Below the pieces are notes generated by a model. The model saw only the letters and a list, made by a program, of their open reading frames with translations. It was not told the DNA's origin and ran no database searches. 64,000 nucleotides of DNA from an uncultured delta proteobacterium (GTDB lineage: Bacteria > Desulfobacterota > Binatia > UBA9968). A program made the position numbers and the translations under genes. The stretch lies in NCBI GenBank assembly GCA_963771465.1, contig CAVYTU010000017.1, positions 224,001 through 288,000 of the forward strand. The letters run 5' to 3'. Numbering within the stretch: position 1 is the first letter of the stretch; the number at the start of each line of letters is the position of its first letter. Below are positions 1 through 64,000 of this stretch, piece by piece.

Positions 1-723
1 CGACAGCGAATGAAACTCGACGCCGACTTCGCGCGCGCCGTCGACTTCGAGAAAACTCATGGGCCGGTAGCCGTCGTAGCCCATTTCCGTATAGGCGGCG
101 TCGTGGCAGACGATGACGTTATACTTATTGGCGAAATCGATCACCCGCAGGTAAAAATCCTTGTCCGCGACCGCCGCGGTGGGATTGTTCGGATAGTTGA
201 TCCAAAGCAGTTTGGCTTGCTTGGCTACATCCGCTGGGATGGCATCGAGGTCCGGTAGAAATTGATTTTCTTTCCTGAGCGGCAAAAAGTAATTTTTGCC
301 GCCGCTAAATGCCGTGCCGATGTGATAAACTGGGTAACAAGGGCTCGATACCAACACAACATCGCCGGGATCGACGAAGGCGACCGCCATATTGCCGATG
401 CCTTCCTTGGAACCGATCAGCGAGACGACTTCTTTTGCCGGATCTAAGGTCACCTTGAAACGGGATTGATACCAGTTGCTGACGGCTTGGCGGAACTCGC
501 CCATGCCCGAACTGCTTGGATAACGGTGATTAACCGGTTTGCTGGCACCCTCCAAGAGCTTTTCCACGACCACTGATGGTGTTGGAATATCCGGATCGCC
601 GACGCCAAGATCGATCAAATCGACCCCGCGTGACATGGCTTCGCGTTTGCGGCGGTCGATCTCAGCGAAGAGGTACGGCGGCAACTCGTTGATTCTTCGG
701 GCCTTTTTTATTGCGATAGGCAA
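1..723 (-). CDS. dapL: LL-diaminopimelate aminotransferase (5' part; runs off the window start)
   Basis: Manual translation from TTG at 723 (SD GGAGG upstream): MPIAIKKARRINELPPYLFAEIDRRKREAMSRGVDLIDLGVGDPDIPTP...VEFHSLS; not in the ORF track. Confidence 0.85.
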   Translation of the reverse strand, partial: MPIAIKKARRINELPPYLFAEIDRRKREAMSRGVDLIDLGVGDPDIPTPSVVVEKLLEGASKPVNHRYPSSSGMGEFRQAVSNWYQSRFKVTLDPAKEVVSLIGSKEGIGNMAVAFVDPGDVVLVSSPCYPVYHIGTAFSGGKNYFLPLRKENQFLPDLDAIPADVAKQAKLLWINYPNNPTAAVADKDFYLRVIDFANKYNVIVCHDAAYTEMGYDGYRPMSFLEVDGAREVGVEFHSLS

Positions 724-834
724 TGCTTTCAAACCTCCAATTGAAAATCGCCACGGTTGTACCTGTTTTTTATATTTTTGACAACCACAAAGGAAAAACG
801 CATTGTGACCAGGCAGATGGGAAACCCTTAAAGC

Positions 835-1332
835 ATGGATGTTATTATCGATGGCTACAACCTAATCGGCAGCGACCAAGGGCTCCAGGGAGCGCTGGAA
901 CATAAGCGAAACTGGCTGGTTCAGCAGCTTCAACGCTATCAAAAACTCAAACAGTTCAACGTGATCGTCGTGTTCGACGGCTGGCGGACCGGTTCAGCCA
1001 ACGAAACCAGCGAAAAGACCGCCGGGGTTTCAATAATTTACTCGCGCATCGGTGAAAAAGCTGATCAAGTCATCATTCGTATCGCTCGAGAAAAAGGCAG
1101 TGGCGCGGTAGTCGTTAGCTCGGATCGTGAAATTCGCAATGCGGTGGAGCGCGGCGGCGCCGTGGCAATTCATGCGGGTGAGTTCATGCAAATCTTAAAA
1201 AGCATCGATGGCGTCAGATTCGAGGATGACATTGACGACGCCTATGAAGTTGCAGATAAGCGTGGCAATCCCAACCGCCTCGGCAAAGCCGAGCGCAAGC
1301 GCCTCGACAAGCTAAAAAGACTAAAGCTGTGA
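835..1332 (+). CDS. NYN domain (YacP/Rae1-like) ribonuclease
   Basis: IIDGYNL, VVFDG, ADQVI, VVSSDREI motifs. Confidence 0.85.
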   Translation: MDVIIDGYNLIGSDQGLQGALEHKRNWLVQQLQRYQKLKQFNVIVVFDGWRTGSANETSEKTAGVSIIYSRIGEKADQVIIRIAREKGSGAVVVSSDREIRNAVERGGAVAIHAGEFMQILKSIDGVRFEDDIDDAYEVADKRGNPNRLGKAERKRLDKLKRLKL

Positions 1333-1393
1333 TGCAGTTCTGAAATTTGGAATCATCATCGCAGTGACGGTTGCGGCATGCTAGCACTAGAAA

Positions 1394-2044
1394 TTATTTG
1401 CTGCTTGGCCGTTCAACGGCAGTCAAAAGCCCGTTTTGGAAATTGAGGATTGAACCATCGGCGTAGAACCAGCGTTCTTCTTTAACGGAGGTTACGCCGC
1501 GTCGGTTCACAACCCGTTTTGGCGCACCTAAGACCCGTTTTACCTCGCCGCTGCTGAGTCCAGGTGTCGCGTGTCGCTTGATAGCCGCCTGTTTGACGGC
1601 GGCTGACCAAGGTTGCGCCTGAATCCAATCGACGCGCTTCTTGTCTTCTACGGCAAATTCCTCCGCCTTGCGTTTTTCATTAGCCTTCGGATCGGCCGTG
1701 GCAATCGTTGCGTTTAGCTCTTCGTGAAATGCATCCGGTTTCATGTAGCCAACTTTGCCCGATGCGAACTTCACTTTGTAATAGGGATTTTTCTGCGCTC
1801 GTCCGACGAGCTCGGTGATCTCAAACGAATCGTTGTCGACAGCTTGAAAATTTGCCGCGTTGGGTGCCGGAGCGGCGAGGAAAACCGGTAATTTGCCATT
1901 CACGGCCGTGATCCAAAACTCGCTGCCGACCCGTCCCGCCAGCGCATCCATTTGTTTTTCCGTGTAGTGATTGGAGGCAAATGCCCAACCTGAAAGATCG
2001 CTCAGGGCCAGCAGAATGAAAATGATTTTGAATGACCTAAGCAT
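1394..2044 (-). CDS. Exported hypothetical protein
   Basis: 216-aa ORF with signal-peptide-like N-terminus; C-terminal GLSSGEVKRVLGAP...ERWFY resembles a BamE/SmpA-like module. Confidence 0.65.
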   Translation of the reverse strand: MLRSFKIIFILLALSDLSGWAFASNHYTEKQMDALAGRVGSEFWITAVNGKLPVFLAAPAPNAANFQAVDNDSFEITELVGRAQKNPYYKVKFASGKVGYMKPDAFHEELNATIATADPKANEKRKAEEFAVEDKKRVDWIQAQPWSAAVKQAAIKRHATPGLSSGEVKRVLGAPKRVVNRRGVTSVKEERWFYADGSILNFQNGLLTAVERPSSK

Positions 2045-2220
2045 GACTCGATGGATTAGACGATGGCGAAACGGTTTTGCTTACGCTGATTCAGCCAAGC
2101 TAAAAAAAACATCGCGCGAAGGTCCGAGCGTGTTGATAATCGAGCGGACTACTGCGGACGGCTAAAGCTGGATGTTGATGTCACCAATTTGCCACTACCA
2201 ACAACTACCTATGAAAAAAA

Positions 2221-2297
2221 TGGTTGCGGGGCCGGGATTTGAACCCGGGACCTCAAGGTTATGAGCCTTGCGAGCTACCAGACTGCTCCACCCCGCG
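2221..2297 (-). tRNA. tRNA-Met (CAT), initiator-like
   Basis: CGCGGGGTGGAGCAGTCTGGTAGCTCGCAAGGCTCATAACCTTGAGGTCCCGGGTTCAAATCCCGGCCCCGCAACCA; cloverleaf, C1:A72 mismatch, encoded CCA. Confidence 0.95.
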
Positions 2298-2316
2298 ATA
2301 AGAATTTCGAGTGATC

Positions 2317-2345
2317 TTTGTACCTTGCGCTTTCCACGGAGTCAA
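2317..2345 (-). promoter_or_regulatory. Putative sigma70 promoter of tRNA-Met
   Basis: TTGACT-N17-TACAAA on the minus strand just upstream of the tRNA. Confidence 0.5.
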
Positions 2346-2359
2346 GGTAGTGAAGCTCA

Positions 2360-2782
2360 ATGAGTGAAAAATTGCGCAATCCACTGCTCACCGTCGATAT
2401 CATCGTTGAAGTAAACGGCGGCATCGTTCTGATCGAAAGAAAAAATATTCCCCATGGCTGGGCGATCCCTGGCGGGTTTGTCGACTACGGGGAGAGTATT
2501 GAAACCGCGGCGCTGCGTGAGGCGAAGGAAGAAATCTCCCTTGATGTTGTTCTAACCGATCAGTTCCATACTTATTCCAATCCGAACCGGGACCCACGCC
2601 ATCACACCGTGTCAACGGTTTTCATTGCGACTGCGAATGGCACTCCTCGTGGTGCCGACGACGCCAAAGTAGCGCGGCTGTTTCGCGAGGACGATTTGCC
2701 CCAACCGATCGTGTTCGATCACAAACAAATCCTGCGCGACTATTTCGTATTCAAAAAGACCGGCCGACGACCGCAGCCGTGA
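2360..2782 (+). CDS. NUDIX hydrolase
   Basis: Nudix box [24 protein letters not shown]; RDPRHH motif. Confidence 0.9.
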
Positions 2783-2792
2783 TGCGAACTCA

Positions 2793-3989
2793 TTAGCTGA
2801 GCTTGGCGACCGCGTCGCGAATGCGCGCGCAACCCTTCTCGATGTCTGGGAGCGATGTCGCGTAGGAGAAGCGAATATGCTCGCGGGAACCGAAATCTTC
2901 GCCCGGCACGCCGGCGACTTTGGCCGCTTCGAGCAAGTAGTCGGCAAGGTCGCACGGCGATGCGAGTTTCTTGCCATTTCCCATCTTGCCTAACAAGCCG
3001 GCGATGTTGGGAAAGACATAGAACGCGCCTTCCGGTTTGAGGCAGCGAATGCCCGGGATCGCGTTCAGCCGCTCGACGATCACGTCGCGGCGTTTGTGAA
3101 ATTCCTTGACCATTATCGTCACCGTGTCCTGCGGTCCGCGGATCGCTTCCAACGCCGCCGCTTGAGCGATGGAGGTGGGGTTAGAGGTGGATTGGCTCTG
3201 AATTTTTGCCGATGCGGCGATAACATCGCTCGGGCCGAGGGCGTAACCGATGCGCCAACCGGTCATGGCGTAAGTCTTCGACACGCCGTTGATGAGGAGC
3301 GTGCGCTCGCGCAGCGCCGGGCACAGCGCGACAAGATTGTGAATCTCAAAGCCGTCGTAAACAATCTTCTCGTAAATATCGTCAGCGAAAATAAGACAGT
3401 CGTGCTTTTCCAGAATCGCGCCGATGGCGAGCAGTTCGTCGCGATTGTAGCTCGCGCCGGTGGGATTGCACGGACTGTTCAAGAAGAAGACGCGTGTCTT
3501 TGGCGTCAGCGCCGCTTGGAGTTGTTCGGGTTTGATTCGAAACGCGCTCGCCTCAGTAGTCGGGATCAACTTTGGCGCGCCGCCGGCGAGTAAAGCCATA
3601 TCCGAGTAGCTCACCCAATAGGGCGCGGGAATCAGCACTTCGTCGCCCGGATTGACCACCGCTTGTAGCAGATTATAAATCGAGTGCTTGGCGCCGCAGC
3701 TCACGATGACGTCTTCTTTGCGGTAGCTCAGGCCGTATTCCTTTTGATATTTTTGCGCGATCGCTTCGCGCAAGGGCTCGATGCCTTTAACATCGGTATA
3801 TTTCGTCATGCCTTTGCCGAGCGCCTCGATCGCCGCCGCTTTGATAGGTTCCGGCGTGTCGAAGTCCGGTTCACCGGCGGAGAAATTGACGACATCGACG
3901 CCTTCGGCGCGGAGTTTTCCTGCTTTGGCGGCGATCGCCAAGGTCACCGACGGTTTGACGAGACTCGTGCGTTCAGCGAGCTTTGTCAT
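2793..3989 (-). CDS. aspC: Class I PLP-dependent (aspartate) aminotransferase
   Basis: GEPDFDTP, NSPCNPTG, DDIY, SKTYAMTGWRIG motifs. Confidence 0.9.
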   Translation of the reverse strand: MTKLAERTSLVKPSVTLAIAAKAGKLRAEGVDVVNFSAGEPDFDTPEPIKAAAIEALGKGMTKYTDVKGIEPLREAIAQKYQKEYGLSYRKEDVIVSCGAKHSIYNLLQAVVNPGDEVLIPAPYWVSYSDMALLAGGAPKLIPTTEASAFRIKPEQLQAALTPKTRVFFLNSPCNPTGASYNRDELLAIGAILEKHDCLIFADDIYEKIVYDGFEIHNLVALCPALRERTLLINGVSKTYAMTGWRIGYALGPSDVIAASAKIQSQSTSNPTSIAQAAALEAIRGPQDTVTIMVKEFHKRRDVIVERLNAIPGIRCLKPEGAFYVFPNIAGLLGKMGNGKKLASPCDLADYLLEAAKVAGVPGEDFGSREHIRFSYATSLPDIEKGCARIRDAVAKLS

Positions 3990-4495
3990 CTCGACGTTCC
4001 TGAATGCTTGAATTTCTCTCTGAGCTTCGCCAGCACGTTATCCGGCACCAGACCGGAAACATCGCCACCCAGACTGGCAACTTCTTTGACCAATCGGGAG
4101 CTGGTGTAGAATTCCGATTCGCCGGTCATCATGAAGAAGGTTTCCAGTTTGGGCTTGAGCCGGTGATTCATCATCGCCATTTGGAATTCATATTCAAAAT
4201 CAGATATCGCCCGCAGGCCGCGGATGACCACGGTCGAGCCTTTGCGCTCGGCGTAGTCAACCAGCAATCCTTGAAAGGAGTCAGCCTTAACTCGGCCGTG
4301 CAGCGGCGCGAAGACTTCGTTGACCATGTCGATTCGTTCTTGCAGGCCAAAAAGCGAGCGATCCTTTTCCGGATTGCTGGCGATGGCGACGATCACTTTA
4401 TCGAAGACGCGCAAGGTGCGTGTGACCAAATCGACGTGCCCATTGGTGATTGGATCGAAGGAGCCGGGGTAGATCGCGAGATCGCTATTTGCCAT
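3986..4495 (-). CDS. coaD: Pantetheine-phosphate adenylyltransferase
   Basis: YPGSFDPITNGH, IRGLRAISDFEYE, SSRLVKE. Confidence 0.97.
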   Translation of the reverse strand: MANSDLAIYPGSFDPITNGHVDLVTRTLRVFDKVIVAIASNPEKDRSLFGLQERIDMVNEVFAPLHGRVKADSFQGLLVDYAERKGSTVVIRGLRAISDFEYEFQMAMMNHRLKPKLETFFMMTGESEFYTSSRLVKEVASLGGDVSGLVPDNVLAKLREKFKHSGTSR

Positions 4496-4505
4496 GTGTT
4501 CGTCC

Positions 4506-5078
4506 TTAAACCGGTTGATTCGGAGTTGCCGCTAATACAAAGAATGACAGGAGAGTATCACCATAACGTCTTTGGTCATTCAAGACGAGATGGTCATACT
4601 GGGATTTCACGGCCTCACGAGCGCTGTGTTCCGCAACTACCTTGCCGGTGGCGGTCAGCGCATTATTTTGGGCAAGCGTTTTGAGTGTGGTGCCGACCAA
4701 CTCGCGGTCGTAGGGCGGATCGAGAAATATCAGATCAAAGCGTTCGCCCGACTTCGCGAGCTTCCGTAGCGAGCGCGCTACCGGTGCGGTCCACACTTGT
4801 GCGCGCTCGTTCAGACTGAGCCGACGGAGATTTTCTCGGATAACCGCTGTCGCGCGCGGCGATTCGTCGACGAGTACCGCGATTGCCGCGCCGCGGCTTA
4901 GCGCTTCGATGCTGACGTTGCCGCTGCCGGCGAAAAGATCGAGGACTCGCATACCGGAAAAGTCATGCGGCAAGATATTAAACAGCGACTCTTTGACCCG
5001 CGCCGCGGTGGGACGGGTCGCCTGCCCTTTAGGAACTTTTAGCCGGCGTCCGCGCGCCGCGCCCCCGATGACTCGCAT
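4506..5078 (-). CDS. rsmD: 16S rRNA m2G966 methyltransferase
   Basis: MRVIGGAARGRRL, TRPT, LDLFAGSG, FLDPPY; adjacent to coaD. Confidence 0.95.
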   Translation of the reverse strand: MRVIGGAARGRRLKVPKGQATRPTAARVKESLFNILPHDFSGMRVLDLFAGSGNVSIEALSRGAAIAVLVDESPRATAVIRENLRRLSLNERAQVWTAPVARSLRKLAKSGERFDLIFLDPPYDRELVGTTLKTLAQNNALTATGKVVAEHSAREAVKSQYDHLVLNDQRRYGDTLLSFFVLAATPNQPV

Positions 5079-5121
5079 AAATTTCTACTGATCCGTAGGA
5101 TTCGCCCAACCGCGATCGCCG

Positions 5122-6129
5122 CTAGGATTCGATGCGTAATACGACCTTGCCGAACACACTATCTTGCGCCAGCCGCTGTTCTGCTAGCGCGGTGGCGTCG
5201 TATGGAACGACTCGATCGATGATCGGTTGGGTGCCCGTGACATCGAGAAAGCTCAGCACCTGGCGAAATTCCTCGCGGCTGCCGAGTGTCGCCCCGAACA
5301 CTTTCAAGTCGTTCCAAAAAATCCGCCGTAGATCAGTGGGTGGCGCGGCGCCGGCGGCGGCGCCTGAAGTCACTAGCCGCCCGCCTTTTGCGAGCGACGC
5401 AAGACTTTTCACCCAGCCATCGCCGCCAACGCAGTCAAGCACCACGTCGACGCCGCGTTTGTTAGTAAGATGGCGAACCTCCTTGGCGAAGTCTGCATTA
5501 TGGCGATTAATGCCATGTTCAGCGCCGAGATTCTTGGCTTTGGCAAGCTTCGCTTCGCTCTTTGACGTTACGATTATCCGCGCTCCCAAATATTTCGCTA
5601 ACTGCAACGCGGCGGTGGTGACGCCGCTGCCAATATCCACGAGCAATATCCACTGACCCGGTTTTAGCTCGGCGATGGTAACCAGCATGCGCCAGGCGGT
5701 GAGAAACGCCGTGGGAAAGGCGGCGGCTTGGGCCAATGAAAATCCCGCGGGGACAGCGAAGCCATTGTGCGCCGGCAGGCGGACGAACTTGGTGCACGGC
5801 GCAATTCCGCTCATATCAGCGCACATGAATTCACGGTCGTTGACGCAATATTCGCACGCACCACAACCGAAACAAGGATAAAGACATACCGCGTCCCCCG
5901 GTTTAAGATTTTTCACAGCGCTGCCAACGGCGATGACGATGCCGGCGCCGTCGGCGCCGAGCATTTCAGGCGACGGCGAGCTCTCGCCAGCTTCTTCCCG
6001 GCGCAGGCAAATATCACTATCGTTCAGTCCTACCGCCTTGAGTTCGACGACGGCATCGCCGGGCGACTCGATTGCCGCCAGAGCGCGCGTTCCATCGGGC
6101 AAATGGTCGAGGCCACTTTGCTGGTACAT
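5122..6129 (-). CDS. MDR-family zinc-binding dehydrogenase / quinone oxidoreductase-like
   Basis: GADGAG, CGACEYC...C structural Zn site, FLTAWRML, FGKVVL; start may lie slightly upstream. Confidence 0.8.
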   Translation of the reverse strand: MYQQSGLDHLPDGTRALAAIESPGDAVVELKAVGLNDSDICLRREEAGESSPSPEMLGADGAGIVIAVGSAVKNLKPGDAVCLYPCFGCGACEYCVNDREFMCADMSGIAPCTKFVRLPAHNGFAVPAGFSLAQAAAFPTAFLTAWRMLVTIAELKPGQWILLVDIGSGVTTAALQLAKYLGARIIVTSKSEAKLAKAKNLGAEHGINRHNADFAKEVRHLTNKRGVDVVLDCVGGDGWVKSLASLAKGGRLVTSGAAAGAAPPTDLRRIFWNDLKVFGATLGSREEFRQVLSFLDVTGTQPIIDRVVPYDATALAEQRLAQDSVFGKVVLRIES

Positions 6130-6263
6130 ATTATTAACGGCTTGCAGAACGATTCCTTAGAGAATTTGGCTAGCAGGATCGCGCGGTAAATTCAAAGCGT
6201 CGGACATAACAAGGCTGGGAACGATCAGCGGCGCGCTCACTGCGGCGCTGATTGGCTGGCGCG

Positions 6264-6611
6264 TTAAGCGGAAAAAGAGGTGCCGCAACCGCAGGTCGCG
6301 GTGGCGTTAGGATTGCTGAACTTAAAACCACCGCCGTAGAGGCCGGTCTCAAAGTCGATGACCATGCCCTGTAAGAACGGCGCGCTGGCGCTGTCGATGT
6401 AAACTCTGACGCCACTCCACTCGAGCACGGTGTCATCAGATTTTTGTTCTTTGTCGAAGTCGAGCTTGTAGGAGTGGCCGGAGCAGCCGCCGTCAGTCAC
6501 GGCTACACGTAAAGCCTGGCCGGCGCGGTCGTCGCGCGCAAGGAGCTTTCTAACCTGCTCGATGGCGGTCTCGGTCAGCGTCAGGTCTAATGCGGTGTCG
6601 GTGGTTTCCAT
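6264..6611 (-). CDS. A-type Fe-S carrier protein (IscA/ErpA/SufA family)
   Basis: GGCSG and NPNATATCGCGTSF motifs. Confidence 0.93.
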   Translation of the reverse strand: METTDTALDLTLTETAIEQVRKLLARDDRAGQALRVAVTDGGCSGHSYKLDFDKEQKSDDTVLEWSGVRVYIDSASAPFLQGMVIDFETGLYGGGFKFSNPNATATCGCGTSFSA

Positions 6612-6632
6612 GGCTTTGTCCTTGATGACTTA

Positions 6633-6661
6633 AGGTTAATGCCGGTGTGGCTGCAAGTCAA
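6633..6661 (-). promoter_or_regulatory. Putative sigma70 promoter of the A-type carrier gene
   Basis: TTGACT-N17-TAACCT on the minus strand. Confidence 0.45.
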
Positions 6662-6679
6662 GGAAGCTTCGAGTCGGGC

Positions 6680-7606
6680 TTAGCGGTCGAACAGGGCCTG
6701 CACGAATTGGCGAGGGTTAAAGGGTTGCAGGTCTTCAACGTCTTCGCCGACGCCAATATACTTCACCGGCACGCCGAGCTCTTCTTGGATGCCGACGATG
6801 ACTCCCCCTTTGGCGGTGCCGTCGAGCTTGGTGAGCACGATGCCGGTGATCGCCGTCGCTTCTTTGAAGACGCGGGCTTGCTGCAAGCCGTTCTGGCCAG
6901 TGGTCGCGTCCAACACCAAGAGGGTTTCATGGGGCGCGTCGGGCTGCTCGCGCATGATCACCCGGCGGATTTTTTTTAGCTCTTCAACCAAATGCACTTT
7001 GGTGTGGAGCCGGCCCGCGGTGTCGATCAGCAAAACGTCGACGCCGCGGCTTTTCGCCGCTTGAACGCCGTCGAAGACAACGGCCGACGGGTCCGAGCCG
7101 GCCTTATGTTTGACGACATCGACGCCAACCCGTTGGCCCCAAATGTCGAGCTGTTCGACGGCGGCGGCGCGAAAGGTGTCCCCCGCGACCAACAAAACTT
7201 TTTTCCCGGCGCTGCGATACTGGGCGGCGAGTTTACCGATGGTCGTGGTCTTGCCGACACCGTTCACGCCGAGAAAAAGAATTACCCATGGCTTGACTGA
7301 CAGAGGTGCGATTCGCGGTGCTGACGTTGAGCCTTGGAGCATGTCGACCATCGCCGCTTGGAGACGCGCAGCCATTTCTTGGCCCAAGTCTTCGTCGCCA
7401 TTGGGCGATTGGCGGCGCAGCGCGTCCATCAATTTTTGCGTCGCTTTAACGCCAACATCGGCGGTGAGCAAGCTTTCTTCCATGGCGTCGAGAGAGGTTT
7501 CATCCCACTGGCGATTCTGGAAGATCGCGCCGATTTTTTCGACCCAGGTCTCACGGCTTTTAGTTAGGCCTTGCTTGAGCCGTTGAAAGAAAGAACCTTC
7601 TGCCAT
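6680..7606 (-). CDS. ftsY: Signal recognition particle receptor FtsY
   Basis: GVNGVGKTTT, DTFRAAA, DTAGR, TKLDGTAKGG. Confidence 0.97.
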   Translation of the reverse strand: MAEGSFFQRLKQGLTKSRETWVEKIGAIFQNRQWDETSLDAMEESLLTADVGVKATQKLMDALRRQSPNGDEDLGQEMAARLQAAMVDMLQGSTSAPRIAPLSVKPWVILFLGVNGVGKTTTIGKLAAQYRSAGKKVLLVAGDTFRAAAVEQLDIWGQRVGVDVVKHKAGSDPSAVVFDGVQAAKSRGVDVLLIDTAGRLHTKVHLVEELKKIRRVIMREQPDAPHETLLVLDATTGQNGLQQARVFKEATAITGIVLTKLDGTAKGGVIVGIQEELGVPVKYIGVGEDVEDLQPFNPRQFVQALFDR

Positions 7607-7784
7607 GCCTTGATACTGTTGGAAGCCCGGGTGAGAGTCAAACGGGGCACACGTGAAATCGCGCGCAGCACAAATTGCTGGCTAGGTATAGGTGTACTTC
7701 GGAGTCCCTTACGAGGCGCCGGACGAACGACAAAAATTCCCAATGACCTAGAGGATTTTATTCATGGCGCGGATTGCGCTTGTG

Positions 7785-10700
7785 TTATTGCATTCTGACG
7801 GAAACGACCTTGGAAACCCCAGGCTCCGCCATGGTGATGCCGTAAAGCATTTCGGCAGCCTGCATGGATTTCTTATTGTGCGTGACCATGATGAACTGCG
7901 AATACTCGCTCATCTCTTTGATCATGTCGTTGAACCGGTCGATGTTGGCGTCGTCGAGGGGCGCATCGACCTCATCGAGGAAGCAAAACGGACTCGGTTT
8001 CGTCAAAAAGATTGCAAACAGCAAGCTAACGGCCGTCAATGCTTTTTCGCCGCCGGAAAGTAACGTGATCGATTGGAGCTTCTTGCCGGGCGGCTGGACG
8101 ATGATGTCGACGCCGGTTTCGAGATAGTCGTTCTCGTCGGTGAGCACGAGCTTGGCCTTACCGCCGCGAAATAGCCGCGGAAAGATCGCCTCGAACTTTT
8201 CATTAATCGCTTCGAAACTTTCCTTGAAGCGCAGTCGGCAAATGCGGTTGAGCTTGACGATGGTTTGCTGCAAGTCGGCGATGGATTTTTCCAAATCCTC
8301 TTTTTGCTGGCTCATGAACTGAAAGCGCGTTGTCAGTTCTTCGTACTCGCCGATGGCGGCGAGATTGACTTCGCCCATACGCTCCAGCCGGCCGCGCAGA
8401 TCGTCGATCTCGCTAACCAGCTCGGCTTTCGACGGAGTATTCTCCGGCCATTCCACGATTAGCGTCTCTAGCTCCGCGTCGTATTTTTCGCGCAAATTAT
8501 CAGCGAGGTGCTGCAAATGGAGCCGCTGTTCAGCGAGGGTTAAGTGCAGGCCGTTCTTTTCTTCCTGGCAGGCTTCACTAAGAGGACGAAGCTCCTTGAT
8601 CGCTTCGCCGATCTCGGCGAGCTGCATGGAAATCGTGCGATAGCGTTGCCGTTCGGACTGCAAACGCGCTTCGAGATCTTGCAGTTCGATCCGGCTTTGG
8701 CCGAGCGCTTGTTCGGTTTGCGCCAGGTTCTGCTCGATGTCGCCGCGTTGCTGTTGGCAGTCGGCGAGACGTCCCTGCCGCGTCGCGATCTCGCTGGCGG
8801 TTTGTTCTTGCAGGGCGACCCGATTGGCGAGATTGACGTGCGTGTTGTCGCGCTTTTCGCCCAACGCGGCATTGCGAATGCGCGACTGGGTGACGGCACC
8901 CTCGGCGGTTTCTAGGTCTCGGCGCAAAGCCGTGTACTCGGCTTGCTTCTGGCTGAGCGCTTGCGCACGTTGTGCCTTCTCCTCGAGCCGCGCTTGGCTC
9001 ATGCTGCGGTTGCGCTGCAACTCGTCGTCAAGCAGCTGGATCGTGGTCGTCAGATCGCACTGTTCTTGCATCAACGCGCGCGCCGTTTGCGTCAAGCGCT
9101 CATGCTCTTGATTGGCGGCGCGGTTTTCGTGTTCGAGGCGTACGCGCTCGAGCTCCAGGCGGTGAACTTCGTTGCCGAGCAGAGTTTTTTTCGTCTCGGC
9201 TTGTTCGAGTTCCTGTTTGAGCTTTTCGATCTCACGTTCTTCGAAAGGCAATCGACCTTCGAGTTCGGTGAGCGTGCTACTGATTTCGCGAATGCGCCGC
9301 CGTTGGGCGAGCACGCTTCCTTCCAACGACGCGCCATTACCGCCAGAGACAATTCCCATGGGATCGATGACTTCGCCTTCAGGCGTGACCAGTGTGCTGT
9401 AGTAGCCGTTGCGATTCCACAGCGCGATGCCGGCCTGCAGATCGTGCACGACCATCACGTCGGCGAGCAGGTATTCGGCGACGTCGCGATAGCCCTCTTT
9501 GATCGAAACCATGTCAATCAGAGACGCAACGACCTCGGCCTCGCCGATGGGCAGCTCTTTATGCTGCTTGCGCTTCATCTCGCGCGGGATGAAGCTGCTC
9601 CGCCCAGAGGCTTCGGTCTTAAGATATTCGATCGCTTCGATGCCTTCGTCGTGGCCTTTGACGATGACGTATTGCAAGCGGTCGCCAAGCACTGCGGTGA
9701 GTGCTTTTTCGTATGATTCAGGCGCTTCGATTACGTCGGCAACCAGGCCGTAGATGCCGTTGGGCGCGCTATCGTGCTGCTTTTTCAGCATGATTGCGCG
9801 CACGCCTTCTTGATAGCCTTCGTAATTTCGCTGCAAGTCTTCCAAGGATACCAGGCGCGAATGATTCTCCTGGATTCGCGCCTTCAGCGTCGCGATTTTT
9901 TTCTCTTCGGCTTCTTTGGCTTGGCTGAGCGATTGAATGGACGCGTTGGCCAGAGACGCATCGAGCGTCCGGTTGCGCACGGCGTCGAGGCAAACCGCCA
10001 ACGCACCGGCGCTGTCGTTTTGCTTGGCCGCACACGCCGTCAATGCCACAGTTACCTGGTTGTGCTCCTCTTGGCATTGCGCCAATTGCCGGCTGATTTC
10101 GCTATGACGTTTTTCCTTGGCTAGGGTGTCATTATTGAGATAGGCGATTTGGTTGGCGCACTCGATGGACGCTTCCTTCTCGCCCTCGATGTCAGCCTGG
10201 CGCCTGCCAAGCTCGGCTTGCAGTTTGCCGAGATCGTTTTCCTTGTCGCGTAGAAAGGTTGCTTCGAACAGCGATAGCTGGATGAAACTTTCCTGAGCTT
10301 TGTTAAGCTCGTCAATTTCCTGGGTCAGTGCTTTGGTGCGCTCGTTGAGGGTTGACAGCGCCGCGCGGTTTTCCGCATCGGTTTGTTCGAGCTGGGAAAG
10401 ATCTTTGCGGTAAAATTCACACTTTTGCTCGTCGGTTTGGATTTGCGTGCGCCGTTGATAGACATTTTCCTGCTGCGCGCCGATTTCCTGGTCGGCTTCG
10501 AGCAACGCCAGCCGCACCACTTCGCTCTCGGCGTCTTTGGCATGGAGTTGGGCGAGCTGTTCGGCGAGTTGATTTTCCACGCCGCGCAGCCGGCTTTCTT
10601 GTTGGCCGATTTCCTGGTGAAAAGCGTCACGCTGCAAGACCGTAAATGCGAGTTCTTTGTCTTTTAGCTCGGCGCGCAAGGCGCGATAGCGCTCGGCTTT

Positions 10701-11339
10701 CTTGGCTTGCAATTCCATCGAACGGATTTGCCGCTCGATTTCGCGCACGATGTCGGTGACGCGCAGGAGATTTTGCTGGGTGCGCTCGAGTTTTCTCTCG
10801 GCGACGATCTTACGGCTTTTATACTTGCTGGTGCCGGCGGCTTCTTCAATCAGCGCGCGTCGCTCCTCGGGTTTAGCATTGACCAGCTCGTCGACTTTGC
10901 CTTGTTCGACGATTGAATAAGCTTTGCTGCCGACGCCGGTACCTAAAAACAGCTCGACGACATCTTTCAGTCGGCAGTCCATTTTGTTGATGGAATACTC
11001 CGATTCACCGGAACGAAACAGCCGCCGCGTCACCATGATTTCGCTATAGTTGCTGTACTCCGCCGGCCCCCGGCCATCTTCATTGTCGAATACAATCGAT
11101 ACTTCGGCCATGCCGGTGGCGGGCAGAGTATCACTGCCGGCGAAAACCACATCTTCCATCTGGTGGCCGCGCAGGTGGCGCGCGCTCTGCTCACCCATGG
11201 CCCAGCGCAGGGCGTCGACGATGTTCGATTTGCCACAGCCATTGGGCCCAACCACCGCGGTGATGCCAGGGTTTAGGTCTACGGTAGTCTTCTGAGCAAA
11301 AGACTTAAAGCCAATCATTTCGAGACGTTTTAGGCGCAT
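7785..11339 (-). CDS. smc: Chromosome segregation protein SMC
   Basis: GPNGCGKSN Walker A, coiled coils, hinge, LSGGEK, FLDEVDAPLD; 1184 aa; upstream of ftsY. Confidence 0.97.
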   Translation of the reverse strand: MRLKRLEMIGFKSFAQKTTVDLNPGITAVVGPNGCGKSNIVDALRWAMGEQSARHLRGHQMEDVVFAGSDTLPATGMAEVSIVFDNEDGRGPAEYSNYSEIMVTRRLFRSGESEYSINKMDCRLKDVVELFLGTGVGSKAYSIVEQGKVDELVNAKPEERRALIEEAAGTSKYKSRKIVAERKLERTQQNLLRVTDIVREIERQIRSMELQAKKAERYRALRAELKDKELAFTVLQRDAFHQEIGQQESRLRGVENQLAEQLAQLHAKDAESEVVRLALLEADQEIGAQQENVYQRRTQIQTDEQKCEFYRKDLSQLEQTDAENRAALSTLNERTKALTQEIDELNKAQESFIQLSLFEATFLRDKENDLGKLQAELGRRQADIEGEKEASIECANQIAYLNNDTLAKEKRHSEISRQLAQCQEEHNQVTVALTACAAKQNDSAGALAVCLDAVRNRTLDASLANASIQSLSQAKEAEEKKIATLKARIQENHSRLVSLEDLQRNYEGYQEGVRAIMLKKQHDSAPNGIYGLVADVIEAPESYEKALTAVLGDRLQYVIVKGHDEGIEAIEYLKTEASGRSSFIPREMKRKQHKELPIGEAEVVASLIDMVSIKEGYRDVAEYLLADVMVVHDLQAGIALWNRNGYYSTLVTPEGEVIDPMGIVSGGNGASLEGSVLAQRRRIREISSTLTELEGRLPFEEREIEKLKQELEQAETKKTLLGNEVHRLELERVRLEHENRAANQEHERLTQTARALMQEQCDLTTTIQLLDDELQRNRSMSQARLEEKAQRAQALSQKQAEYTALRRDLETAEGAVTQSRIRNAALGEKRDNTHVNLANRVALQEQTASEIATRQGRLADCQQQRGDIEQNLAQTEQALGQSRIELQDLEARLQSERQRYRTISMQLAEIGEAIKELRPLSEACQEEKNGLHLTLAEQRLHLQHLADNLREKYDAELETLIVEWPENTPSKAELVSEIDDLRGRLERMGEVNLAAIGEYEELTTRFQFMSQQKEDLEKSIADLQQTIVKLNRICRLRFKESFEAINEKFEAIFPRLFRGGKAKLVLTDENDYLETGVDIIVQPPGKKLQSITLLSGGEKALTAVSLLFAIFLTKPSPFCFLDEVDAPLDDANIDRFNDMIKEMSEYSQFIMVTHNKKSMQAAEMLYGITMAEPGVSKVVSVRMQ

Positions 11340-11395
11340 AGGTAATTCTATTCCGGGGAAGTTCTAGGCAATTTCTACCATTGAAATATAACCGC

Positions 11396-11424
11396 AATAT
11401 TTCACAGGTGGGAGGGGTAGTCAA
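11396..11424 (-). promoter_or_regulatory. Putative sigma70 promoter of smc
   Basis: TTGACT-N17-AATATT on the minus strand. Confidence 0.45.
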
Positions 11425-11431
11425 GAAAAAA

Positions 11432-11480
11432 TCACAATATACGGTGGGGGCTGTGGATAATTCACCACAAGATATGGGAG
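11432..11480. promoter_or_regulatory. Two NrdR-box-like sites flanking a perfect DnaA box
   Basis: TCACAATATACGGTGG (11432-47) and CCACAAGATATGGGAG (11465-80) versus acaCwAtATaTwGtgt; TGTGGATAA at 11452-60. Confidence 0.6.
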
Positions 11481-11553
11481 CCGTTCGGTATTACGCGGTC
11501 TGCTGAGCTAACTGTGACCGGTCGCCAACGAACCCGCGCGGATTTGAACAGAA

Positions 11554-12186
11554 CTAACTTTCCAGCAGCTCGGTGTTCCAATAGGAGACATCGATGGTAT
11601 TGAGAAAGGGCGCCCATTCTTTATAGCGGGACATGCTGAAAGTTTCCTGCATGAACGGGGTCCACTGTGGTTTGAAAGGCTTGCGCACGAGCGGCATGTT
11701 GGCCTGCTGTGGGGTGCGGCCGCCTTTGCGATGATTGCACTCGTGGCAGGAGCAGACGACATTCTCCCAAACCGACGTGCCGCCCTGGGAGCGGGGAATG
11801 ACATGATCGAGATTGAGCTCTTGGCGTGGCAGCCGCCAGCCACAGTACTGGCAAGTGCATTTATCTCGGGCGTAGATGTTATAGCGGCTAAAGCGCACCT
11901 GACGCTTGGGCACTCGGTCGTAGGTGACGAGTAGAATAACCCGCGGCACCCGGATCACTCGGTTGACCAAACCGACCGTCTCAGCGTGGGCGGAAATCGA
12001 CAGATCGCTCCAGCTGTTAAAATCAAAAGTCTGGTACTGCTCGTTCACCGCTTTGGCGATGCCCTGATAGAGCAGCACAAAAGCGCGCCGTACCGACGTG
12101 ACATGGATCGGCAAATAGGAACGATTGAGGATCAGAACCTTGGTGTTGAGGACCGTGAATGCTGGCGCGGTGGCCGGATAACTCAT
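11554..12186 (-). CDS. HNH endonuclease (McrA-like)
   Basis: RDKCTCQYCG, LNLDHVIPRSQGG, WENVVCSCHECNHRKG. Confidence 0.92.
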   Translation of the reverse strand: MSYPATAPAFTVLNTKVLILNRSYLPIHVTSVRRAFVLLYQGIAKAVNEQYQTFDFNSWSDLSISAHAETVGLVNRVIRVPRVILLVTYDRVPKRQVRFSRYNIYARDKCTCQYCGWRLPRQELNLDHVIPRSQGGTSVWENVVCSCHECNHRKGGRTPQQANMPLVRKPFKPQWTPFMQETFSMSRYKEWAPFLNTIDVSYWNTELLES

Positions 12187-12435
12187 AATCAGCTTTGTCG
12201 TTGTCGTTTGAAGCCTTTATGATCTGCCGGTATTCCACTCAAAGTAGCTGGCGCACACTCCAATGTCAATTAAGCTGGAGGTCGTGTATGAAAGCTTACT
12301 TGCAGTCATGGCTGTTTTCCTCTATAAACAAATTGAGCTGCTTTAGTGGTCCTTTGGAGACCGCCGCGTTTGTTTAGGCGATCCGCGTCACATTATCCCT
12401 CCAGCGTTCACTGACTTGGTTGTTCGTAAATTCGT

Positions 12436-13944
12436 ATGAAACAGGAAATTTTTATCAATTCGACGCCCCAGGAGAGCCGCATCGCCATCATGGAAGATGG
12501 TGTGCTCGCTGAATTCCTCATCGAAAGAAAAGAGGAAATGGGCGTTGCGGGGAATATCTATAAAGGGAAGGTCGCGCGCGTGCTTCCCGGCATGCAAGCC
12601 GCCTTCATCGATATGGGCATGGAAAAGGCCGGCTTTTTACATGCATCGGATTTTTCGACCGAACTGGACGAAATACAATTGACCGGCGACGATGTCGAGT
12701 TCGCGGAGGCGCCCAAGCCGCCACCGTCTTCATCGCGTCGTTTACCGTTGGAAAAACAGCTTTCGCGTAATGAAGAAATTCTCGTCCAGGTTGCCAAGGA
12801 TCCGCTCGGCACCAAGGGCGCGCGGGTTACCTGTCATGTCTCCTTGCCGGGCCGCTACATGGTTTACATGCCGGGCACCAAGCACATCGGTATCTCGCGC
12901 CGCATCGAGAGTGATGAAGAGCGCAAGCGGCTGAAGGAGATCGCCCAGTCGCTCGGCACTGAAAAGGGTGGATTTATCCTGCGCACCGCCTGCGAAGGGC
13001 TTAGCAAAAGGGAAATTCAAAGAGATCTGGCCTTTCTCACCAAACTGTGGGAGGGGATTCAGAAACGGGCCGCCAGCGCGGCGGCGCCGACGCTGATTCA
13101 CCAGGATCTCGATCTCATCGCGCGCACGCTGCGCGATTTTTTTACCGCCGATACCGATCAAGTCGTCATTGATTCGCCGAAGGATCACCGCCGGGTGGTC
13201 GATTTCGTGCGTCACTTCATGAGCCGGCACAAAGCGAAGATCGTGCTCTATAACGACAAGGAACCGCTCTTCGAGCAATATGCCATCGAAGAAAAGGTCG
13301 TCAAAGCGCTGGACCGACGCGTGTGGCTACGTTCCGGCGGCTACCTGATCATCGAACGCACCGAGGCGCTGACGGCTGTGGACGTAAACACCGGCCGCTT
13401 CGTCGGCAAACGCAATCAGGAAGACACGATCATCAAAACTAACATGGAGGCGGTGCAGGAGGTGGTGCGCCAGCTCCGGCTGCGCAACGTCGGTGGCCTC
13501 ATCATCATTGACTTCATCGACATGGAAAAAGAGGGCAATCGCAAGAAGGTATACGATGCTTTGAGAGAGGCGCTGAAGAAAGACAAAGCGCGCACCAACA
13601 TTCTCAAAATATCCGAGCTCGGTTTGGTCGAGATGACGCGCCAGCGCACGCGCGAGAGCTTGGAGAATCAGCTGCTCCGTTCGTGCCCGCACTGCGACGG
13701 GCGCGGTCGGATCAAGTCAGCGCCGACGATTGCTTATGACGTGCTACGCGCGATCAAGCGCCAGCAGCCGAGCTTCGACGGCGGCAAAAATATCGTCGTG
13801 CGCTTGCACCCGGACATCGCCAACTTCCTTTACGACGAGAAAAATAACAGCTTGGAAAATCTCGAACGCGAGATCAATCGCCGCATCATCATCAAAGCCA
13901 GCCAGGAGCTGCACCACGAGAAGTATGAAATCTCCGAGGCGTAA
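12436..13944 (+). CDS. rng: Ribonuclease G (Rne/Rng family)
   Basis: GNIYKGKVARVLPGMQAAF, DVNTG, GGLIIIDFIDM, CPHC; short 502-aa form. Confidence 0.92.
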   Translation: MKQEIFINSTPQESRIAIMEDGVLAEFLIERKEEMGVAGNIYKGKVARVLPGMQAAFIDMGMEKAGFLHASDFSTELDEIQLTGDDVEFAEAPKPPPSSSRRLPLEKQLSRNEEILVQVAKDPLGTKGARVTCHVSLPGRYMVYMPGTKHIGISRRIESDEERKRLKEIAQSLGTEKGGFILRTACEGLSKREIQRDLAFLTKLWEGIQKRAASAAAPTLIHQDLDLIARTLRDFFTADTDQVVIDSPKDHRRVVDFVRHFMSRHKAKIVLYNDKEPLFEQYAIEEKVVKALDRRVWLRSGGYLIIERTEALTAVDVNTGRFVGKRNQEDTIIKTNMEAVQEVVRQLRLRNVGGLIIIDFIDMEKEGNRKKVYDALREALKKDKARTNILKISELGLVEMTRQRTRESLENQLLRSCPHCDGRGRIKSAPTIAYDVLRAIKRQQPSFDGGKNIVVRLHPDIANFLYDEKNNSLENLEREINRRIIIKASQELHHEKYEISEA

Positions 13945-13978
13945 GAACTCGGAGATTTAACCGCGCAAAACTTTCGGA

Positions 13979-14208
13979 CTTCCGCAGTTAAAACTGAAAC
14001 AGCGAGTGAGGCACGATCCTTCCGTAGTGAAGACAATCGGCCTGTGCCTCTGAGCCGGCAACCAACATCGTTGTCTGGCGAGCGATCGTTGGCAGGCAAT
14101 GGAACGGCTGCCAACCAGAGAAAATGACTTTGCACCCGCAGCGTTAGGTGTCTTCAGTACTCCAGGCTCGTGCCACACTCGGGCACACATTTACTCCACC
14201 TGCGGAAG
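13979..14208. ncRNA. Candidate structured ncRNA / long imperfect inverted repeat
   Basis: Nested pairs CTTCCGCAG/CTGCGGAAG, CGAGTG-GGCACGA/TCGTGCC-CACTCG, TGAAGACA/TGTCTTCA, GTTGGCAG/CTGCCAAC. Confidence 0.4.
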
Positions 14209-14214
14209 CTGGGT

Positions 14215-14871
14215 TCAATTCTTCGGCCAGGCGTGGATGTCGGCGCCTTTACGCAGTTTTTTTTCGTCGTAAATTTCGTAGTGGGTGAACGCTGTGATCG
14301 GCCGGCGCGGTTTGGCTTTCGGCCAACTGCTGGCGTGGCCGATGGGCATGACCCAGAGCAGTCTTAGCTCATCGGGTACTTTGAATAATTCTCTTAGCTC
14401 CGGTTCGACTTCTTCACGCACGGAAACCCAGACCGTGCCGAGATTCATGCTCGCGGCCGCCAGCATCATTTGCTGCACGGAGTTGGCGATGCTCGCCTGA
14501 AACAGTTTCTCTCGGTCGGACGGTTGGCGCGTGGTTAGATAGACCTGCTTCGTGCGCGCCTCGCCGCAGGCGAGCACGAGGACGCTCACGTCGCCGACGT
14601 AGTCTTTTTTCAACCCCTTATAATGCACCGGGTCTTCTTTCTTCCGATCGCGCCACTCTTTGGAATAGATTTCACGCACCAACTTCATTTTCTTGCGGTC
14701 ACGCGTGACGACGAATTCCCACGGTTGCGTATTGGCGCCTGAGGGCGCCCAGCGGGCGGCTTCAAGGATGGTGTTCAATTGCTGCTGGGTGACTTTGCCG
14801 GTTTTGTAGACGCGCACGCTGCGGCGGTGTTGCATGATTTTGAGCAAATTTTCAGTGTCCATAGTTTTCAT
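14215..14871 (-). CDS. Nitroreductase family protein
   Basis: RRSVRVY, ARWAPSGANTQPWEF, LGTVW; start trimmed to MKTMDTE. Confidence 0.9.
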   Translation of the reverse strand: MKTMDTENLLKIMQHRRSVRVYKTGKVTQQQLNTILEAARWAPSGANTQPWEFVVTRDRKKMKLVREIYSKEWRDRKKEDPVHYKGLKKDYVGDVSVLVLACGEARTKQVYLTTRQPSDREKLFQASIANSVQQMMLAAASMNLGTVWVSVREEVEPELRELFKVPDELRLLWVMPIGHASSWPKAKPRRPITAFTHYEIYDEKKLRKGADIHAWPKN

Positions 14872-14885
14872 TCCAAATGACGAAG

Positions 14886-16628
14886 CTAATTGAGCGTGAC
14901 TTGGCTGCGCCGACCGAACCACCAGGCGATGAAAATCAGCGGTGTCAAAACCAGGGTCATGAGCAGGGTGACAGCGGAAGCTTTGTTGATATTGCCGCTG
15001 TACCAATAGCTCCAGATGACGGCCGGCAGCGTGATGTTGTCGTGCACCGCGAGAAAGACAGCGGCGGTGAGCTCGCGGTAGACCAGCAACGCAGACCATA
15101 TCCACACCGAAAAAAGCGTCGGCCGGATGAGCGGGAACAAAACTCTCCAGGCGGTGCGGCTGTTAGAGAGACCGGCGACGAAAGCCGCCTCTTCCAGCTC
15201 GCGATGGATTTGCAGCAGCGAGCCGTTGAGGGCGCGGGTCGCGAAGGCCAGGCGGGCGATGATATAGACGATGGCGATGATCCACACCGAGCCGTAAAGC
15301 GGAATCGCGGTGCCGAGCACAAAAAGCGAAAGCAATAAGGCGCCGATGGCGAGAATCACTTCCGGCAATGCCTGCGGCAAGAAGGCGCCGAATTCAAGCG
15401 CATAGCGAATGCGGCTGCGGGAGCGCACGATGAGCCAAGAAATCGTAAAGGCCAACAGCAGAACCACTAGCGGCACCAGCGCTACCAAAATCGCCGTATT
15501 CCAAAGTCCGCGCAGAGCCAACTGCCAGTCCATGCCATAAAAATTCGCCAGCGAGAGCTGTCCCATCGTCGCCAGAGACGGCGGCACGAAATATGGCATG
15601 AGCGCCGCGTAAGCGATTAATAACAGCGGCAGGAGTTTGGAGATGAATGCGTAGCCGGCGATAAAACTCCAAGCGGCGAGGGACCAATTGCCCAAGTCTA
15701 ACAGGGCCGGTTTGTAGCCTTTACCGGTGACCACTTCGAAACGGTGACTCTGGCGCAGCACTTGGCTGTACCAAAGCGTAAGCAGCGCGGCGACGACGAT
15801 CATGAAAGCGCCGACCACGCCGGTGATACCATATTCCGGCAGCCCCGCGCCTTGGGGATGGACTTTCAAGTAAATAAACGTGCTAAGCAGGTATACCCGG
15901 TTACCGAGGCCCAGGATCGCCGGGATGTCGAACGTGGCGAGGCCGATGGTGAATATGTAGATGACCGCCGCCATGATCCCGGGGCGGGCTAACGGGAGGG
16001 TCACGCGGCGAATGATTTTCGTGTAATTCATGCCGTGCACGCGCGCCGCTTCTTCCAGCGTCGGATTCATGGCGCGAAACATTTGCGCGGTAAGTATGAA
16101 CGCCAGCGCGGAAAGACTTAGCCCTTGTACGAATCCCATGCCGATGGGTGTGGCGATATTGATCGGCGCTTCGCTTAGCTCCAATAGGTTGATGAGCCAG
16201 CGATTTATGATGCCGATGCGCGGATGCGCGATCATGGTCCAACCCATCGCGGTGTAGATACCGGGAATCAAAAGTCCCAGAGTCATGAGTGCGTAGACGA
16301 GAGTCTTTCCGGGGATGCTGGTGCGCTCCACCAGCCAGGCGATGGGCAGACCGAAAAGCAGCGCGAAAAACGTCGCGGTGACAGTAAAGAGGAGCGTATT
16401 GGCAACCACCCGGTAGACGAACGGATCACTGACGACCTCGTGGTAGTTAGCAAATGTAAAGGTGGCGCTGGGGGTGCCGAAGGCGCCCTTTTGCAGGCTG
16501 ATCCAAAACATCACGATTACGAGGATGAAAATCACCGCCATCGGGATCATCGCCACAGACAAGAGCGCGGACGAGGTGTGACTGCGCGCGCGGAACAGAG
16601 CCGGCAATCTCAAAACCGCCTGTTTCAT
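14886..16628 (-). CDS. ABC permease, FbpB-type with two TM domains
   Basis: Two EAA motifs (LEEAARVHG, LEEAAFVAG); start MKQAVL. Confidence 0.9.
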   Translation of the reverse strand: MKQAVLRLPALFRARSHTSSALLSVAMIPMAVIFILVIVMFWISLQKGAFGTPSATFTFANYHEVVSDPFVYRVVANTLLFTVTATFFALLFGLPIAWLVERTSIPGKTLVYALMTLGLLIPGIYTAMGWTMIAHPRIGIINRWLINLLELSEAPINIATPIGMGFVQGLSLSALAFILTAQMFRAMNPTLEEAARVHGMNYTKIIRRVTLPLARPGIMAAVIYIFTIGLATFDIPAILGLGNRVYLLSTFIYLKVHPQGAGLPEYGITGVVGAFMIVVAALLTLWYSQVLRQSHRFEVVTGKGYKPALLDLGNWSLAAWSFIAGYAFISKLLPLLLIAYAALMPYFVPPSLATMGQLSLANFYGMDWQLALRGLWNTAILVALVPLVVLLLAFTISWLIVRSRSRIRYALEFGAFLPQALPEVILAIGALLLSLFVLGTAIPLYGSVWIIAIVYIIARLAFATRALNGSLLQIHRELEEAAFVAGLSNSRTAWRVLFPLIRPTLFSVWIWSALLVYRELTAAVFLAVHDNITLPAVIWSYWYSGNINKASAVTLLMTLVLTPLIFIAWWFGRRSQVTLN

Positions 16629-16685
16629 GATTTCCTCTGTGGTAGTCGCTGCGGCGAGTCCTGTGCCACAGCGACCATGGTCCAA

Positions 16686-17765
16686 TTATTTGCCGCCGTC
16701 GCGCAAAATCGCTTCCAGCTCTTTTTGCGTCTTGGCGTAGTCCTTGAATGTCGCCAGCCATTCAGGCGAATTAATAATAATCTTGCCTTTGGCCGTGCGC
16801 AGGCCGTCGAGTTCCCGTTTAGTCTGCGAACCGGGAAACAGGTGGAGATCCATGCCGTCATGTTTCCACAGCATTTCCTGCCCTTCGGACGACATGAGGT
16901 AATTGATCAACAACGCGCCGATATTGGGCGAGCGCGAATTTTTTGGAATCGCCGCGTAGCGCATGTGCAACACGGTGCCCTCTTCCATCACCGTATGTCC
17001 GACCGGCGCGCCGGTGCGCTTGAGGACGTTCACGTCATTGCCGCCGCAGGTAAACGCCAGCATCAAAAACTCACCGCTGGTAATGCGCTCCGATTCGCCG
17101 CAGCGCATCAGCCCGGCGATCTGTTTGGAGAGCTGCTTGGTGTAGTCGATCATCTTTTCTCGACCGAGGAAGTCCGGCGTGGCGAACTCCCTGAGGCCGG
17201 CGGCATACGGGGTTGAGGCGATTTTCCCTTTCCACTTGGGGTTGAGCACATCGGACAAACGGCGCGGAATGTCATTGCCCTTGACCATCTGGGAGTTGTA
17301 TTGGACGCCCACCACCGCCGTGCCGAATGCGACATGGGTATTCGCTGGCGCGATAGCGTGAAACTTCCCTTCAGGTTTGGGCTGGTGCTCAATAATTTTG
17401 TCGTAAGTCATGGCGCTGAATAGTTTGGCGTTCTGACCGTCGAAAATCGCTTGGGCGTTGCCCAAGTAGACGTCGGTGCTGGCCGGCTGTCCAGCCGCGG
17501 CTTCCTGGATGATGCGCAACATCAACCGCTGCATGTCGGGCCCCGGCGTGTACTGGCCCTTGAGATTGAGCTTGTATTTGCGATTCATCCCAGCGAGCAG
17601 TTCTTGAAATCCTTCGCTGCCGCCAAAGCTGTTCTGTCCCCATTGGCCGCGAAAGTTGCTTTCTTTTTTCGCGCCTTCGACGATCTCCGCTAAGGTGGCG
17701 GCGCGCGCATGCGCGGTGAGGCTGAAAAGCGCGAGCGTTAGCGCAAAGAATTTTGTCGCGATCAT
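16686..17765 (-). CDS. ABC substrate-binding protein (Fe3+/thiamine/polyamine-type fold)
   Basis: Signal peptide, YNSQMV..P..LSDVLNPKWKGKI, SPN..ALLINYLMSSEGQ. Confidence 0.85.
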   Translation of the reverse strand: MIATKFFALTLALFSLTAHARAATLAEIVEGAKKESNFRGQWGQNSFGGSEGFQELLAGMNRKYKLNLKGQYTPGPDMQRLMLRIIQEAAAGQPASTDVYLGNAQAIFDGQNAKLFSAMTYDKIIEHQPKPEGKFHAIAPANTHVAFGTAVVGVQYNSQMVKGNDIPRRLSDVLNPKWKGKIASTPYAAGLREFATPDFLGREKMIDYTKQLSKQIAGLMRCGESERITSGEFLMLAFTCGGNDVNVLKRTGAPVGHTVMEEGTVLHMRYAAIPKNSRSPNIGALLINYLMSSEGQEMLWKHDGMDLHLFPGSQTKRELDGLRTAKGKIIINSPEWLATFKDYAKTQKELEAILRDGGK

Positions 17766-17782
17766 AAAATTCCTCCTTCGGT

Positions 17783-18853
17783 TTATCGGTCTTGGGCAAA
17801 AACCATAATATCCGCCGAGTCGACTTTGAATTGAATCGCACCGTCGGCGCTTTTCGGCAAAATTCGGTTCTTACCGAATAGCTGTCTGCCGTTCGCTTCA
17901 GCGCAGAAAGTGAATTGGTCGCCGAGAAAGGTGCTCGAGACGATTTTTCCGCTAAAGGAATTGGTCTCCGCACCGACGCTCGAAAGCGCGAGACATTCGG
18001 GGCGAAATCCCAGGCGAACTTTATTGCCGGGGCGGGTGCCGCGCTCAACATTCAGTTTGCCGATGGCGCAACTGGCAACGCCCGCTTCGACCATTTCACC
18101 GTCGAGCCAGTTCACCGAGCCGAAAAAATCGGCGACATCCGCGCTTACCGGCCGGTGGTAGATTTCCGCCGGCGCTCCCACCTGCAAAAGTTCGCCCGCT
18201 TGCATGAGCGCGATCTTATCTGCGATCGCCATCGCCTCGACTTGATCATGGGTGACGTAAAGCACTGTCGAGCCGAGCTGTTTTGCCAGTTCGCGTATTT
18301 TGCCGCGCACGTCTTCGCGCAAGCGCGCGTCGAGATTGCTGAGCGGTTCGTCCATCAAGAGTAAACGCGAGCTCACGGCGATGGCGCGCGCCAAGGCGAC
18401 GCGTTGTTGCTGGCCGCCGCTGAGCAAGGTGGCCGGCCGGTCGGCTTGTTCTTCCAATTGCACCAGTCGGAGCGCTTCTTTGACGCGGTTGGCGACTTCT
18501 TTGCGCGGAATTTTCTGCGAGCCTTCAGCCAGGGGCAGGGCGATGTTCTGTGAGACCGTGAGATGGGGCCAGACGGCGTAGGATTGAAACACCATGCCGA
18601 GCTTGCGCTGCTGCGGCGGAATCCAAGTTGGCGGCTGATCCGAAGAAACAATTCTATCGGCGATGCGAATCTCGCCGCCGTCCGGCGTTTCCAGACCGGC
18701 GATACAGCGCAGCAAAGTTGTTTTGCCCGAGCCGCTGGCGCCAACGATAACGAACAGTTCGCCTTCGGCGACTTCTAAATCCAGTGACTTGATCGCGGCG
18801 ATCTCGCCGTCGCTGACTCGGAAGCGTTTGTGCAGGCGGCGGATCGAAATCAT
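17783..18853 (-). CDS. ABC ATP-binding protein (FbpC/PotA-like)
   Basis: GASGSGKT, LSGGQQQR, DEPLSNLD, TOBE-like tail. Confidence 0.93.
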   Translation of the reverse strand: MISIRRLHKRFRVSDGEIAAIKSLDLEVAEGELFVIVGASGSGKTTLLRCIAGLETPDGGEIRIADRIVSSDQPPTWIPPQQRKLGMVFQSYAVWPHLTVSQNIALPLAEGSQKIPRKEVANRVKEALRLVQLEEQADRPATLLSGGQQQRVALARAIAVSSRLLLMDEPLSNLDARLREDVRGKIRELAKQLGSTVLYVTHDQVEAMAIADKIALMQAGELLQVGAPAEIYHRPVSADVADFFGSVNWLDGEMVEAGVASCAIGKLNVERGTRPGNKVRLGFRPECLALSSVGAETNSFSGKIVSSTFLGDQFTFCAEANGRQLFGKNRILPKSADGAIQFKVDSADIMVFAQDR

Positions 18854-18920
18854 GAAATTAGCGGGTCTAGCCAGCAGTTGGTATCATGACGACGGAGCCT
18901 GAATCTTTTCGAACTAGCCT

Positions 18921-18990
18921 GTTTGAGGTTTCGGGTTTCGAGTTCCAGGTTTAGCGTTAACCTGAAACCCAAAACCCTGGGACTCGAAAC
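18921..18990. repeat. Inverted tandem heptamer repeat (GTTTCGR-like)
   Basis: gtttgag gtttcgg gtttcga gttccag ... aacctgaaacccaaaaccctgggactcgaaac. Confidence 0.6.
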
Positions 18991-18996
18991 TAGCGC

Positions 18997-19506
18997 CTAA
19001 TGATACTCGGCGTTAGGCAGCGGATTTTCGACCGCTTCTTCAAGCGTCGTGGCCCGCCGCCATTCGTTGGCTGGTCGACTCTTACCATCGGTGCCGACCT
19101 GATCCATGGCGGAATAGATCTCGATTTTGTAGCCGTCGGGATCGTAGAATTCCAGGCCGGGGTTGCCACCGGGACCGCGCCGTCCCTCGTAAAAAATGGT
19201 TACGCCTTTGGATTTCAGAAATTCGCGAATCTTGAAAAGTTCCGAAACGGTCGCGACTTCCAGGGCCATGTGGTCAAACCCCACTTGGCCCTGCTTGGGC
19301 AGCTCGTTTTGCTCCTTGGCCTGTACCAGCGCAACGGTATGATGATCCGTTGAGTTGCGGAAAAAGGCCATGCCGTGCTCGTTTTTGTCGGAGAATTTGA
19401 AACCCATGACGTCCGTCCAGAACTTCGAGCTGCGCTCGATGTCGCTGACGCTCAACACCACGTGACCGATTTTCTTGATTTTTATCGGTGATTTTTCGTC
19501 CGCCAT
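18997..19506 (-). CDS. VOC family protein (single-domain extradiol dioxygenase-like)
   Basis: IGHVVL, DHH, FDHMALEV, GRRGPG, FYDPDGYKIEIY. Confidence 0.88.
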   Translation of the reverse strand: MADEKSPIKIKKIGHVVLSVSDIERSSKFWTDVMGFKFSDKNEHGMAFFRNSTDHHTVALVQAKEQNELPKQGQVGFDHMALEVATVSELFKIREFLKSKGVTIFYEGRRGPGGNPGLEFYDPDGYKIEIYSAMDQVGTDGKSRPANEWRRATTLEEAVENPLPNAEYH

Positions 19507-19629
19507 AAATTGCTCCTTTTATTTTTTACGATTTGCGTTTTATTGCCGGCGCTTAAAGTACCGAATTTCTATCATGGAAGGCTGGGCTAAGGAAAGGTGC
19601 AAATCATTCGCCCAAGCGGGGGAAAACGG

Positions 19630-20037
19630 CTAGCGGCGGTAAAGTTTTTCGATCAGCTTGCGGCCATAATTCCTGACCGAGCCCAAGTCCATGGACCGCC
19701 TTTTCAGCATGTCCAAACGGATGAGCTTCCATTGGAGGCTTTTCGCCAGCGATTTACGTTCGCCTTCATCCTCGACGTGTTTCAATAAATCTTCCAGGAT
19801 GTGGATGTCTTTTAATAAGTCGGCTTCGGGCGGCAGGACGTTGGCGTTCTTGAGCACGTGATAGGCCATGCGCAAGTCTTCCGGCACGGTGCTCAGCTCT
19901 TCGAGCGCCAGCGGTTTGCCTTTGCCGGCGAGATCATCGAACTCGCCGTTGCGCTGGGCTTCGAGAATGCGCTGCTCGGCGAGCCGTTCGATGAAGCCGA
20001 CCGCGCCGGTGGGTTGGGTTGGGCGTTTGATCGCCAT
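19630..20037 (-). CDS. DUF1992 domain protein
   Basis: AEQRILEAQRNGEFDDLAGKGKPL, RMAYHVLKNANVLPPE. Confidence 0.88.
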   Translation of the reverse strand: MAIKRPTQPTGAVGFIERLAEQRILEAQRNGEFDDLAGKGKPLALEELSTVPEDLRMAYHVLKNANVLPPEADLLKDIHILEDLLKHVEDEGERKSLAKSLQWKLIRLDMLKRRSMDLGSVRNYGRKLIEKLYRR

Positions 20038-20050
20038 AGTGATTAATAGT

Positions 20051-21340
20051 TCAATCTCCGTCGTTAATCCTACCCCGTATCGCGGGGGAGGAAAGAGGTG
20101 AGGGTTCGATATTGTAACTTTTTTCTTCCTCCGGCGGTCGCACGTGACGGAACATCATGTAGAAGACGACGTCGTTGACCAATTGTAAACCGCCACCGAT
20201 GAATAGGGGAAGCGTGAGCGAGATGTTTTGCATTAAATATGTCGCGATAGTCGGGCTGATGCCAAAGGGCACGGCTCGCGCCAAGCTGGTGACGCCGGCG
20301 GCTGAACCGCGCTCGCTCGATTGGACCATTGCCATGGTGAACGAAGCGCGCAGCGGGTTATCCATGTAGGCGAAGAACGAGCGTACCGCGAGAAGAGTCG
20401 CTGCCAGAAAGAAAGTCGGTGCGAAGGGAATCGAAAGATAGATCAACGAAGCGAATCCATGGGAAAAGGCCATGGTTCTCACGATGCCCAAGTATCGCGC
20501 GATGATCGGCGCGCTTAAGAATGACAGGGCGGCGAGAAAGTTGGCGATGAAAAAAAGCAGACCGAGAGATTTGAGGTCGACGCCGAAGCGGAGAAAGAAC
20601 CAGTAGGACACCAATCCGCCGGCCATACCGGCGCCGAAGTTGTCGACGAAAGCGAGAATCGACATCTTGGTGACGAACACGCCGGTGGTACGTGAAATTT
20701 TCTCTTCAACTTGCCGCGGTTGGTACCGTTCGTCGATGGCATTATAAACGAATAATAAACCGACGCTGAATAGGATGGTCAGAACAAAGAGCGGTTTATA
20801 CGAGGACACGGAGTCCCAGCCGGCGCGCTCTTGAAGAAATTGTGGCAAACCGGCCGCCAGGGCGCCGATGGCGCCCATCACTGAGCCGACAAAAGCGTTC
20901 AGCGCGAAAATCTGATTGCGGTTTTCCGGCTGACACTTTTCCGCTAGCAGAGCTTCCTCCACGGGATTGAACGGGCCGCCGCCCGAACCGCCGCCTCCCG
21001 ATCCACCGGCGCCGACGTTGGCGATGATGACCGCGAGGAGAATGAAAACCAAGCCGCTAAAGAACACGAAAATGCCATTCGAGATGATCGTCAGGACGGC
21101 GAGCAGCATGAGAATTTTTCTACGCCCGTAGCGGTCCGAGAGGTAACCCCAGACCGCGGTCAGCACCGCGCCGCTCAAGTAAGCGACGGAATAAACGATG
21201 CCGATGGTCACCGGCGAGTAGCCGAGACGATCTAGGTAGATAGCGAAGACCACGTTCAGATAGGAAAAGGCGAAAGCGCGGATGCCGCGCGAGGCCATGA
21301 GCAGTTTGGCGTCGTGATGAAGGTCGCGATAGATGGCCAT
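20051..21340 (-). CDS. MFS transporter (paralog B)
   Basis: GYLSDRYGRRK motif A, many TM segments; start MAIYRDL. Confidence 0.9.
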   Translation of the reverse strand: MAIYRDLHHDAKLLMASRGIRAFAFSYLNVVFAIYLDRLGYSPVTIGIVYSVAYLSGAVLTAVWGYLSDRYGRRKILMLLAVLTIISNGIFVFFSGLVFILLAVIIANVGAGGSGGGGSGGGPFNPVEEALLAEKCQPENRNQIFALNAFVGSVMGAIGALAAGLPQFLQERAGWDSVSSYKPLFVLTILFSVGLLFVYNAIDERYQPRQVEEKISRTTGVFVTKMSILAFVDNFGAGMAGGLVSYWFFLRFGVDLKSLGLLFFIANFLAALSFLSAPIIARYLGIVRTMAFSHGFASLIYLSIPFAPTFFLAATLLAVRSFFAYMDNPLRASFTMAMVQSSERGSAAGVTSLARAVPFGISPTIATYLMQNISLTLPLFIGGGLQLVNDVVFYMMFRHVRPPEEEKSYNIEPSPLSSPAIRGRINDGD

Positions 21341-21342
21341 GA

Positions 21343-22599
21343 TTACGCGGTGGCCGCTTGCGGCTTGGCCCCTTGTTCTTCCGGCGGCTTGACGTCGCGG
21401 AACATGTAGTAGAAGACGCAATCGTGGAACAATTGTAGAAAGCCGCCGATGAAAATCGGCACGCCTAGGGAAAAACTCTGCATTAAATAGGCGGACAGAG
21501 TCGGACTGATGGCCACGGGCACATGGCGCGACAGACTCGTCAGTCCCGCCGCAGAGCCGCGGTCCTCGGGGCGAACTACGCCCATGATAAACGAACTGCG
21601 CAAAGGGGTGTCCATGTAAGCCAGATACGAGCGCACGATGGTGAGGGCGGCGGCGATGGTAAAGGTCGGCGCTAGCGGCAGAAACAAATAGATCAGCGAG
21701 GCTAGGCCGTGCGAGAACGCCATGGTGCGTACGATGCCAATTTTCCGCGCGATGATCGGCGCGGTGAGAAACGACATGGCGGCGAGAAAATAGGACAGAA
21801 AGAACATCAAGCCCAAGGATTTCAGTTCGACGCCGTAGCGCAGAAAAAACCAGTAGGCCATCAACGGACTGATCAATCCGCCGCCGAGGTTGTCGACCAT
21901 ACCGAGGAGCGACATCTTGAGCACGAACTTGTTCGCTTTGGTCGCGAGCTTTTTCTTTTCCCGCTTTTGATAGACGTGATGTTCGTCGATTTGCGAATAA
22001 GCGTAAATCAGCACGATGCTGAACAAAATCGTCAGCGCGAAAAGCGGCTTATAGGAATCGATCGGCTGCCAACGCCAATTTTCTTGGAGATGCTGTGGCA
22101 GACCGCTGAGCAGCGCGCCGAGGGAACCGCACATGGAGCCGACGAAAGCGTTGGCGCCGAACACTTTATTGCGATTCTCCGCCGTGCACTTTTCCGCGAG
22201 CAATGCTTGTTCGACCGGACTCATGGGCCCGCCGCCTTGTCCGCCGGCGCCCGAGCCGCCGGCGCCGACGTTGGCGATAATCACAGCGCCGATGATGAAG
22301 ATCAGATGGCTAAAGAAAATATAGATGAGATTCGAGACGATGGTCAGCGCGGCGAGCAGAATCAAGATGTTCTTGCGGCCGTAGCGGTCCGACAAATAAC
22401 CCCACAGTGCGGTGAGAACCGCGCTGGCGGCGTAGGCGGTGGTGACGACGAAACCGACCGTCATGGTCGAGTAACCCAACTGACTTAGATAAATGGTAAA
22501 GATCACACCCAGATACGAAAAGGCAAAGGCGCGCACGCCGCGGGAGGTCATGAGAATGATCGCATCCCGCTGCAAATCGCCGAAGAATTTCTCGATCAC
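21343..22599 (-). CDS. MFS transporter (paralog A)
   Basis: GYLSDRYGRKN; clearly similar to the downstream MFS; GTG start overlaps the upstream stop. Confidence 0.9.
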   Translation of the reverse strand: MIEKFFGDLQRDAIILMTSRGVRAFAFSYLGVIFTIYLSQLGYSTMTVGFVVTTAYAASAVLTALWGYLSDRYGRKNILILLAALTIVSNLIYIFFSHLIFIIGAVIIANVGAGGSGAGGQGGGPMSPVEQALLAEKCTAENRNKVFGANAFVGSMCGSLGALLSGLPQHLQENWRWQPIDSYKPLFALTILFSIVLIYAYSQIDEHHVYQKREKKKLATKANKFVLKMSLLGMVDNLGGGLISPLMAYWFFLRYGVELKSLGLMFFLSYFLAAMSFLTAPIIARKIGIVRTMAFSHGLASLIYLFLPLAPTFTIAAALTIVRSYLAYMDTPLRSSFIMGVVRPEDRGSAAGLTSLSRHVPVAISPTLSAYLMQSFSLGVPIFIGGFLQLFHDCVFYYMFRDVKPPEEQGAKPQAATA

Positions 22600-23570
22600 T
22601 TGGTCTGCCCTTGTTGCAGGATGGCTTGGTAGTGGCTGCGCTCGTAGTCGAGCTCGGTACGTATGCCGATGGCGTGAAGCGCGTCATTAGCCTCATCCAA
22701 AGATGTGCTGTGGCGCAGCGCTTGAGCCGGCCGGGCGAGGGTATCGTAGAGTTTTCGGGTCGAGACGAAAAAGGTCAGCGCGCTGAGCGGCGTCAGTTTG
22801 ACATGGCGCTCGCCGCGGCGAATATCGTGGTTGCCCCAGGCGCCGCGAAAGCACTGCACCGGAATCGCGCTCGCCTCGGTGGGGACGGTTTTGATCACTT
22901 CTTCGAGCTCCGCGGCGATCTTCGGCGTGAGCGACCAAGCGCCGAGCAGTCCGTTGGCTGCGGCAAGCTTGCTGAGAGCGATCTCAATTTCGCCGACGCT
23001 GAGTTCGCCGTCGCTGCCGTAACCAAAAACGCCCCATAGGGTTCGCTGGCCGCGCTTTTCCAATTCCGTAAACGCGGCGAGCATGATCGAGTCCGCCAGC
23101 GGACTGCGCAGGCCCGGTTCATAGCCTTCGGTCAAAGAATCGCCGCCGACGTCGAGACCGACGAGCAAATCTGCATTCAGTTCTTTCATGGCGACTTCCA
23201 GCCCGTCGACGACGCCTTGCACGCCGCCGTTGATGTCGACGAGCAAGACTTCTCGTTTAATAACCGCCGCCATCCTCGCTTCCGCGAAGGGCACGCCGGT
23301 GCTGGTTTGGCTTTCCGGATTGGCTAGCCAGGCGTGTGGGTGCAGCGCGCGGACGTTATTCGTTTCACTCAATTTGCGCGGGCCGGGGATGGGATCGTAG
23401 ACGTTACGTTCCCAAGAAAGGCCGCCGAGGGTAAATTGCAGGCCGCAAAATTCTAAGAAGCGCGCCGCCGCCAGCGCACCGACCACGTCGCCGCCGCCGC
23501 CAACGCCGATGATAAGAGCATGTTTCGAGGCACGGATGATGTCTTCGAGTGAGGCGGTGGCGGAAGTCAT
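22596..23570 (-). CDS. DUF1152 family protein
   Basis: GVGGGGDV, LDVGGDSL, LRSPLADS, GYGSDGEL. Confidence 0.8.
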   Translation of the reverse strand: MTSATASLEDIIRASKHALIIGVGGGGDVVGALAAARFLEFCGLQFTLGGLSWERNVYDPIPGPRKLSETNNVRALHPHAWLANPESQTSTGVPFAEARMAAVIKREVLLVDINGGVQGVVDGLEVAMKELNADLLVGLDVGGDSLTEGYEPGLRSPLADSIMLAAFTELEKRGQRTLWGVFGYGSDGELSVGEIEIALSKLAAANGLLGAWSLTPKIAAELEEVIKTVPTEASAIPVQCFRGAWGNHDIRRGERHVKLTPLSALTFFVSTRKLYDTLARPAQALRHSTSLDEANDALHAIGIRTELDYERSHYQAILQQGQTK

Positions 23571-24120
23571 TTAGGAATGTGCGTGTCCTGTCCCGGCACG
23601 GGATTGGCGATGGCTTCGTCGATGGATTTCACGCCGTGCCATTCGCTCGACGGCCGCACCCGGCCGTCGCTGCCGACTTGATCGACGCCCCAGTAAATTT
23701 CCAACGAGTGATTGTCTGGGTCGCGAAACTCGACGGCGATCTGGCAGCCGGCGCGGCGTCGACCTTCGAAGTCGATCTTGGCGCCAACCTCGCGCAAGCG
23801 ATCGCACGCGCGCAGAACTTCGCCAAGGGTTGGCACTTCAAAGGCGAGATGATGCAGCTCGCGATTACTATTCTTGCCGTCGCCTTGACCGACGAGAGCC
23901 AGGCAATGATGATCAGTGTCGCAGCGCAAGAAAACCATGCCGCCGGGCATCATGTCTTCGGGATAAACATCGGAGACTTTGAAGCCAAGCACTTTAGTGT
24001 AGAACTCCGTCGCGCGCTCGAGATCGCTGACCTGCAAGACCACGTGGCCGACTTTGGCGATGTGGAATTCCATGCCCTTCGGAGGCGCCAGTTTTTAAGC
24101 TTTTCAATATTAACGGCCAT
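23567..24120 (-). CDS. VOC family protein (probable frameshift near 24095)
   Basis: VGHVVL, DHH, LHHLAFEV, FRDPDNHSLEIY; SD-preceded ATG at 24120 becomes in frame if one A is added to an A5 run. Confidence 0.85.
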
Positions 24121-24177
24121 ACTCGAGCCTCCAATGATTGCGGACAATTCGGTTCGGAGTTGTCGCCCGCGAATAAA

Positions 24178-24975
24178 TTAACTTGGCGAGTTCGGCATGA
24201 GCTTGTTGGCACGCAGAAAATCGATGACGAATTCGTCGAAGCCGGCGGGATCTTCGATGTTACAGGCGTGGCCGGTTTTCGGTAGAATTTTATGCACGGC
24301 GCCGGGAATGAGCGACGCGGTTTTCTTGCCGCCGGCGAGGGAATTGTCGTATTCGCCGTTGATCACCAAGGTCGGCACTTTCATCGTCGCCAGGCGCGGC
24401 GTCATGTCGAGGCCGCCGCGGGCGCGAAAGATTTGCCCGATGGATTCACCGGACAGCCACGGGTCGCGCTCGACAAACGTATTGAGCAAATATTTGCCAA
24501 GTTTGGTTTCAGGAAAATCCGGCGCGACCAATTCGCGTAAATGTTGGATGTGAAATTTCTCGATGCCGATTTTGGTATAGCCGTGAATCCGCTTATCGAT
24601 GCTGCCGCCGGGGCCGCTGCTGCCGCCGACGAGAATAATTGCTTTAAAGATTTCCGGGTGATCGAGGCCGAGCAAGATGGCCATGCCCGAGCCGACGCTG
24701 ACGCCGCCGAGGATCGCTTCTTTCACGCCTTCGTCACGGCAGACGCCGAGCACGTCGTCAGCCATGTCTTTTAAACTGAACGGCGTTGTCGGCTTGTCCG
24801 AGCGGCCGTAGCCGCGGATGTCGATGGCGATCACTTTGAAGTAAGTCGAGAAGTGGGCGATCTGATACATCCACAAGTTGTGGTCGAAGGGATTGGCGTG
24901 AACCATGACGAAGGGCAAACCTTCGCCGGAAACTTCGTAGTAGATCTTCAGGCCGTTGGCTGTGCTGTAGGGCAT
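24178..24975 (-). CDS. Alpha/beta hydrolase
   Basis: DIRGYGRS, GVSVG nucleophile elbow, GEYD, GHACNIE; start MPYSTANG. Confidence 0.9.
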   Translation of the reverse strand: MPYSTANGLKIYYEVSGEGLPFVMVHANPFDHNLWMYQIAHFSTYFKVIAIDIRGYGRSDKPTTPFSLKDMADDVLGVCRDEGVKEAILGGVSVGSGMAILLGLDHPEIFKAIILVGGSSGPGGSIDKRIHGYTKIGIEKFHIQHLRELVAPDFPETKLGKYLLNTFVERDPWLSGESIGQIFRARGGLDMTPRLATMKVPTLVINGEYDNSLAGGKKTASLIPGAVHKILPKTGHACNIEDPAGFDEFVIDFLRANKLMPNSPS

Positions 24976-25011
24976 GGTGTTTTTTGCGCAGTGAGTCGCT
25001 TTGGGGTTTCG

Positions 25012-25076
25012 CCTTACCCTCACCGTTTACCCTTTACGGTCGATTCGGTAAGGGGTGAAGGGTAAGGGGTTAGGGG
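25012..25076. repeat. Inverted tandem heptamer repeat (GTAAGGG-like)
   Basis: ccttaccctcaccgtttaccctttac ... gtaaggggtgaagggtaaggggttagggg. Confidence 0.6.
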
Positions 25077-25096
25077 TCACGGAATCGTTCCATTAG

Positions 25097-25802
25097 TTAG
25101 TTCGATTTCCTCGGCCGCTCTTGCTTGATCTTTTCTTTCACTTCTTCGAGCTTCATCACGTCGGTGTACTTGTGGTGCATGTCGAAGAGATTTACTTTGT
25201 GCGACAGGATACTGCGGTCGTAGACGCATTCTTCGACGATGGACACGTGATAGCCGAGACTAGTAGCCGTCGACGCAGCTGGCGCGCACACAGCCGCTGG
25301 TGCTCTCGCCGCAGACGATCAAACTGTCGCATCCCAGTTGAGTTAGATGCGCGACCAGCGGCGTGCCGAAAAAGCCGCTGGCGCGTTCTTTGAAAATCAC
25401 CACGTCGCCTTGCTGCGGCTTGAACTCTTCTTTTATTTCAAACGCTTCGGGATCGATCTTCACGCGCTGGCGGTTGGTGGCGTAGATGTAGTCGGGCTTG
25501 GCTTCTTTTCTGGTTTCCGTGGTCGTGTAAAAGACCGGAATTTTGAGCGAGCGCGCCAACGCGAATAGTTCCTGGGTCGGTTTGATCGCGTTATGCGCAT
25601 AGACGCCGCAGGAGCTTTTATGAGTGTCGACCAGCTCGTGCGGATATTTTGCGCCGCCTTCATAGGCGAGGTTGTAAAGATCGATGGCCAACAGCGCCGG
25701 TCTTTGGCCGATGTAGGTTTCGCGATGATACGGCGTGTACGTTTTCATAATTTCCGGCGAGACGATGTCCTGCCAACAATGATCTTCAAATTCTGCTGCC
25801 AT
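25097..25802 (-). CDS. Isochorismatase-family cysteine hydrolase (frameshift near 25260)
   Basis: ALLAID, KERASGFFGT, GESTSGCVRAS; continues DGY/SLGYHVSIVEECVYDR after removing one base. Confidence 0.85.
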
Positions 25803-25976
25803 GTTTCACTCCTCAATTTTTATTGTGACGCAGATTGAGCACCCGACTCCTCATCTACATATAGCTTCGCGCCGATGTCAAGAAAGCCGGCTGATTGGCG
25901 AGAAAAGACGTTGCGCGCTGGTTTCGGCAGTGATAGCTTTTCGCCGAGCAAACCCCCGAACTGAGGTTAAATCGAG

Positions 25977-26422
25977 ATGGACTATTCAAAAGAGTTCGTC
26001 GCTCAGCTCTCCGATGACCAACTCCAAACCGAGTGGGAAAAGTATCTCGCCTATTCCTATGAGCGACAGAGGCTGCGCGGTTTAGTTCAGAGCGTTCTCA
26101 GGAAAAAGGCGCCCGAGCGCGCGGTCAACGCTCAAGAGCTTGCCGAAGGTGGACTCGCAGCAGTTAAATCCGGCGACAAGGAGATTCTGCTTGCTAAAGT
26201 CGACGGCAAGATCCACGCCATCGACAATGCCTGCGGCCACTTAGCCTACCCGCTTAACGACGGCAAGCTTGACGGTCATGTCGTTACCTGCCCCTGGCAC
26301 TTCGCCCGATTCGACGTGCGCACGGGCGAGGTCGTCAGTGCCGGAATCGATTTCGAGAATCTCAAACCATTGGAATGCAAGTTTCCGCTGATGGAAGTTT
26401 GGCAATCGGTGAAAAGCCATGA
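25977..26422 (+). CDS. Rieske ferredoxin 1 with N-terminal helical extension (frameshift near 26375)
   Basis: CGH...CPWH; shifted frame ends QVSADGSLAIGEKP-TGA, overlapping the next ATG (ATGA). Confidence 0.75.
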
Positions 26423-26866
26423 ACCAGACATACACTCGCGAAGAACTCGAAAAACTCAGCCATGCCGAGCTCAAGAAGTTGGCCGCCGAGCTGGAAATGG
26501 AAGGGGCGCAGATCAAAAAAACACGCCACTATTTCATCAGCCGAGTTTTGGCGGCGGATCGAGAACCGGCCGCTCAAAGTTGCCAAGCTCGGCGAAGGCG
26601 AGATGGCCGCCGTGCGCCTGGGCGACCAGCCGATTGTCTTCGCCAAGGTTGAGGACAAGATTTACGCTTTCAACGACCGCTGCCCGCACAAAGGGTTTCC
26701 ACTCCATAAAGGCAGCCTGGACGGGCATACTCTCACCTGCGCCTATCACGGCGGCCAGTTCGACATTCGCAACGGCCAATGTTTGAAGCATCCTTATGAA
26801 ACGTATCCGTGTCAGAGTTTCGCCGTCGATGTGGCTGAAGACGGAATGATTGAGTGCAAGTCGTGA
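26419..26866 (+). CDS. Rieske ferredoxin 2 with N-terminal helical extension (frameshift near 26550)
   Basis: MNQTYTREELEKLSHAELKKLAAEL joined after a shift to DRCPHKG...CAYHGGQFDIRNG. Confidence 0.75.
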
Positions 26867-26907
26867 CTTCGCCGGTTGGCAGCAGGTGAAAAAACCGGAG
26901 GTGCGAA

Positions 26908-28030
26908 ATGAGCCGTTGCTGCTCAGTGCGCTTCGCCGTTTTCCTCCCAATTACCGCATGGCTTTGCTTCGCGAGCGTCGACTCACGCCGCCGCGCCGAG
27001 TCCCGCGGTCGCCAAGGCCAAGCATGACGCCGAGGCAAAGGGATACATCTTTGAGTCCAGCCGCGATGAGATCGTCGCCAAGGCAAAAAAAGAAGGTGCC
27101 GTTCGGGTGCTGGCATCATCGAGTCCGGCGGCCCTTGCGCCGCTCGTTAAAGCTTTCAAAGACAAATATCCTTTCATCGACGCCCGCGCCACAGAGATCG
27201 TGCGAGAAGATTCGCAGACACGGGCTATGCAATTAAAATCGGGTTCGCGGTTGGACGAAGATGTCATCCACGTTCCGCCGGATCTCTATCCGGATTATCT
27301 GCCGTATTTGAAAAAATTCGACATCGCCGCCATGGCTGAGCACAAAGTCTTGGACATTCCAGTGAAGATGATCGACTCCATTCAGCTGAATCTGGTGGCG
27401 ATGGAAAGCTCGCTACAGGTGGTGGCGTTTAATAAATGTCTCATCGATCCGGCCAAGGTTCCCAATAGCTGGGAAGATTTTCTCAAGCCGGAATTCAAGG
27501 GCAAGAAGTTCCTCGTCGATATCCGCCCTAATCTTGAGACCGTCATGGCCGCCGGAGCGGGTGAGGCGTGGATGGTCAACTACGCCAAGCGAATCGCCGC
27601 GCAGCAACCGATTTGGATTCGCGGCCAAACCAAGACAATCACACAGATCGCCGCCGGCGAGTACACGCTCCATCGCGGCGCGTATTATCAAGGCGTGGTG
27701 CGAAGCATGCGCAAAGATCCGACCGGCTGCCTCCAGTCAAAAATTATCGAGCCGATCCCAGTTCGGGTCGACGGACCGCACGCAGTCTTGGCGACTTCAG
27801 CCAATCCTCACGCGGCTCTGCTCTGGCTGGAATTTATGGCCGGCGTCCAGGGGCAGGCGATCACCGATGAATACGAGCCGGTGAGCGCGTCGGTTTACTC
27901 GCCCGGATCGGTGATCGAGAAGATTGTCAGAGGCAAAAAAGCGTGGATCAGAGATTTGCAGTCGATCGATAAGACGCAGAAATGGATGGCGATGGCGGTC
28001 GAAGCCTTCGGCTTTCCGCGCGGCAACTAA
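26908..28030 (+). CDS. ABC substrate-binding protein (frameshift near 26980)
   Basis: GGAGG-preceded ATG at 26908 with signal peptide; body AKKEGAV...PNSWEDFLKPEFKG...NPHAALLWLEF. Confidence 0.8.
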
Positions 28031-28065
28031 CGGTATTTGCAACCAACTCGGTTTAGATTTCGAAA

Positions 28066-28305
28066 TTACATTTGGTTGGGAGATTCAGTCGCTTTGCGCG
28101 CCCGGATCTCATTGATCTCGTGCCAGTCCTCGGCCCAGCGCTCTACTTCTTCTTTCTTATCGCCGTAGCGTTTTTGCACGACGCCGAGGAATTTATCGTA
28201 GTCGCCTTCCGCTTCGAGCAGATCGTTGTCGGTCAACTGGCCCCATTTCTTTTTGATCGCACCTTTGAATTCCTGCCAACTTCCTTCGAATTGTTCTTTA
28301 TTCAT
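28066..28305 (-). CDS. csbD: CsbD family stress protein
   Basis: MNKEQFEGSWQEFKGAIKKKWGQLTDNDL...QKRYG. Confidence 0.9.
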   Translation of the reverse strand: MNKEQFEGSWQEFKGAIKKKWGQLTDNDLLEAEGDYDKFLGVVQKRYGDKKEEVERWAEDWHEINEIRARKATESPNQM

Positions 28306-28354
28306 GAGAACGCCTCCTTGTCTCCAGTGCCCGAGTTTTCCCGCTTCTACCGCA

Positions 28355-29101
28355 TCAACCTCTCCAATAATTTTCCTGCCCATAATGTTCATAGAGCTGG
28401 GTTTCATACTCGCGGTCGAGTTTGTCGGAATTAAATTCTGGCCCGCTCTTTATCGCCTCGCGCGAAAGGTTGACGTAAACGTTGGAGTTCTTCCAATCGA
28501 CAGTGGCGATCCACCGCGGCGCTACCAGGATTTTCTTTCCCGGCAACCAGTTGCGGGTATCGACGACCATATAGCGAATCGTCCAGGTGTCATCGTCGAC
28601 AATAAAATCATCGACGTGGCCGATCTCGCCGTCGGTCGCCTGAATCGAGTATTCGGTCACGTGCTTCATGCTGCGTAGATGGGATTGATTCACCTCTTCC
28701 GTGAGTGCGATCTTTTGATCGATGTCTTCGGCAATCAAATCCCGCGGCAGAGTTACCGGTCCCCAAATTTCATCGCCGGCCCAGTAATAGGGGAATCCGT
28801 AGTAGTTGTAATACCTAACTTCATCTTGAGCCGACAATTCTTCGTTCAGGCTAATATCCGGACTATTTTTTACCTGTTCTTGCGTCAGTAACACCGGCAG
28901 TCGTTTTCCCTCCCAGTCCGCCTGATCGACGACGATGGGCGAAATCAACACCTTGCGTCCGGGCAACCAACGTTTGGTGTCCGCGACCAAATACCGAACC
29001 GTCCAATTTTTATCGTCGAAAATAAAATCGTTGGCTTCGCCGATATCACCGTCGCGCGCGCCAATGGAAAAACCTTTCAGATCCTTCATTTTACGAAGCA
29101 T
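28355..29101 (-). CDS. Tandem PRC-barrel domain protein
   Basis: Two repeats of I.A.DG.IG...DFI.DD..WT.RY.V.DT..WLPG.K.L. Confidence 0.9.
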   Translation of the reverse strand: MLRKMKDLKGFSIGARDGDIGEANDFIFDDKNWTVRYLVADTKRWLPGRKVLISPIVVDQADWEGKRLPVLLTQEQVKNSPDISLNEELSAQDEVRYYNYYGFPYYWAGDEIWGPVTLPRDLIAEDIDQKIALTEEVNQSHLRSMKHVTEYSIQATDGEIGHVDDFIVDDDTWTIRYMVVDTRNWLPGKKILVAPRWIATVDWKNSNVYVNLSREAIKSGPEFNSDKLDREYETQLYEHYGQENYWRG

Positions 29102-29319
29102 AACGTCACCTCCGTGGCCGAGAATTAGGTTGACTTGGATTCAGCTCTTCACTAGGAACTTAAACGATGAGCGACAACTGTATTCGCTGGTTATATGTCG
29201 CATGGGCGGTTAATTGGCTCAAGTGTGTAGTATTGACCATGGTGAGCGGACTTTCGACTTACTTGAAGCGGTTTAAGTATCGCCTTGACCCCATAATGCA
29301 CTTATGCGGGATGGTTGCC

Positions 29320-29333
29320 GTCCAATTTTAGAC
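29320..29333. promoter_or_regulatory. Palindrome GTCCAATTTTAGAC (shared motif)
   Basis: Same GTYYA-N4-TRGAC pattern as 56231 and 63120. Confidence 0.35.
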
Positions 29334-29400
29334 GGTTTCGAAAATGATTCGCAGTCGGTCTAGTCGACCACCTAGTCTATTAGTTCTTTGGAGGTGTGCC

Positions 29401-29670
29401 GTGGGTCGTATAAATGTTTTCTTGACCGACGAGCTGCTCGAACGGATCAACGAAGAAGCAAAGGAAGAGAAAACCACCCGCAGCGCGCTGATTCAGACGG
29501 CTTTGGAGAATTATATCGAAGCCCAGCGGCGTGATCGCGCAGAGGAGGAAAAACAGAAAACGATGCATAAAGCCGCGCGCAAGATGGATGCGTTGGCAAA
29601 GAAATTGGGCAAATGGAATGCGCAAAAAAAAAATCCGAAAGTACCGCCGAGCAACCTCAAGGAAAACTAA
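29401..29670 (+). CDS. Ribbon-helix-helix (CopG) protein, antitoxin-like, no toxin partner
   Basis: GGAGG + GTG; MGRINVFLTDELLERINEEAKEEKTTRSALIQTALENYI; A10 run near the 3' end. Confidence 0.75.
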   Translation: MGRINVFLTDELLERINEEAKEEKTTRSALIQTALENYIEAQRRDRAEEEKQKTMHKAARKMDALAKKLGKWNAQKKNPKVPPSNLKEN

Positions 29671-29741
29671 TCGTCTAAGAAATTAGGAGTTTGAAGAAGG
29701 TTATACGCTAATTCTGAAGTTTAATTTTGTTCTGGTCAGGA

Positions 29742-29801
29742 GTTTAACGTCTTGGGTGAGAGGCGCGGTCCACCGCGTCCGTCTCAACCCAATGGTTAGA
29801 C
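29742..29801 (-). mobile_element. Integron attC site (60 bp)
   Basis: Minus strand GTCTAAC-CATTG-GGTTGAGA-CGGACGCGG-TGGA-CCGCGCC-TCTCACC-CAAGAC-GTTAAAC: R'', 8-bp L'', 7-bp L', R'; the oxidase stop codon lies inside R''. Confidence 0.85.
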
Positions 29802-31236
29802 ACCGCGTTCATCGACTGCGCTAGGGAACATTCCCTGTCCTGGGGTCAGCACATTGTTTGGATCGAAACGCTGCTTTGCATTTCGGAACGATTCCCAAAC
29901 TGGCCCATAGTACTGAATCCAATCCGCCTGCGAAAACGGTATCGCGGTCGTGGTCAAGCGCGTCCCGCCCATATCGCGCGCCCGCTCGTAAAGAGTGCGA
30001 TTCATCGCGAGCAGGGATCCAATGTCGGTAAACGACGCCGGTGGTCTGCGCCGGAGTTGAAATCGAACGGCGAGATCTTCCTTCGGCATGCGAACGAGCG
30101 GACGCTTGATGCTGCTCGTCCTCCATACAGAAAACAACTGAGTGGAAAAGGCGACTTCCGCCGGAGTGGCGAGAACTCTGTTGCCAAACTCGACGGATGT
30201 CGATGCGGGCAAGCACACGTGCAGCCAGGGCTGCGGCAGGGGGGAGGGGTTGAAGGGTATGCGCCGATAGTATTCGGGATAGGTTATCACGCTGGCACTC
30301 TTACTTGTGAATCCCAGGCCCGCGAGCAGTTGCGATTCGTTTGGGGAATTCGGAGCATCGTAGAAGGCTCCGCATGGCAGGTTAAACGTGAACCCGCCGC
30401 CTGGTCGTTCGCGGGTGTTCCCATCGACTTCGTTGAAACGCCCGTCCTTCACGAGAAACGTCAGATCAGCGATGGCAGCTTGCCAGTTGGCGTAACTCAG
30501 CACGAGGAAGAGGACATGCGTGGGTGCCGGCACCAGCACCATGACTGCTTTCACGATAATGCCGCATTGACCCATACCGGCAAGCATGGCGTTGAAGAGA
30601 TCACTGTTGCGTTCGTCGGAACAGGTAACGAGCTGTCCATGCCCCGTCACCACCTGGAGCTCTAGGACGTGATCGACCTGAAATCCTTCGCGCCATGTGC
30701 TCGCGTGGAATCCACCCGTACTGATCGTCCCGCCGACCGAAAGGAAGTAAGGGGCAGTCACTGGTGGCCTGAGCTTGCGGGCGTACGCCGCATCGTAGAC
30801 CGCGCTCCACAGCGCTCCGGAGCTGGCCTCGATGGCCGGACGGCCGCCGACGTCGATGACACGGACCGAATTCAAGGTGCTGGAGTCTATGACAACTCCG
30901 GCATCGACTTGAGCCTGGCCAAACATTGCCTGGCCATTGCCCCGCATCGGCGACCTTGAGGCCGCGCTGGTTCGCAAATCGAACGAGTTCAACCACATCT
31001 TCAACTGAACTGGGCCTGAGCACGGCGATTGGCATCCGGTGGACGATGTGTCCGAAGTCGTCTGCAGCCACCTGCCGCTCGGCGTCACCGAAGAGCAATC
31101 TCCCACTGAGATCCGTCAGGTCGTTGCGCAGGAGTTGCCCCATGGGCAGCGACGGCGGCAGGCGAGAAATTTTTCGTTCCATGCGTCACCCCTAAGTCCC
31201 GCGCTAGTCGCGCTGATATCAAACTGCGATGTCTAA
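29748..31236 (-). mobile_element. Integron gene cassette (~1.49 kb) carrying the flavin oxidase
   Basis: Begins G/TTAGAC at 31237-31231, the exact complement of its own R'' GTCTAAC; ends at the attC. Confidence 0.75.
29796..31182 (-). CDS. FAD-linked oxidase, VAO/cytokinin-dehydrogenase-like (frameshift near 30950)
   Basis: AADDFGHIV, PSSVEDV, RGNGQAMFGQAQ, SVGGTISTGG, LAGMGQCGII, KQRFDPNNVLTPGQGMF. Confidence 0.8.
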
Positions 31237-31269
31237 CTATTAAGTGAGCCGCCGTAGGCGGCGACAAAC

Positions 31270-31510
31270 GCTGGTCGGCTTATCTCTGGCGACGGCTCCG
31301 ACAATAAAATCCAAATCGGTTGCAATATCCAACGGCTAACCCAACTTGTCAACGATAAGTATTCCGCAAAAAGCCGCCCGAAGTGGCGGCTTATCTCACT
31401 AACGACTGGCGGGTTATTCCAACCCACGTTTCCTTGTGCTACCGGTGAATACTTACCAACCGATCCGCGCTCGGCAAGAAATAGTAAGTGGTGTCGGCTT
31501 ATTAACACAC
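31270..31510. repeat. Three degenerate direct repeats spaced ~110 bp
   Basis: CGGCTTATCTC at 31276 and 31387, CGGCTTATT at 31495; ACTTRYCAAC and AAGTGG segments also recur. Confidence 0.5.
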
Positions 31511-31528
31511 GACGGGATCTATTGCTTC

Positions 31529-31696
31529 TCACCCGGTCACGAACGGTTCCAGTTATCGATGGCCGAGCCGTCGCGCGCCGGTGTCGCTGACGGTGATCGG
31601 TTCGCCGATGAGAGCGGGCGTGCCTTTGAAGTCGATCTGCGTTTTTACCGTGAATGTAAATCCCGGCTCGATGACGATGTCTCTGTCACGCGCTGC
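31529..31696 (-). pseudogene. Diverged copy of the 3' end of the M24-family gene
   Basis: DRDIVIEPGFTFTVKTQIDFKGTPALIGEPITVSDTGARRLGHR*LEPFVTG* versus the C-terminus of 32809-34023. Confidence 0.85.
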
Positions 31697-31822
31697 CTCC
31701 CAAAGGGCGGATGGACTTGCTTTCGGCCGAAACAGAATAGCGGCAAAGAACGCAATGGGCAAAGGAGAACGTATGACAACCACCAGGGAATCTGGCACAA
31801 TGCAGGCGAACGGAGAATGGTT

Positions 31823-32074
31823 ATGAGCGACATCACATTGTCTATCCCAGATGAGACTCTAGTGGCTCTCAAGGTCAGGCCCGAACAACTGGGCGGTGAA
31901 ATTCGACTGGCGGCTGCCGTAAAGTTGTACGAAGTCGGTCGAATTTCGTCTGGTACGGCGGCGAAGCTTGCGGGTATTCCGAGAAGGCTGTTCTTAACGA
32001 AGCTCGCAGATTACGGCGTGGATACTTTCAAGTCGACCGGACAGGAGCTGCAACAAGAGCATCGCCTTGTCTGA
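31823..32074 (+). CDS. UPF0175 family protein (antitoxin-like)
   Basis: EIRLAAAVKLYEVGRISSGTAAKLAGIPRRLFLTKLADYGV. Confidence 0.85.
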   Translation: MSDITLSIPDETLVALKVRPEQLGGEIRLAAAVKLYEVGRISSGTAAKLAGIPRRLFLTKLADYGVDTFKSTGQELQQEHRLV

Positions 32075-32130
32075 GATCAGCTCAAACACCTTTCCCCTCC
32101 AATTCCTACATCAGCTCGGTGCGCTGAACG
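32067..32130 (+). pseudogene. Truncated PIN-domain (DUF3368-like) toxin
   Basis: Overlaps the UPF0175 stop; MSEISSNTFPLQFLHQLGAL resembles the PIN N-terminus, then similarity stops. Confidence 0.6.
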
Positions 32131-32163
32131 GGCCAGGGCGTCGGTTCCAGGCTTTTGTTGTTT
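32120..32163 (-). mobile_element. Partial attC-like arm at the PIN truncation point
   Basis: Minus strand AAACAAC-AAAAG-CCTGGAAC-CGACGCC...GTTCAGC; no R' box. Confidence 0.35.
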
Positions 32164-32302
32164 GCTTCTGCTCACCGCCATTCGATCAAAATCAAATAAT
32201 CAAAGCCTGGCGCTCTGTACTTTGTGTGCAACGATCTATTAGGCACATCCCGGCAACAGACTATTGCGCCTAAGAACTATAAACCCAAATATCTTTTGCG
32301 TG

Positions 32303-32755
32303 TTAGTCTGGTGGCCCAAGTGGAAGGCGCTGACCTTTTTTAATTATTTCTACTCCTTGGGCAAATCGTCTATGAAACGTACCTTCCGTAAGCGTCGTCG
32401 CAACGTTTAGCGTAATTCTTCGCTTTGTGACGACGGTAACTTTGGAGTTTTCCTTATCCACCGGCTCAATCCACGCTCCCATGACTGTCCCCACCGAAAC
32501 CAAATTCATTCCGCTGCTGGTTAACATGTAGTTTTGGTCCTTGTGTTCTTCGATTGCATCTGAACCTTCCCAGCGAAAAACCGTCTTGGCAATATCCCAT
32601 CCCTGATCTCTAGTAACAGGATAAACCTTAACCGTGCCTTCTGTCCCGGCCTCTTTAACCCGCACGACATCATTCATCGTAGCGCATCCGTTAAGCGCTG
32701 CGAAAAATGACGAAAGAATAACAATCTGCAGAAATTTGAAATCTCTTTTCTCCAT
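32303..32755 (-). CDS. Hypothetical lipoprotein, AT-richer and cassette-like
   Basis: Lipobox LNGC; AGGAGG SD; stop inside GACTAAC; visibly lower GC. Confidence 0.75.
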   Translation of the reverse strand: MEKRDFKFLQIVILSSFFAALNGCATMNDVVRVKEAGTEGTVKVYPVTRDQGWDIAKTVFRWEGSDAIEEHKDQNYMLTSSGMNLVSVGTVMGAWIEPVDKENSKVTVVTKRRITLNVATTLTEGTFHRRFAQGVEIIKKGQRLPLGPPD

Positions 32756-32808
32756 ATGGAGTACCTCCTTGTACTCTGTACTTTTCAATCGTACGTGGTC
32801 AGTTATCC

Positions 32809-34023
32809 CTAACCCGTCACAAACGGCTCGAGTTTTCTATGCCCCAATCGGCGTGCGCCGGAATCGCTGACGGTGATCGGTTCGCCGATGAGAGCCGGGG
32901 TGCCTTTGTGCTCGATTTGCGTTTTCACGGTGAAAGTAAATCCCGGCTCGATGACGATGTCTCTGTCATGCGCGGCTGCGCCGGGGCCGACTCTCGGCCG
33001 GTCGGCGCCGAGGCCGTTGGTGTGAACCAGCACGCCGCCGCCTTTGGCGCCGCGCGCTTCCGCCAGGCGGACGAATTCATCGATCAGGCCGCCGATGGTG
33101 TTGCCCGGCTTGACCCACGCGACGATGCCTTGAAAACATTCGACGGCGACGTTGGTCGCGGCGCGGTAAGCGTCGGCGTTTTTGCTGCCGATTAAAATTG
33201 AATGGTTGCATTGTGCCCGGTAGCCTTGCAGGCGCGCGTCGATCTCCTGACAAATCACCTTGCCGTCTTCCATGGCGATGGCAAGCCCCATGGAGTTACT
33301 CGCATTCGCTGTCTTGTTGTTCGAGCCGAGCGAAAGCCGCGCCGGATAGTCAGCGGTGTGCGAGATAAGTACTTTGGCCATCTCGATCCATAGTTCGCCT
33401 TCCTCCATGCCGGGCTTGGCGACCTCCATCATTTTGGCGATCGCCGCTTCATTGGCGTCGGCGATGCGCTGGATAACGGAGATTTCTTCTGGACCTTTGA
33501 CGATGCGCGAGAATTCCAACACGTCGTTGGCCGGTAAGAAGGTCGCCTCCGGCAATGCAGCCTTAATGCGCCGCCAGGTTTCGAACGGGATGGTGCCCTC
33601 GGTCATACGATACTGTGCCAGCAAGCCGGTGATGCCGATGCGGCTTTTGGCGAAACCGAGCTCGTGCAACCGATCGGGAACCAACTTGGAAAAATCGCCC
33701 CAGCGGATATCCGATGGCCAAAATAAATTGGCCGCCCACATGCGCAGCTCGCGCTCGGAAGAAAGAATTGCCGTGACCTCGTCCGACGCGGGAAACACCA
33801 CCCAGGCGCCACCCTGGACGCCGCCCATCTGGCAAAGGTAACGCGAGTTGGCTTGCGGTTCGCCGTTGTCCGCTGCGGGGGCGAGCAAGCAATCTAAGTT
33901 GTGCTCGCGCATCAATTGCCGAACCCGCGCGTAGCGCCGGTCGCGCTCGGCGAGAGAAAAGGACGGCAAGCGCCGTTTGCCATCGGCGCCAGTTTGAAAT
34001 GGATCGACGGGGTTATATGTCAT
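32809..34023 (-). CDS. M24 family (creatinase/aminopeptidase P fold) protein
   Basis: RYARVRQLM, SRIVKGPEEI, KPGMEE, HTNGLG, IEPGFTF; metal ligands look degenerate. Confidence 0.8.
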   Translation of the reverse strand: MTYNPVDPFQTGADGKRRLPSFSLAERDRRYARVRQLMREHNLDCLLAPAADNGEPQANSRYLCQMGGVQGGAWVVFPASDEVTAILSSERELRMWAANLFWPSDIRWGDFSKLVPDRLHELGFAKSRIGITGLLAQYRMTEGTIPFETWRRIKAALPEATFLPANDVLEFSRIVKGPEEISVIQRIADANEAAIAKMMEVAKPGMEEGELWIEMAKVLISHTADYPARLSLGSNNKTANASNSMGLAIAMEDGKVICQEIDARLQGYRAQCNHSILIGSKNADAYRAATNVAVECFQGIVAWVKPGNTIGGLIDEFVRLAEARGAKGGGVLVHTNGLGADRPRVGPGAAAHDRDIVIEPGFTFTVKTQIEHKGTPALIGEPITVSDSGARRLGHRKLEPFVTG

Positions 34024-34049
34024 CGGTCACCTCGTAAGAAATGGGAATT

Positions 34050-34078
34050 GGCCGCAAAGAACGCAAAGTACACAAAGG
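34050..34078. repeat. Dispersed 9-mer tandem repeat (CGCAAAGAA-like)
   Basis: ggccgcaaagaacgcaaagtacacaaagg; also at 36967, degenerate at ~31740. Confidence 0.6.
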
Positions 34079-34148
34079 AATTCATTCGAAGTTGGCTTCT
34101 TTGCCTCCGATTCCAATTCGGTTGCGGCCGTGTCGCTTTGAGCCGCCG

Positions 34149-35091
34149 TCAACTATTGCGCTCGACAAAATTCATTACCACCTGATTCCACGCTTCGGGA
34201 ATCTCGCGGTAGTGGAAATGGGCGACGTTATTGAATATGTGCATCTCGGTTTTTTTATTTGTCGCCCGGATCATATCGAAGAGTTTCAGTCCGATCGGCA
34301 GGATCGCCGATGGGTCGTCGGCGCCCCAGGTGATCAGCACCGGCATACGTCATTCGGCCTTCCTCGATCCATTTGTGCGTCTCTGCTTTGTCGCGCGGAA
34401 AGGTGCGCGCGTTGGCCTCCGGATTGACGCTTTCGTCTTCCCGTCCGTCAGTCTTGAGCAAGCGGAGTGTTTCTAGCGCCTTCGGTTGGCTCGCCATGAA
34501 CATGGCGGCGTCCAAATAGTCGTCGGTGATATTGTCCGTATTCACCGACAGCTTGCTCCAGTGAAAGCGAATATAGTCGCGCAGCGCTTTCGGTGGATTG
34601 GCGAATAGTTTGTGGCGCCGCTCCGCCATGTCGCCGGCCGGCGGGCCCAAAGTCCCGCTATCGACGAGCACCAGGCTTTTGCACATGTCGACATGTTCCA
34701 ACGCCAAGCGCGCGGCGGTGTAGGCGCCGTTGGATTGACCGACCGAGTGAAACGACTCGATGCCGAGCTTTTCGATCAAGCTATAAATATGCTGGACGAT
34801 GGCGTGCTGGGTGAAGTCGTCGAGACTTTTCGGGTTATCGGTCATGCCGGCGCAAAGTTTGTCCGGCGCGATGACGCGAAATCTCTTCGCCAGGCCGCCG
34901 ATGTTGCGCGTCCAGGTGTTGGCGCTGCCCCACGGCGAGAAGCGCGAGCCATGGATCATCAGCATCACATCGCCCTGGCCTTCGTCGTAATAGCGCGTTC
35001 TGATGCCGTTTACGTCGATAAACTTGGCTTGAAAATTGACTGATCCCGACGCCAACATCTCCGGCGTCGGTTTAATTGCGGCGCTTTGCAT
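34149..35091 (-). CDS. Alpha/beta hydrolase, meta-cleavage (BphD/MhpC)-like (frameshift near 34348)
   Basis: MLMIHG, GQSNG elbow; after the shift MPVLITWGADD...AHFHYREIPEAWN. Confidence 0.8.
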
Positions 35092-35254
35092 GGATCGCTT
35101 CCTCCGGTTCGAGAATCGCGCGCATCTTAATGCAGGTGTTCGATTTGAAGCAAGTCAAATTAAACTTTCATGCTGTATTGACTTCATTCAGCCGAGGAAT
35201 GTATGAACGCCAAGTAGAGAACCCGGTGGTCTCGGTATTTTTAGGAGGCGGCTA

Positions 35255-36959
35255 ATGGCGAATAGGAAATACGGAACCCATCTGAGCCGGCGACAGTTTT
35301 TGCGCCTGGCGGCGGCATCGGGCGCTGCGGTTGGGATTCTGCCTCGCGGTGTCGGGCATGCAGCGCAGGCCGGCAGAAAACGCATCGTTATTCATGGCGA
35401 GCGTCAGGTGACTAGTCTTGGCTATCACAACCGGCGTGAGACGGAGCATGTGTCGATCGTCGATGCCGGACTCGTCGGACAGAACCCGGTGACATTTGAG
35501 CGTGTGCCGGTGCTCGCCGAAGAGTTGCCGTCGGTGAAAAAGGGCACCTGGAAGATCGACCTGCAGAAGAAAACGATGACGACCGTCTATAAGCTGCGGC
35601 CAGGTCTCAAGTGGCACGACGGTAAGCCGTACACGTCAAAGGATTTCGAATTCGGTTGGCAGATCGCTAAGCATCCCGAGTTTCCCATGCCCGATCGGCT
35701 GGTGCCGGAGATGATTTCCAAGATCGAGACACCCGACGACCGCACCATCGTGATTCATTGGAGCGATCTCTACAACGAAGCCTATGCCATTCAATACACT
35801 CACGTGCGCGCGTTTCCGCGCCACCTGTTGCAGGACGCGTTCAGCGCCGGCGACATGAAGGCGTTCGCGAATTTGCCGTATTGGAATAAGAATTTCATCG
35901 GCGCGGGTGCCTTCCGTGTGGCGGAATGGGATCAGGGAAGCCGCGTGGAGTTGGAAGCGTTCAATGATTTTTGCCTGGGCCGGCCGAAGATCGACCGGAT
36001 CACCTACAAGACGGTGGAAGACTCCAACACGAACCTTGCCGCGGTCCTGGCCGGGGAAGTCGATCTGTGCATGCGCAGCACGATCTCCTTCGATGGCGCG
36101 ACGATTTTGCGCGAGCAATGGGAAAAGCAGGGCAAGGGTAAAGTGATGAGTAGCCCGGCGTCGTGGAGTTGGTTGAGTCTCAGCCGGGATAACCCCTGGT
36201 TCAGCGACGTCAAAGTGCGGCGCGCGCTGCTGCATGCCATCGATCGTGATGCCATGACGCAAAATCTTTTCAAGGGCGAAAAAGTCGTGTCGCACTTGCC
36301 GCTGGCGCGCGCCCGCAAGATCAACAGCAAGGCGTTGGCAGTCTCGACGATTTATAAGTATGACGTGGAGCGTGCCAAGAAACTCATGGCGGAAGCGGGG
36401 TGGAAGCCCGGCGCGGACGGCGTATTGACCAACGCTAAAGGCGAGAAGATGGAGTTCGAGTTTCGCGTCACCGCCGAGCGGCGCGATCATGAACAGGCCC
36501 AGGCGGTCATCGCCGACTTTTGGAAAAAGATCGGTGTGCGCACCAACATCAAAAATATGCCCAACCGTTTGCTCAATTCGTCGGAGAATCGCAGCCGCTG
36601 GCCGGGCGCTTACATCGGCTCCCACAACGTGACGGTGGAAGAATGGCCTGAACGGTTTCACTCCAAGAACATTCCGACGGCGGAAAACAAGTACGCGCCG
36701 GAAAACGTGTCGGGGTGGAACGATCCCAAGAAGGATGCGATTCTCGACGATATTAACTCGATCATCAGCACCCGAACAGTCGGAGAAGCTGCAACTCGAA
36801 TTCTGCAGGATGTTTAGCGCGGCGCTGCCGCATCTGCCGCTTTATTTCACGCCGGAAATTCTCGTGGTGAAAAAAGGTTTGACCGGCATCACGCCGCGCC
36901 AGGAGAGCGGCGGGCAGAACTCCAGTAGCTGGAACACCCATAAGTGGGATAAGGTTTAG
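35255..36959 (+). CDS. Family-5 (Opp/Dpp) ABC substrate-binding protein, Tat signal (frameshift near 36768)
   Basis: SRRQFL, LRPGLKWHDGKPYTSKDF, DVKVRRALLHAIDRD; shifted tail matches paralog 44172. Confidence 0.85.
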
Positions 36960-36966
36960 AGAGAAT

Positions 36967-36996
36967 GGCCGCAAAGAACGCAAAGGACGCAAAGAA
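36967..36996. repeat. Dispersed 9-mer tandem repeat
   Basis: ggccgcaaagaacgcaaaggacgcaaagaa. Confidence 0.6.
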
Positions 36997-37021
36997 GATT
37001 TTCAAAACAGCGAGGTGAACG

Positions 37022-38329
37022 ATGGCAGGTGAGGCAAATGGCGTGGTGGCTTTAAATGTTAAACGGATTGGCCACCTCGATATTCCTGGCGGCGGTCAGG
37101 TGGTGGTGCAGGGGAACCGCGCTTATGTGGGGCATATGGATCCGCCCCATGGGACATCGATTGTCGACGTGACGGACGTTTCGAAACCGAAGATCCTTTC
37201 GACCCTCGAGGTCGCCGACGATAATCACTCGCATAAAGTGCGCGTCAGCGGCGACGTTATGTTGATCAACAACGAAGCGCACCGGCGCCATCAAATGTGG
37301 GGCGGCGCGAAGATTCCGGCGACGCAGACGCGCTTGGAAAAAGAGCTTGGCCGCGCTCCCACCAATGCCGAGCTTGCCGCGGCGCTCAATTACAAGCCGG
37401 AAGATATTCCCGCTTTGTTGAAAGCGGCGGGCGAAGTTTACGACAGCGGCGGTTTGCGCATCTACAATGTCGCCGATCCCTACAAGCCGCGCGAAATCGC
37501 ATTCTTTAAAACCGCCGACACCGGCGTGCATCGCTTCGACTTCGACGGGCGTTATGCCTATATCTCGACCCGCATGGAAGGCTACCACGGCAATATCATG
37601 GTGATCGTCGACGTCGGCGAGCCGAGCAAGCCCAAGGAAGTTTCACGCTGGTGGCTGCCGGGTCAATGGACGGCGGGCGGCGAAAAGCCTTACTGGGGTG
37701 GCGAGCGTTGGGAGTGTCACCATCCGCTGCGCTTCGGCGATCGGCTCTATGTCAGCTATCATCACGCCGGCATCGTGATTCTCGACATCAGCGATATTAC
37801 TAAACCGAAGATGCTGAGCCATTACAATTATCATCCGCCGGTGGATTGCAGCACGCATACCTATGCGCGCATGCCGGTGCGCTTGGACGGCAAAGACATT
37901 GCAGTGGTCGTCGACGAAGAGCCGGGGCGCGCGCGCGCCGGTCATATTCCCGGCTTCATGTGGGTGTTCGACGTGACCGACGAGACCAAGCCGGCGCCGC
38001 TTTCGGCCTATTTCATGTCCGAGCAGGATACGCCGTGGACCCGCGCCGAACATGGCGGCCGCTTCGGCGCGCACCAGTGTCAGGAGCGCATGACCGATAG
38101 TTTGGTTTATCTTACCTGGTTTCGCGGCGGACTCAGGATTGTCGATATCGCCAATCCGCATAAGCCGAAGGAAGTCGGTTACTATATCCCGACGCCCGGC
38201 GCGGGGCACAAGACCGTGCAATCCAACGATGTGTTTCTCGACGGCGAGGGACGGATATATCTGCTCGACCGGTTCAACGGTCTCGATATTCTTGAATACA
38301 CCGGGCCGGCGGGGCAGAAGGCGGCGTAG
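37022..38329 (+). CDS. LVIVD-repeat beta-propeller protein with sigma-70 region-3-like insert (paralog 1)
   Basis: Repeated GLRIYNV/GIVILDISD/GLRIVDIANP..PKEV blades; insert RLEKELGRAPTNAELAAALN. Confidence 0.8.
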   Translation: MAGEANGVVALNVKRIGHLDIPGGGQVVVQGNRAYVGHMDPPHGTSIVDVTDVSKPKILSTLEVADDNHSHKVRVSGDVMLINNEAHRRHQMWGGAKIPATQTRLEKELGRAPTNAELAAALNYKPEDIPALLKAAGEVYDSGGLRIYNVADPYKPREIAFFKTADTGVHRFDFDGRYAYISTRMEGYHGNIMVIVDVGEPSKPKEVSRWWLPGQWTAGGEKPYWGGERWECHHPLRFGDRLYVSYHHAGIVILDISDITKPKMLSHYNYHPPVDCSTHTYARMPVRLDGKDIAVVVDEEPGRARAGHIPGFMWVFDVTDETKPAPLSAYFMSEQDTPWTRAEHGGRFGAHQCQERMTDSLVYLTWFRGGLRIVDIANPHKPKEVGYYIPTPGAGHKTVQSNDVFLDGEGRIYLLDRFNGLDILEYTGPAGQKAA

Positions 38330-38419
38330 TCGAAGCGAAATCAGATGGATTCGCTGTATTCATGCAGGAGAACACCATCGTTTAAAAGCAGAGAATGGTC
38401 GAGTAGCCAGCGGTTTCCG

Positions 38420-38571
38420 AATCCCCCTTTTGGAAAAGGGGGATCAAGCGGGATTTGAGTGGGCGGCGGGCGAGGTCTTCGTTTTAATTTAATCGGTCGC
38501 CTCTCGTATGGTACAACGGCGCAAAATGCGATGAAGAAAATCTCCCCTGGCCCCTCTTTACCAAAGTGGGG
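38420..38571. repeat. Inverted pair of REP-like CCCCCTTT...AAAGGGGG elements
   Basis: aatcccccttttggaaaagggggatcaagcgggattt and aaatctcccctggcccctctttaccaaagtgggg. Confidence 0.65.
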
Positions 38572-38610
38572 TAGAAGAAGAATTGAAAGGCTCTGGATGA
38601 AGGACGACCA

Positions 38611-39918
38611 ATGAAAATGGAAGCAGACGGCGCGGTCGCTTTTAACGTCAAACGGATCGGCCATTTCGATACTCCGGGCGGCGGACAGGTTTTGGTCAAA
38701 GGCAAAACCGCTTTCGTCGGTCACATCGATCCGCCGTACGGAACTTCCATCGTCGATGTCTCGGAGCCAGCGCGGCCGCGGTTGATGGCGAGCTTAGAAG
38801 TGCCGCCCGAGACCCATTCACACAAAGTCCGAGTGGTCGGCGACATCATGGTCATCAACAACGAAAACTACACGCGCCACCAGCAGATCGGCGGCACTCG
38901 GATTCCCGCCGAGCGCGTGCGCCTGGAGAAAGAACTCGGCCGGCCGCCGACGGATGCGGAACTCGCGGGCGCGCTCAACTATTCGGTCGCCGATTTGAAA
39001 TCTTTGATCGAGTCGGCGGCGCGCGGTTATCAGGGCGGCGGCATTCGCATTTTTAACGTGGCCAACCCCGCCCAACCGCGCGAGATTTCATTTTTCAAAA
39101 CCGGCGGCAACGGTGTGCACCGTTTCGATTTCGATGGCCGCTATGCGCATTTATCGACGCGCATGGACGGCTACGAGGGCTACATCGTCATGATCGTCGA
39201 TCTCAAAGATCCGGCGCGGCCGCAAGAAGTCTCGCGCTGGTGGCTGCCGGGGCAGTGGGTCGCCGGCGGCGAAAACCCTTACTGGGGCTACGAGCGTTAC
39301 GAATGCCATCATCCGATGCGCTTCGGCGATCGGCTCTACGTCAGTTACTGCATGGCGGGTTTGGTGATTCTCGATATCGGCGATATCGCCAACCCCAAAG
39401 TCATTGGGCGCTATAATTATCATCCGCCCTTCTTCAAGACCCACACCTTTGTTCCCGCGCCGTTCAAAATGGCCGGCAAGAACGTCGCCGTCGCAGTCGA
39501 CGAACAGCCGCCGCGGCCGCGTCCGGAACAGGTACCGGCGTTTATGTGGGTGTTCGATGTCAGCGCTGAGTCGGATATCAAACCGTTGTCGGCGTATTCC
39601 ATGTCGGAGTCGGACACGCCGTGGACCCGCGCCGAGCATGGCGGGCGTTTTGGTGCGCACCAATGCCACGAGCGCATGACCGACAGTTTGGTCCATGTGA
39701 CTTGGTTTCGCGGCGGCTTGCGCATCGTCGACATCGCCGATCCGTTGAAACCGAAAGAAGTAGGCCACTACATTCCGCCGCCGGGCAAAGGTCAGAAGAC
39801 GCCGCAGTCCAACGACGTATTCGTCGACGGCCAAGGATTGATTTACCTCATCGATCGGCTCAACGGTCTGGACATTCTCGAATACAGCGGGCCGGCGGGA
39901 CAAAAATCCGCGGCTTAA
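38611..39918 (+). CDS. LVIVD-repeat beta-propeller protein with sigma-70 region-3-like insert (paralog 2)
   Basis: Same length (435 aa) and motifs; RLEKELGRPPTDAELAGALN. Confidence 0.8.
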   Translation: MKMEADGAVAFNVKRIGHFDTPGGGQVLVKGKTAFVGHIDPPYGTSIVDVSEPARPRLMASLEVPPETHSHKVRVVGDIMVINNENYTRHQQIGGTRIPAERVRLEKELGRPPTDAELAGALNYSVADLKSLIESAARGYQGGGIRIFNVANPAQPREISFFKTGGNGVHRFDFDGRYAHLSTRMDGYEGYIVMIVDLKDPARPQEVSRWWLPGQWVAGGENPYWGYERYECHHPMRFGDRLYVSYCMAGLVILDIGDIANPKVIGRYNYHPPFFKTHTFVPAPFKMAGKNVAVAVDEQPPRPRPEQVPAFMWVFDVSAESDIKPLSAYSMSESDTPWTRAEHGGRFGAHQCHERMTDSLVHVTWFRGGLRIVDIADPLKPKEVGHYIPPPGKGQKTPQSNDVFVDGQGLIYLIDRLNGLDILEYSGPAGQKSAA

Positions 39919-40000
39919 TAGAGATGACTCGCGCAAAGCCTGTCCCGAGATTAGCGAAGGAGCGTCAACAACGCCAAGTTCGAAATAGAAGGAGGAACCC

Positions 40001-41059
40001 ATGGCTGCGAATCGAAATCTAGTGTGGCTCGGGTTGACAATCGTTACCGTGCTCGGCTTTAGCTCCAGTGCGTCAAGCCAGCGGCTGGGAAAAAATCTTG
40101 ACGAAATCATCCAGCTCGCCAATAAAGAAAAAAACGTCCGGGTGGCGACCTCGTGGGAGCCAGAAAATGAGACGGCGCTGCTCAAAGGATTCACGCAGAA
40201 ATATCCCGGTATCAAGATTTCCACCGATCGCATCAGCGGCATCGATACCCGCGAGCGGATTATGAACGAAGCGCTTGGCGGTATCGTCGATCATGATCTG
40301 GTCAATGTGTCGGGCGAACTGCGCAATCAATACATCAAGTCCGGTGTGCTCGCCGGGCCGATACCGTGGAAAACTCTATTTCCCAAAATCAACGAGCGTC
40401 ATTTCAGTCCCGATGGTTATTTCGCCGCCAGCGGCTTTAGCACTTACATCATCGCCTACAACCCGACGCTGGTGCCGAAGGACAAAGTGCCGAAAAGTTG
40501 GAACGACTGTCTCGATCCGTACTGGAAAGGAAAGTTAGTGGTGTTGACTCGGCCGCGCACATTTACCGGACTGGCGCCCGGATGGGGTGAGGAGAAAACT
40601 CTTGCCTTCGCGCGCGCGCTCAAGGACAACCAGCCGGTATGGAAGAGCAGTCAAACCGGCGCCCTGACGCAGGTTGCCGTTGGTGAGTATCCGATGATCT
40701 GCGGCATGGCCTACCATTCTTTAAAGAGCACGATGATGCGCGACCCTACTGCGAAGGCCGCTTACGCCGTGCCCTCCGATCTGCCGTTTCAGATTGGCGA
40801 AGCGATGGGCATCATGAAAGGCGCCAAGAATCCCAATGCGGCGCTCGCTTTGACCGGCTGGTTGGTGACGCCGGAAGGACAAAAAAATATGGATCTCGAA
40901 GGCCGCAGCTCACCCTTTGTGCCGGGCACCGAGGCGGCTGAATTGATCAAGAAGCATAAGGCGAAAATTGTTTTCGAAAGTTGGGACGCCCTACAACACG
41001 AAGCCGAAATGGCGCGCAAAATCACCGCCGCATGGGGTTTCCCGAAGGCGAAGAACTAG
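40001..41059 (+). CDS. ABC substrate-binding protein (Fe3+/thiamine-type fold)
   Basis: Signal peptide; AYNPTLVP...PKSWNDCLDPYWKGK; NPNAALA. Confidence 0.85.
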   Translation: MAANRNLVWLGLTIVTVLGFSSSASSQRLGKNLDEIIQLANKEKNVRVATSWEPENETALLKGFTQKYPGIKISTDRISGIDTRERIMNEALGGIVDHDLVNVSGELRNQYIKSGVLAGPIPWKTLFPKINERHFSPDGYFAASGFSTYIIAYNPTLVPKDKVPKSWNDCLDPYWKGKLVVLTRPRTFTGLAPGWGEEKTLAFARALKDNQPVWKSSQTGALTQVAVGEYPMICGMAYHSLKSTMMRDPTAKAAYAVPSDLPFQIGEAMGIMKGAKNPNAALALTGWLVTPEGQKNMDLEGRSSPFVPGTEAAELIKKHKAKIVFESWDALQHEAEMARKITAAWGFPKAKN

Positions 41060-41198
41060 CAGCGAAGATTGATTAACGGCAAATAGCGCAAAATGGGAAA
41101 TTCGCAATTGAATAAAATCCAAAGCTTCGCGCTCGTAGCCGGTGGTGAGCGTCGTCGATCCATGCCCTTCGTTTAATCCATTTCTTGACAAGGACTTT

Positions 41199-42953
41199 AT
41201 GAGAACCATTGCCATCCCGCGTCCTAGCGTGCAGATCTTCAGCCGTATCAAAGGCAACTTCATCCCTTATGCGTTGACCGGCTTTTTGCTTTTCTTGATC
41301 ATCATTCCATTGGCGCGTTTGCTGCTCAGTAGCTTTCAATTGGGACATCCGGCGATCCCCGAAGGCTGGACGCTGCAAAACTATCTGACTGCCTACCAGA
41401 TGCCACTGTTCTATCAAGCGCTCGGCACGACGATCGTGATCTCAGCCATCGGCACGTTGCTGACGGTGGGGATCTCAGTAGGGTTCGCTTGGCTGATCGA
41501 ACGCACCGATATGCCGCTGCGTAATCTAGCTTGGGCCTTGATCTTGATTCCAATGGCGATACCGGGCGTTTTGTTCGCTCTCGGTTGGGCGCTCTTGCTG
41601 TCGCCCAAGACCGGCGTGTTGAATATCTTGCTGCGCAGCGGCCTCGATATTTTTGGGATTCAAGTCGACGCTGGGCCGCTGAATATTTATTCCGTCGGCG
41701 GGCTGATTTTTCTTGATGGCCTGCGGGGCGTGACCACCGTGTTTCTCATGGTCGTCGGCGCCTTTCGCATGATGGACCCAACCATGGAAGAAGCGGCGCG
41801 GGTGGCCAAAGCCAACGGCCGACGCGCGTTTTTCCAGGTGACCTTGCCGGCCTTGATGCCGGCGATTCTCGGCGCGGCGATCTATTCCTTTATCTCCAGC
41901 ATGGAGTCCTTCGAAGGCCCGCTCGCCATCGGACTGCCCGGCGGTATTTTCGTGCTGAGCACATTGATTTATTTCACCACGCGATTGCAGGCGCCGCTGG
42001 ATTACGGTTTGGGCGCGGTGTTCGGTGTCATATACATGGTGATGATGCTGGTCTTGCTCGCCGGCTATCGGCGCATCGTGCGCCACTCCGAGCGCTATTC
42101 GACGATAACCGGCAAAGGCTTTCGCCCGCGCGTGGTCTCCATCGGCAAATGGCGCTATCCGGCGCTCGGTATGTTCGTGTTGTACTTTCTAGTCACGGTG
42201 GGCGCGCCGTTCCTGGTTCTCCTGTGGGCATCCTTATTGCCCAGTTACCGCGTGCCGTCGGAGGAAGCGCTCAGTTTAGTCACGCTCAACAACTACGCGC
42301 AAATTTTTGCCATGCCGCGGATCGCCTCGACAGTTTGGAATACGCTGGTGCTGATGGTGCTTTCGGCCACCGCCACCATGTTGCTGGCGTTTTTCGTCTC
42401 ATGGATAATCGTGCGCACGGAGCTGCGCGGCCGTGGGACGCTCGATGCGGTGACGTTTTTTCCCCACGCCGTGCCCGGCATCGTCATCGCGCTCGCCTTG
42501 ATGATGGCTTACCTGAGCCCGCCGCTAAAATATTTAAGCATCTACGGCACGGTCTGGATTCTCGCCATGGGCTTTATCGTGAGTTACATCGCGTTCGCCA
42601 CGCGTTTGATGAACAGTTCGATCATTCAAGTGCAGAAGGAATTGGAACAGGCGGCCTATGTTTGCGGCGCGACGCCGACGCGGACGTTGATGGCAATTAC
42701 TTTGCCGCTGATCTTTCCCGCTTTTGCCGCGGGTTGGATTTGGGTTGCCGTGCATGTGCTGCGCGGTTTTTCCATTCCACTCATGTTATCGAGCAAGAAC
42801 AATCAGGTGTTTGCCGTTGCCCTGTGGGAGTTTTGGGATCGCGGCATGGTCTCCATGGCGTCCGCGCTGGGCGTCTTGCTTATTATTGTCTTAATTCCGA
42901 TGACGCTCATCATGCGCCGCTTCATCATGAGCGTAAGCGCCCAGGAAAGGTAG
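41199..42953 (+). CDS. ABC permease, FbpB-type
   Basis: MEEAARVA and LEQAAYVCGA EAA motifs; start MRTIAIP. Confidence 0.9.
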   Translation: MRTIAIPRPSVQIFSRIKGNFIPYALTGFLLFLIIIPLARLLLSSFQLGHPAIPEGWTLQNYLTAYQMPLFYQALGTTIVISAIGTLLTVGISVGFAWLIERTDMPLRNLAWALILIPMAIPGVLFALGWALLLSPKTGVLNILLRSGLDIFGIQVDAGPLNIYSVGGLIFLDGLRGVTTVFLMVVGAFRMMDPTMEEAARVAKANGRRAFFQVTLPALMPAILGAAIYSFISSMESFEGPLAIGLPGGIFVLSTLIYFTTRLQAPLDYGLGAVFGVIYMVMMLVLLAGYRRIVRHSERYSTITGKGFRPRVVSIGKWRYPALGMFVLYFLVTVGAPFLVLLWASLLPSYRVPSEEALSLVTLNNYAQIFAMPRIASTVWNTLVLMVLSATATMLLAFFVSWIIVRTELRGRGTLDAVTFFPHAVPGIVIALALMMAYLSPPLKYLSIYGTVWILAMGFIVSYIAFATRLMNSSIIQVQKELEQAAYVCGATPTRTLMAITLPLIFPAFAAGWIWVAVHVLRGFSIPLMLSSKNNQVFAVALWEFWDRGMVSMASALGVLLIIVLIPMTLIMRRFIMSVSAQER

Positions 42954-42963
42954 CCCCCAGCCA

Positions 42964-44055
42964 ATGAAAGTTACTGTTACCGGTTTGGCCAAAACTTTTC
43001 GTACGATGGACGGCAAAGTCGACGCGATCCATGATCTGAATTTTGAAGTTCAGCCGGGCCAATTCTACACCCTGCTCGGGCCGAGCGGCTGCGGCAAGAG
43101 CACGACGCTGCGTTGCCTGGCCGGCCTGGAGCGGCCCGATGCAGGTGAGATTAGGATCGGCGATCAAATCGTTTCGTCCGCCAATGTGTTTCTGCCGCCC
43201 AACGAGCGGCCCATCGGCATGGTATTTCAATCCTATGCTATCTGGCCGCATATGACGGTCTTCAACAACGTCGCTTTTCCGCTGAAGCAGCAAAAGGTGC
43301 CCAAGGCCGAACGCGAGCGCTTGGTCATGGAAGCGTTGTCGTTGGTGCAGATGGCCGAGCTCGCGCCGCGGCCGGCGCCCAATTTGAGCGGTGGCCAGCA
43401 ACAGCGCGTCGCGTTGGCGCGCGCACTCGTTTCCAAACCGCAGGTGCTGTTGTTGGACGAGCCGCTGAGTAATCTCGATGCCAAGCTGCGCGAGGAGTTA
43501 CGCTTCGAAATCAAAGAATTGTTGCGCCGATTGGGCATCACGGCGCTCTATGTCACGCACGATCAGGCTGAAGCGTTGACCATGTCGGACCGCGTCGCCG
43601 TGATGTTCGGTGGGCAAATTCTCCAAGAGGCGAGCCCGCGGGAACTCTATCTCAAACCCAGCGCCAAGTTCGTCGCCCAATTCATCGGCCAGGTAAATTT
43701 TTTCGCCGGGAAAATTGCGCCGGGCTCAGCCAACGGCATGGGCGTGGTGCAAACCGCTCAGGGCGATTTTCATTGCGCGTTGTCGCCGACTTTGCAGAGT
43801 GGCAGTAGCGCATTGGTGGCCGTGCGGCCGGAAAGCATCATGGTGTCAGCCGAACAGCCGGCGAATGGCTTCAATGTGCTGCGCGGACAAGTCGAGAAGA
43901 GCGTATTTCTCGGCGACTTTATCGACTGCCAGATTCGCGTCGGCGAACAACTCGTTCACGTCAAGCTGGCGCCGACCAGCGATCTGAGCGACGCCGACAA
44001 AGTGTTTTTGCAATTCGCCGCGCACGCGTGCATCGTTCTGCCCACCGCGGATTAG
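42964..44055 (+). CDS. ABC ATP-binding protein
   Basis: GPSGCGKS, LSGGQQQR, DEPLSNLD. Confidence 0.93.
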   Translation: MKVTVTGLAKTFRTMDGKVDAIHDLNFEVQPGQFYTLLGPSGCGKSTTLRCLAGLERPDAGEIRIGDQIVSSANVFLPPNERPIGMVFQSYAIWPHMTVFNNVAFPLKQQKVPKAERERLVMEALSLVQMAELAPRPAPNLSGGQQQRVALARALVSKPQVLLLDEPLSNLDAKLREELRFEIKELLRRLGITALYVTHDQAEALTMSDRVAVMFGGQILQEASPRELYLKPSAKFVAQFIGQVNFFAGKIAPGSANGMGVVQTAQGDFHCALSPTLQSGSSALVAVRPESIMVSAEQPANGFNVLRGQVEKSVFLGDFIDCQIRVGEQLVHVKLAPTSDLSDADKVFLQFAAHACIVLPTAD

Positions 44056-44092
44056 ACTTTGAAATGAATCGGCATCGGCTATTGGCGCAAAT

Positions 44093-44141
44093 CCCCCTCC
44101 TCTTTCCTCCCCCGCATTGCGGGGGAGGATGAAGATGGGGG
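44093..44141. repeat. REP-like hairpin element
   Basis: cccctcctctttcctcccccgcattgcgggggaggatgaagatggggg; inverted copy at ~20055-20104. Confidence 0.65.
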
Positions 44142-44171
44142 TACGCGTTCAATCGTAATGGAGAAAGGTTC

Positions 44172-45875
44172 ATGGCTACTCGCAAGAGTAAACCGCTGAC
44201 TCGGCGCGAGTTTATTGCGAATGCTACATTGGCGGCCGTCGGTCTCAGCATTTCTTCGCGCGCCAAGCCATTGTTCGCCGCGCAAACCGGGCAGAAGCGG
44301 TTAATGATGATGGGCGGCCGGCGCACGGCCGGCTTTGCCAATCATGGGCGATCGGACACCGAGCTTACCGGTTTAGTCGATGCCGGACTGGCGGGACAGA
44401 ATCCGATTACCCTGGAGCGCTTTCCGTTGCTCGCAGAGGAGCTGCCTTCGGTCAACAAGGGAACGTGGAAGATCGACCGGCAAAAGAAAACCATGGTTAC
44501 GGTTTACCGTCTGCGTCCCGGTCTCAAGTGGTCCGACGGCAAGCCGCATACGGCGCAGGATTTCAAGTTCGGTTGGGAGGTGCACCGTCATCCGGAGTTC
44601 CCGCTGCGCGATCGCTTGGTGCCGGATATGATCGAAAAGATCGAAACCCCCGACGACCGCACCATCGCGATTCACTGGAAGGCGCTCTACACCGAGGCCC
44701 ACGCGATTCAAAAGCAGCAACTGCGCGCCTGGCCGCGCCATATTCTCCAAGATGCGTTTCAGGCGGGAGATATCAAAGGCTTGGTGCGCGACGCCTACTG
44801 GAATCAAAAATTTGTCGGCACCGGGCCGTACCGCTTGCTCGACTGGGGCGGCGGCGCGCAGATCGAAGCCGAGGCCAATCCGTATTACGCGCTGGGTAAA
44901 CCGAAAATCGATCGGGTAACATTCAAAGTCGTCGAAGACAGCAATACCGCGCTTTCCGCCATGCTCGCCGGGGAGGTGGATTTTGCCCTGCGCGATACAC
45001 TGTCATTCGACGGCGCGCTGGTCTTGAAAGAACAGTGGGAGGCCAAAGGACTCGGCACGATCAGCATCCGGCCAATCACATTTCGCTGGCTCAATCTGAG
45101 CGGCACCAATCCGCTCTTCAAAGACGTACGCGTCAAGCGCGCCCTGCTCCACGCCATTGACCGCAACACCATGGTGAACAATATTTTCCGCGGCGTGGCG
45201 CCAATCATTCACTTTCCACTGTCGCCGTTTCGCAAGGCCTATAAGCGCGCCGATCAGGCGGCGCTGAAATACGAGTACAACGTCGACAAGGCAAAGCAGC
45301 TTTTGGGCGAAGCCGGCTTCACCACCGGTTCCGACGGAGTGTTGGCGAACGCCAAGGGCGAACGTATGGAGTTCGAGTTCCGTACCGAAGCGGGCAGCCG
45401 GGAAGACGAACAAGCGCAGGCGATCATCGTCGATTACTGGAAAAAAATCGGCGTGCGGGCGCAGATCAAAAACCTGGCGCCGCGGGTATTCAATTCCGAG
45501 GAGTTTCGTAACCGCTGGCCCGGCGCGGCCCTGGGCGGGCAAAATCTCGTCGTCGAAGAGTGGGCCGAGCGTTTTCACAGCGCCGGTACGCCCACCGCGG
45601 AAAATCGCTGGGCATCGGAGTCGGTCTCGCTCTGGCAGAATCCTCAAGCGGACAAGATCATGGACGAGCTGAATACGATCATTCCCGAAGCGCGGGCCAC
45701 CGACCTGCAAGTGGAGTTTGTGAAATTATTCACCCGCGACTTGCCATACTTGCCGCTCTACTACCGGCTTGAATGGCTGGCCATCCGAAAAGGGCTGAGC
45801 GGCATCACGCCGCGCATCGAAAGCGGCGGGCAAAATATGAACACCTGGAATATGCATCTGTGGGACAAAACTTAG
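44172..45875 (+). CDS. Family-5 ABC substrate-binding protein, Tat signal
   Basis: TRREFI, LRPGLKWSDGKP, VGTGPYRL; paralog of 35255. Confidence 0.9.
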   Translation: MATRKSKPLTRREFIANATLAAVGLSISSRAKPLFAAQTGQKRLMMMGGRRTAGFANHGRSDTELTGLVDAGLAGQNPITLERFPLLAEELPSVNKGTWKIDRQKKTMVTVYRLRPGLKWSDGKPHTAQDFKFGWEVHRHPEFPLRDRLVPDMIEKIETPDDRTIAIHWKALYTEAHAIQKQQLRAWPRHILQDAFQAGDIKGLVRDAYWNQKFVGTGPYRLLDWGGGAQIEAEANPYYALGKPKIDRVTFKVVEDSNTALSAMLAGEVDFALRDTLSFDGALVLKEQWEAKGLGTISIRPITFRWLNLSGTNPLFKDVRVKRALLHAIDRNTMVNNIFRGVAPIIHFPLSPFRKAYKRADQAALKYEYNVDKAKQLLGEAGFTTGSDGVLANAKGERMEFEFRTEAGSREDEQAQAIIVDYWKKIGVRAQIKNLAPRVFNSEEFRNRWPGAALGGQNLVVEEWAERFHSAGTPTAENRWASESVSLWQNPQADKIMDELNTIIPEARATDLQVEFVKLFTRDLPYLPLYYRLEWLAIRKGLSGITPRIESGGQNMNTWNMHLWDKT

Positions 45876-45899
45876 GTTCCGAGTTTACCGAAACATTTC

Positions 45900-46871
45900 A
45901 TGCTCCACTATCTGCTCCGCCGGACCTATCAGCTCGTGCCGCTGCTGCTGGTCATTTCGGCGTTCATCTATTTGCTGCTTTATCTCATGCCGGGCGATCC
46001 GCTCTATCGGATGCTCGAAGACGTCCCTAACCTGCGGCCGCAAGACTATGAGCGGTTGCGCAAGATCTACGGCCTGGACGATCCGGTTTACATTCAATAC
46101 TGGAAATGGCTCTGGCAATTGATCCTGCTCAACCCCGGCTACTCGCGCGAGTATGGCCAGCCGGTGATCGAGATCATCCTGCCGGCGCTGAAAAATACCT
46201 TGGTGTTGACCATTAGCGCCGTGGTGATCGGCAAAGTTCTGGCGATTCTGTTGGGAATTTTTTCCGCCGTACGGCAATATTCCATCGGCGACTACATTCT
46301 CACGGCGGTGACTTTTATCTCTTACTCCGTGCCGGCGTTTTGGCTCGGCCTCATGTTGATCATTTTATTTTCCGTTAAGCTCGGTTGGCTGCCGACTTCC
46401 GGCATCGCCGATAGCAATCTGGTGGCCGGTAGCTGGGAAGCGTGGTGGGACTACCTCAAGCATATGATTTTGCCGGTGGCGGTGTTGGCCATTTCGGAAA
46501 TCATCCAGGTGCAGCGTTTCATGCGCTCCAGTTTGTTGGAAGTGCTGCGCCAGGATTACTTAACCACCGCGCGCGCCAAAGGTTTGAGCGAACCGGTCGT
46601 CATCGGCCGTCACGCGCTCAAGAATGCGCTGATTCCGGTGGTGACGATCATCGCCGTGACCATGCCCCGCGTGGTTGGCGGCTCGACGGTGGTCGAAACC
46701 GTGTTCGCCTATCCCGGCATGGGCCGGCTGCTGTTTACGTCGATCATGGCCAATGACTACGTCGTGGCGATGACCGTGGTCATGATCATCGCGGTGACCG
46801 TGGTGTTTTTTAATTTGCTGGCGGACGTGATTTACGGCTGGCTCGATCCGCGCATTCGCTATCAGAGTTGA
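45900..46871 (+). CDS. Peptide/nickel ABC permease (OppB/DppB-like)
   Basis: MPGDP, QDYLTTARAKGL, HALKNALIP, LDPRIR. Confidence 0.92.
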   Translation: MLHYLLRRTYQLVPLLLVISAFIYLLLYLMPGDPLYRMLEDVPNLRPQDYERLRKIYGLDDPVYIQYWKWLWQLILLNPGYSREYGQPVIEIILPALKNTLVLTISAVVIGKVLAILLGIFSAVRQYSIGDYILTAVTFISYSVPAFWLGLMLIILFSVKLGWLPTSGIADSNLVAGSWEAWWDYLKHMILPVAVLAISEIIQVQRFMRSSLLEVLRQDYLTTARAKGLSEPVVIGRHALKNALIPVVTIIAVTMPRVVGGSTVVETVFAYPGMGRLLFTSIMANDYVVAMTVVMIIAVTVVFFNLLADVIYGWLDPRIRYQS

Positions 46872-46874
46872 AAA

Positions 46875-47789
46875 ATGGCTGATCACGTTACTAGCATCAC
46901 CGATAGCCAAGCGCTGCTCGCCCACGCTGCCGAACCACATCCGAGCTATTGGCGCGTGGTCTGGCGCCGCTTCAAGCAGCACCGCGTCGCCTACGTCGGT
47001 TTCTTTTTTTTCATGTTTCTGCTTTTTCTCGTCGTCGCCGGTCCGTACATGGTGCCCTACGAGCTTGATCAAGTATCGCTGGCGGAACGCATGCACATGC
47101 CGTCGGCGCGACACTGGTTCGGCACCGATGAGTTGGGGCGCGATACCTGGGTGCGCATCATGCACGGTGGGCGCGTCTCGCTCACCGTCGGCTTGATCGT
47201 TGGTTTCAGCACCGTCATTCTCGGCGGCCTGATCGGCATACTTGCCGGTTACGTCGGCGGCTTCGTGGACAATGCCTTGATGCGCTTGGTTGACACCATC
47301 TACACGATCCCGCGCATCGTCTTACTATTGGTTCTATCGAAACTCGCCGGGCCGGGGTTGCTCAACATCATCATCATCCTCGTCGCGTTGGAGTGGACCA
47401 ACGCGGCGCGCTTGGCGCGCAGCGCCGTGTTGTCGTTTCGCGAGCAAGAGTTCGTCCTCGCCGCTCAATGTCTCGGGGCGTCGCGCTGGCGCGTCATGCT
47501 GCGCCATCTGCTGCCGAATTCTCTCGCGCCGCTGATCGTCGCCGCGACGCTGGATGCCGGCGCCGCCATTCGCGCCGAAACCACGCTGAGCTTTCTCGGT
47601 CTGGGCATTCAACCCCCGACGCCGAGCTGGGGCAATTTGCTGACCAATGCCGCGACGAATATTTTCATCGCACCGCTGCAAGTATTCCTGCCGGGATTGT
47701 TTATTTTCTTCGCGTTGATGAGCTTCAACCTGCTCGGCGACGCGCTGCGCGATGCGCTCGATCCGCGCTTGTCGAAAACAAGGGGATAA
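46875..47789 (+). CDS. Peptide/nickel ABC permease (OppC/DppC-like)
   Basis: HWFGTDELGRD, HLLPN, LSFLGLG..PPTPSWG, GDALRDALDPR. Confidence 0.92.
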   Translation: MADHVTSITDSQALLAHAAEPHPSYWRVVWRRFKQHRVAYVGFFFFMFLLFLVVAGPYMVPYELDQVSLAERMHMPSARHWFGTDELGRDTWVRIMHGGRVSLTVGLIVGFSTVILGGLIGILAGYVGGFVDNALMRLVDTIYTIPRIVLLLVLSKLAGPGLLNIIIILVALEWTNAARLARSAVLSFREQEFVLAAQCLGASRWRVMLRHLLPNSLAPLIVAATLDAGAAIRAETTLSFLGLGIQPPTPSWGNLLTNAATNIFIAPLQVFLPGLFIFFALMSFNLLGDALRDALDPRLSKTRG

Positions 47790-47799
47790 AGAACGGGTC

Positions 47800-47883
47800 G
47801 AGGGTGGAGGATTGAAGATCGAGGATGGAAAAATCGAAGATCGCCAGACAACGATTGCGATCATCCATCTTCTATCCTCCATC
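47800..47883. repeat. Inverted tandem heptamer repeat (GARGATN-like) between convergent genes
   Basis: gagggtggaggattgaagatcgaggatgg ... catccatcttctatcctccatc. Confidence 0.6.
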
Positions 47884-47890
47884 ATTGACC

Positions 47891-49174
47891 CTATTTCATT
47901 TTCGGTCTGACCGCATTCCACGGTTTTATCAGCAGTGCGGTCAGCGCTGAGCCCAGTAGTAGCGTTGCGATCAATCCCCACAAACTCGTAGCGTAGCTTT
48001 GGTCGCGGTCGTAGGCCGCGCCGGCGATTACCGGTCCGAGGACGCTGCCCCAGGTGTAAAAAAACGACATGGTGCCGCGAATCGTCGCAAAGTTTTTGCG
48101 GCCATAAAAATCGCCGATGGTCGCCCAGACGACTGGGAACGATGAGTCGATGGTTGTGAACAAAATGGTAAACACCCAGAGCGGCCAAACGCCGCTGCCC
48201 CAGATCAGCACTAATATCCCAGCCGCGGCCGCGACGCCGCAAAACGACAAAAGCTTGGGCCGATTGGTGTTATCGGCGAACCAACCGATTGCATAGTGTG
48301 CCGCCCAATTTAAAAAGGCGAAGCTGGCGAGTAGGAATGCCGCGCTTTCTTGCGACAAGCCTTTCCAAACCATGATCGGGACGAAGTGCACGGTAATCGT
48401 GCTATAGGCACCGACGCGTACCGTCATGGCGATGGTGAAGAGCCAAAACACCCAGGTCTTCATCGCTTGGCGCAAAGTCGGATCTTCGCGCGCCGACGGC
48501 TGAGTAGCGCCGTCAAGCGTGTCTTTGTCATTGGATGGAGACGCGACCGGCGCTTCGCCATCGGGGTGTAGCCCGATGCTTTCCGGGGTCGAGCGCACGC
48601 CGATGCCGAGCGGAATCCCGACGATGATAAACAGCGTTCCAGCGAGGATCGCGCCCCAGCGCCAACCCCAAGATTGCACCGCCAGCGCCAATAGCGGCGT
48701 GATCAAGGTGCCGCCGATGGGTACCGCCGAACTGATCACGGTCATCGCCCGAGCACGCCAGCGGATGAACCAGGTATTGCCTATGGCCATCGGCGCGTGG
48801 ACGAAGCCGGGAGTATATGAGAGCGAGATCAAGCCCAGGTAGACAATCAGAAACGCCGTGTAGCTTTGCACCCAGCCCAGTGCGATATAACCGAGCCCCG
48901 TGAGTAACGTCGCAATCAAGATCATCGGCCGCGGGCCAAAGCGATCGATGAAGTAACCGACGAACGGTCCTTCAATCGCGCCCTGCGCGCGCGCCAGCGA
49001 GAACGCCAACGACGTCTCAGCGCGGCTCAATCCCAAGTCTTGGCTTATGGGAAGAAAAAAAACCGTGAAGCCAAAGTTATGCAGCCCGCCGCCGACCACG
49101 CGCAGTGCGGACACCAATCCGACCATGCGCCAGCCGTAGAAAGATTCAGAGAGAAGTTTGCGAAAACGTTGCAG
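47891..49174 (-). CDS. MFS transporter (OFA/MCT-like); start uncertain
   Basis: FYGWRMV, GYFIDRFGPR, DFYGRKNFATIRG. Confidence 0.88.
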   Translation of the reverse strand: MQRFRKLLSESFYGWRMVGLVSALRVVGGGLHNFGFTVFFLPISQDLGLSRAETSLAFSLARAQGAIEGPFVGYFIDRFGPRPMILIATLLTGLGYIALGWVQSYTAFLIVYLGLISLSYTPGFVHAPMAIGNTWFIRWRARAMTVISSAVPIGGTLITPLLALAVQSWGWRWGAILAGTLFIIVGIPLGIGVRSTPESIGLHPDGEAPVASPSNDKDTLDGATQPSAREDPTLRQAMKTWVFWLFTIAMTVRVGAYSTITVHFVPIMVWKGLSQESAAFLLASFAFLNWAAHYAIGWFADNTNRPKLLSFCGVAAAAGILVLIWGSGVWPLWVFTILFTTIDSSFPVVWATIGDFYGRKNFATIRGTMSFFYTWGSVLGPVIAGAAYDRDQSYATSLWGLIATLLLGSALTALLIKPWNAVRPKMK

Positions 49175-49397
49175 CGCTATACCTCGATGTCGATTCAATG
49201 CTTGTCCGTTTTTCCCAGATGTGTCCAACGAACACAAGAACAAAATTGAATTCTCGTCTACGCGTCGATGATGGCGCAGTGAGAGAATCGTCCGAGTGAT
49301 AAAAAAATATGAGTGGGGGCGCTCAATTTTGACACTGCACACCGTCGCTGGGAATCAAAAGAGCGATTCAGTTCAGAATTAAGTCAAACGCAACGGC

Positions 49398-49412
49398 GTG
49401 TCACGTTGACAC
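49398..49412 (+). promoter_or_regulatory. Palindrome GTGTCA-N3-TGACAC overlapping a TTGACA -35 box
   Basis: Located upstream of the efflux operon. Confidence 0.4.
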
Positions 49413-49502
49413 CCGAAAGGCGGTTGTAATAAGTTGAGTTGAAACCCGACCTTCGCCGCAGCCGCGAATTCTGGATCGAGTCTCAGTCAACGGTTTCCTA
49501 GC

Positions 49503-51155
49503 ATGATCGCATTTACACAACTCTCCGTGTCGCGTGACAGCCCGTCGTATAAGTGGTGGATGGGCATTGCTCTGGCGATCGGCTCGACAACCGTCAGTTT
49601 TGCCGAGCGCATGATCGAGATTGCGATTCCGCAGATCATGGTAGCGATGGGTGTAAGCCTGGACAAAGTGCAGTGGGTTCGCACGGGTCCTGCCATAGTC
49701 AGGACCATTTTGGGTCCGATGGTCGGCTGGCTCGTGGGCATCTTCGGCACGCGCCCGCTTTATCTTGCAACGTTCGTGCTTTACATCATCTGCTCGGGTT
49801 TTGCCGGATCATCGTGGAGCCTGGGCGTGTTGATTTTTTTTCTGACACTGAAAAACGCCGGCGGTGGTCTCAGGCAACCGCTATCGATGTCGCTGATGTA
49901 CCGCGCGTTTCCGGAGCAGCAGCGTGGCCTGGCGATGGGGCTTTACCAAGCCAGCCATATGGTCGGCCCGCTGATGGCGCCGCTTGTCGGCGGCTGGCTG
50001 GTGGAAACCTTTGGTTGGCGGTCAGTATTCTACGTCAACATTCCCATCAATTTTGTTTCGTTGCTTCTGATCATGATGGTCTTGCCGCGTGAACTTGGCG
50101 ATGAGAAACGATCAAAGCCGGCCTCGGTGGACTTCATCGGTTTGGGCGCTATGTCGCTGGGTCTGAGCACTTTGGTTTGGGCGGTCAACAACGGCACCGA
50201 ATGGGGTTGGAGTTCCACCCACATCTTGAGCCTCTTTGGCATCGCCGCGGTTTCACTCGTTGGGCTCATCTTCGCTGAGCTGAAGACGCAGTACCCGGTC
50301 TTTGAAGTACGAGTTTTCCAAAATCTATCTTTTACACTGTCGTTCCTGGCGCGCCTTCTCAACACCGCGATTTTCCAAAGCACGAATTTTATATTTGGGA
50401 TTTTCTTGCAGCGTGAGCTGCGCTTTTCGCCGCTCCAGGCGGGCCAGCGGCTGGTGCCGATGGCGGTAACTTCCGGCATGGGCGCACTCGGTTTCGGCAT
50501 GCTCGCCGACAAGATACAGACACCGGCGGTGGTGGCGCTCTCGGTCATGGCTGCGTCGATTACAATGTATTTCTATACCGGATTAGATGTAGGTGCGACG
50601 TTGCTCCACATCGTCACGTTGACGGCGATGCAAAGTTTTTTTCGCTCCGGCACCCAAGCAACCATGACGACGATGGGGCTAGACACGCTGCCGCCGGAGC
50701 AAACTACTTTGGGTGCGGGTATGGACACTCTGGCGCGCAATCTCGGCAACACTGCCGGCGTGCCTTTGATGACAACTTATGTCGTTCACAGAGAGTTGTC
50801 GCACCTGACCAAAATGATGCGCATTCAATCCCTCGATCGTGACGGTCCCAGAGAGGCCATGGAAACGATGCAAAGAGCATACTCACAAGCCGGACAGCCG
50901 CTCGACGAAGCGCGGGTGAGATCCCAAGGAATGTTGAGAAATCAATTAATCCAGCGGGCGACGATCGAGGCTTATCACGATAGTTTTCGTCTGGTTTCAA
51001 TCGCCGGCTTGCTGCTCGTGCCAATGGTGCTATTGATTAGGGGCCGGCCGCGTCGGAAAGAAACGTCCGTGAGCTTCGAGTCGGAGCCGTCGGCCAAACC
51101 ATTTGAAGCACTCCAAATGCGCGCAAAAGAACTGCACGGGAAGAAGGATTCTTGA
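49503..51155 (+). CDS. DHA2 (EmrB/QacA) family MFS efflux permease
   Basis: FPEQQRGLAMG, GPLMAPLVGGWL..FGWRSVFYVNIP, DFIG; 550 aa. Confidence 0.88.
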   Translation: MIAFTQLSVSRDSPSYKWWMGIALAIGSTTVSFAERMIEIAIPQIMVAMGVSLDKVQWVRTGPAIVRTILGPMVGWLVGIFGTRPLYLATFVLYIICSGFAGSSWSLGVLIFFLTLKNAGGGLRQPLSMSLMYRAFPEQQRGLAMGLYQASHMVGPLMAPLVGGWLVETFGWRSVFYVNIPINFVSLLLIMMVLPRELGDEKRSKPASVDFIGLGAMSLGLSTLVWAVNNGTEWGWSSTHILSLFGIAAVSLVGLIFAELKTQYPVFEVRVFQNLSFTLSFLARLLNTAIFQSTNFIFGIFLQRELRFSPLQAGQRLVPMAVTSGMGALGFGMLADKIQTPAVVALSVMAASITMYFYTGLDVGATLLHIVTLTAMQSFFRSGTQATMTTMGLDTLPPEQTTLGAGMDTLARNLGNTAGVPLMTTYVVHRELSHLTKMMRIQSLDRDGPREAMETMQRAYSQAGQPLDEARVRSQGMLRNQLIQRATIEAYHDSFRLVSIAGLLLVPMVLLIRGRPRRKETSVSFESEPSAKPFEALQMRAKELHGKKDS

Positions 51156-52555
51156 ACGACGGCAGCGAAAATATTCAAGCCACCGGATGGCGTCGATGGC
51201 TGCGCTACCGCCCGAGCGAAACTCGCCATATCTTTGCTTTGGTCGCTTTCGGAATCGGATTTTTATTTGCCGTGGTCTACGTCATCAACTGGTGGATTAC
51301 AGCGATGAATACCGTATCCACGGATGAGGCTCGCGTGACCGCCTCCTATGCAACGATCAGCTCCGAAGTAGCGGGTAAGATCATCAAGTTTCCCGTCGAA
51401 GAAGGGGACGTCGTGCGCCAGGGCGACCTGTTGGTTGGCATCGACAAGGATGAATATCAGAGCGCACTGGATGATGCCGAAGTGGAATTGAAACGCGCCA
51501 CGGCCAACTACGAGGAAACCAAGCTCCAGCTCAAGGGAATAACCGCGGCGGTGGGCAGCGAAATCAGCCGTGCCGAGGCAGGACTCGAAGGCGCCGGCAC
51601 CCTGCTCAAGGAAAAAATACGCTTGCACGAACTCGCCAAGGTCGTCGGCAAATCGCAGATCGAACAGTCAGAGGCAGGCGTTAGAGTCGCCGATTCCAAT
51701 CTGGCGCGAGCGGAAGTCGACTTGAAAAAGGCCGGACTCGATCTGGAGCGCGCCAAATCGCTTTTCGATAAGCATTTTATTGCCGCCAAGGACCTTGACG
51801 ATGCGCGCACCGCCTACGACAGCGCGCGCGCCACCGTCGACATGCGCCGGGCAGAACTACAGCAGCTGAAGGCCGACTTGCAGATGGCGCAGGTTTCCAA
51901 GCTGAATAATTTTCGCGACGACGCGCCGCTGGCGGAAGTGCGCACCCTAACGGCCAAGTCCGACATTCGCAAGGCGGATGCCGATTTGCGTTTGGCGCGC
52001 GCCCGTCTGGCTGAAGTGGAAGCCTTTAAGGCGCGTCTCGAGTCGCAGGAATCGATGATCCATCAGCTCAAATTAAAAGTGCAGACTCACAAGCGCCATC
52101 TCGAAAGCGCCACCGTCACCAGTCCCGTAAACGGTGTGGTGGTGCGCAAGACGGCCAACGTCGGCGACATCATGCAGCGCGGCCAGCCGTTTCTGAAGAT
52201 TATCATCCGCGACACGCTGGTGGTGCGCGCCAACGTTCGTGAGACCTATGTGCGCTATATCGGCCAGGGCAATACCGTCGACATCTACATCGACGCCTAT
52301 CCCAATCGTCTATTCACCGGAAAAGTTAAATTGATCGGCGACAGCACCGATTCGGAGTTTGCCCTATTTAAACCCGGTGGGCCATATTCCCGTTTGGAAC
52401 AGATGATTCCCGTCGAGATATCGCTAGAAGGCGATTCCAACAATCGCGAACTGAGGCCCGGCATGAATGCCTCTGTCTATATTAGGCGCAATACGGCGCT
52501 CGTCGCCGCGTCCAGCAATGTGAAACAACACGAGCGCGGACAATCTAGGCAGTAG
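51152..52555 (+). CDS. HlyD/EmrA family membrane fusion protein
   Basis: VSTDEA, VEEGDVVRQGDLL, long coiled coil, VTSPVNGVV, LRPGMNA. Confidence 0.9.
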   Translation: MNDGSENIQATGWRRWLRYRPSETRHIFALVAFGIGFLFAVVYVINWWITAMNTVSTDEARVTASYATISSEVAGKIIKFPVEEGDVVRQGDLLVGIDKDEYQSALDDAEVELKRATANYEETKLQLKGITAAVGSEISRAEAGLEGAGTLLKEKIRLHELAKVVGKSQIEQSEAGVRVADSNLARAEVDLKKAGLDLERAKSLFDKHFIAAKDLDDARTAYDSARATVDMRRAELQQLKADLQMAQVSKLNNFRDDAPLAEVRTLTAKSDIRKADADLRLARARLAEVEAFKARLESQESMIHQLKLKVQTHKRHLESATVTSPVNGVVVRKTANVGDIMQRGQPFLKIIIRDTLVVRANVRETYVRYIGQGNTVDIYIDAYPNRLFTGKVKLIGDSTDSEFALFKPGGPYSRLEQMIPVEISLEGDSNNRELRPGMNASVYIRRNTALVAASSNVKQHERGQSRQ

Positions 52556-52718
52556 TTTCGGGCATGGTATCTTTCCGCCTCGAGCGACAGTTTGGCAGTT
52601 GTCTTTATTCCACTTCGGTTTGTCCAGGTTTGATTCAATAAGCGGTTGATTGGTGAAGATTGTCTGTACTATGATGACGTGAGTCGAGCGGGACCGAAAA
52701 AAATCTTAGGAGGAATCC

Positions 52719-53204
52719 ATGGAAGCAGCAGCAAAAGCGAAAACCAGCGAGGCGCCGAAAGCGCAGTTGTTCTCACTCAAGACCCCGTACATGCAACAAG
52801 GCCGGGTGACACAGACGGTGGCGAAGACAGACAATATGTGGATCGCGGTGAAGATCAACGCCGAAGGCGGTGAAAATGAAATTCACACTCACTTGAACCA
52901 AGACCACGCGTTTATCGTATTGGAAGGCGAGATGAGCGTCTTCGACGAGAACGACGTTGAGATCAAAGTGAAACCCATGCAAGGGATCAACCTGCCGAAG
53001 GGTGCTTACTATCGTTATCTTAATACCGGCGAGGGAAACTTGGTCGTGTTGCGCTTCGGCGCGTACACTCCAGACCGGCCGTCAAAGGGCGAAGCGGTGC
53101 GGCTCATGCCCGACGGCACGCCAATCCTCGGCGGATCGGAGGAGAATCATTCGCTGCCGCCCATCGAAATGCCCGGCAAATTCTTCGCCGAAACGGCGGG
53201 ATAA
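52719..53204 (+). CDS. Cupin domain protein
   Basis: GGENEIHTH..QDHAFIVLEG, LPKGAYYRYLN. Confidence 0.82.
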   Translation: MEAAAKAKTSEAPKAQLFSLKTPYMQQGRVTQTVAKTDNMWIAVKINAEGGENEIHTHLNQDHAFIVLEGEMSVFDENDVEIKVKPMQGINLPKGAYYRYLNTGEGNLVVLRFGAYTPDRPSKGEAVRLMPDGTPILGGSEENHSLPPIEMPGKFFAETAG

Positions 53205-53226
53205 TAATTTCCAGCTCTCTTGTTAG

Positions 53227-53268
53227 TCCCCTGCTCCGCGCTAAATAGATTAAGCGCGGAGCAGGGGA
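53227..53268. terminator. 16-bp perfect hairpin after the cupin gene
   Basis: TCCCCTGCTCCGCGCT / AGCGCGGAGCAGGGGA; weak U-tract. Confidence 0.5.
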
Positions 53269-53543
53269 TTCAGCGTATTGTCGAGCGCCTCGTAGCCTTT
53301 GTCCCGACAAAGTAGACGGGACGAGCCGGCAACCTGACAATGCCGTGGTCGACGACGCAATCCCATCAAAGCGCCGTGTTTCATTTCACGAGAAAGCTGC
53401 GACTAAAGGTCGTAAGGAAATGACATTTCGAACCGCCGTTTAGCTTGGCCAGGCCGTGCAAATATGACGTGCCTGGTTAGTTAGATGGCCGCGCTGGGAC
53501 GCTAGCCTCGTTACAATTCCATGAGATCCGAGGAAACTTTCCG

Positions 53544-54566
53544 ATGAACGGTATGGCTATTTTCTTTATCGCGGTGGCGTTGCTGAGCCAGGGATTCGCC
53601 GCGTGGGCGCAAGATCATACGAGCAAGCTGGTGGAGGGCGCCAGAAAGGAAGGGAAACTAGTCGTCTATACATCGATGAATCAGCGCGATGCGTCGCTGC
53701 TGGTTCAGGATTTCAAGAAGCGCTATCCATTTATCGATGGCCAAATCTTTCGCGCCAACTCGCAAAAGCTCTTGCCACGCATCGAAACCGAAGCGCGCGC
53801 CAAGAAATACCAAGCCGATGTTTTCACCGCTTCCTTCCCAATCTGGCCGGAACTGATCAGACAGAAGCTGGTTTTGCCTTATCAATCGCCGGAAAGCCTG
53901 CGCTATCCTAAAGAACTAAAAGACCCGAACGGCTACTGGACGATACTCTATTTGCAGGTCATGGGCATGGCTTATAACACCCGACTGATCCCGGCCGGCA
54001 GCGCGCCGAAGCGGTACGAAGATCTTTTGAGCCCGCGTTGGAAGAAGCAGGAAATCGGCATGGATTATCGGGACAACACTTGGTTCGCGGTGATGATGGA
54101 GATCATGGGAGAGAGCGAAGGTTTGAATTTCATGAAACGGCTGGCGGCCAAGGATCTTTACATGCGGGAGAACAAAAGTTTGTTGACCCAGCTTATGGCG
54201 GCAGGCGAGTTCCTCATTCTGACCAACACTTACGTTGATACGGCAGCCGAGTACATCAAATCCGGAGCGCCCATCGCCTGGTTGCCGGGACGGGATCCCG
54301 TGCCGGCGTCGACTCATCTTTTGGGCATCCACGCCTTTGCGCAAAATCCCAACGCCTCCAGATTATTTGTCGACTTTCTATTGTCGCGAGACGGACAAAA
54401 AGCCTTAAGCGGCGGCGCTGTGGCGAAGTTTCCGGCCAATCCCGAGGTCGACTCGGATTTAAAGGCGATGGTCAAAGGGCACAAGCTGCATCCCATCGAC
54501 CCCACCATGGCGTCGAAATTTGATCGATTGACCAAGAACTATGAAGAAATTTTTTGGAAAAAGTAG
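53544..54566 (+). CDS. ABC substrate-binding protein (orphan)
   Basis: EGARKEGKLVVYTS, AYNTRL, YEDLLSPRWK, NPNASRLFVDFLLS. Confidence 0.88.
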   Translation: MNGMAIFFIAVALLSQGFAAWAQDHTSKLVEGARKEGKLVVYTSMNQRDASLLVQDFKKRYPFIDGQIFRANSQKLLPRIETEARAKKYQADVFTASFPIWPELIRQKLVLPYQSPESLRYPKELKDPNGYWTILYLQVMGMAYNTRLIPAGSAPKRYEDLLSPRWKKQEIGMDYRDNTWFAVMMEIMGESEGLNFMKRLAAKDLYMRENKSLLTQLMAAGEFLILTNTYVDTAAEYIKSGAPIAWLPGRDPVPASTHLLGIHAFAQNPNASRLFVDFLLSRDGQKALSGGAVAKFPANPEVDSDLKAMVKGHKLHPIDPTMASKFDRLTKNYEEIFWKK

Positions 54567-54743
54567 TTTGAATCGAGAGCGTCCGGCGATTCTCTAAGAA
54601 AATGTTTAGGATAAATGCAATTTGTCCAATAGATATTGAACGCGTGCCTGATAGTTTGCGAGCGCTTGCAGTCGGAGCTAACGGCGGCTTTTGTAGCATA
54701 AATTATTTCAGCACGCCAAGAGTCCTATCGAGAGGAGACCGGA

Positions 54744-55628
54744 ATGACCTACAAAGACACAATCATTGATGACTTGCTCGTCGGTTCGATCGATCTTCAT
54801 GTTCATGTTGGTCCGGACCCGTCGCACCGTGCCGGCGGAACGCGCCGCTACGATGTGGCGCAGGTGGGAGAAATGGCTAAAGCCGCGGGACAACCGGCGG
54901 TCGCTTGTAAGAGCCACCAACAAGTAACCGCGTCTTTGGCCAGCCTGGCAAGCCGCATGGTGTCCGGCGTTACGCTCCTTGGCGGCATTACGCTCAACAA
55001 AACCGTCGGCGGATTGAATCCCCACGCGGTGCGAATGGCCGGGGAACTCGGCGCGCGCATCCTCTGGTTTCCCACCCATCACGCCGCGCATCATAACAGC
55101 ACGCTCGTCGAAGGCGGCGGCGGCGACGATAAGGGCATTCGCGTTCTTGATGATGAAGGCAAGCTGCTTCCCGAAGTTCATGAAATTCTCGATTTGGTCT
55201 CGCGTTACGACATGCTTCTCGGCACGGGCCACGTCTCGTTTCCAGAGGCTAAGGCGATCGTCGAGGCGGCGCGGGCAAAGGGTATTAAACGGATCATCGC
55301 CAATCACCCGTTATCGAAAAATTCTTGCCGCTACACGGTCGCGGAGGCCAAACAGCTGGCAGATCTCGGCGCGACTGTCGAGATGACTTTCGTCTCGATG
55401 ATGCCTTTCACTCGCGCCAAGACCTCCACTCCGAGAGAAACCGTCGAGGCGATCCGGGAAATCGGCGCCGAGCGGTGTATCATCAGCACCGACTTTGGCG
55501 CCTATGCGACACCGCCGCCACCGGAAGGCTTGCGCATGTTTATCGCGACTTTATTGAATCACGGCATGGCGCCGGAAGAAGTTGATTGCATGGCGCGCCG
55601 CAACCCGACCCAATTGGCGGCGCTATAA
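54744..55628 (+). CDS. Amidohydrolase-superfamily protein (DUF6282-like)
   Basis: IDLHVHVGPD, KSH, GTGH, NHP, STDFG. Confidence 0.8.
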   Translation: MTYKDTIIDDLLVGSIDLHVHVGPDPSHRAGGTRRYDVAQVGEMAKAAGQPAVACKSHQQVTASLASLASRMVSGVTLLGGITLNKTVGGLNPHAVRMAGELGARILWFPTHHAAHHNSTLVEGGGGDDKGIRVLDDEGKLLPEVHEILDLVSRYDMLLGTGHVSFPEAKAIVEAARAKGIKRIIANHPLSKNSCRYTVAEAKQLADLGATVEMTFVSMMPFTRAKTSTPRETVEAIREIGAERCIISTDFGAYATPPPPEGLRMFIATLLNHGMAPEEVDCMARRNPTQLAAL

Positions 55629-55881
55629 TCCACGGCGAAAATTTGAGCCTCTAGATATTCCAATTCGAGCGCATCTGGATTCACGATTCACGCAACCAAG
55701 GGAAAGACTCGTTTTCATCACCCGCTTGAGAAAAAGCATCGCATTCGCGGGCTCAGGCTTAAGGACTGTCGCTAGTTCAAGATTCAAATATGGCAGGCCT
55801 TGGGCTGACGGTGGAGACCATCAGCCTGTGCCGGCGACTTTTTAGTTGCTACTGGGTCCAGGAAAGACTAGGGTCATATCT

Positions 55882-56130
55882 ATGAAATCGAATACTGAAG
55901 ATCGGCAACGATACAAAATTACCGATTCGCATCGCAATCAGACCTTCGTCGGGACGCTGCGCCGAGATCCCGACACTTATTGTTGGACCTGGAAAGGTCA
56001 CATCGATTTTACTGACGGGCATAATTTTTCTTTCGCCAGCCAACGCAGTTTCTCCACCAAACTCGAGGCCGAAGACTATATGCGGCGATTCGCCCGTGAC
56101 CGCATTGACAATCGGCTGAGCTCAAACTAG
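55882..56130 (+). CDS. Small hypothetical protein
   Basis: 82-aa ORF MKSNTEDRQRY...FSTKLEAEDYMRRFARDRID. Confidence 0.55.
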   Translation: MKSNTEDRQRYKITDSHRNQTFVGTLRRDPDTYCWTWKGHIDFTDGHNFSFASQRSFSTKLEAEDYMRRFARDRIDNRLSSN

Positions 56131-56230
56131 CGAGCCGACCCGCCATGCGGGCGCACTTCTCGTCCTAGGCCGGACCGCGGCGGTCGTGTTATTGCCGCTT
56201 TTTGGCGCGACTATAATTCTTTTCTAAATT

Positions 56231-56244
56231 GTTCACTATTAGAC
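56231..56244. promoter_or_regulatory. Palindrome GTTCACTATTAGAC
   Basis: Followed by AGTAA, as at 63120. Confidence 0.45.
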
Positions 56245-56328
56245 AGTAATTGTCCTCAATGCTGTCTAGCTTGGAATTGCGCGGATTGTTTCTGTCGCCC
56301 TCGTTAGAGGCGGAAGAAGGATGTTTAC

Positions 56329-56649
56329 ATGGCTTTTTATGCCGTTGATGTGCGCGATCGGGTGATTCAAAGGGTGACGCAGCAATATAGGGGAGCGGAC
56401 AACGCGCGCTATTTTTTGATCGAGGCCGGTTCGGCGAAATTAGCGTGGGCCAAAGCGATGCGTGCATCCGATACGCCGGGCAGTGCCGAATGTGATTCCT
56501 GCGGTCATCATTACTGCTATGCGTGTGCAGACTGCTCGTTATCGCAGCGCTACTCGGACTACTGGATTTGTCACAGTTGCGGAGCGCTGACTCCGCGCAG
56601 TCAAAAATTTAAATTAACGGAGGTGTCGTATGGATTGGGACAAAGTTAA
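56329..56649 (+). CDS. Cys-rich putative zinc-binding small protein
   Basis: CDSCGHHYCYACADC...WICHSCG; AAGGA SD. Confidence 0.6.
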   Translation: MAFYAVDVRDRVIQRVTQQYRGADNARYFLIEAGSAKLAWAKAMRASDTPGSAECDSCGHHYCYACADCSLSQRYSDYWICHSCGALTPRSQKFKLTEVSYGLGQS

Positions 56650-56980
56650 ACTAGGATGCTGGAGCGGCGTCGGCGGTGCGATTCTGGCGGCGATCATCGG
56701 CTTCAACTGGGGCGGCTGGGTGACCAGTAGTACCGCGGAAGTTATGGCCAAGGAGATCGCTGAAAACGCGGTCGCCAAGCGCTTCACGCCGGCCTGCATC
56801 GCGCGCTTCAACCAGGATGCGAAAAAGGAGCAGAAATTCAAAGAATTCAAAGCCAAGGATTCTTGGGATGGACAGAAGTTCGTCGAGGAGCAGGGCTGGG
56901 CAACCCTACCTGGTGAAGAGCGACCCGATAGCAAGGTTGCCGAGGGTTGTGCCAAACAGCTGATGGAAGCCAGCAAGTAG
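56630..56980 (+). CDS. Hypothetical membrane-anchored protein
   Basis: GAILAAIIGFNWGGWVT TM segment; two Cys; GGAGG SD. Confidence 0.75.
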   Translation: MDWDKVKLGCWSGVGGAILAAIIGFNWGGWVTSSTAEVMAKEIAENAVAKRFTPACIARFNQDAKKEQKFKEFKAKDSWDGQKFVEEQGWATLPGEERPDSKVAEGCAKQLMEASK

Positions 56981-57123
56981 CGCCGCCGGCGGGAGTTTCT
57001 GGCAACGCTCGTGAGCGTCAAATCAGTCGGAGCTGTCAAGCTAGCTGACTAGGCCGGAGCCTGTGGTTTTTGACTGTCACAGTCATGGTGCCCGCTGGGC
57101 CAACGGTGCGAGAGGAGCTGATC

Positions 57124-57234
57124 ATGGGAGATAAAGGCAAAAAAGATAAAGACAAGAACCAGAAGCAGAAACAGAAAAAGCTAAACCAAGCAGCAAAGAT
57201 CGCTTTGGACAAACAACCTGTAAAACTCGCGTAA
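57124..57234 (+). CDS. 36-aa Lys/Gln-rich small protein
   Basis: GAGGAG SD; MGDKGKKDKDKNQKQKQKKLNQAAKIALDKQPVKLA; below the ORF-track cutoff. Confidence 0.6.
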   Translation: MGDKGKKDKDKNQKQKQKKLNQAAKIALDKQPVKLA

Positions 57235-57477
57235 TAAAATCCACCCTGCGCGATGAGCCGTTCACACGAGCGGCCGCTCCGACCGGTGCCAAGTCGCGCC
57301 CCATCATAAGGATTGAGCGGAGCGATCAAACAAACCAACCCGCTTCACTGGCAGGAGCTGCCACGCCAGCGATTTGACAATGCGCAGTTTACCGACCGCT
57401 TTGGAAACGCGACGAAATGTTCTACTCTGCAACCAGCCCAGTTACGAACTCAGCCGATTAACTCCCGCAGAGGCGAA

Positions 57478-57861
57478 ATGAACGCAACTCAAGCCTGGAA
57501 AATTCAGCAAATTATTTCAGCACAACCCGGTTGGAAAGCCATGTATTGCCAAAGATCGAACAATAGCGAAGTAAGAATTTCCAACCGGGTGATCATCTGC
57601 TGGGCGCTGGTGGAAACCGTGGGAGCCGATGCGCCGCCGCGAACCGAAGTGCGAGGCGTCGTGCAAGATTCAAATCGCCTGATTGTTGTCGGGAATTCAA
57701 CTGTCGCGGACATGACGACCAACGGCGATAGCGCCGAGAACCAATATTTTCTTGGCTACAACGATCCGGACGCGCACAAAGAGTCGGACTATTGGATCGA
57801 TCACGCCCGCGCGCGGCTTAGGATCGAGCAGAGCAAAACCGCTGAGCAGAAAAGCGGATAG
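57478..57861 (+). CDS. Hypothetical protein
   Basis: GAGG SD; MNATQAWKIQQIISAQPGWKAMY...IICWALVE...FLGYNDP. Confidence 0.65.
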   Translation: MNATQAWKIQQIISAQPGWKAMYCQRSNNSEVRISNRVIICWALVETVGADAPPRTEVRGVVQDSNRLIVVGNSTVADMTTNGDSAENQYFLGYNDPDAHKESDYWIDHARARLRIEQSKTAEQKSG

Positions 57862-58120
57862 ATTTGCCGCGCCGACATTCGCGCGCCGTCTGGACAATTC
57901 AACCCGTGAGCTTCGATGGAAAAATCACCGGGGTATCTTTATGCTAGCCATCTGATATAGTGCTGGGAACAAATACTGACCTAACGTCCAAATAGAATAC
58001 ACTCGGTTTGACTTTTTCCGAGTCTCGAAGAGGCGGTCCACAGGGTGCCGCTTCTTTGCGTTTCTGGGCCGGAAAAAAATTCGGCACCTCAGGCGCGAGC
58101 GCCGGCGAGGAGAACCTTTC

Positions 58121-60406
58121 ATGGAACTCAAACTTAGCCATTCCGCAATCAAACGTATTGCCTTCATCGGTAATTACTTGCCGCGCCAATGCGGCATTGC
58201 AACGTTTACCACAGACCTGTGCGAGGCCATCGCCGCTGGACATAGTGACACAACGTGTATTGCCGTGCCGGTCAATGACATCGAAAGCGGCTACGCCTAT
58301 CCGGCGCGAGTTCGTTTTGAACTGACCGAGAAAGACCTTGAGTCTTATCGACGCGCCGCCGACTTCTTGAATATCAACAGCGTGGATCTCGTCTGTCTGC
58401 AATTTGAATATGGCATCTTTGGCGGGCGCGCCGGCAGCCACATCCTGGCTCTCTTGCGCGATCTGCGCGTGCCCGTGGTGACTACCCTGCACACGATTCT
58501 ACGCGATCCCGACGCGCACCAACGCAGGGTTTTGATGGAGGTTGCCGGTTTGTCGGATCGCTTGGTGGTCATGAGCAAGCGTGGCGTGGAGTTTCTCAAA
58601 GAGATTTATAATGTAGCGCCTGAAAAGATCGATCTGATCCCGCATGGCATCCCCGATCTGCCTTTCGTCGATCCGAGTTTTCACAAAGACCTGTTTGGCG
58701 TCGAAGGCAAAATCGTCTTGCTCAGTTTCGGCTTGTTGTCGGCGAACAAGGGGATCGAAAATGTCATCTCCGCTCTTCCCGCCATTCTGGCCAAGCATCC
58801 CAACGTGGTCTACTTCATCGTTGGCGCGACCCATCCGCACGTGCTGCGCCATGACGGCGAAACCTATCGGTTCTCGCTGCAATGGTTAGCTCAAGAGAAC
58901 GGCGTCGAAGGTCAGGTAATTTTCTACAACCGCTTTGTCAGTTTGGAAGAACTCGTGGAGTTCATCGGTGCGGCGGATATTTATATCACGCCCTATTTGA
59001 ATCCGGCGCAGATTGTCTCGGGAACGTTGGCCTATACGTTGGGGGCTGGCAAAGCAGTGATCTCGACACCCTATTGGTATGCCGAAGAGATGTTGGCTGA
59101 GGAGCGCGGAGCGCTCGTGCCGTTTCGTGATCCGGCGGCGTTGGCCGAGCAAGTGATCGATCTGTTGGACAACGAGGCCAAGCGCCACGGCATGCGCAAG
59201 CGCGCCTATTTATTTGGCCGGGAGATGATCTGGCCACAGGTCGCGCGCCGCTACATGGAGAGTTTTCAGCGCGCCCGAGCTGAACGGCGGCACTTCACTC
59301 ATCCCGGTTTTGTCGTCAAAGCGCTGGACAAACGTCCGGTCGAGTTGCCCCCTCTCAAACTCGATCACTTGCGCCGCATGACGGACGATACCGGTATGTT
59401 TCAACATGCCATTTTCACCGTGCCCAACTATCACGAGGGATATACTATCGATGACAATGCGCGCGCTCTGACAGTCAGCACACTTTTGGAAGAGCTCGGC
59501 AGTGAAGAGACCGCTGATCTAATGTCACGCTATTTTGGCTTCGTCTGGTACGCATTCAATGCGAAGACCGGACGCTTCCGAAATTTCATGAACTATCAGC
59601 GCGCTTGGCTGGAGGAGAACGGTTCTGACGACAGCCACGGGCGCGCGTTGTGGGCGTTGGGCACCGTGTTGGGCCATTCCAACACACCAGCGCTGCAAAG
59701 TATGGCCGGCTGGGTATTCGAGAAGTCCTTGCCGGCGATACTCAAGACAACCAGTCCGCGGGCGTGGGCATTCGCGCTGATAGGTATCAATCAATATCTT
59801 CAGCGTTTTGCCGGTGACCGAACCATAGCTCAGGCTCGTGAAGTGTTGGCCGGGCGGTTACTTAAAATGTATCGCGAGAATCGAACAGGCGCATGGCGCT
59901 GGTTTGAAGATTCGCTGACCTATTGTAATGCCGCGCTGCCCCACGCGTTGCTCATGTGCGGTCACGGCATACCCAATAATGACATGACCGAAGCCGGATT
60001 GGAGTCGCTCAGTTGGCTGGCCGACTTACAACGCGCTGAAGAGGCCGGGGGCCATTTTGTGCCCATCGGCTCCAACGGTTTTTATCGACGCGGCGGTGTG
60101 CGTGCGCGCTTCGATCAACAACCGGTCGAAGCTCAGGCAATGGTATCGGCCTGCCTCGAAGCGCAGCGGATCACGGCAGACAAGAGCTGGTCCAAAGAAG
60201 CTCGCCGCGCCTTTGACTGGTTTCTCGGCCGCAATGACCTCGACCTGCCGATCTATGATCCGACAACCGGCGGTTGCCGAGATGGTTTGCATCCCGATCG
60301 CCCCAACGAAAATCAAGGTGCAGAATCTTCCCTCGCTTATCTTCAGGCGGTGCTAGAGCTGCGCTTGGCTGAAACAACATTGGCATCCGTAGAGACAGGA
60401 GCTTGA
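58121..60406 (+). CDS. GT4 glycosyltransferase fused to a helical glycosidase-like C-terminal domain
   Basis: YLPRQCGIATFT, FGLLSANKGIE, SGTLAY..GAGKAVISTPY; C-terminal TDDTGMFQHA, YTIDDNARAL, NQGAES. Confidence 0.9.
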   Translation: MELKLSHSAIKRIAFIGNYLPRQCGIATFTTDLCEAIAAGHSDTTCIAVPVNDIESGYAYPARVRFELTEKDLESYRRAADFLNINSVDLVCLQFEYGIFGGRAGSHILALLRDLRVPVVTTLHTILRDPDAHQRRVLMEVAGLSDRLVVMSKRGVEFLKEIYNVAPEKIDLIPHGIPDLPFVDPSFHKDLFGVEGKIVLLSFGLLSANKGIENVISALPAILAKHPNVVYFIVGATHPHVLRHDGETYRFSLQWLAQENGVEGQVIFYNRFVSLEELVEFIGAADIYITPYLNPAQIVSGTLAYTLGAGKAVISTPYWYAEEMLAEERGALVPFRDPAALAEQVIDLLDNEAKRHGMRKRAYLFGREMIWPQVARRYMESFQRARAERRHFTHPGFVVKALDKRPVELPPLKLDHLRRMTDDTGMFQHAIFTVPNYHEGYTIDDNARALTVSTLLEELGSEETADLMSRYFGFVWYAFNAKTGRFRNFMNYQRAWLEENGSDDSHGRALWALGTVLGHSNTPALQSMAGWVFEKSLPAILKTTSPRAWAFALIGINQYLQRFAGDRTIAQAREVLAGRLLKMYRENRTGAWRWFEDSLTYCNAALPHALLMCGHGIPNNDMTEAGLESLSWLADLQRAEEAGGHFVPIGSNGFYRRGGVRARFDQQPVEAQAMVSACLEAQRITADKSWSKEARRAFDWFLGRNDLDLPIYDPTTGGCRDGLHPDRPNENQGAESSLAYLQAVLELRLAETTLASVETGA

Positions 60407-61374
60407 TGAACAATCAACACGCTGAACTATTTCGTCGCCACAAACTTAATCCGATCTTGAGCGCTACGGATTGGCCCTATCCGGTCAATAGCATCTTCAA
60501 TCCCGGCGCAACACTATTGCCCGATGGAACTACGCTGTTGTTGTGCCGCGTCGAAGATCGCCGCGGCCATTCTCATTTAACCGTCGCTCGTTCCGACAAC
60601 GGCATGGACAACTGGCGGATCGAATCTCGGCCAACCCTGTTGGCCAACCCAGAAAACTTTCCGGAAGAGCTTTGGGGTATCGAAGATCCGCGGATTACGT
60701 ATGTCCCTGAATTGAGCAAGTTTGCCGTCGTCTATACCGCGTTCTCACGCGATGGCCCAGGCGTTTCTCTGGCGCTGACTGCGGATTTTCACAGCTTCGA
60801 GCGCTACGGCGTCATCATGTCGCCAGAAGATAAAGATGCCGCGTTACTTCCCCGTCGGATCGACGGGCAGTGGGCTTTGATCCATCGGCCCGTCAGCGCT
60901 CCGCGCGCGCATATGTGGATATCTTTTTCGCCCGACCTGCGCCACTGGGGCAATCACAAACTGATGCTGGAAGCGCGCCGCGGTGCGTGGTGGGACGCGA
61001 ATAAAATCGGCCTCTCGCCGCCGCCCATCGAAACCCCGCGCGGCTGGCTGGTAATTTACCACGGCGTGCGGCAAACCGCGGCCGGCTCGATCTACAGGCT
61101 CGGCCTGGCACTGTTCGCATTGGAAGCGCCGGAACGCTGCATAAGGCGGGGTGATGAGTGGATCTTCGGCCCGCAAGAAGTCTACGAGCAACGAGGCGAC
61201 GTGGACAACGTGGTTTTTCCTTGCGGCCACACGATTGCAGCCGATGGCGACACCATCAATATTTATTATGGCGCGGCGGATACCAGCATCGCGATGGCCA
61301 CGGGCAGTCTGCGCGCCATTCTCGATTGGCTCGAGTGTAATGGAGAAGAACCCGCGGAAACGATTAACGGATAA
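60406..61374 (+). CDS. GH130 family glycosidase/phosphorylase
   Basis: FNPGA, GIEDPRIT, DKDAALLP, HRP, YHGV, GDVDNVVFPCG, YYGAADT. Confidence 0.9.
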   Translation: MNNQHAELFRRHKLNPILSATDWPYPVNSIFNPGATLLPDGTTLLLCRVEDRRGHSHLTVARSDNGMDNWRIESRPTLLANPENFPEELWGIEDPRITYVPELSKFAVVYTAFSRDGPGVSLALTADFHSFERYGVIMSPEDKDAALLPRRIDGQWALIHRPVSAPRAHMWISFSPDLRHWGNHKLMLEARRGAWWDANKIGLSPPPIETPRGWLVIYHGVRQTAAGSIYRLGLALFALEAPERCIRRGDEWIFGPQEVYEQRGDVDNVVFPCGHTIAADGDTINIYYGAADTSIAMATGSLRAILDWLECNGEEPAETING

Positions 61375-61384
61375 AGGAGCGATT

Positions 61385-61564
61385 ATGGCTAGTGAGACAT
61401 TTAAAAAACGGCAAAAAGAAACGGCGCGGAAAGAAAAAAAAATGCAAAAGTTAGCCCGCCGGCAGGAACGAAAGAATGAGAAAGTGCCGGGCGTAAACAG
61501 TTTAGACGAGGACATCATAAAGCTCGAGCAACAAGCCAATCAACCCGGACCAACGATCTCATGA
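61385..61564 (+). CDS. 59-aa basic small protein
   Basis: AAGGAG SD; MASETFKKRQKETARKEKKMQKLARRQERK. Confidence 0.7.
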   Translation: MASETFKKRQKETARKEKKMQKLARRQERKNEKVPGVNSLDEDIIKLEQQANQPGPTIS

Positions 61565-61628
61565 AACGTCAGTTCGCTTAGAAGTTTGGACTGGGTCGCA
61601 GCGCGCTTAACCAACTGAGGAGAATTGG

Positions 61629-62141
61629 ATGACATTGACCATTGGGGAAAAAATCATTCTTCCGAGTCACGGTCCCTGTGTGATCGATGCGGTGGTGAAC
61701 AAGCTGGTCGGCGGTATGTCGACGACGTTCTACCGTTTGGCGCCGCTCGAAGACAGTGGCGGAGAATTGTTTATCCCGGTAGACAAGATCACGAAACTGG
61801 GCATCCGACAGTTGCTACGACGATCCGAGATCCCGAAGCTGCTCAGCCGGCTGAACCGCGCAGCCAAATCAATCATCCTCCCGACCACGGCTCGAAACTG
61901 GAAACAGCGTGCCATCGATCATTCGAAACTTCTGGCCTCCGGTTCGGCGTTTGACCTCGCCGAGATCGTCGAGTCGCTTACCGAGCTAAACGAAGCGCGC
62001 GCGCTCGCACCTCATGACCGTCAGACTCTGGAGCGGGCGAAAAAACTCCTGGTCTGCGAAATCGCCGAAGTGCTGGGCGAGACAAAATCCGCGGTCGAAG
62101 AACGGATCGATAAAGCGTTGCAGGTGCGTCGAGCTGTCTAA
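61629..62141 (+). CDS. carD: CarD family transcriptional regulator
   Basis: GEKIILPSHG, IPVD...GIR, NWKQR, KLLASG, LERAKKLLVCEIAEV. Confidence 0.85.
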   Translation: MTLTIGEKIILPSHGPCVIDAVVNKLVGGMSTTFYRLAPLEDSGGELFIPVDKITKLGIRQLLRRSEIPKLLSRLNRAAKSIILPTTARNWKQRAIDHSKLLASGSAFDLAEIVESLTELNEARALAPHDRQTLERAKKLLVCEIAEVLGETKSAVEERIDKALQVRRAV

Positions 62142-62395
62142 GAATCCGGCCCAGGCCGCGTCGACGCATGCTCAAGGGTGGTCAATTCGCCGTGAAAGTC
62201 GCCAGCGATCGTGATGAAAAAGCACGGCTGATAATGTTCAGCCCTGCGCAGCGAAACTTCGGCCGATGCTCTCGCGCTGGGCGAAGCGACGAAATGGATT
62301 AACAAAACTCGCGGAGGCGATGGACAAGCCATCCGGCCCACGGAAGAGTATAGCGCCATCGCCGCGAACTCAGGCAAACGACGAAAGTACCCAGG

Positions 62396-63079
62396 ATGAC
62401 GATTCAGCAGACGCCTCAAGCCGACCAGTTCAAAAGACAACTGCGTGACTCGCTGCAGCGCGAGACCGCGAACTCTCATGCCGTCAAGATTGCCAGACAT
62501 ACCAACGTCTACAGCTGCGGCGATCAAGACGAGATGGTTTACTTCGTCGAGAGTGGCCAGATCAAGCTGCTCATGCTCTCCGCCGAGGGTAAAGAGTGTC
62601 TGCTAGCCATCCATAGCGTCGGCGACATTTTCGGTGAGCTCTGTCTATCCGGGTTAGGCGCGCGTTTGGAAACCGCGACGGCGATGAAAGCGACGACTCT
62701 AAAACAAATACCTTGCAAACAGTTTTTTGCCCGTCTGAGCCGCGACTCCCTGTTTGAGGGTTTCGTGCGCTACCTGGCGGTGCGCATAGCAGATCAACAG
62801 CAAATCATCGCCAATCTCGTGACGGTCGACAGCGAGCAGCGGCTGGGACAGACGTTGCTGCAGTTGGCTCGCACCATGGGCAAGAAGGATCCGCGTAGCA
62901 TCCGTATCGAGCTCAAGATTACCCATGAAGAACTTTCCGAGATGGTCGGCACGACCCGGCCGAGGATCAGCCTGTTCATGCAGCGGTTCCATAACCTTGG
63001 GCTGATCGAGACCAACAAAGACCGCTTTCTCATCGTCAAAGAAAATAAGCTCACCGAATATCTAGCGCAGATCGCCTAG
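62396..63079 (+). CDS. Crp/Fnr family transcriptional regulator
   Basis: GDIFGELC..RLETA cNMP-like domain; ITHEELSEMVGTTRPRIS HTH. Confidence 0.92.
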   Translation: MTIQQTPQADQFKRQLRDSLQRETANSHAVKIARHTNVYSCGDQDEMVYFVESGQIKLLMLSAEGKECLLAIHSVGDIFGELCLSGLGARLETATAMKATTLKQIPCKQFFARLSRDSLFEGFVRYLAVRIADQQQIIANLVTVDSEQRLGQTLLQLARTMGKKDPRSIRIELKITHEELSEMVGTTRPRISLFMQRFHNLGLIETNKDRFLIVKENKLTEYLAQIA

Positions 63080-63119
63080 CGGGGCCGTACAACTCGGCGA
63101 GTTGGGCTACTTTGATTGC

Positions 63120-63133
63120 GTCTAATATTGGAC
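63120..63133. promoter_or_regulatory. Palindrome GTCTAATATTGGAC upstream of the desaturase
   Basis: Near-perfect inverted repeat, shared with 56231 and 29320. Confidence 0.45.
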
Positions 63134-63294
63134 AGTAAAGGCTCATGCGCGACAGTATTATCGGCTGGATCACTGCAACATCGGCTTGTGAGCAATGCTC
63201 TTGTGACCGAGCGCGGAGGCCCGGTGGCGAGTCGAACTCCGGGCCGCAATGTGGCTTCGCCTTCTAGCGATTAGGCTTTACGAGGTGCGTAATA

Positions 63295-64000
63295 TTGAAT
63301 AATAAGGATTCCGCCAATTCGAATTCCTCCAGGCCCGCTTGGTATGGCATCACGGCCAAGTTCGGCCAGTCGCATCTCGGCAAATCGTTGTGGCAACTTT
63401 TAAATACGTTGGTTCCTTATTCCATCTTATGGGCGGCGATGGTTTATTTGGTTCAAGGTGGTTTTCCCTATTGGATTACACTGGGGTTGGCATTGGTGGC
63501 GGGAGGCGTATTGGTGCGCGTTTTCATCCTGTTCCACGATTGTTGCCATGGTTCCTTCTTTGTTTCGCGCCGAGCCAATTCGATTTTCGGCTTCGTCACC
63601 GGCGTGCTCACTTTCACGTCGTTTGAAGACTGGCGGCGCGCCCACAACTCTCATCATGCCACGGCGGCGGATTTGGACCGGCGCGGCTTGGGCGACGTGT
63701 GGACGATGACGGTGGAGGAGTATCTTGCGGCGCCGCGACGACGGCGCTTCACCTACCGGCTATATCGACATCCCGTTATCGTGCTCGGGCTGGGGTCGGC
63801 CGCGCTCTTTCTGATTCGCCATCGATTTCCCAGCAAAGGCGCGGGGCGACGGGAGCGCAGGAGCGTGTTTCACACCAACATGTCACTCTTGTTTATCGCA
63901 GCCATTGCGACCTGGACGATCGGTTTTTGGACTTATCTCTTGGTTCAGCTGCCGGTCATTTTGATTGCCGGCACTCTCGGATTGTGGCTGTTCTATTTGC
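63295..64000 (+). CDS. Fatty acid desaturase (Des-like; 3' end beyond the window)
   Basis: Manual translation from TTG: SLWQLLNTLVPY...FILFHDCCHGSF...HNSHHATAADLDRRGLGDVWT (His boxes). Confidence 0.9.
   Translation, partial: MNNKDSANSNSSRPAWYGITAKFGQSHLGKSLWQLLNTLVPYSILWAAMVYLVQGGFPYWITLGLALVAGGVLVRVFILFHDCCHGSFFVSRRANSIFGFVTGVLTFTSFEDWRRAHNSHHATAADLDRRGLGDVWTMTVEEYLAAPRRRRFTYRLYRHPVIVLGLGSAALFLIRHRFPSKGAGRRERRSVFHTNMSLLFIAAIATWTIGFWTYLLVQLPVILIAGTLGLWLFYL

Follow-up and report, generated by a model that had tools for sequence, protein, structure and literature searches.

A sigma-like module inside two tandem propeller genes

What is a piece of the transcription machinery doing inside a probable enzyme? 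The question is raised by two neighbouring genes in a 64,000-nucleotide stretch of a Binatia genome (hereafter the window, meaning the whole stretch analyzed). Both lie on the forward strand, encode proteins of 435 aa and are preceded by good ribosome-binding sites. Copy 1 (P0001, 37022..38329) and copy 2 (P0002, 38611..39918) match the LVIVD family (PF08309) above the Pfam gathering cut-off (59.2 and 49.4 bits, respectively, versus 20.2). The predicted model of copy 1 (pLDDT 94.6) is a seven-bladed LVIVD beta-propeller in which the first strand begins at residue 9. At most 12 residues lie ahead of this position in 184 of 191 homologues, and no TAT signal was matched by Pfam in either copy, which points to cytoplasmic proteins. 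These results agree with an initial annotation of the locus, which had recognized two LVIVD paralogs without signal peptides.

The two copies are 67% identical, and copy 2 belongs to a separate, stable sub-lineage set apart from that of copy 1 by 16 fixed differences. Among these are positions at the rim of the putative active site (N68T, A86N, H247C, C276F, S277K, and E300Q). Diverged isoenzymes with different active-site rims are the best explanation for the pair. The paralogues are the sole repeats within the window, and an Rfam scan over its 64 kb returned one tRNA and nothing else. Promoter-like sites (5 versus 6.1 expected) and terminator-like sites (26 versus 16.8 expected) revealed nothing specific.

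The family is large, with at least 4564 clusters, and 576 of 600 genome stretches were confirmed among the matches listed. As the initial annotation had suspected, some homologues are stored under misleading names: "RNA polymerase subunit sigma-70" or the like was attached to 6 of 120 matches listed and to RefSeq WP_244451195.1. The ESM Atlas held unnamed LVIVD/Sigma70_r3 clusters and a single one named "sigma-70". This mis-annotation inflates the counts of sigma factors in genomes.

The insert is homologous to sigma domain 3

In both copies an insert of 45 aa, folded into three helices, occupies the loop directly after the putative metal ligand E85. It spans approximately residues 92-136 in copy 1 (37295..37429, forward strand) and lies at the same place in copy 2 (38884..39018, forward strand), making this loop 45 aa longer than the equivalent loop of the commonest insert-less homologues. 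HMMER searches found Sigma70_r3 as well as LVIVD: the former was matched by residues 97-138 of copy 1 (E 1.1e-7, 32.3 bits, over the Pfam cut-off of 25.3) and by residues 104-137 of copy 2 (E 5.1e-5, 23.7 bits, slightly under the same cut-off). Sigma70_r3 was matched by 81 of 83 family inserts at E<=1, compared with 8 of 83 for the next-best family, and when the insert profile was queried against 177,635 PDB sequences the top 50 ranks were all sigma-factor sequences; the likeness is therefore more than chance. The best of these was sigmaF (1L0O, E 1.9e-9), the first non-sigma sequence having an E-value of 0.0026. Structure searches agreed, as the top six fold matches were sigma factors, including sigmaB (Z 8.3, rmsd 2.5, 55 residues aligned) and sigmaF (Z 8.0, rmsd 1.6, 53 of 57 residues aligned, 34% identity). 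The insert is thus homologous to sigma domain 3 (regions 3.0-3.1) in both sequence and fold, and the helical segment of about 45 aa that had been likened to sigma region 3 by eye is real and lies close to where it had been placed.

The rest of a sigma factor is missing, also as proposed earlier. No match to Sigma70_r2 or Sigma70_r4 was obtained at E<=0.1 in either full propeller protein, and sigma models from NCBIfam scored 11-17 bits against cut-offs of 190-530. The region 3.2 finger is absent as well, since the Sigma70_r3 match covers profile positions 5-46 and stops at 46 of 78; in the predicted structure the chain past the insert re-enters the propeller at strand 144-149. Compared with domain 3 of sigma-70 factors (sigmaF 1L0O, sigmaB 8X6G, FliA 1RP3, WhiG 6PFV, and SigA), of which the group-3 factors are nearest, the insert shares regions 3.0-3.1. 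On the other hand, it is only about 45 aa long, lacks regions 1.2, 2, 3.2, and 4, has a Pro kink in the 3.0 helix and an Arg where sigma has E458, and is embedded in the loop of an enzyme. The insert profile also matched an N-terminal stretch of cyanobacterial SigA (residues 112-137 of 8H3V), where a sigma3-like module likewise occurs as an extra copy elsewhere in the protein; in that case, however, the module remains in a sigma factor, whereas here it resides in an unrelated enzyme. A sigma-like domain in a non-sigma protein is also known from PhyR of the alphaproteobacterial general stress response, which imitates sigma2/sigma4 of the ECF type, contains a receiver domain and shows linkage to nepR/ecfG; here, no such feature was seen.

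The loop that carries the insert measures 58-59 residues in 188 of 191 homologues, a length that holds across Alphaproteobacteria, Betaproteobacteria, and Binatia-like lineages. Such a tight length fits a lid and also a partner binding site. The insert changes faster than the core (42% versus 60% pairwise identity) and its conserved positions are mostly fold-determining (L105, L109, G110, R111, P113, E117, and A119), while R89/H90/R93, P99, and D128 are conserved surface residues of the insert region. From the topology we deduce that the insert, following E85, sits on the active-site face, where it would act as a cap or lid.

Fourteen close relatives lack the insert, and all 14 keep H69, H71, E85, H170, H233, H279, E299, and H351. 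These insert-less relatives are nested in the tree, which requires three changes. Monophyly of the insert-bearing proteins gave p 0.052 in an AU test (34 versus 18 rows, LG+G4); a single gain without losses is compatible with this value, which neither rejects nor demonstrates it. A word-limited search for short forms found no stand-alone insert, both candidates being truncated family members, and all that the plasmid and phage searches yielded were members of the family, sigma factors, and matches at E>0.05 attributable to chance. No other enzyme with a sigma3-like insert appeared in the plasmid listing, which covered 60 of 76 matches. A screen for fusions (proteins >762 aa) gave 108 matches and no Rosetta-stone partner, which is weak evidence. 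The one close fusion match, P0274, has garbled flanks and looks like a frameshift artefact, and the other matches were surface LVIVD proteins of 20-39% identity.

A putative metal site related to that of Sb-PTE

The His motifs HSHK, VHRF, CHHP, THT, and GAHQ are all present in the propeller, and their His residues are near-invariant: H71, H170, H233, H234, and H279 occur in every one of the 191 insert-bearing homologues and H351 in 190 of them. Together with Glu residues they define a putative metal site, delineated by conservation and by alignment to the ligands of Sb-PTE, that spans 37226..38074 in copy 1 on the forward strand, with codons for H69 at 37226, H71 at 37232, E85 at 37274, H170 at 37529, H233 at 37718, H279 at 37856, E299 at 37916, and H351 at 38072. 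In copy 2 it spans 38815..39660 on the same strand (H69, H71, E85, H170, H233, H278, E298, and H350). The positions of the His residues at the inner-strand starts of successive blades, together with the homology to Sb-PTE, suggest that they converge centrally.

The initial annotation had proposed a metalloprotein with a central site, which the conserved His/Glu set supports; it had also called it uncharacterised, having missed a homologue that names the likely chemistry. This is Sb-PTE, a phosphotriesterase with a binuclear Mn site and the haloalkylphosphorus hydrolase of Sphingobium sp. TCM1 (PDB 5HRM and 5IOJ), likewise a seven-bladed LVIVD-type propeller, alignable end to end and the top match in four kinds of search. 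It ranked first in the profile search (E 1.1e-25, covering positions 11-383, against 2.7e-5 for the next match), by Foldseek (E 1.3e-17; next 5.7e-9), and by VIA-align (Z 32.9, rmsd 3.2, 354 residues aligned, 22% identity), although the Z margin over generic WD40 propellers was below 1 in this wide search (next match Z 32.1, rmsd 2.6, 309 aligned, 10% identity). A second VIA-align comparison, with 5HRM, gave Z 33.6 and rmsd 3.2 over 353 residues. Identity to Sb-PTE is 18-22%, and this hydrolase is the only significant relative of solved structure.

The metal ligands of Sb-PTE are H258, H317, H389, E407, and H475 (terminal) and Glu201 (bridging), with Tyr219 as a catalytic residue. In the HMMER alignment H258, H389, and H475 fall straight onto H170, H279, and H351, and H317 and E407 correspond to H233 and E299 after a manual shift by a few residues. 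Five of the six ligands thus have near-invariant counterparts, including the His at the inner-strand start of blades 3-6 and the Glu at which strand 2 of blade 5 ends, and these five are present in 42-45 of 45 distant relatives. The stretch aligned with Glu201, H69-S70-H71, is without Glu. By manual blade register E85, found in 38 of the 45 distant relatives, stands where Sb-PTE has the catalytic Tyr219. This Glu, invariant in the subfamily, could act in place of Glu201. The propeller further differs from Sb-PTE in lacking an export signal and the Cys pairs, in its sigma3 insert, in its transporter-linked catabolic context, and in extra invariant His residues (H38, H69, H71, H234, and H271), which would also be compatible with a different metal cluster or with the chemistry of an oxygenase. 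The kinship does not imply phosphotriesterase activity; according to a review, the primary activity of phosphotriesterase-like enzymes is that of a lactonase (PMC11277490).

Propeller genes are linked to transporters and catabolic enzymes

Among 78 propeller genes, 27 have TctA immediately upstream and co-directional and 10 more have TctC, with gaps mostly below 70 bp. Tct genes are abundant in the genomes that carry the propeller. The TctC proteins of these operons, such as WP_244451192.1 of Ancylobacter polymorphus, group in a clade of their own, with a mean identity of 52% among themselves and 19% to others. Their divergence tracks that of the propeller (Mantel r 0.77 over 27 loci), a pattern that may in part follow host phylogeny.

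The window has importers of other types. Upstream of copy 1 lies a gene for a Tat-signal family-5 solute-binding protein (35255..36960, forward strand, frame-broken near 36770), an orthologue of which (75%) precedes the propeller at locus L003, as does the same cluster at L007. An ABC importer follows downstream (40001..44055, forward strand), comprising an SBP_bac_6 binding protein (40001-41059), a permease (41142-42953), and an ATPase (42964-44055); its orthologues lie directly upstream of the propeller at locus L005 (50% and 72% identity). A second family-5 binding protein and two permeases come next (44172..47789, forward strand), as they do after the propeller at L003. Divergently oriented on the reverse strand are an M24/creatinase-like peptidase gene (32809-34023), with an orthologue beside the L003 locus (69%), and a frame-broken gene for a HsaD/BphD-like alpha/beta hydrolase (35091 to ~34152). 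The link to imported ligands proposed earlier is thus borne out, as TctA/TctC and ABC transporter genes adjoin the propeller. The ligand itself was not revealed by the matches of the binding proteins: the one at 40001-41059 matched the Fe3+/AfuA type (E 6e-9) and fell far below the phnS2 cut-off, and an operon TctC protein matched Bug proteins weakly.

Catabolic enzymes are recurring neighbours of propeller genes, and distant insert-less relatives were found in tetronate, AI-2, and hydroxy-acid clusters.

Predicted oligomeric state

Modeling of the homodimer gave a score of 0.86, the best of three controls reaching 0.00. Of the proteins with structures solved as pairs, 20 of 30 attained the mark for a dimer, against 1 of 23 solved as single chains, a calibration that is rough here (own alignment, Mn included). 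The homodimer runs agreed in at least 94% of contacts with pLDDT of at least 92, and the predicted interface involves blades 5-6 (37835..38173, forward strand; residues 272-275, 305-315, 326-335, 340-342, and 380-384), with the insert not included. These models point to a homodimer that does not use the insert. The initial annotation had suggested that the paralogs may hetero-oligomerise, for which nothing specific emerged. One propeller copy was present in the fetched stretch at 74 of 79 genome loci, many of these contigs being short. At L003 and L007, which share the upstream neighbour of the window, one propeller gene follows directly, and L007 ends inside it.

Proposed function and alternative readings

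On balance, we regard the propeller as probably a cytoplasmic catabolic metallohydrolase of the lactonase or ring-opening type with a repurposed sigma3-derived cap. The product of each gene would be a seven-bladed metalloenzyme that belongs to the Sb-PTE superfamily, stays in the cytoplasm and probably forms homodimers. Where the central channel opens, H279/H351/E299 and H170/H233 may hold two divalent metals (Mn, Zn, Co, or Fe), and E85, perhaps along with H71, would take over from the bridging Glu of Sb-PTE. The substrate would be a small lactone, ester, or ring compound that bears a carboxylate and enters through a transporter encoded in the same transcript, TctCBA in Proteobacteria and ABC importers in the window. 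A metal-bound hydroxide would hydrolyse it, and the neighbouring dehydratase, aldolase, FAA-hydrolase, and reductase genes would complete its catabolism. In one subclade the loop that follows E85 would have received the sigma domain-3 module (regions 3.0-3.1) and retained it as a lid or cap covering the active site, the first helix of the module supplying the conserved R89/H90/R93.

The main rival concerns the chemistry. A His-rich crown binding Fe(II) or Cu would make the propeller an oxygenase, oxidase, or lyase (such as a ring-cleaving dioxygenase or a methanethiol-oxidase-like enzyme), still capped by the insert, which we hold to be unlikely. Such propellers exist, as the four-His Fe sites of carotenoid oxygenases illustrate, and up to eight near-invariant His in the subfamily and the loss of Glu201 fit this reading, as do weak matches to SBP56 (E 0.006) and methanethiol oxidase (MtoX, E 0.039). 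However, the latter score far under their cut-offs (15.9 versus 34 and 12.4 versus 650), as does the distant LVIVD-like propeller choice-of-anchor B (TIGR04312, E 1e-13, 51.4 and 28.3 bits versus 100). In addition, the sole significant solved relative is a hydrolase, and conservation of the extra His is low among distant relatives (H69 16/45, H71 19/45, and H271 1/45), in which the Sb-PTE set is kept. The best 50 matches listed in the fold searches contain neither SBP56, NosZ, nor carotenoid oxygenases, which may rank further down. Also in line with the rival is CadB1 (WP_265212042.1) of the chloranilic-acid cluster of Herbaspirillum lusitanum TQ07, a 409-aa LVIVD protein beside a solute-binding protein and a possible relative. 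It is counted by its authors among the pathway enzymes, and its cluster resembles several of our loci in having Amidohydro_2-like and DHDPS-family genes (PMC13191619). In the same paper the genes called characterised are cadA, cadC, and cadD, not cadB1, and the cluster table lists no named ring-cleavage dioxygenase (PMC13191619).

The other alternatives concern the insert. Its best sequence match is the SpoIIAB-bound domain of sigmaF (1L0O), sigmaB and sigmaF lead the fold matches, its length is conserved, and it is exposed outside the predicted dimer interface. An anti-sigma kinase of the RsbW/SpoIIAB type could dock on it, making the enzyme either a decoy that couples imported ligand to transcription or a target of partner switching, but we consider this improbable. 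The equivalents of sigmaF V137 and E149, which are SpoIIAB contacts, are mostly Asp (126/191) and variable (Glu 40/191), respectively, and close relatives do without the insert. A sigma factor, anti-sigma factor, STAS protein, RsbW-type kinase, or FecR was found in 0 of 249 neighbour representatives (209 small proteins, one for each of 209 of 381 minor clusters, and 40 representatives of part of the recurring clusters), a count that weighs little as partner genes may be unlinked; a sigma-type gene does lie 8-11 kb away at two plasmid loci. Profile and fold matches map D128 (Asp in 158/191, Glu in 13/191) to sigmaF Asp148, an acidic residue at the anti-anti-sigma clash point that is kept in sigmaB (PMC7340262), but D128 stands at a helix start, where acids are common. 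The earlier proposal that the insert links ligands to transcription found no support: sigma2, sigma4, and the 3.2 finger are missing, no sigma, anti-sigma, or STAS neighbour recurs among the proteins scanned, and the insert is absent from 14 close relatives that keep the ligands. A role of the propeller-insert proteins in gene regulation is possible.

Least probable of all, in our view, is a trigger enzyme that controls its own operon through direct contact of the helix-turn-helix insert with DNA or with core RNA polymerase. The three-helix HTH fold also has weaker matches to LexA, DeoR, NsrR, and others (Z 6.1-6.3), a dimer would present two such domains, and H90 aligns without gaps with RpoD H455. 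Nevertheless, the insert carries a net negative charge (-1.4 on average, -1.1 in the last helix), 137 of 191 homologues have Arg at the position of RpoD E458 and 1 has Glu, and a Pro (157/191) breaks the region-3.0 helix where the five sigma alignments listed have R, K, K, K, and E. The main core-binding parts, sigma2, sigma4, and the 3.2 finger, are absent, and ordinary GntR, LysR, and IclR regulators occur in some loci. Scarcely more credible is a tolerated passenger of old domain shuffling, kept for folding alone: the faster evolution, the mostly structural conservation, the absence from nested relatives, and the three changes on the tree would suit it, whereas the loop length held in 188/191 across three lineages and the conserved surface R89/H90/R93, P99, and D128 would not.

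Consequences of the metallohydrolase reading

The cap-bearing metallohydrolase that we favour would give a likely chemistry to a large uncharacterised family and a clear example of an enzyme that took up a domain of the transcription machinery, for which the insert-less relatives are natural controls. Should RsbW/SpoIIAB-type kinases, or further proteins that bind sigma3, instead dock on the sigma3 graft in Proteobacteria and in bacteria like Binatia, which we think a long shot, substrate binding under the cap would expose or hide the domain and turn a widespread catabolic metalloenzyme into a ligand-gated anti-sigma decoy. Alternatively, it would be the missing target of partner-switching systems without a cognate sigmaB-type factor. 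In either case it would be a sigma3-based mimic distinct from PhyR.

Sb-PTE is a flame-retardant-degrading enzyme with close homologues reported from Sphingomonadaceae only (PMC13611039), and its natural relatives described here offer a way to probe the ancestral activity. The dedicated TctC clade provides a direct route to the substrate, with Ancylobacter, Skermanella, and Pelagibius as cultured hosts.

A sigma domain 3 within two propeller proteins

The two propeller genes lie on the same strand at 37022-38329 (+, copy 1) and 38611-39918 (+, copy 2), each a 435-aa ORF, and their products are 67% identical. Pfam searches bore out the initial annotation in that LVIVD repeats were matched in both proteins, and sigma regions 2 and 4 in neither. 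The proposed sigma region 3 exceeded the Sigma70_r3 cut-off in copy 1 (residues 97-138, E 1.1e-7); in copy 2 it was also matched (residues 104-137, E 5.1e-5), with a score just under the cut-off. These matches span positions 5-46 of the 78 in the profile. NCBIfam sigma models reached only 11-17 bits against cut-offs of 190-530. AlphaFold2 (116-row alignment) predicted a seven-bladed propeller (pLDDT 94.6). Helices 89-96, 98-109, 115-122, and 126-136 (numbering of copy 1) interrupt blade 2 once its second strand is complete.

Among 83 inserts, 81 matched Sigma70_r3 at E<=1, while the next-best family matched 8. Queried against the PDB, the insert profile retrieved only sigma-factor sequences in its top 50 ranks. 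The sigmaF of the SpoIIAB complex came first (E 1.9e-9), and cyanobacterial SigA, FliA, and WhiG were among the others. The same profile also matches an additional sigma3-like segment of cyanobacterial SigA that precedes region 2 (8H3V 112-137, 9DVS 121-146). The helical fold proposed for the insert was recovered when it was modeled in isolation (three helices, pLDDT 74.7), and the six best matches of this model among 48,161 chains were sigma factors. Superposition gave Z 8.3 for sigmaB (rmsd 2.5, 55 aligned) and Z 8.0 for sigmaF (rmsd 1.6, 53 aligned, 34% identity), with generic HTH domains behind at Z 6.3 and below, and the best Foldseek match was sigmaF (E 0.017). Since such Z values are weak for small helical domains, the case rests on the agreement of sequence and structure. 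The insert is a genuine sigma domain 3, and the protein carrying it is not a sigma factor.

The nearest named relatives are proteins of Candidatus Binatia and of comparable genome bins. Each copy has closer relatives elsewhere than its neighbor (up to 91% identity for copy 1 and 87% for copy 2), and sequences of the copy-1 type (6) and the copy-2 type (11) show fixed differences at 16 positions, among them 68, 86, 247, 276, 277, and 300 on the rim and 274 and 308 on the predicted dimer surface. Two copies occur in 5 of 79 genome loci and are adjacent in one (L070). This pattern fits isoenzymes with different substrates better than an obligate heterodimer, and mixed dimers may nonetheless form.

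Kinship with a phosphotriesterase and a putative metal site

The closest solved structure, the Sphingobium TCM1 phosphotriesterase (Sb-PTE; PDB 5HRM, 5IOJ), ranked first in single-sequence, profile, Foldseek, and VIA-align searches, and a profile of 48 insert-less relatives aligned with it end to end (E 1.1e-25). By its title, the 2016 paper of Mabanglo et al., cited in PMC11656708, places a binuclear metal center in a seven-bladed propeller, and the title of 5IOJ names manganese. In our family, each of H170, H233, H279, E299, and H351 is retained by 190 or 191 of the 191 proteins with the insert, by all 14 close relatives that lack it, and by 42-45 of the 45 distant relatives. We take the Sb-PTE ligands to be E201 (bridging), H258 and H317, and H389, H475, and E407, with Y219 presumably also having a role; residue counting in the profile alignment found the expected letters at these numbers. 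The alignment pairs H258 with H170, H389 with H279, and H475 with H351; H317 and E407 correspond to H233 and E299 only after a manual shift by a few residues. E201 has no direct counterpart in the family alignment. E85, conserved in 190 of 191 insert-bearing and 38 of 45 distant proteins, occupies the Y219 position and would be the best candidate for the metal bridge.

In the model, the inner strand begins with H71 in blade 2, H170 in blade 3, H233 in blade 4, H279 in blade 5, and H351 in blade 6, and the second strand ends with E85 in blade 2 and with E299 in blade 5. Given these positions and standard propeller geometry, the putative metal-site residues are predicted to gather on one face round the channel mouth. 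H38, H69, H71, H234, and H271 are near-invariant within the subfamily and less kept outside it, H271 hardly at all. At its metal site the propeller appears to work as Sb-PTE does, but it is a different enzyme.

Family size and distribution of the insert

A word-based search, in which 8000 candidates were scored, found at least 4564 relatives. The suspicion that some carry misleading names proved right: of 120 listed, five are called 'RNA polymerase subunit sigma-70' and one 'sigma-70 domain-containing protein', and RefSeq WP_244451195.1 likewise bears a sigma-70 name. The insert is absent from 12 of 122 aligned proteins, and 11 of these have a loop shortened by exactly 45 residues. In a set of 250 sequences (full-length search relatives, 45 full-length representatives from 150 listed, and locus proteins) it is present in 191, with a loop length of 58-59 in 188 of them. 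On trees computed without the insert columns, insert-bearing proteins occupied a single region of the family, which they share with 14 proteins lacking the insert. A 52-row subsample tree required 3 changes, and forcing the insert-bearing sequences into one clade gave p-AU 0.052; one gain plus losses is a plausible history. No description of this architecture was found in literature searched mostly outside subscription journals. The combination of an Sb-PTE-like metalloenzyme propeller and a grafted sigma domain 3 is real and widespread, and apparently undescribed.

Genomic context

The genome scan confirmed at least 576 of 600 stretches, of which 79 loci (L-numbers) were kept, 58 labelled Alpha- or Betaproteobacteria. 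They hold 84 propeller genes, 78 with an upstream gene, which was a co-directional TctA in 27 and TctC in 10. Genes for tripartite tricarboxylate uptake (TctA and TctC identified by Pfam, TctB by annotation) were present in 59 of the 79 loci. The 27 TctC proteins encoded in propeller operons share 52% identity with one another and 19% with other TctC, and their distances track those of the propellers (Mantel r 0.77, p 0.0005, with shared host ancestry still included). They form a clade dedicated to the propeller operon, from L010, L013, L039, L045, L054, and 22 more loci; the five sequences inspected have Tat-like leaders.

Recurrent neighbors encode FAA-hydrolase, aldo-keto reductase, OsmC, alpha/beta hydrolases, Amidohydro_2, DHDPS, IlvD/Edd, HpcH aldolase, TauD, and TauE. 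ABC importers with orthologues at L003 and L005 take the place of the Tct system in the clade to which the window's propellers belong. Distant insert-less relatives on plasmids adjoin tetronate, AI-2, hydroxy-acid, and sulfur-acquisition genes, apart from one without such context. PMC13191619 counts an LVIVD protein, a possible relative, among the enzymes of a chloranilic-acid pathway. The genomic context points to catabolism.

An OsmC-like gene is the commonest named downstream neighbor, directly following the propeller gene in 7 of 80 cases (L008, L009, L010, L012, L021, L024, L035). In Betaproteobacteria (L047, L057, L060, L065, L072, L079), an IlvD/Edd dehydratase lies divergently upstream of the propeller gene, in most cases accompanied by an HpcH aldolase and a gene of the sodium:sulfate-symporter family, a sugar-acid-type module. 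Six distant insert-less proteins (P0147, P0213, P0225, P0240, P0251, P0269) have, by eye, signal-peptide-like N-termini, and exported forms nearer Sb-PTE may be among them.

Role of the insert

The insert directly follows E85 on the predicted metal face, and its conservation lies mainly at fold-determining residues. We infer that a piece of a group-3 sigma factor may have been repurposed as a cap, and we lean towards a catabolic binuclear hydrolase with such a sigma3-derived cap; some other metal chemistry in the same propeller is a lesser possibility. A two-copy prediction with Mn scored 0.86, and the highest-scoring of 3 controls 0.00. As a rough guide for this case, 20 of 30 proteins whose solved structure is a pair attained the dimer mark, as did 1 of 23 whose solved structure is a single chain. 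The runs agreed in at least 94% of contacts, with pLDDT of at least 92. Because the predicted interface lies in blades 5-6, where it takes in P272-P273 from the conserved YHPP motif, and excludes the insert, the latter is probably not the dimer glue.

That the insert binds DNA or polymerase is the least credible reading: it is net acidic, the region-3.0 helix is interrupted by Pro 99, present in 157 of 191, at a point occupied by R, K, K, K, or E in the five sigma alignments inspected, and the position of RpoD E458, which we take to be the extended -10 contact, is Arg in 137 of 191 inserts and Glu in 1. Docking of an anti-sigma factor is harder to dismiss, though we still hold it to be improbable. 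SigmaF is the best match of the insert. Its residue D128, acidic in 171 of 191 proteins (Asp or Glu), falls at sigmaF Asp148, which PMC7340262 names as an acidic clash-point residue shared with sigmaB. In two plasmid loci the propeller gene lies 8-11 kb from an ECF/FecR pair or from a sigma-like HTH gene. However, the positions mapped to sigmaF V137 and E149, presumably SpoIIAB contacts, are mostly Asp and variable, respectively, and insert-less relatives retain the whole metal site. Sigma, anti-sigma, STAS, RsbW-type kinase, and FecR proteins numbered 0 at E<=1e-8 among 209 neighbor proteins of 85-300 aa (one per cluster from 209 of 381 minor clusters), and 0 among 40 representatives of recurring clusters; 17 of the top 59 recurring clusters were judged by eye alone, as transporters and enzymes. 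It is very unlikely that the insert is a mere passenger.

Other features of the window

Four SBP_bac_6-type and two family-5 binding proteins (Pfam; regions 14886-18853, 27107-28030, 40001-44055, and 53544-54566) and many MFS genes occur within the 64 kb, and uptake systems are strongly expanded. Reading-frame switches were seen in a family-5 binding protein gene (35255-36960, +, near 36770) and an alpha/beta hydrolase gene (35091-34152, -, near 34330), and an FAD oxidase (31182-29796, -) is split in two overlapping ORFs. As intact orthologues of the binding protein and the hydrolase exist, the three may be assembly indels or recent pseudogenes. A stray second M24-peptidase C-terminal end lies at 31532-31729 (-; 54% to the L003 orthologue). 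An intergenic repeat of ~29 nt (family D8), possibly a small repeated element, is found upstream of the M24 gene (34049-34077) and of propeller copy 1 (36957-36994), on opposite transcriptional units. The sole Rfam match in the window is a tRNA gene (2224-2297, -).
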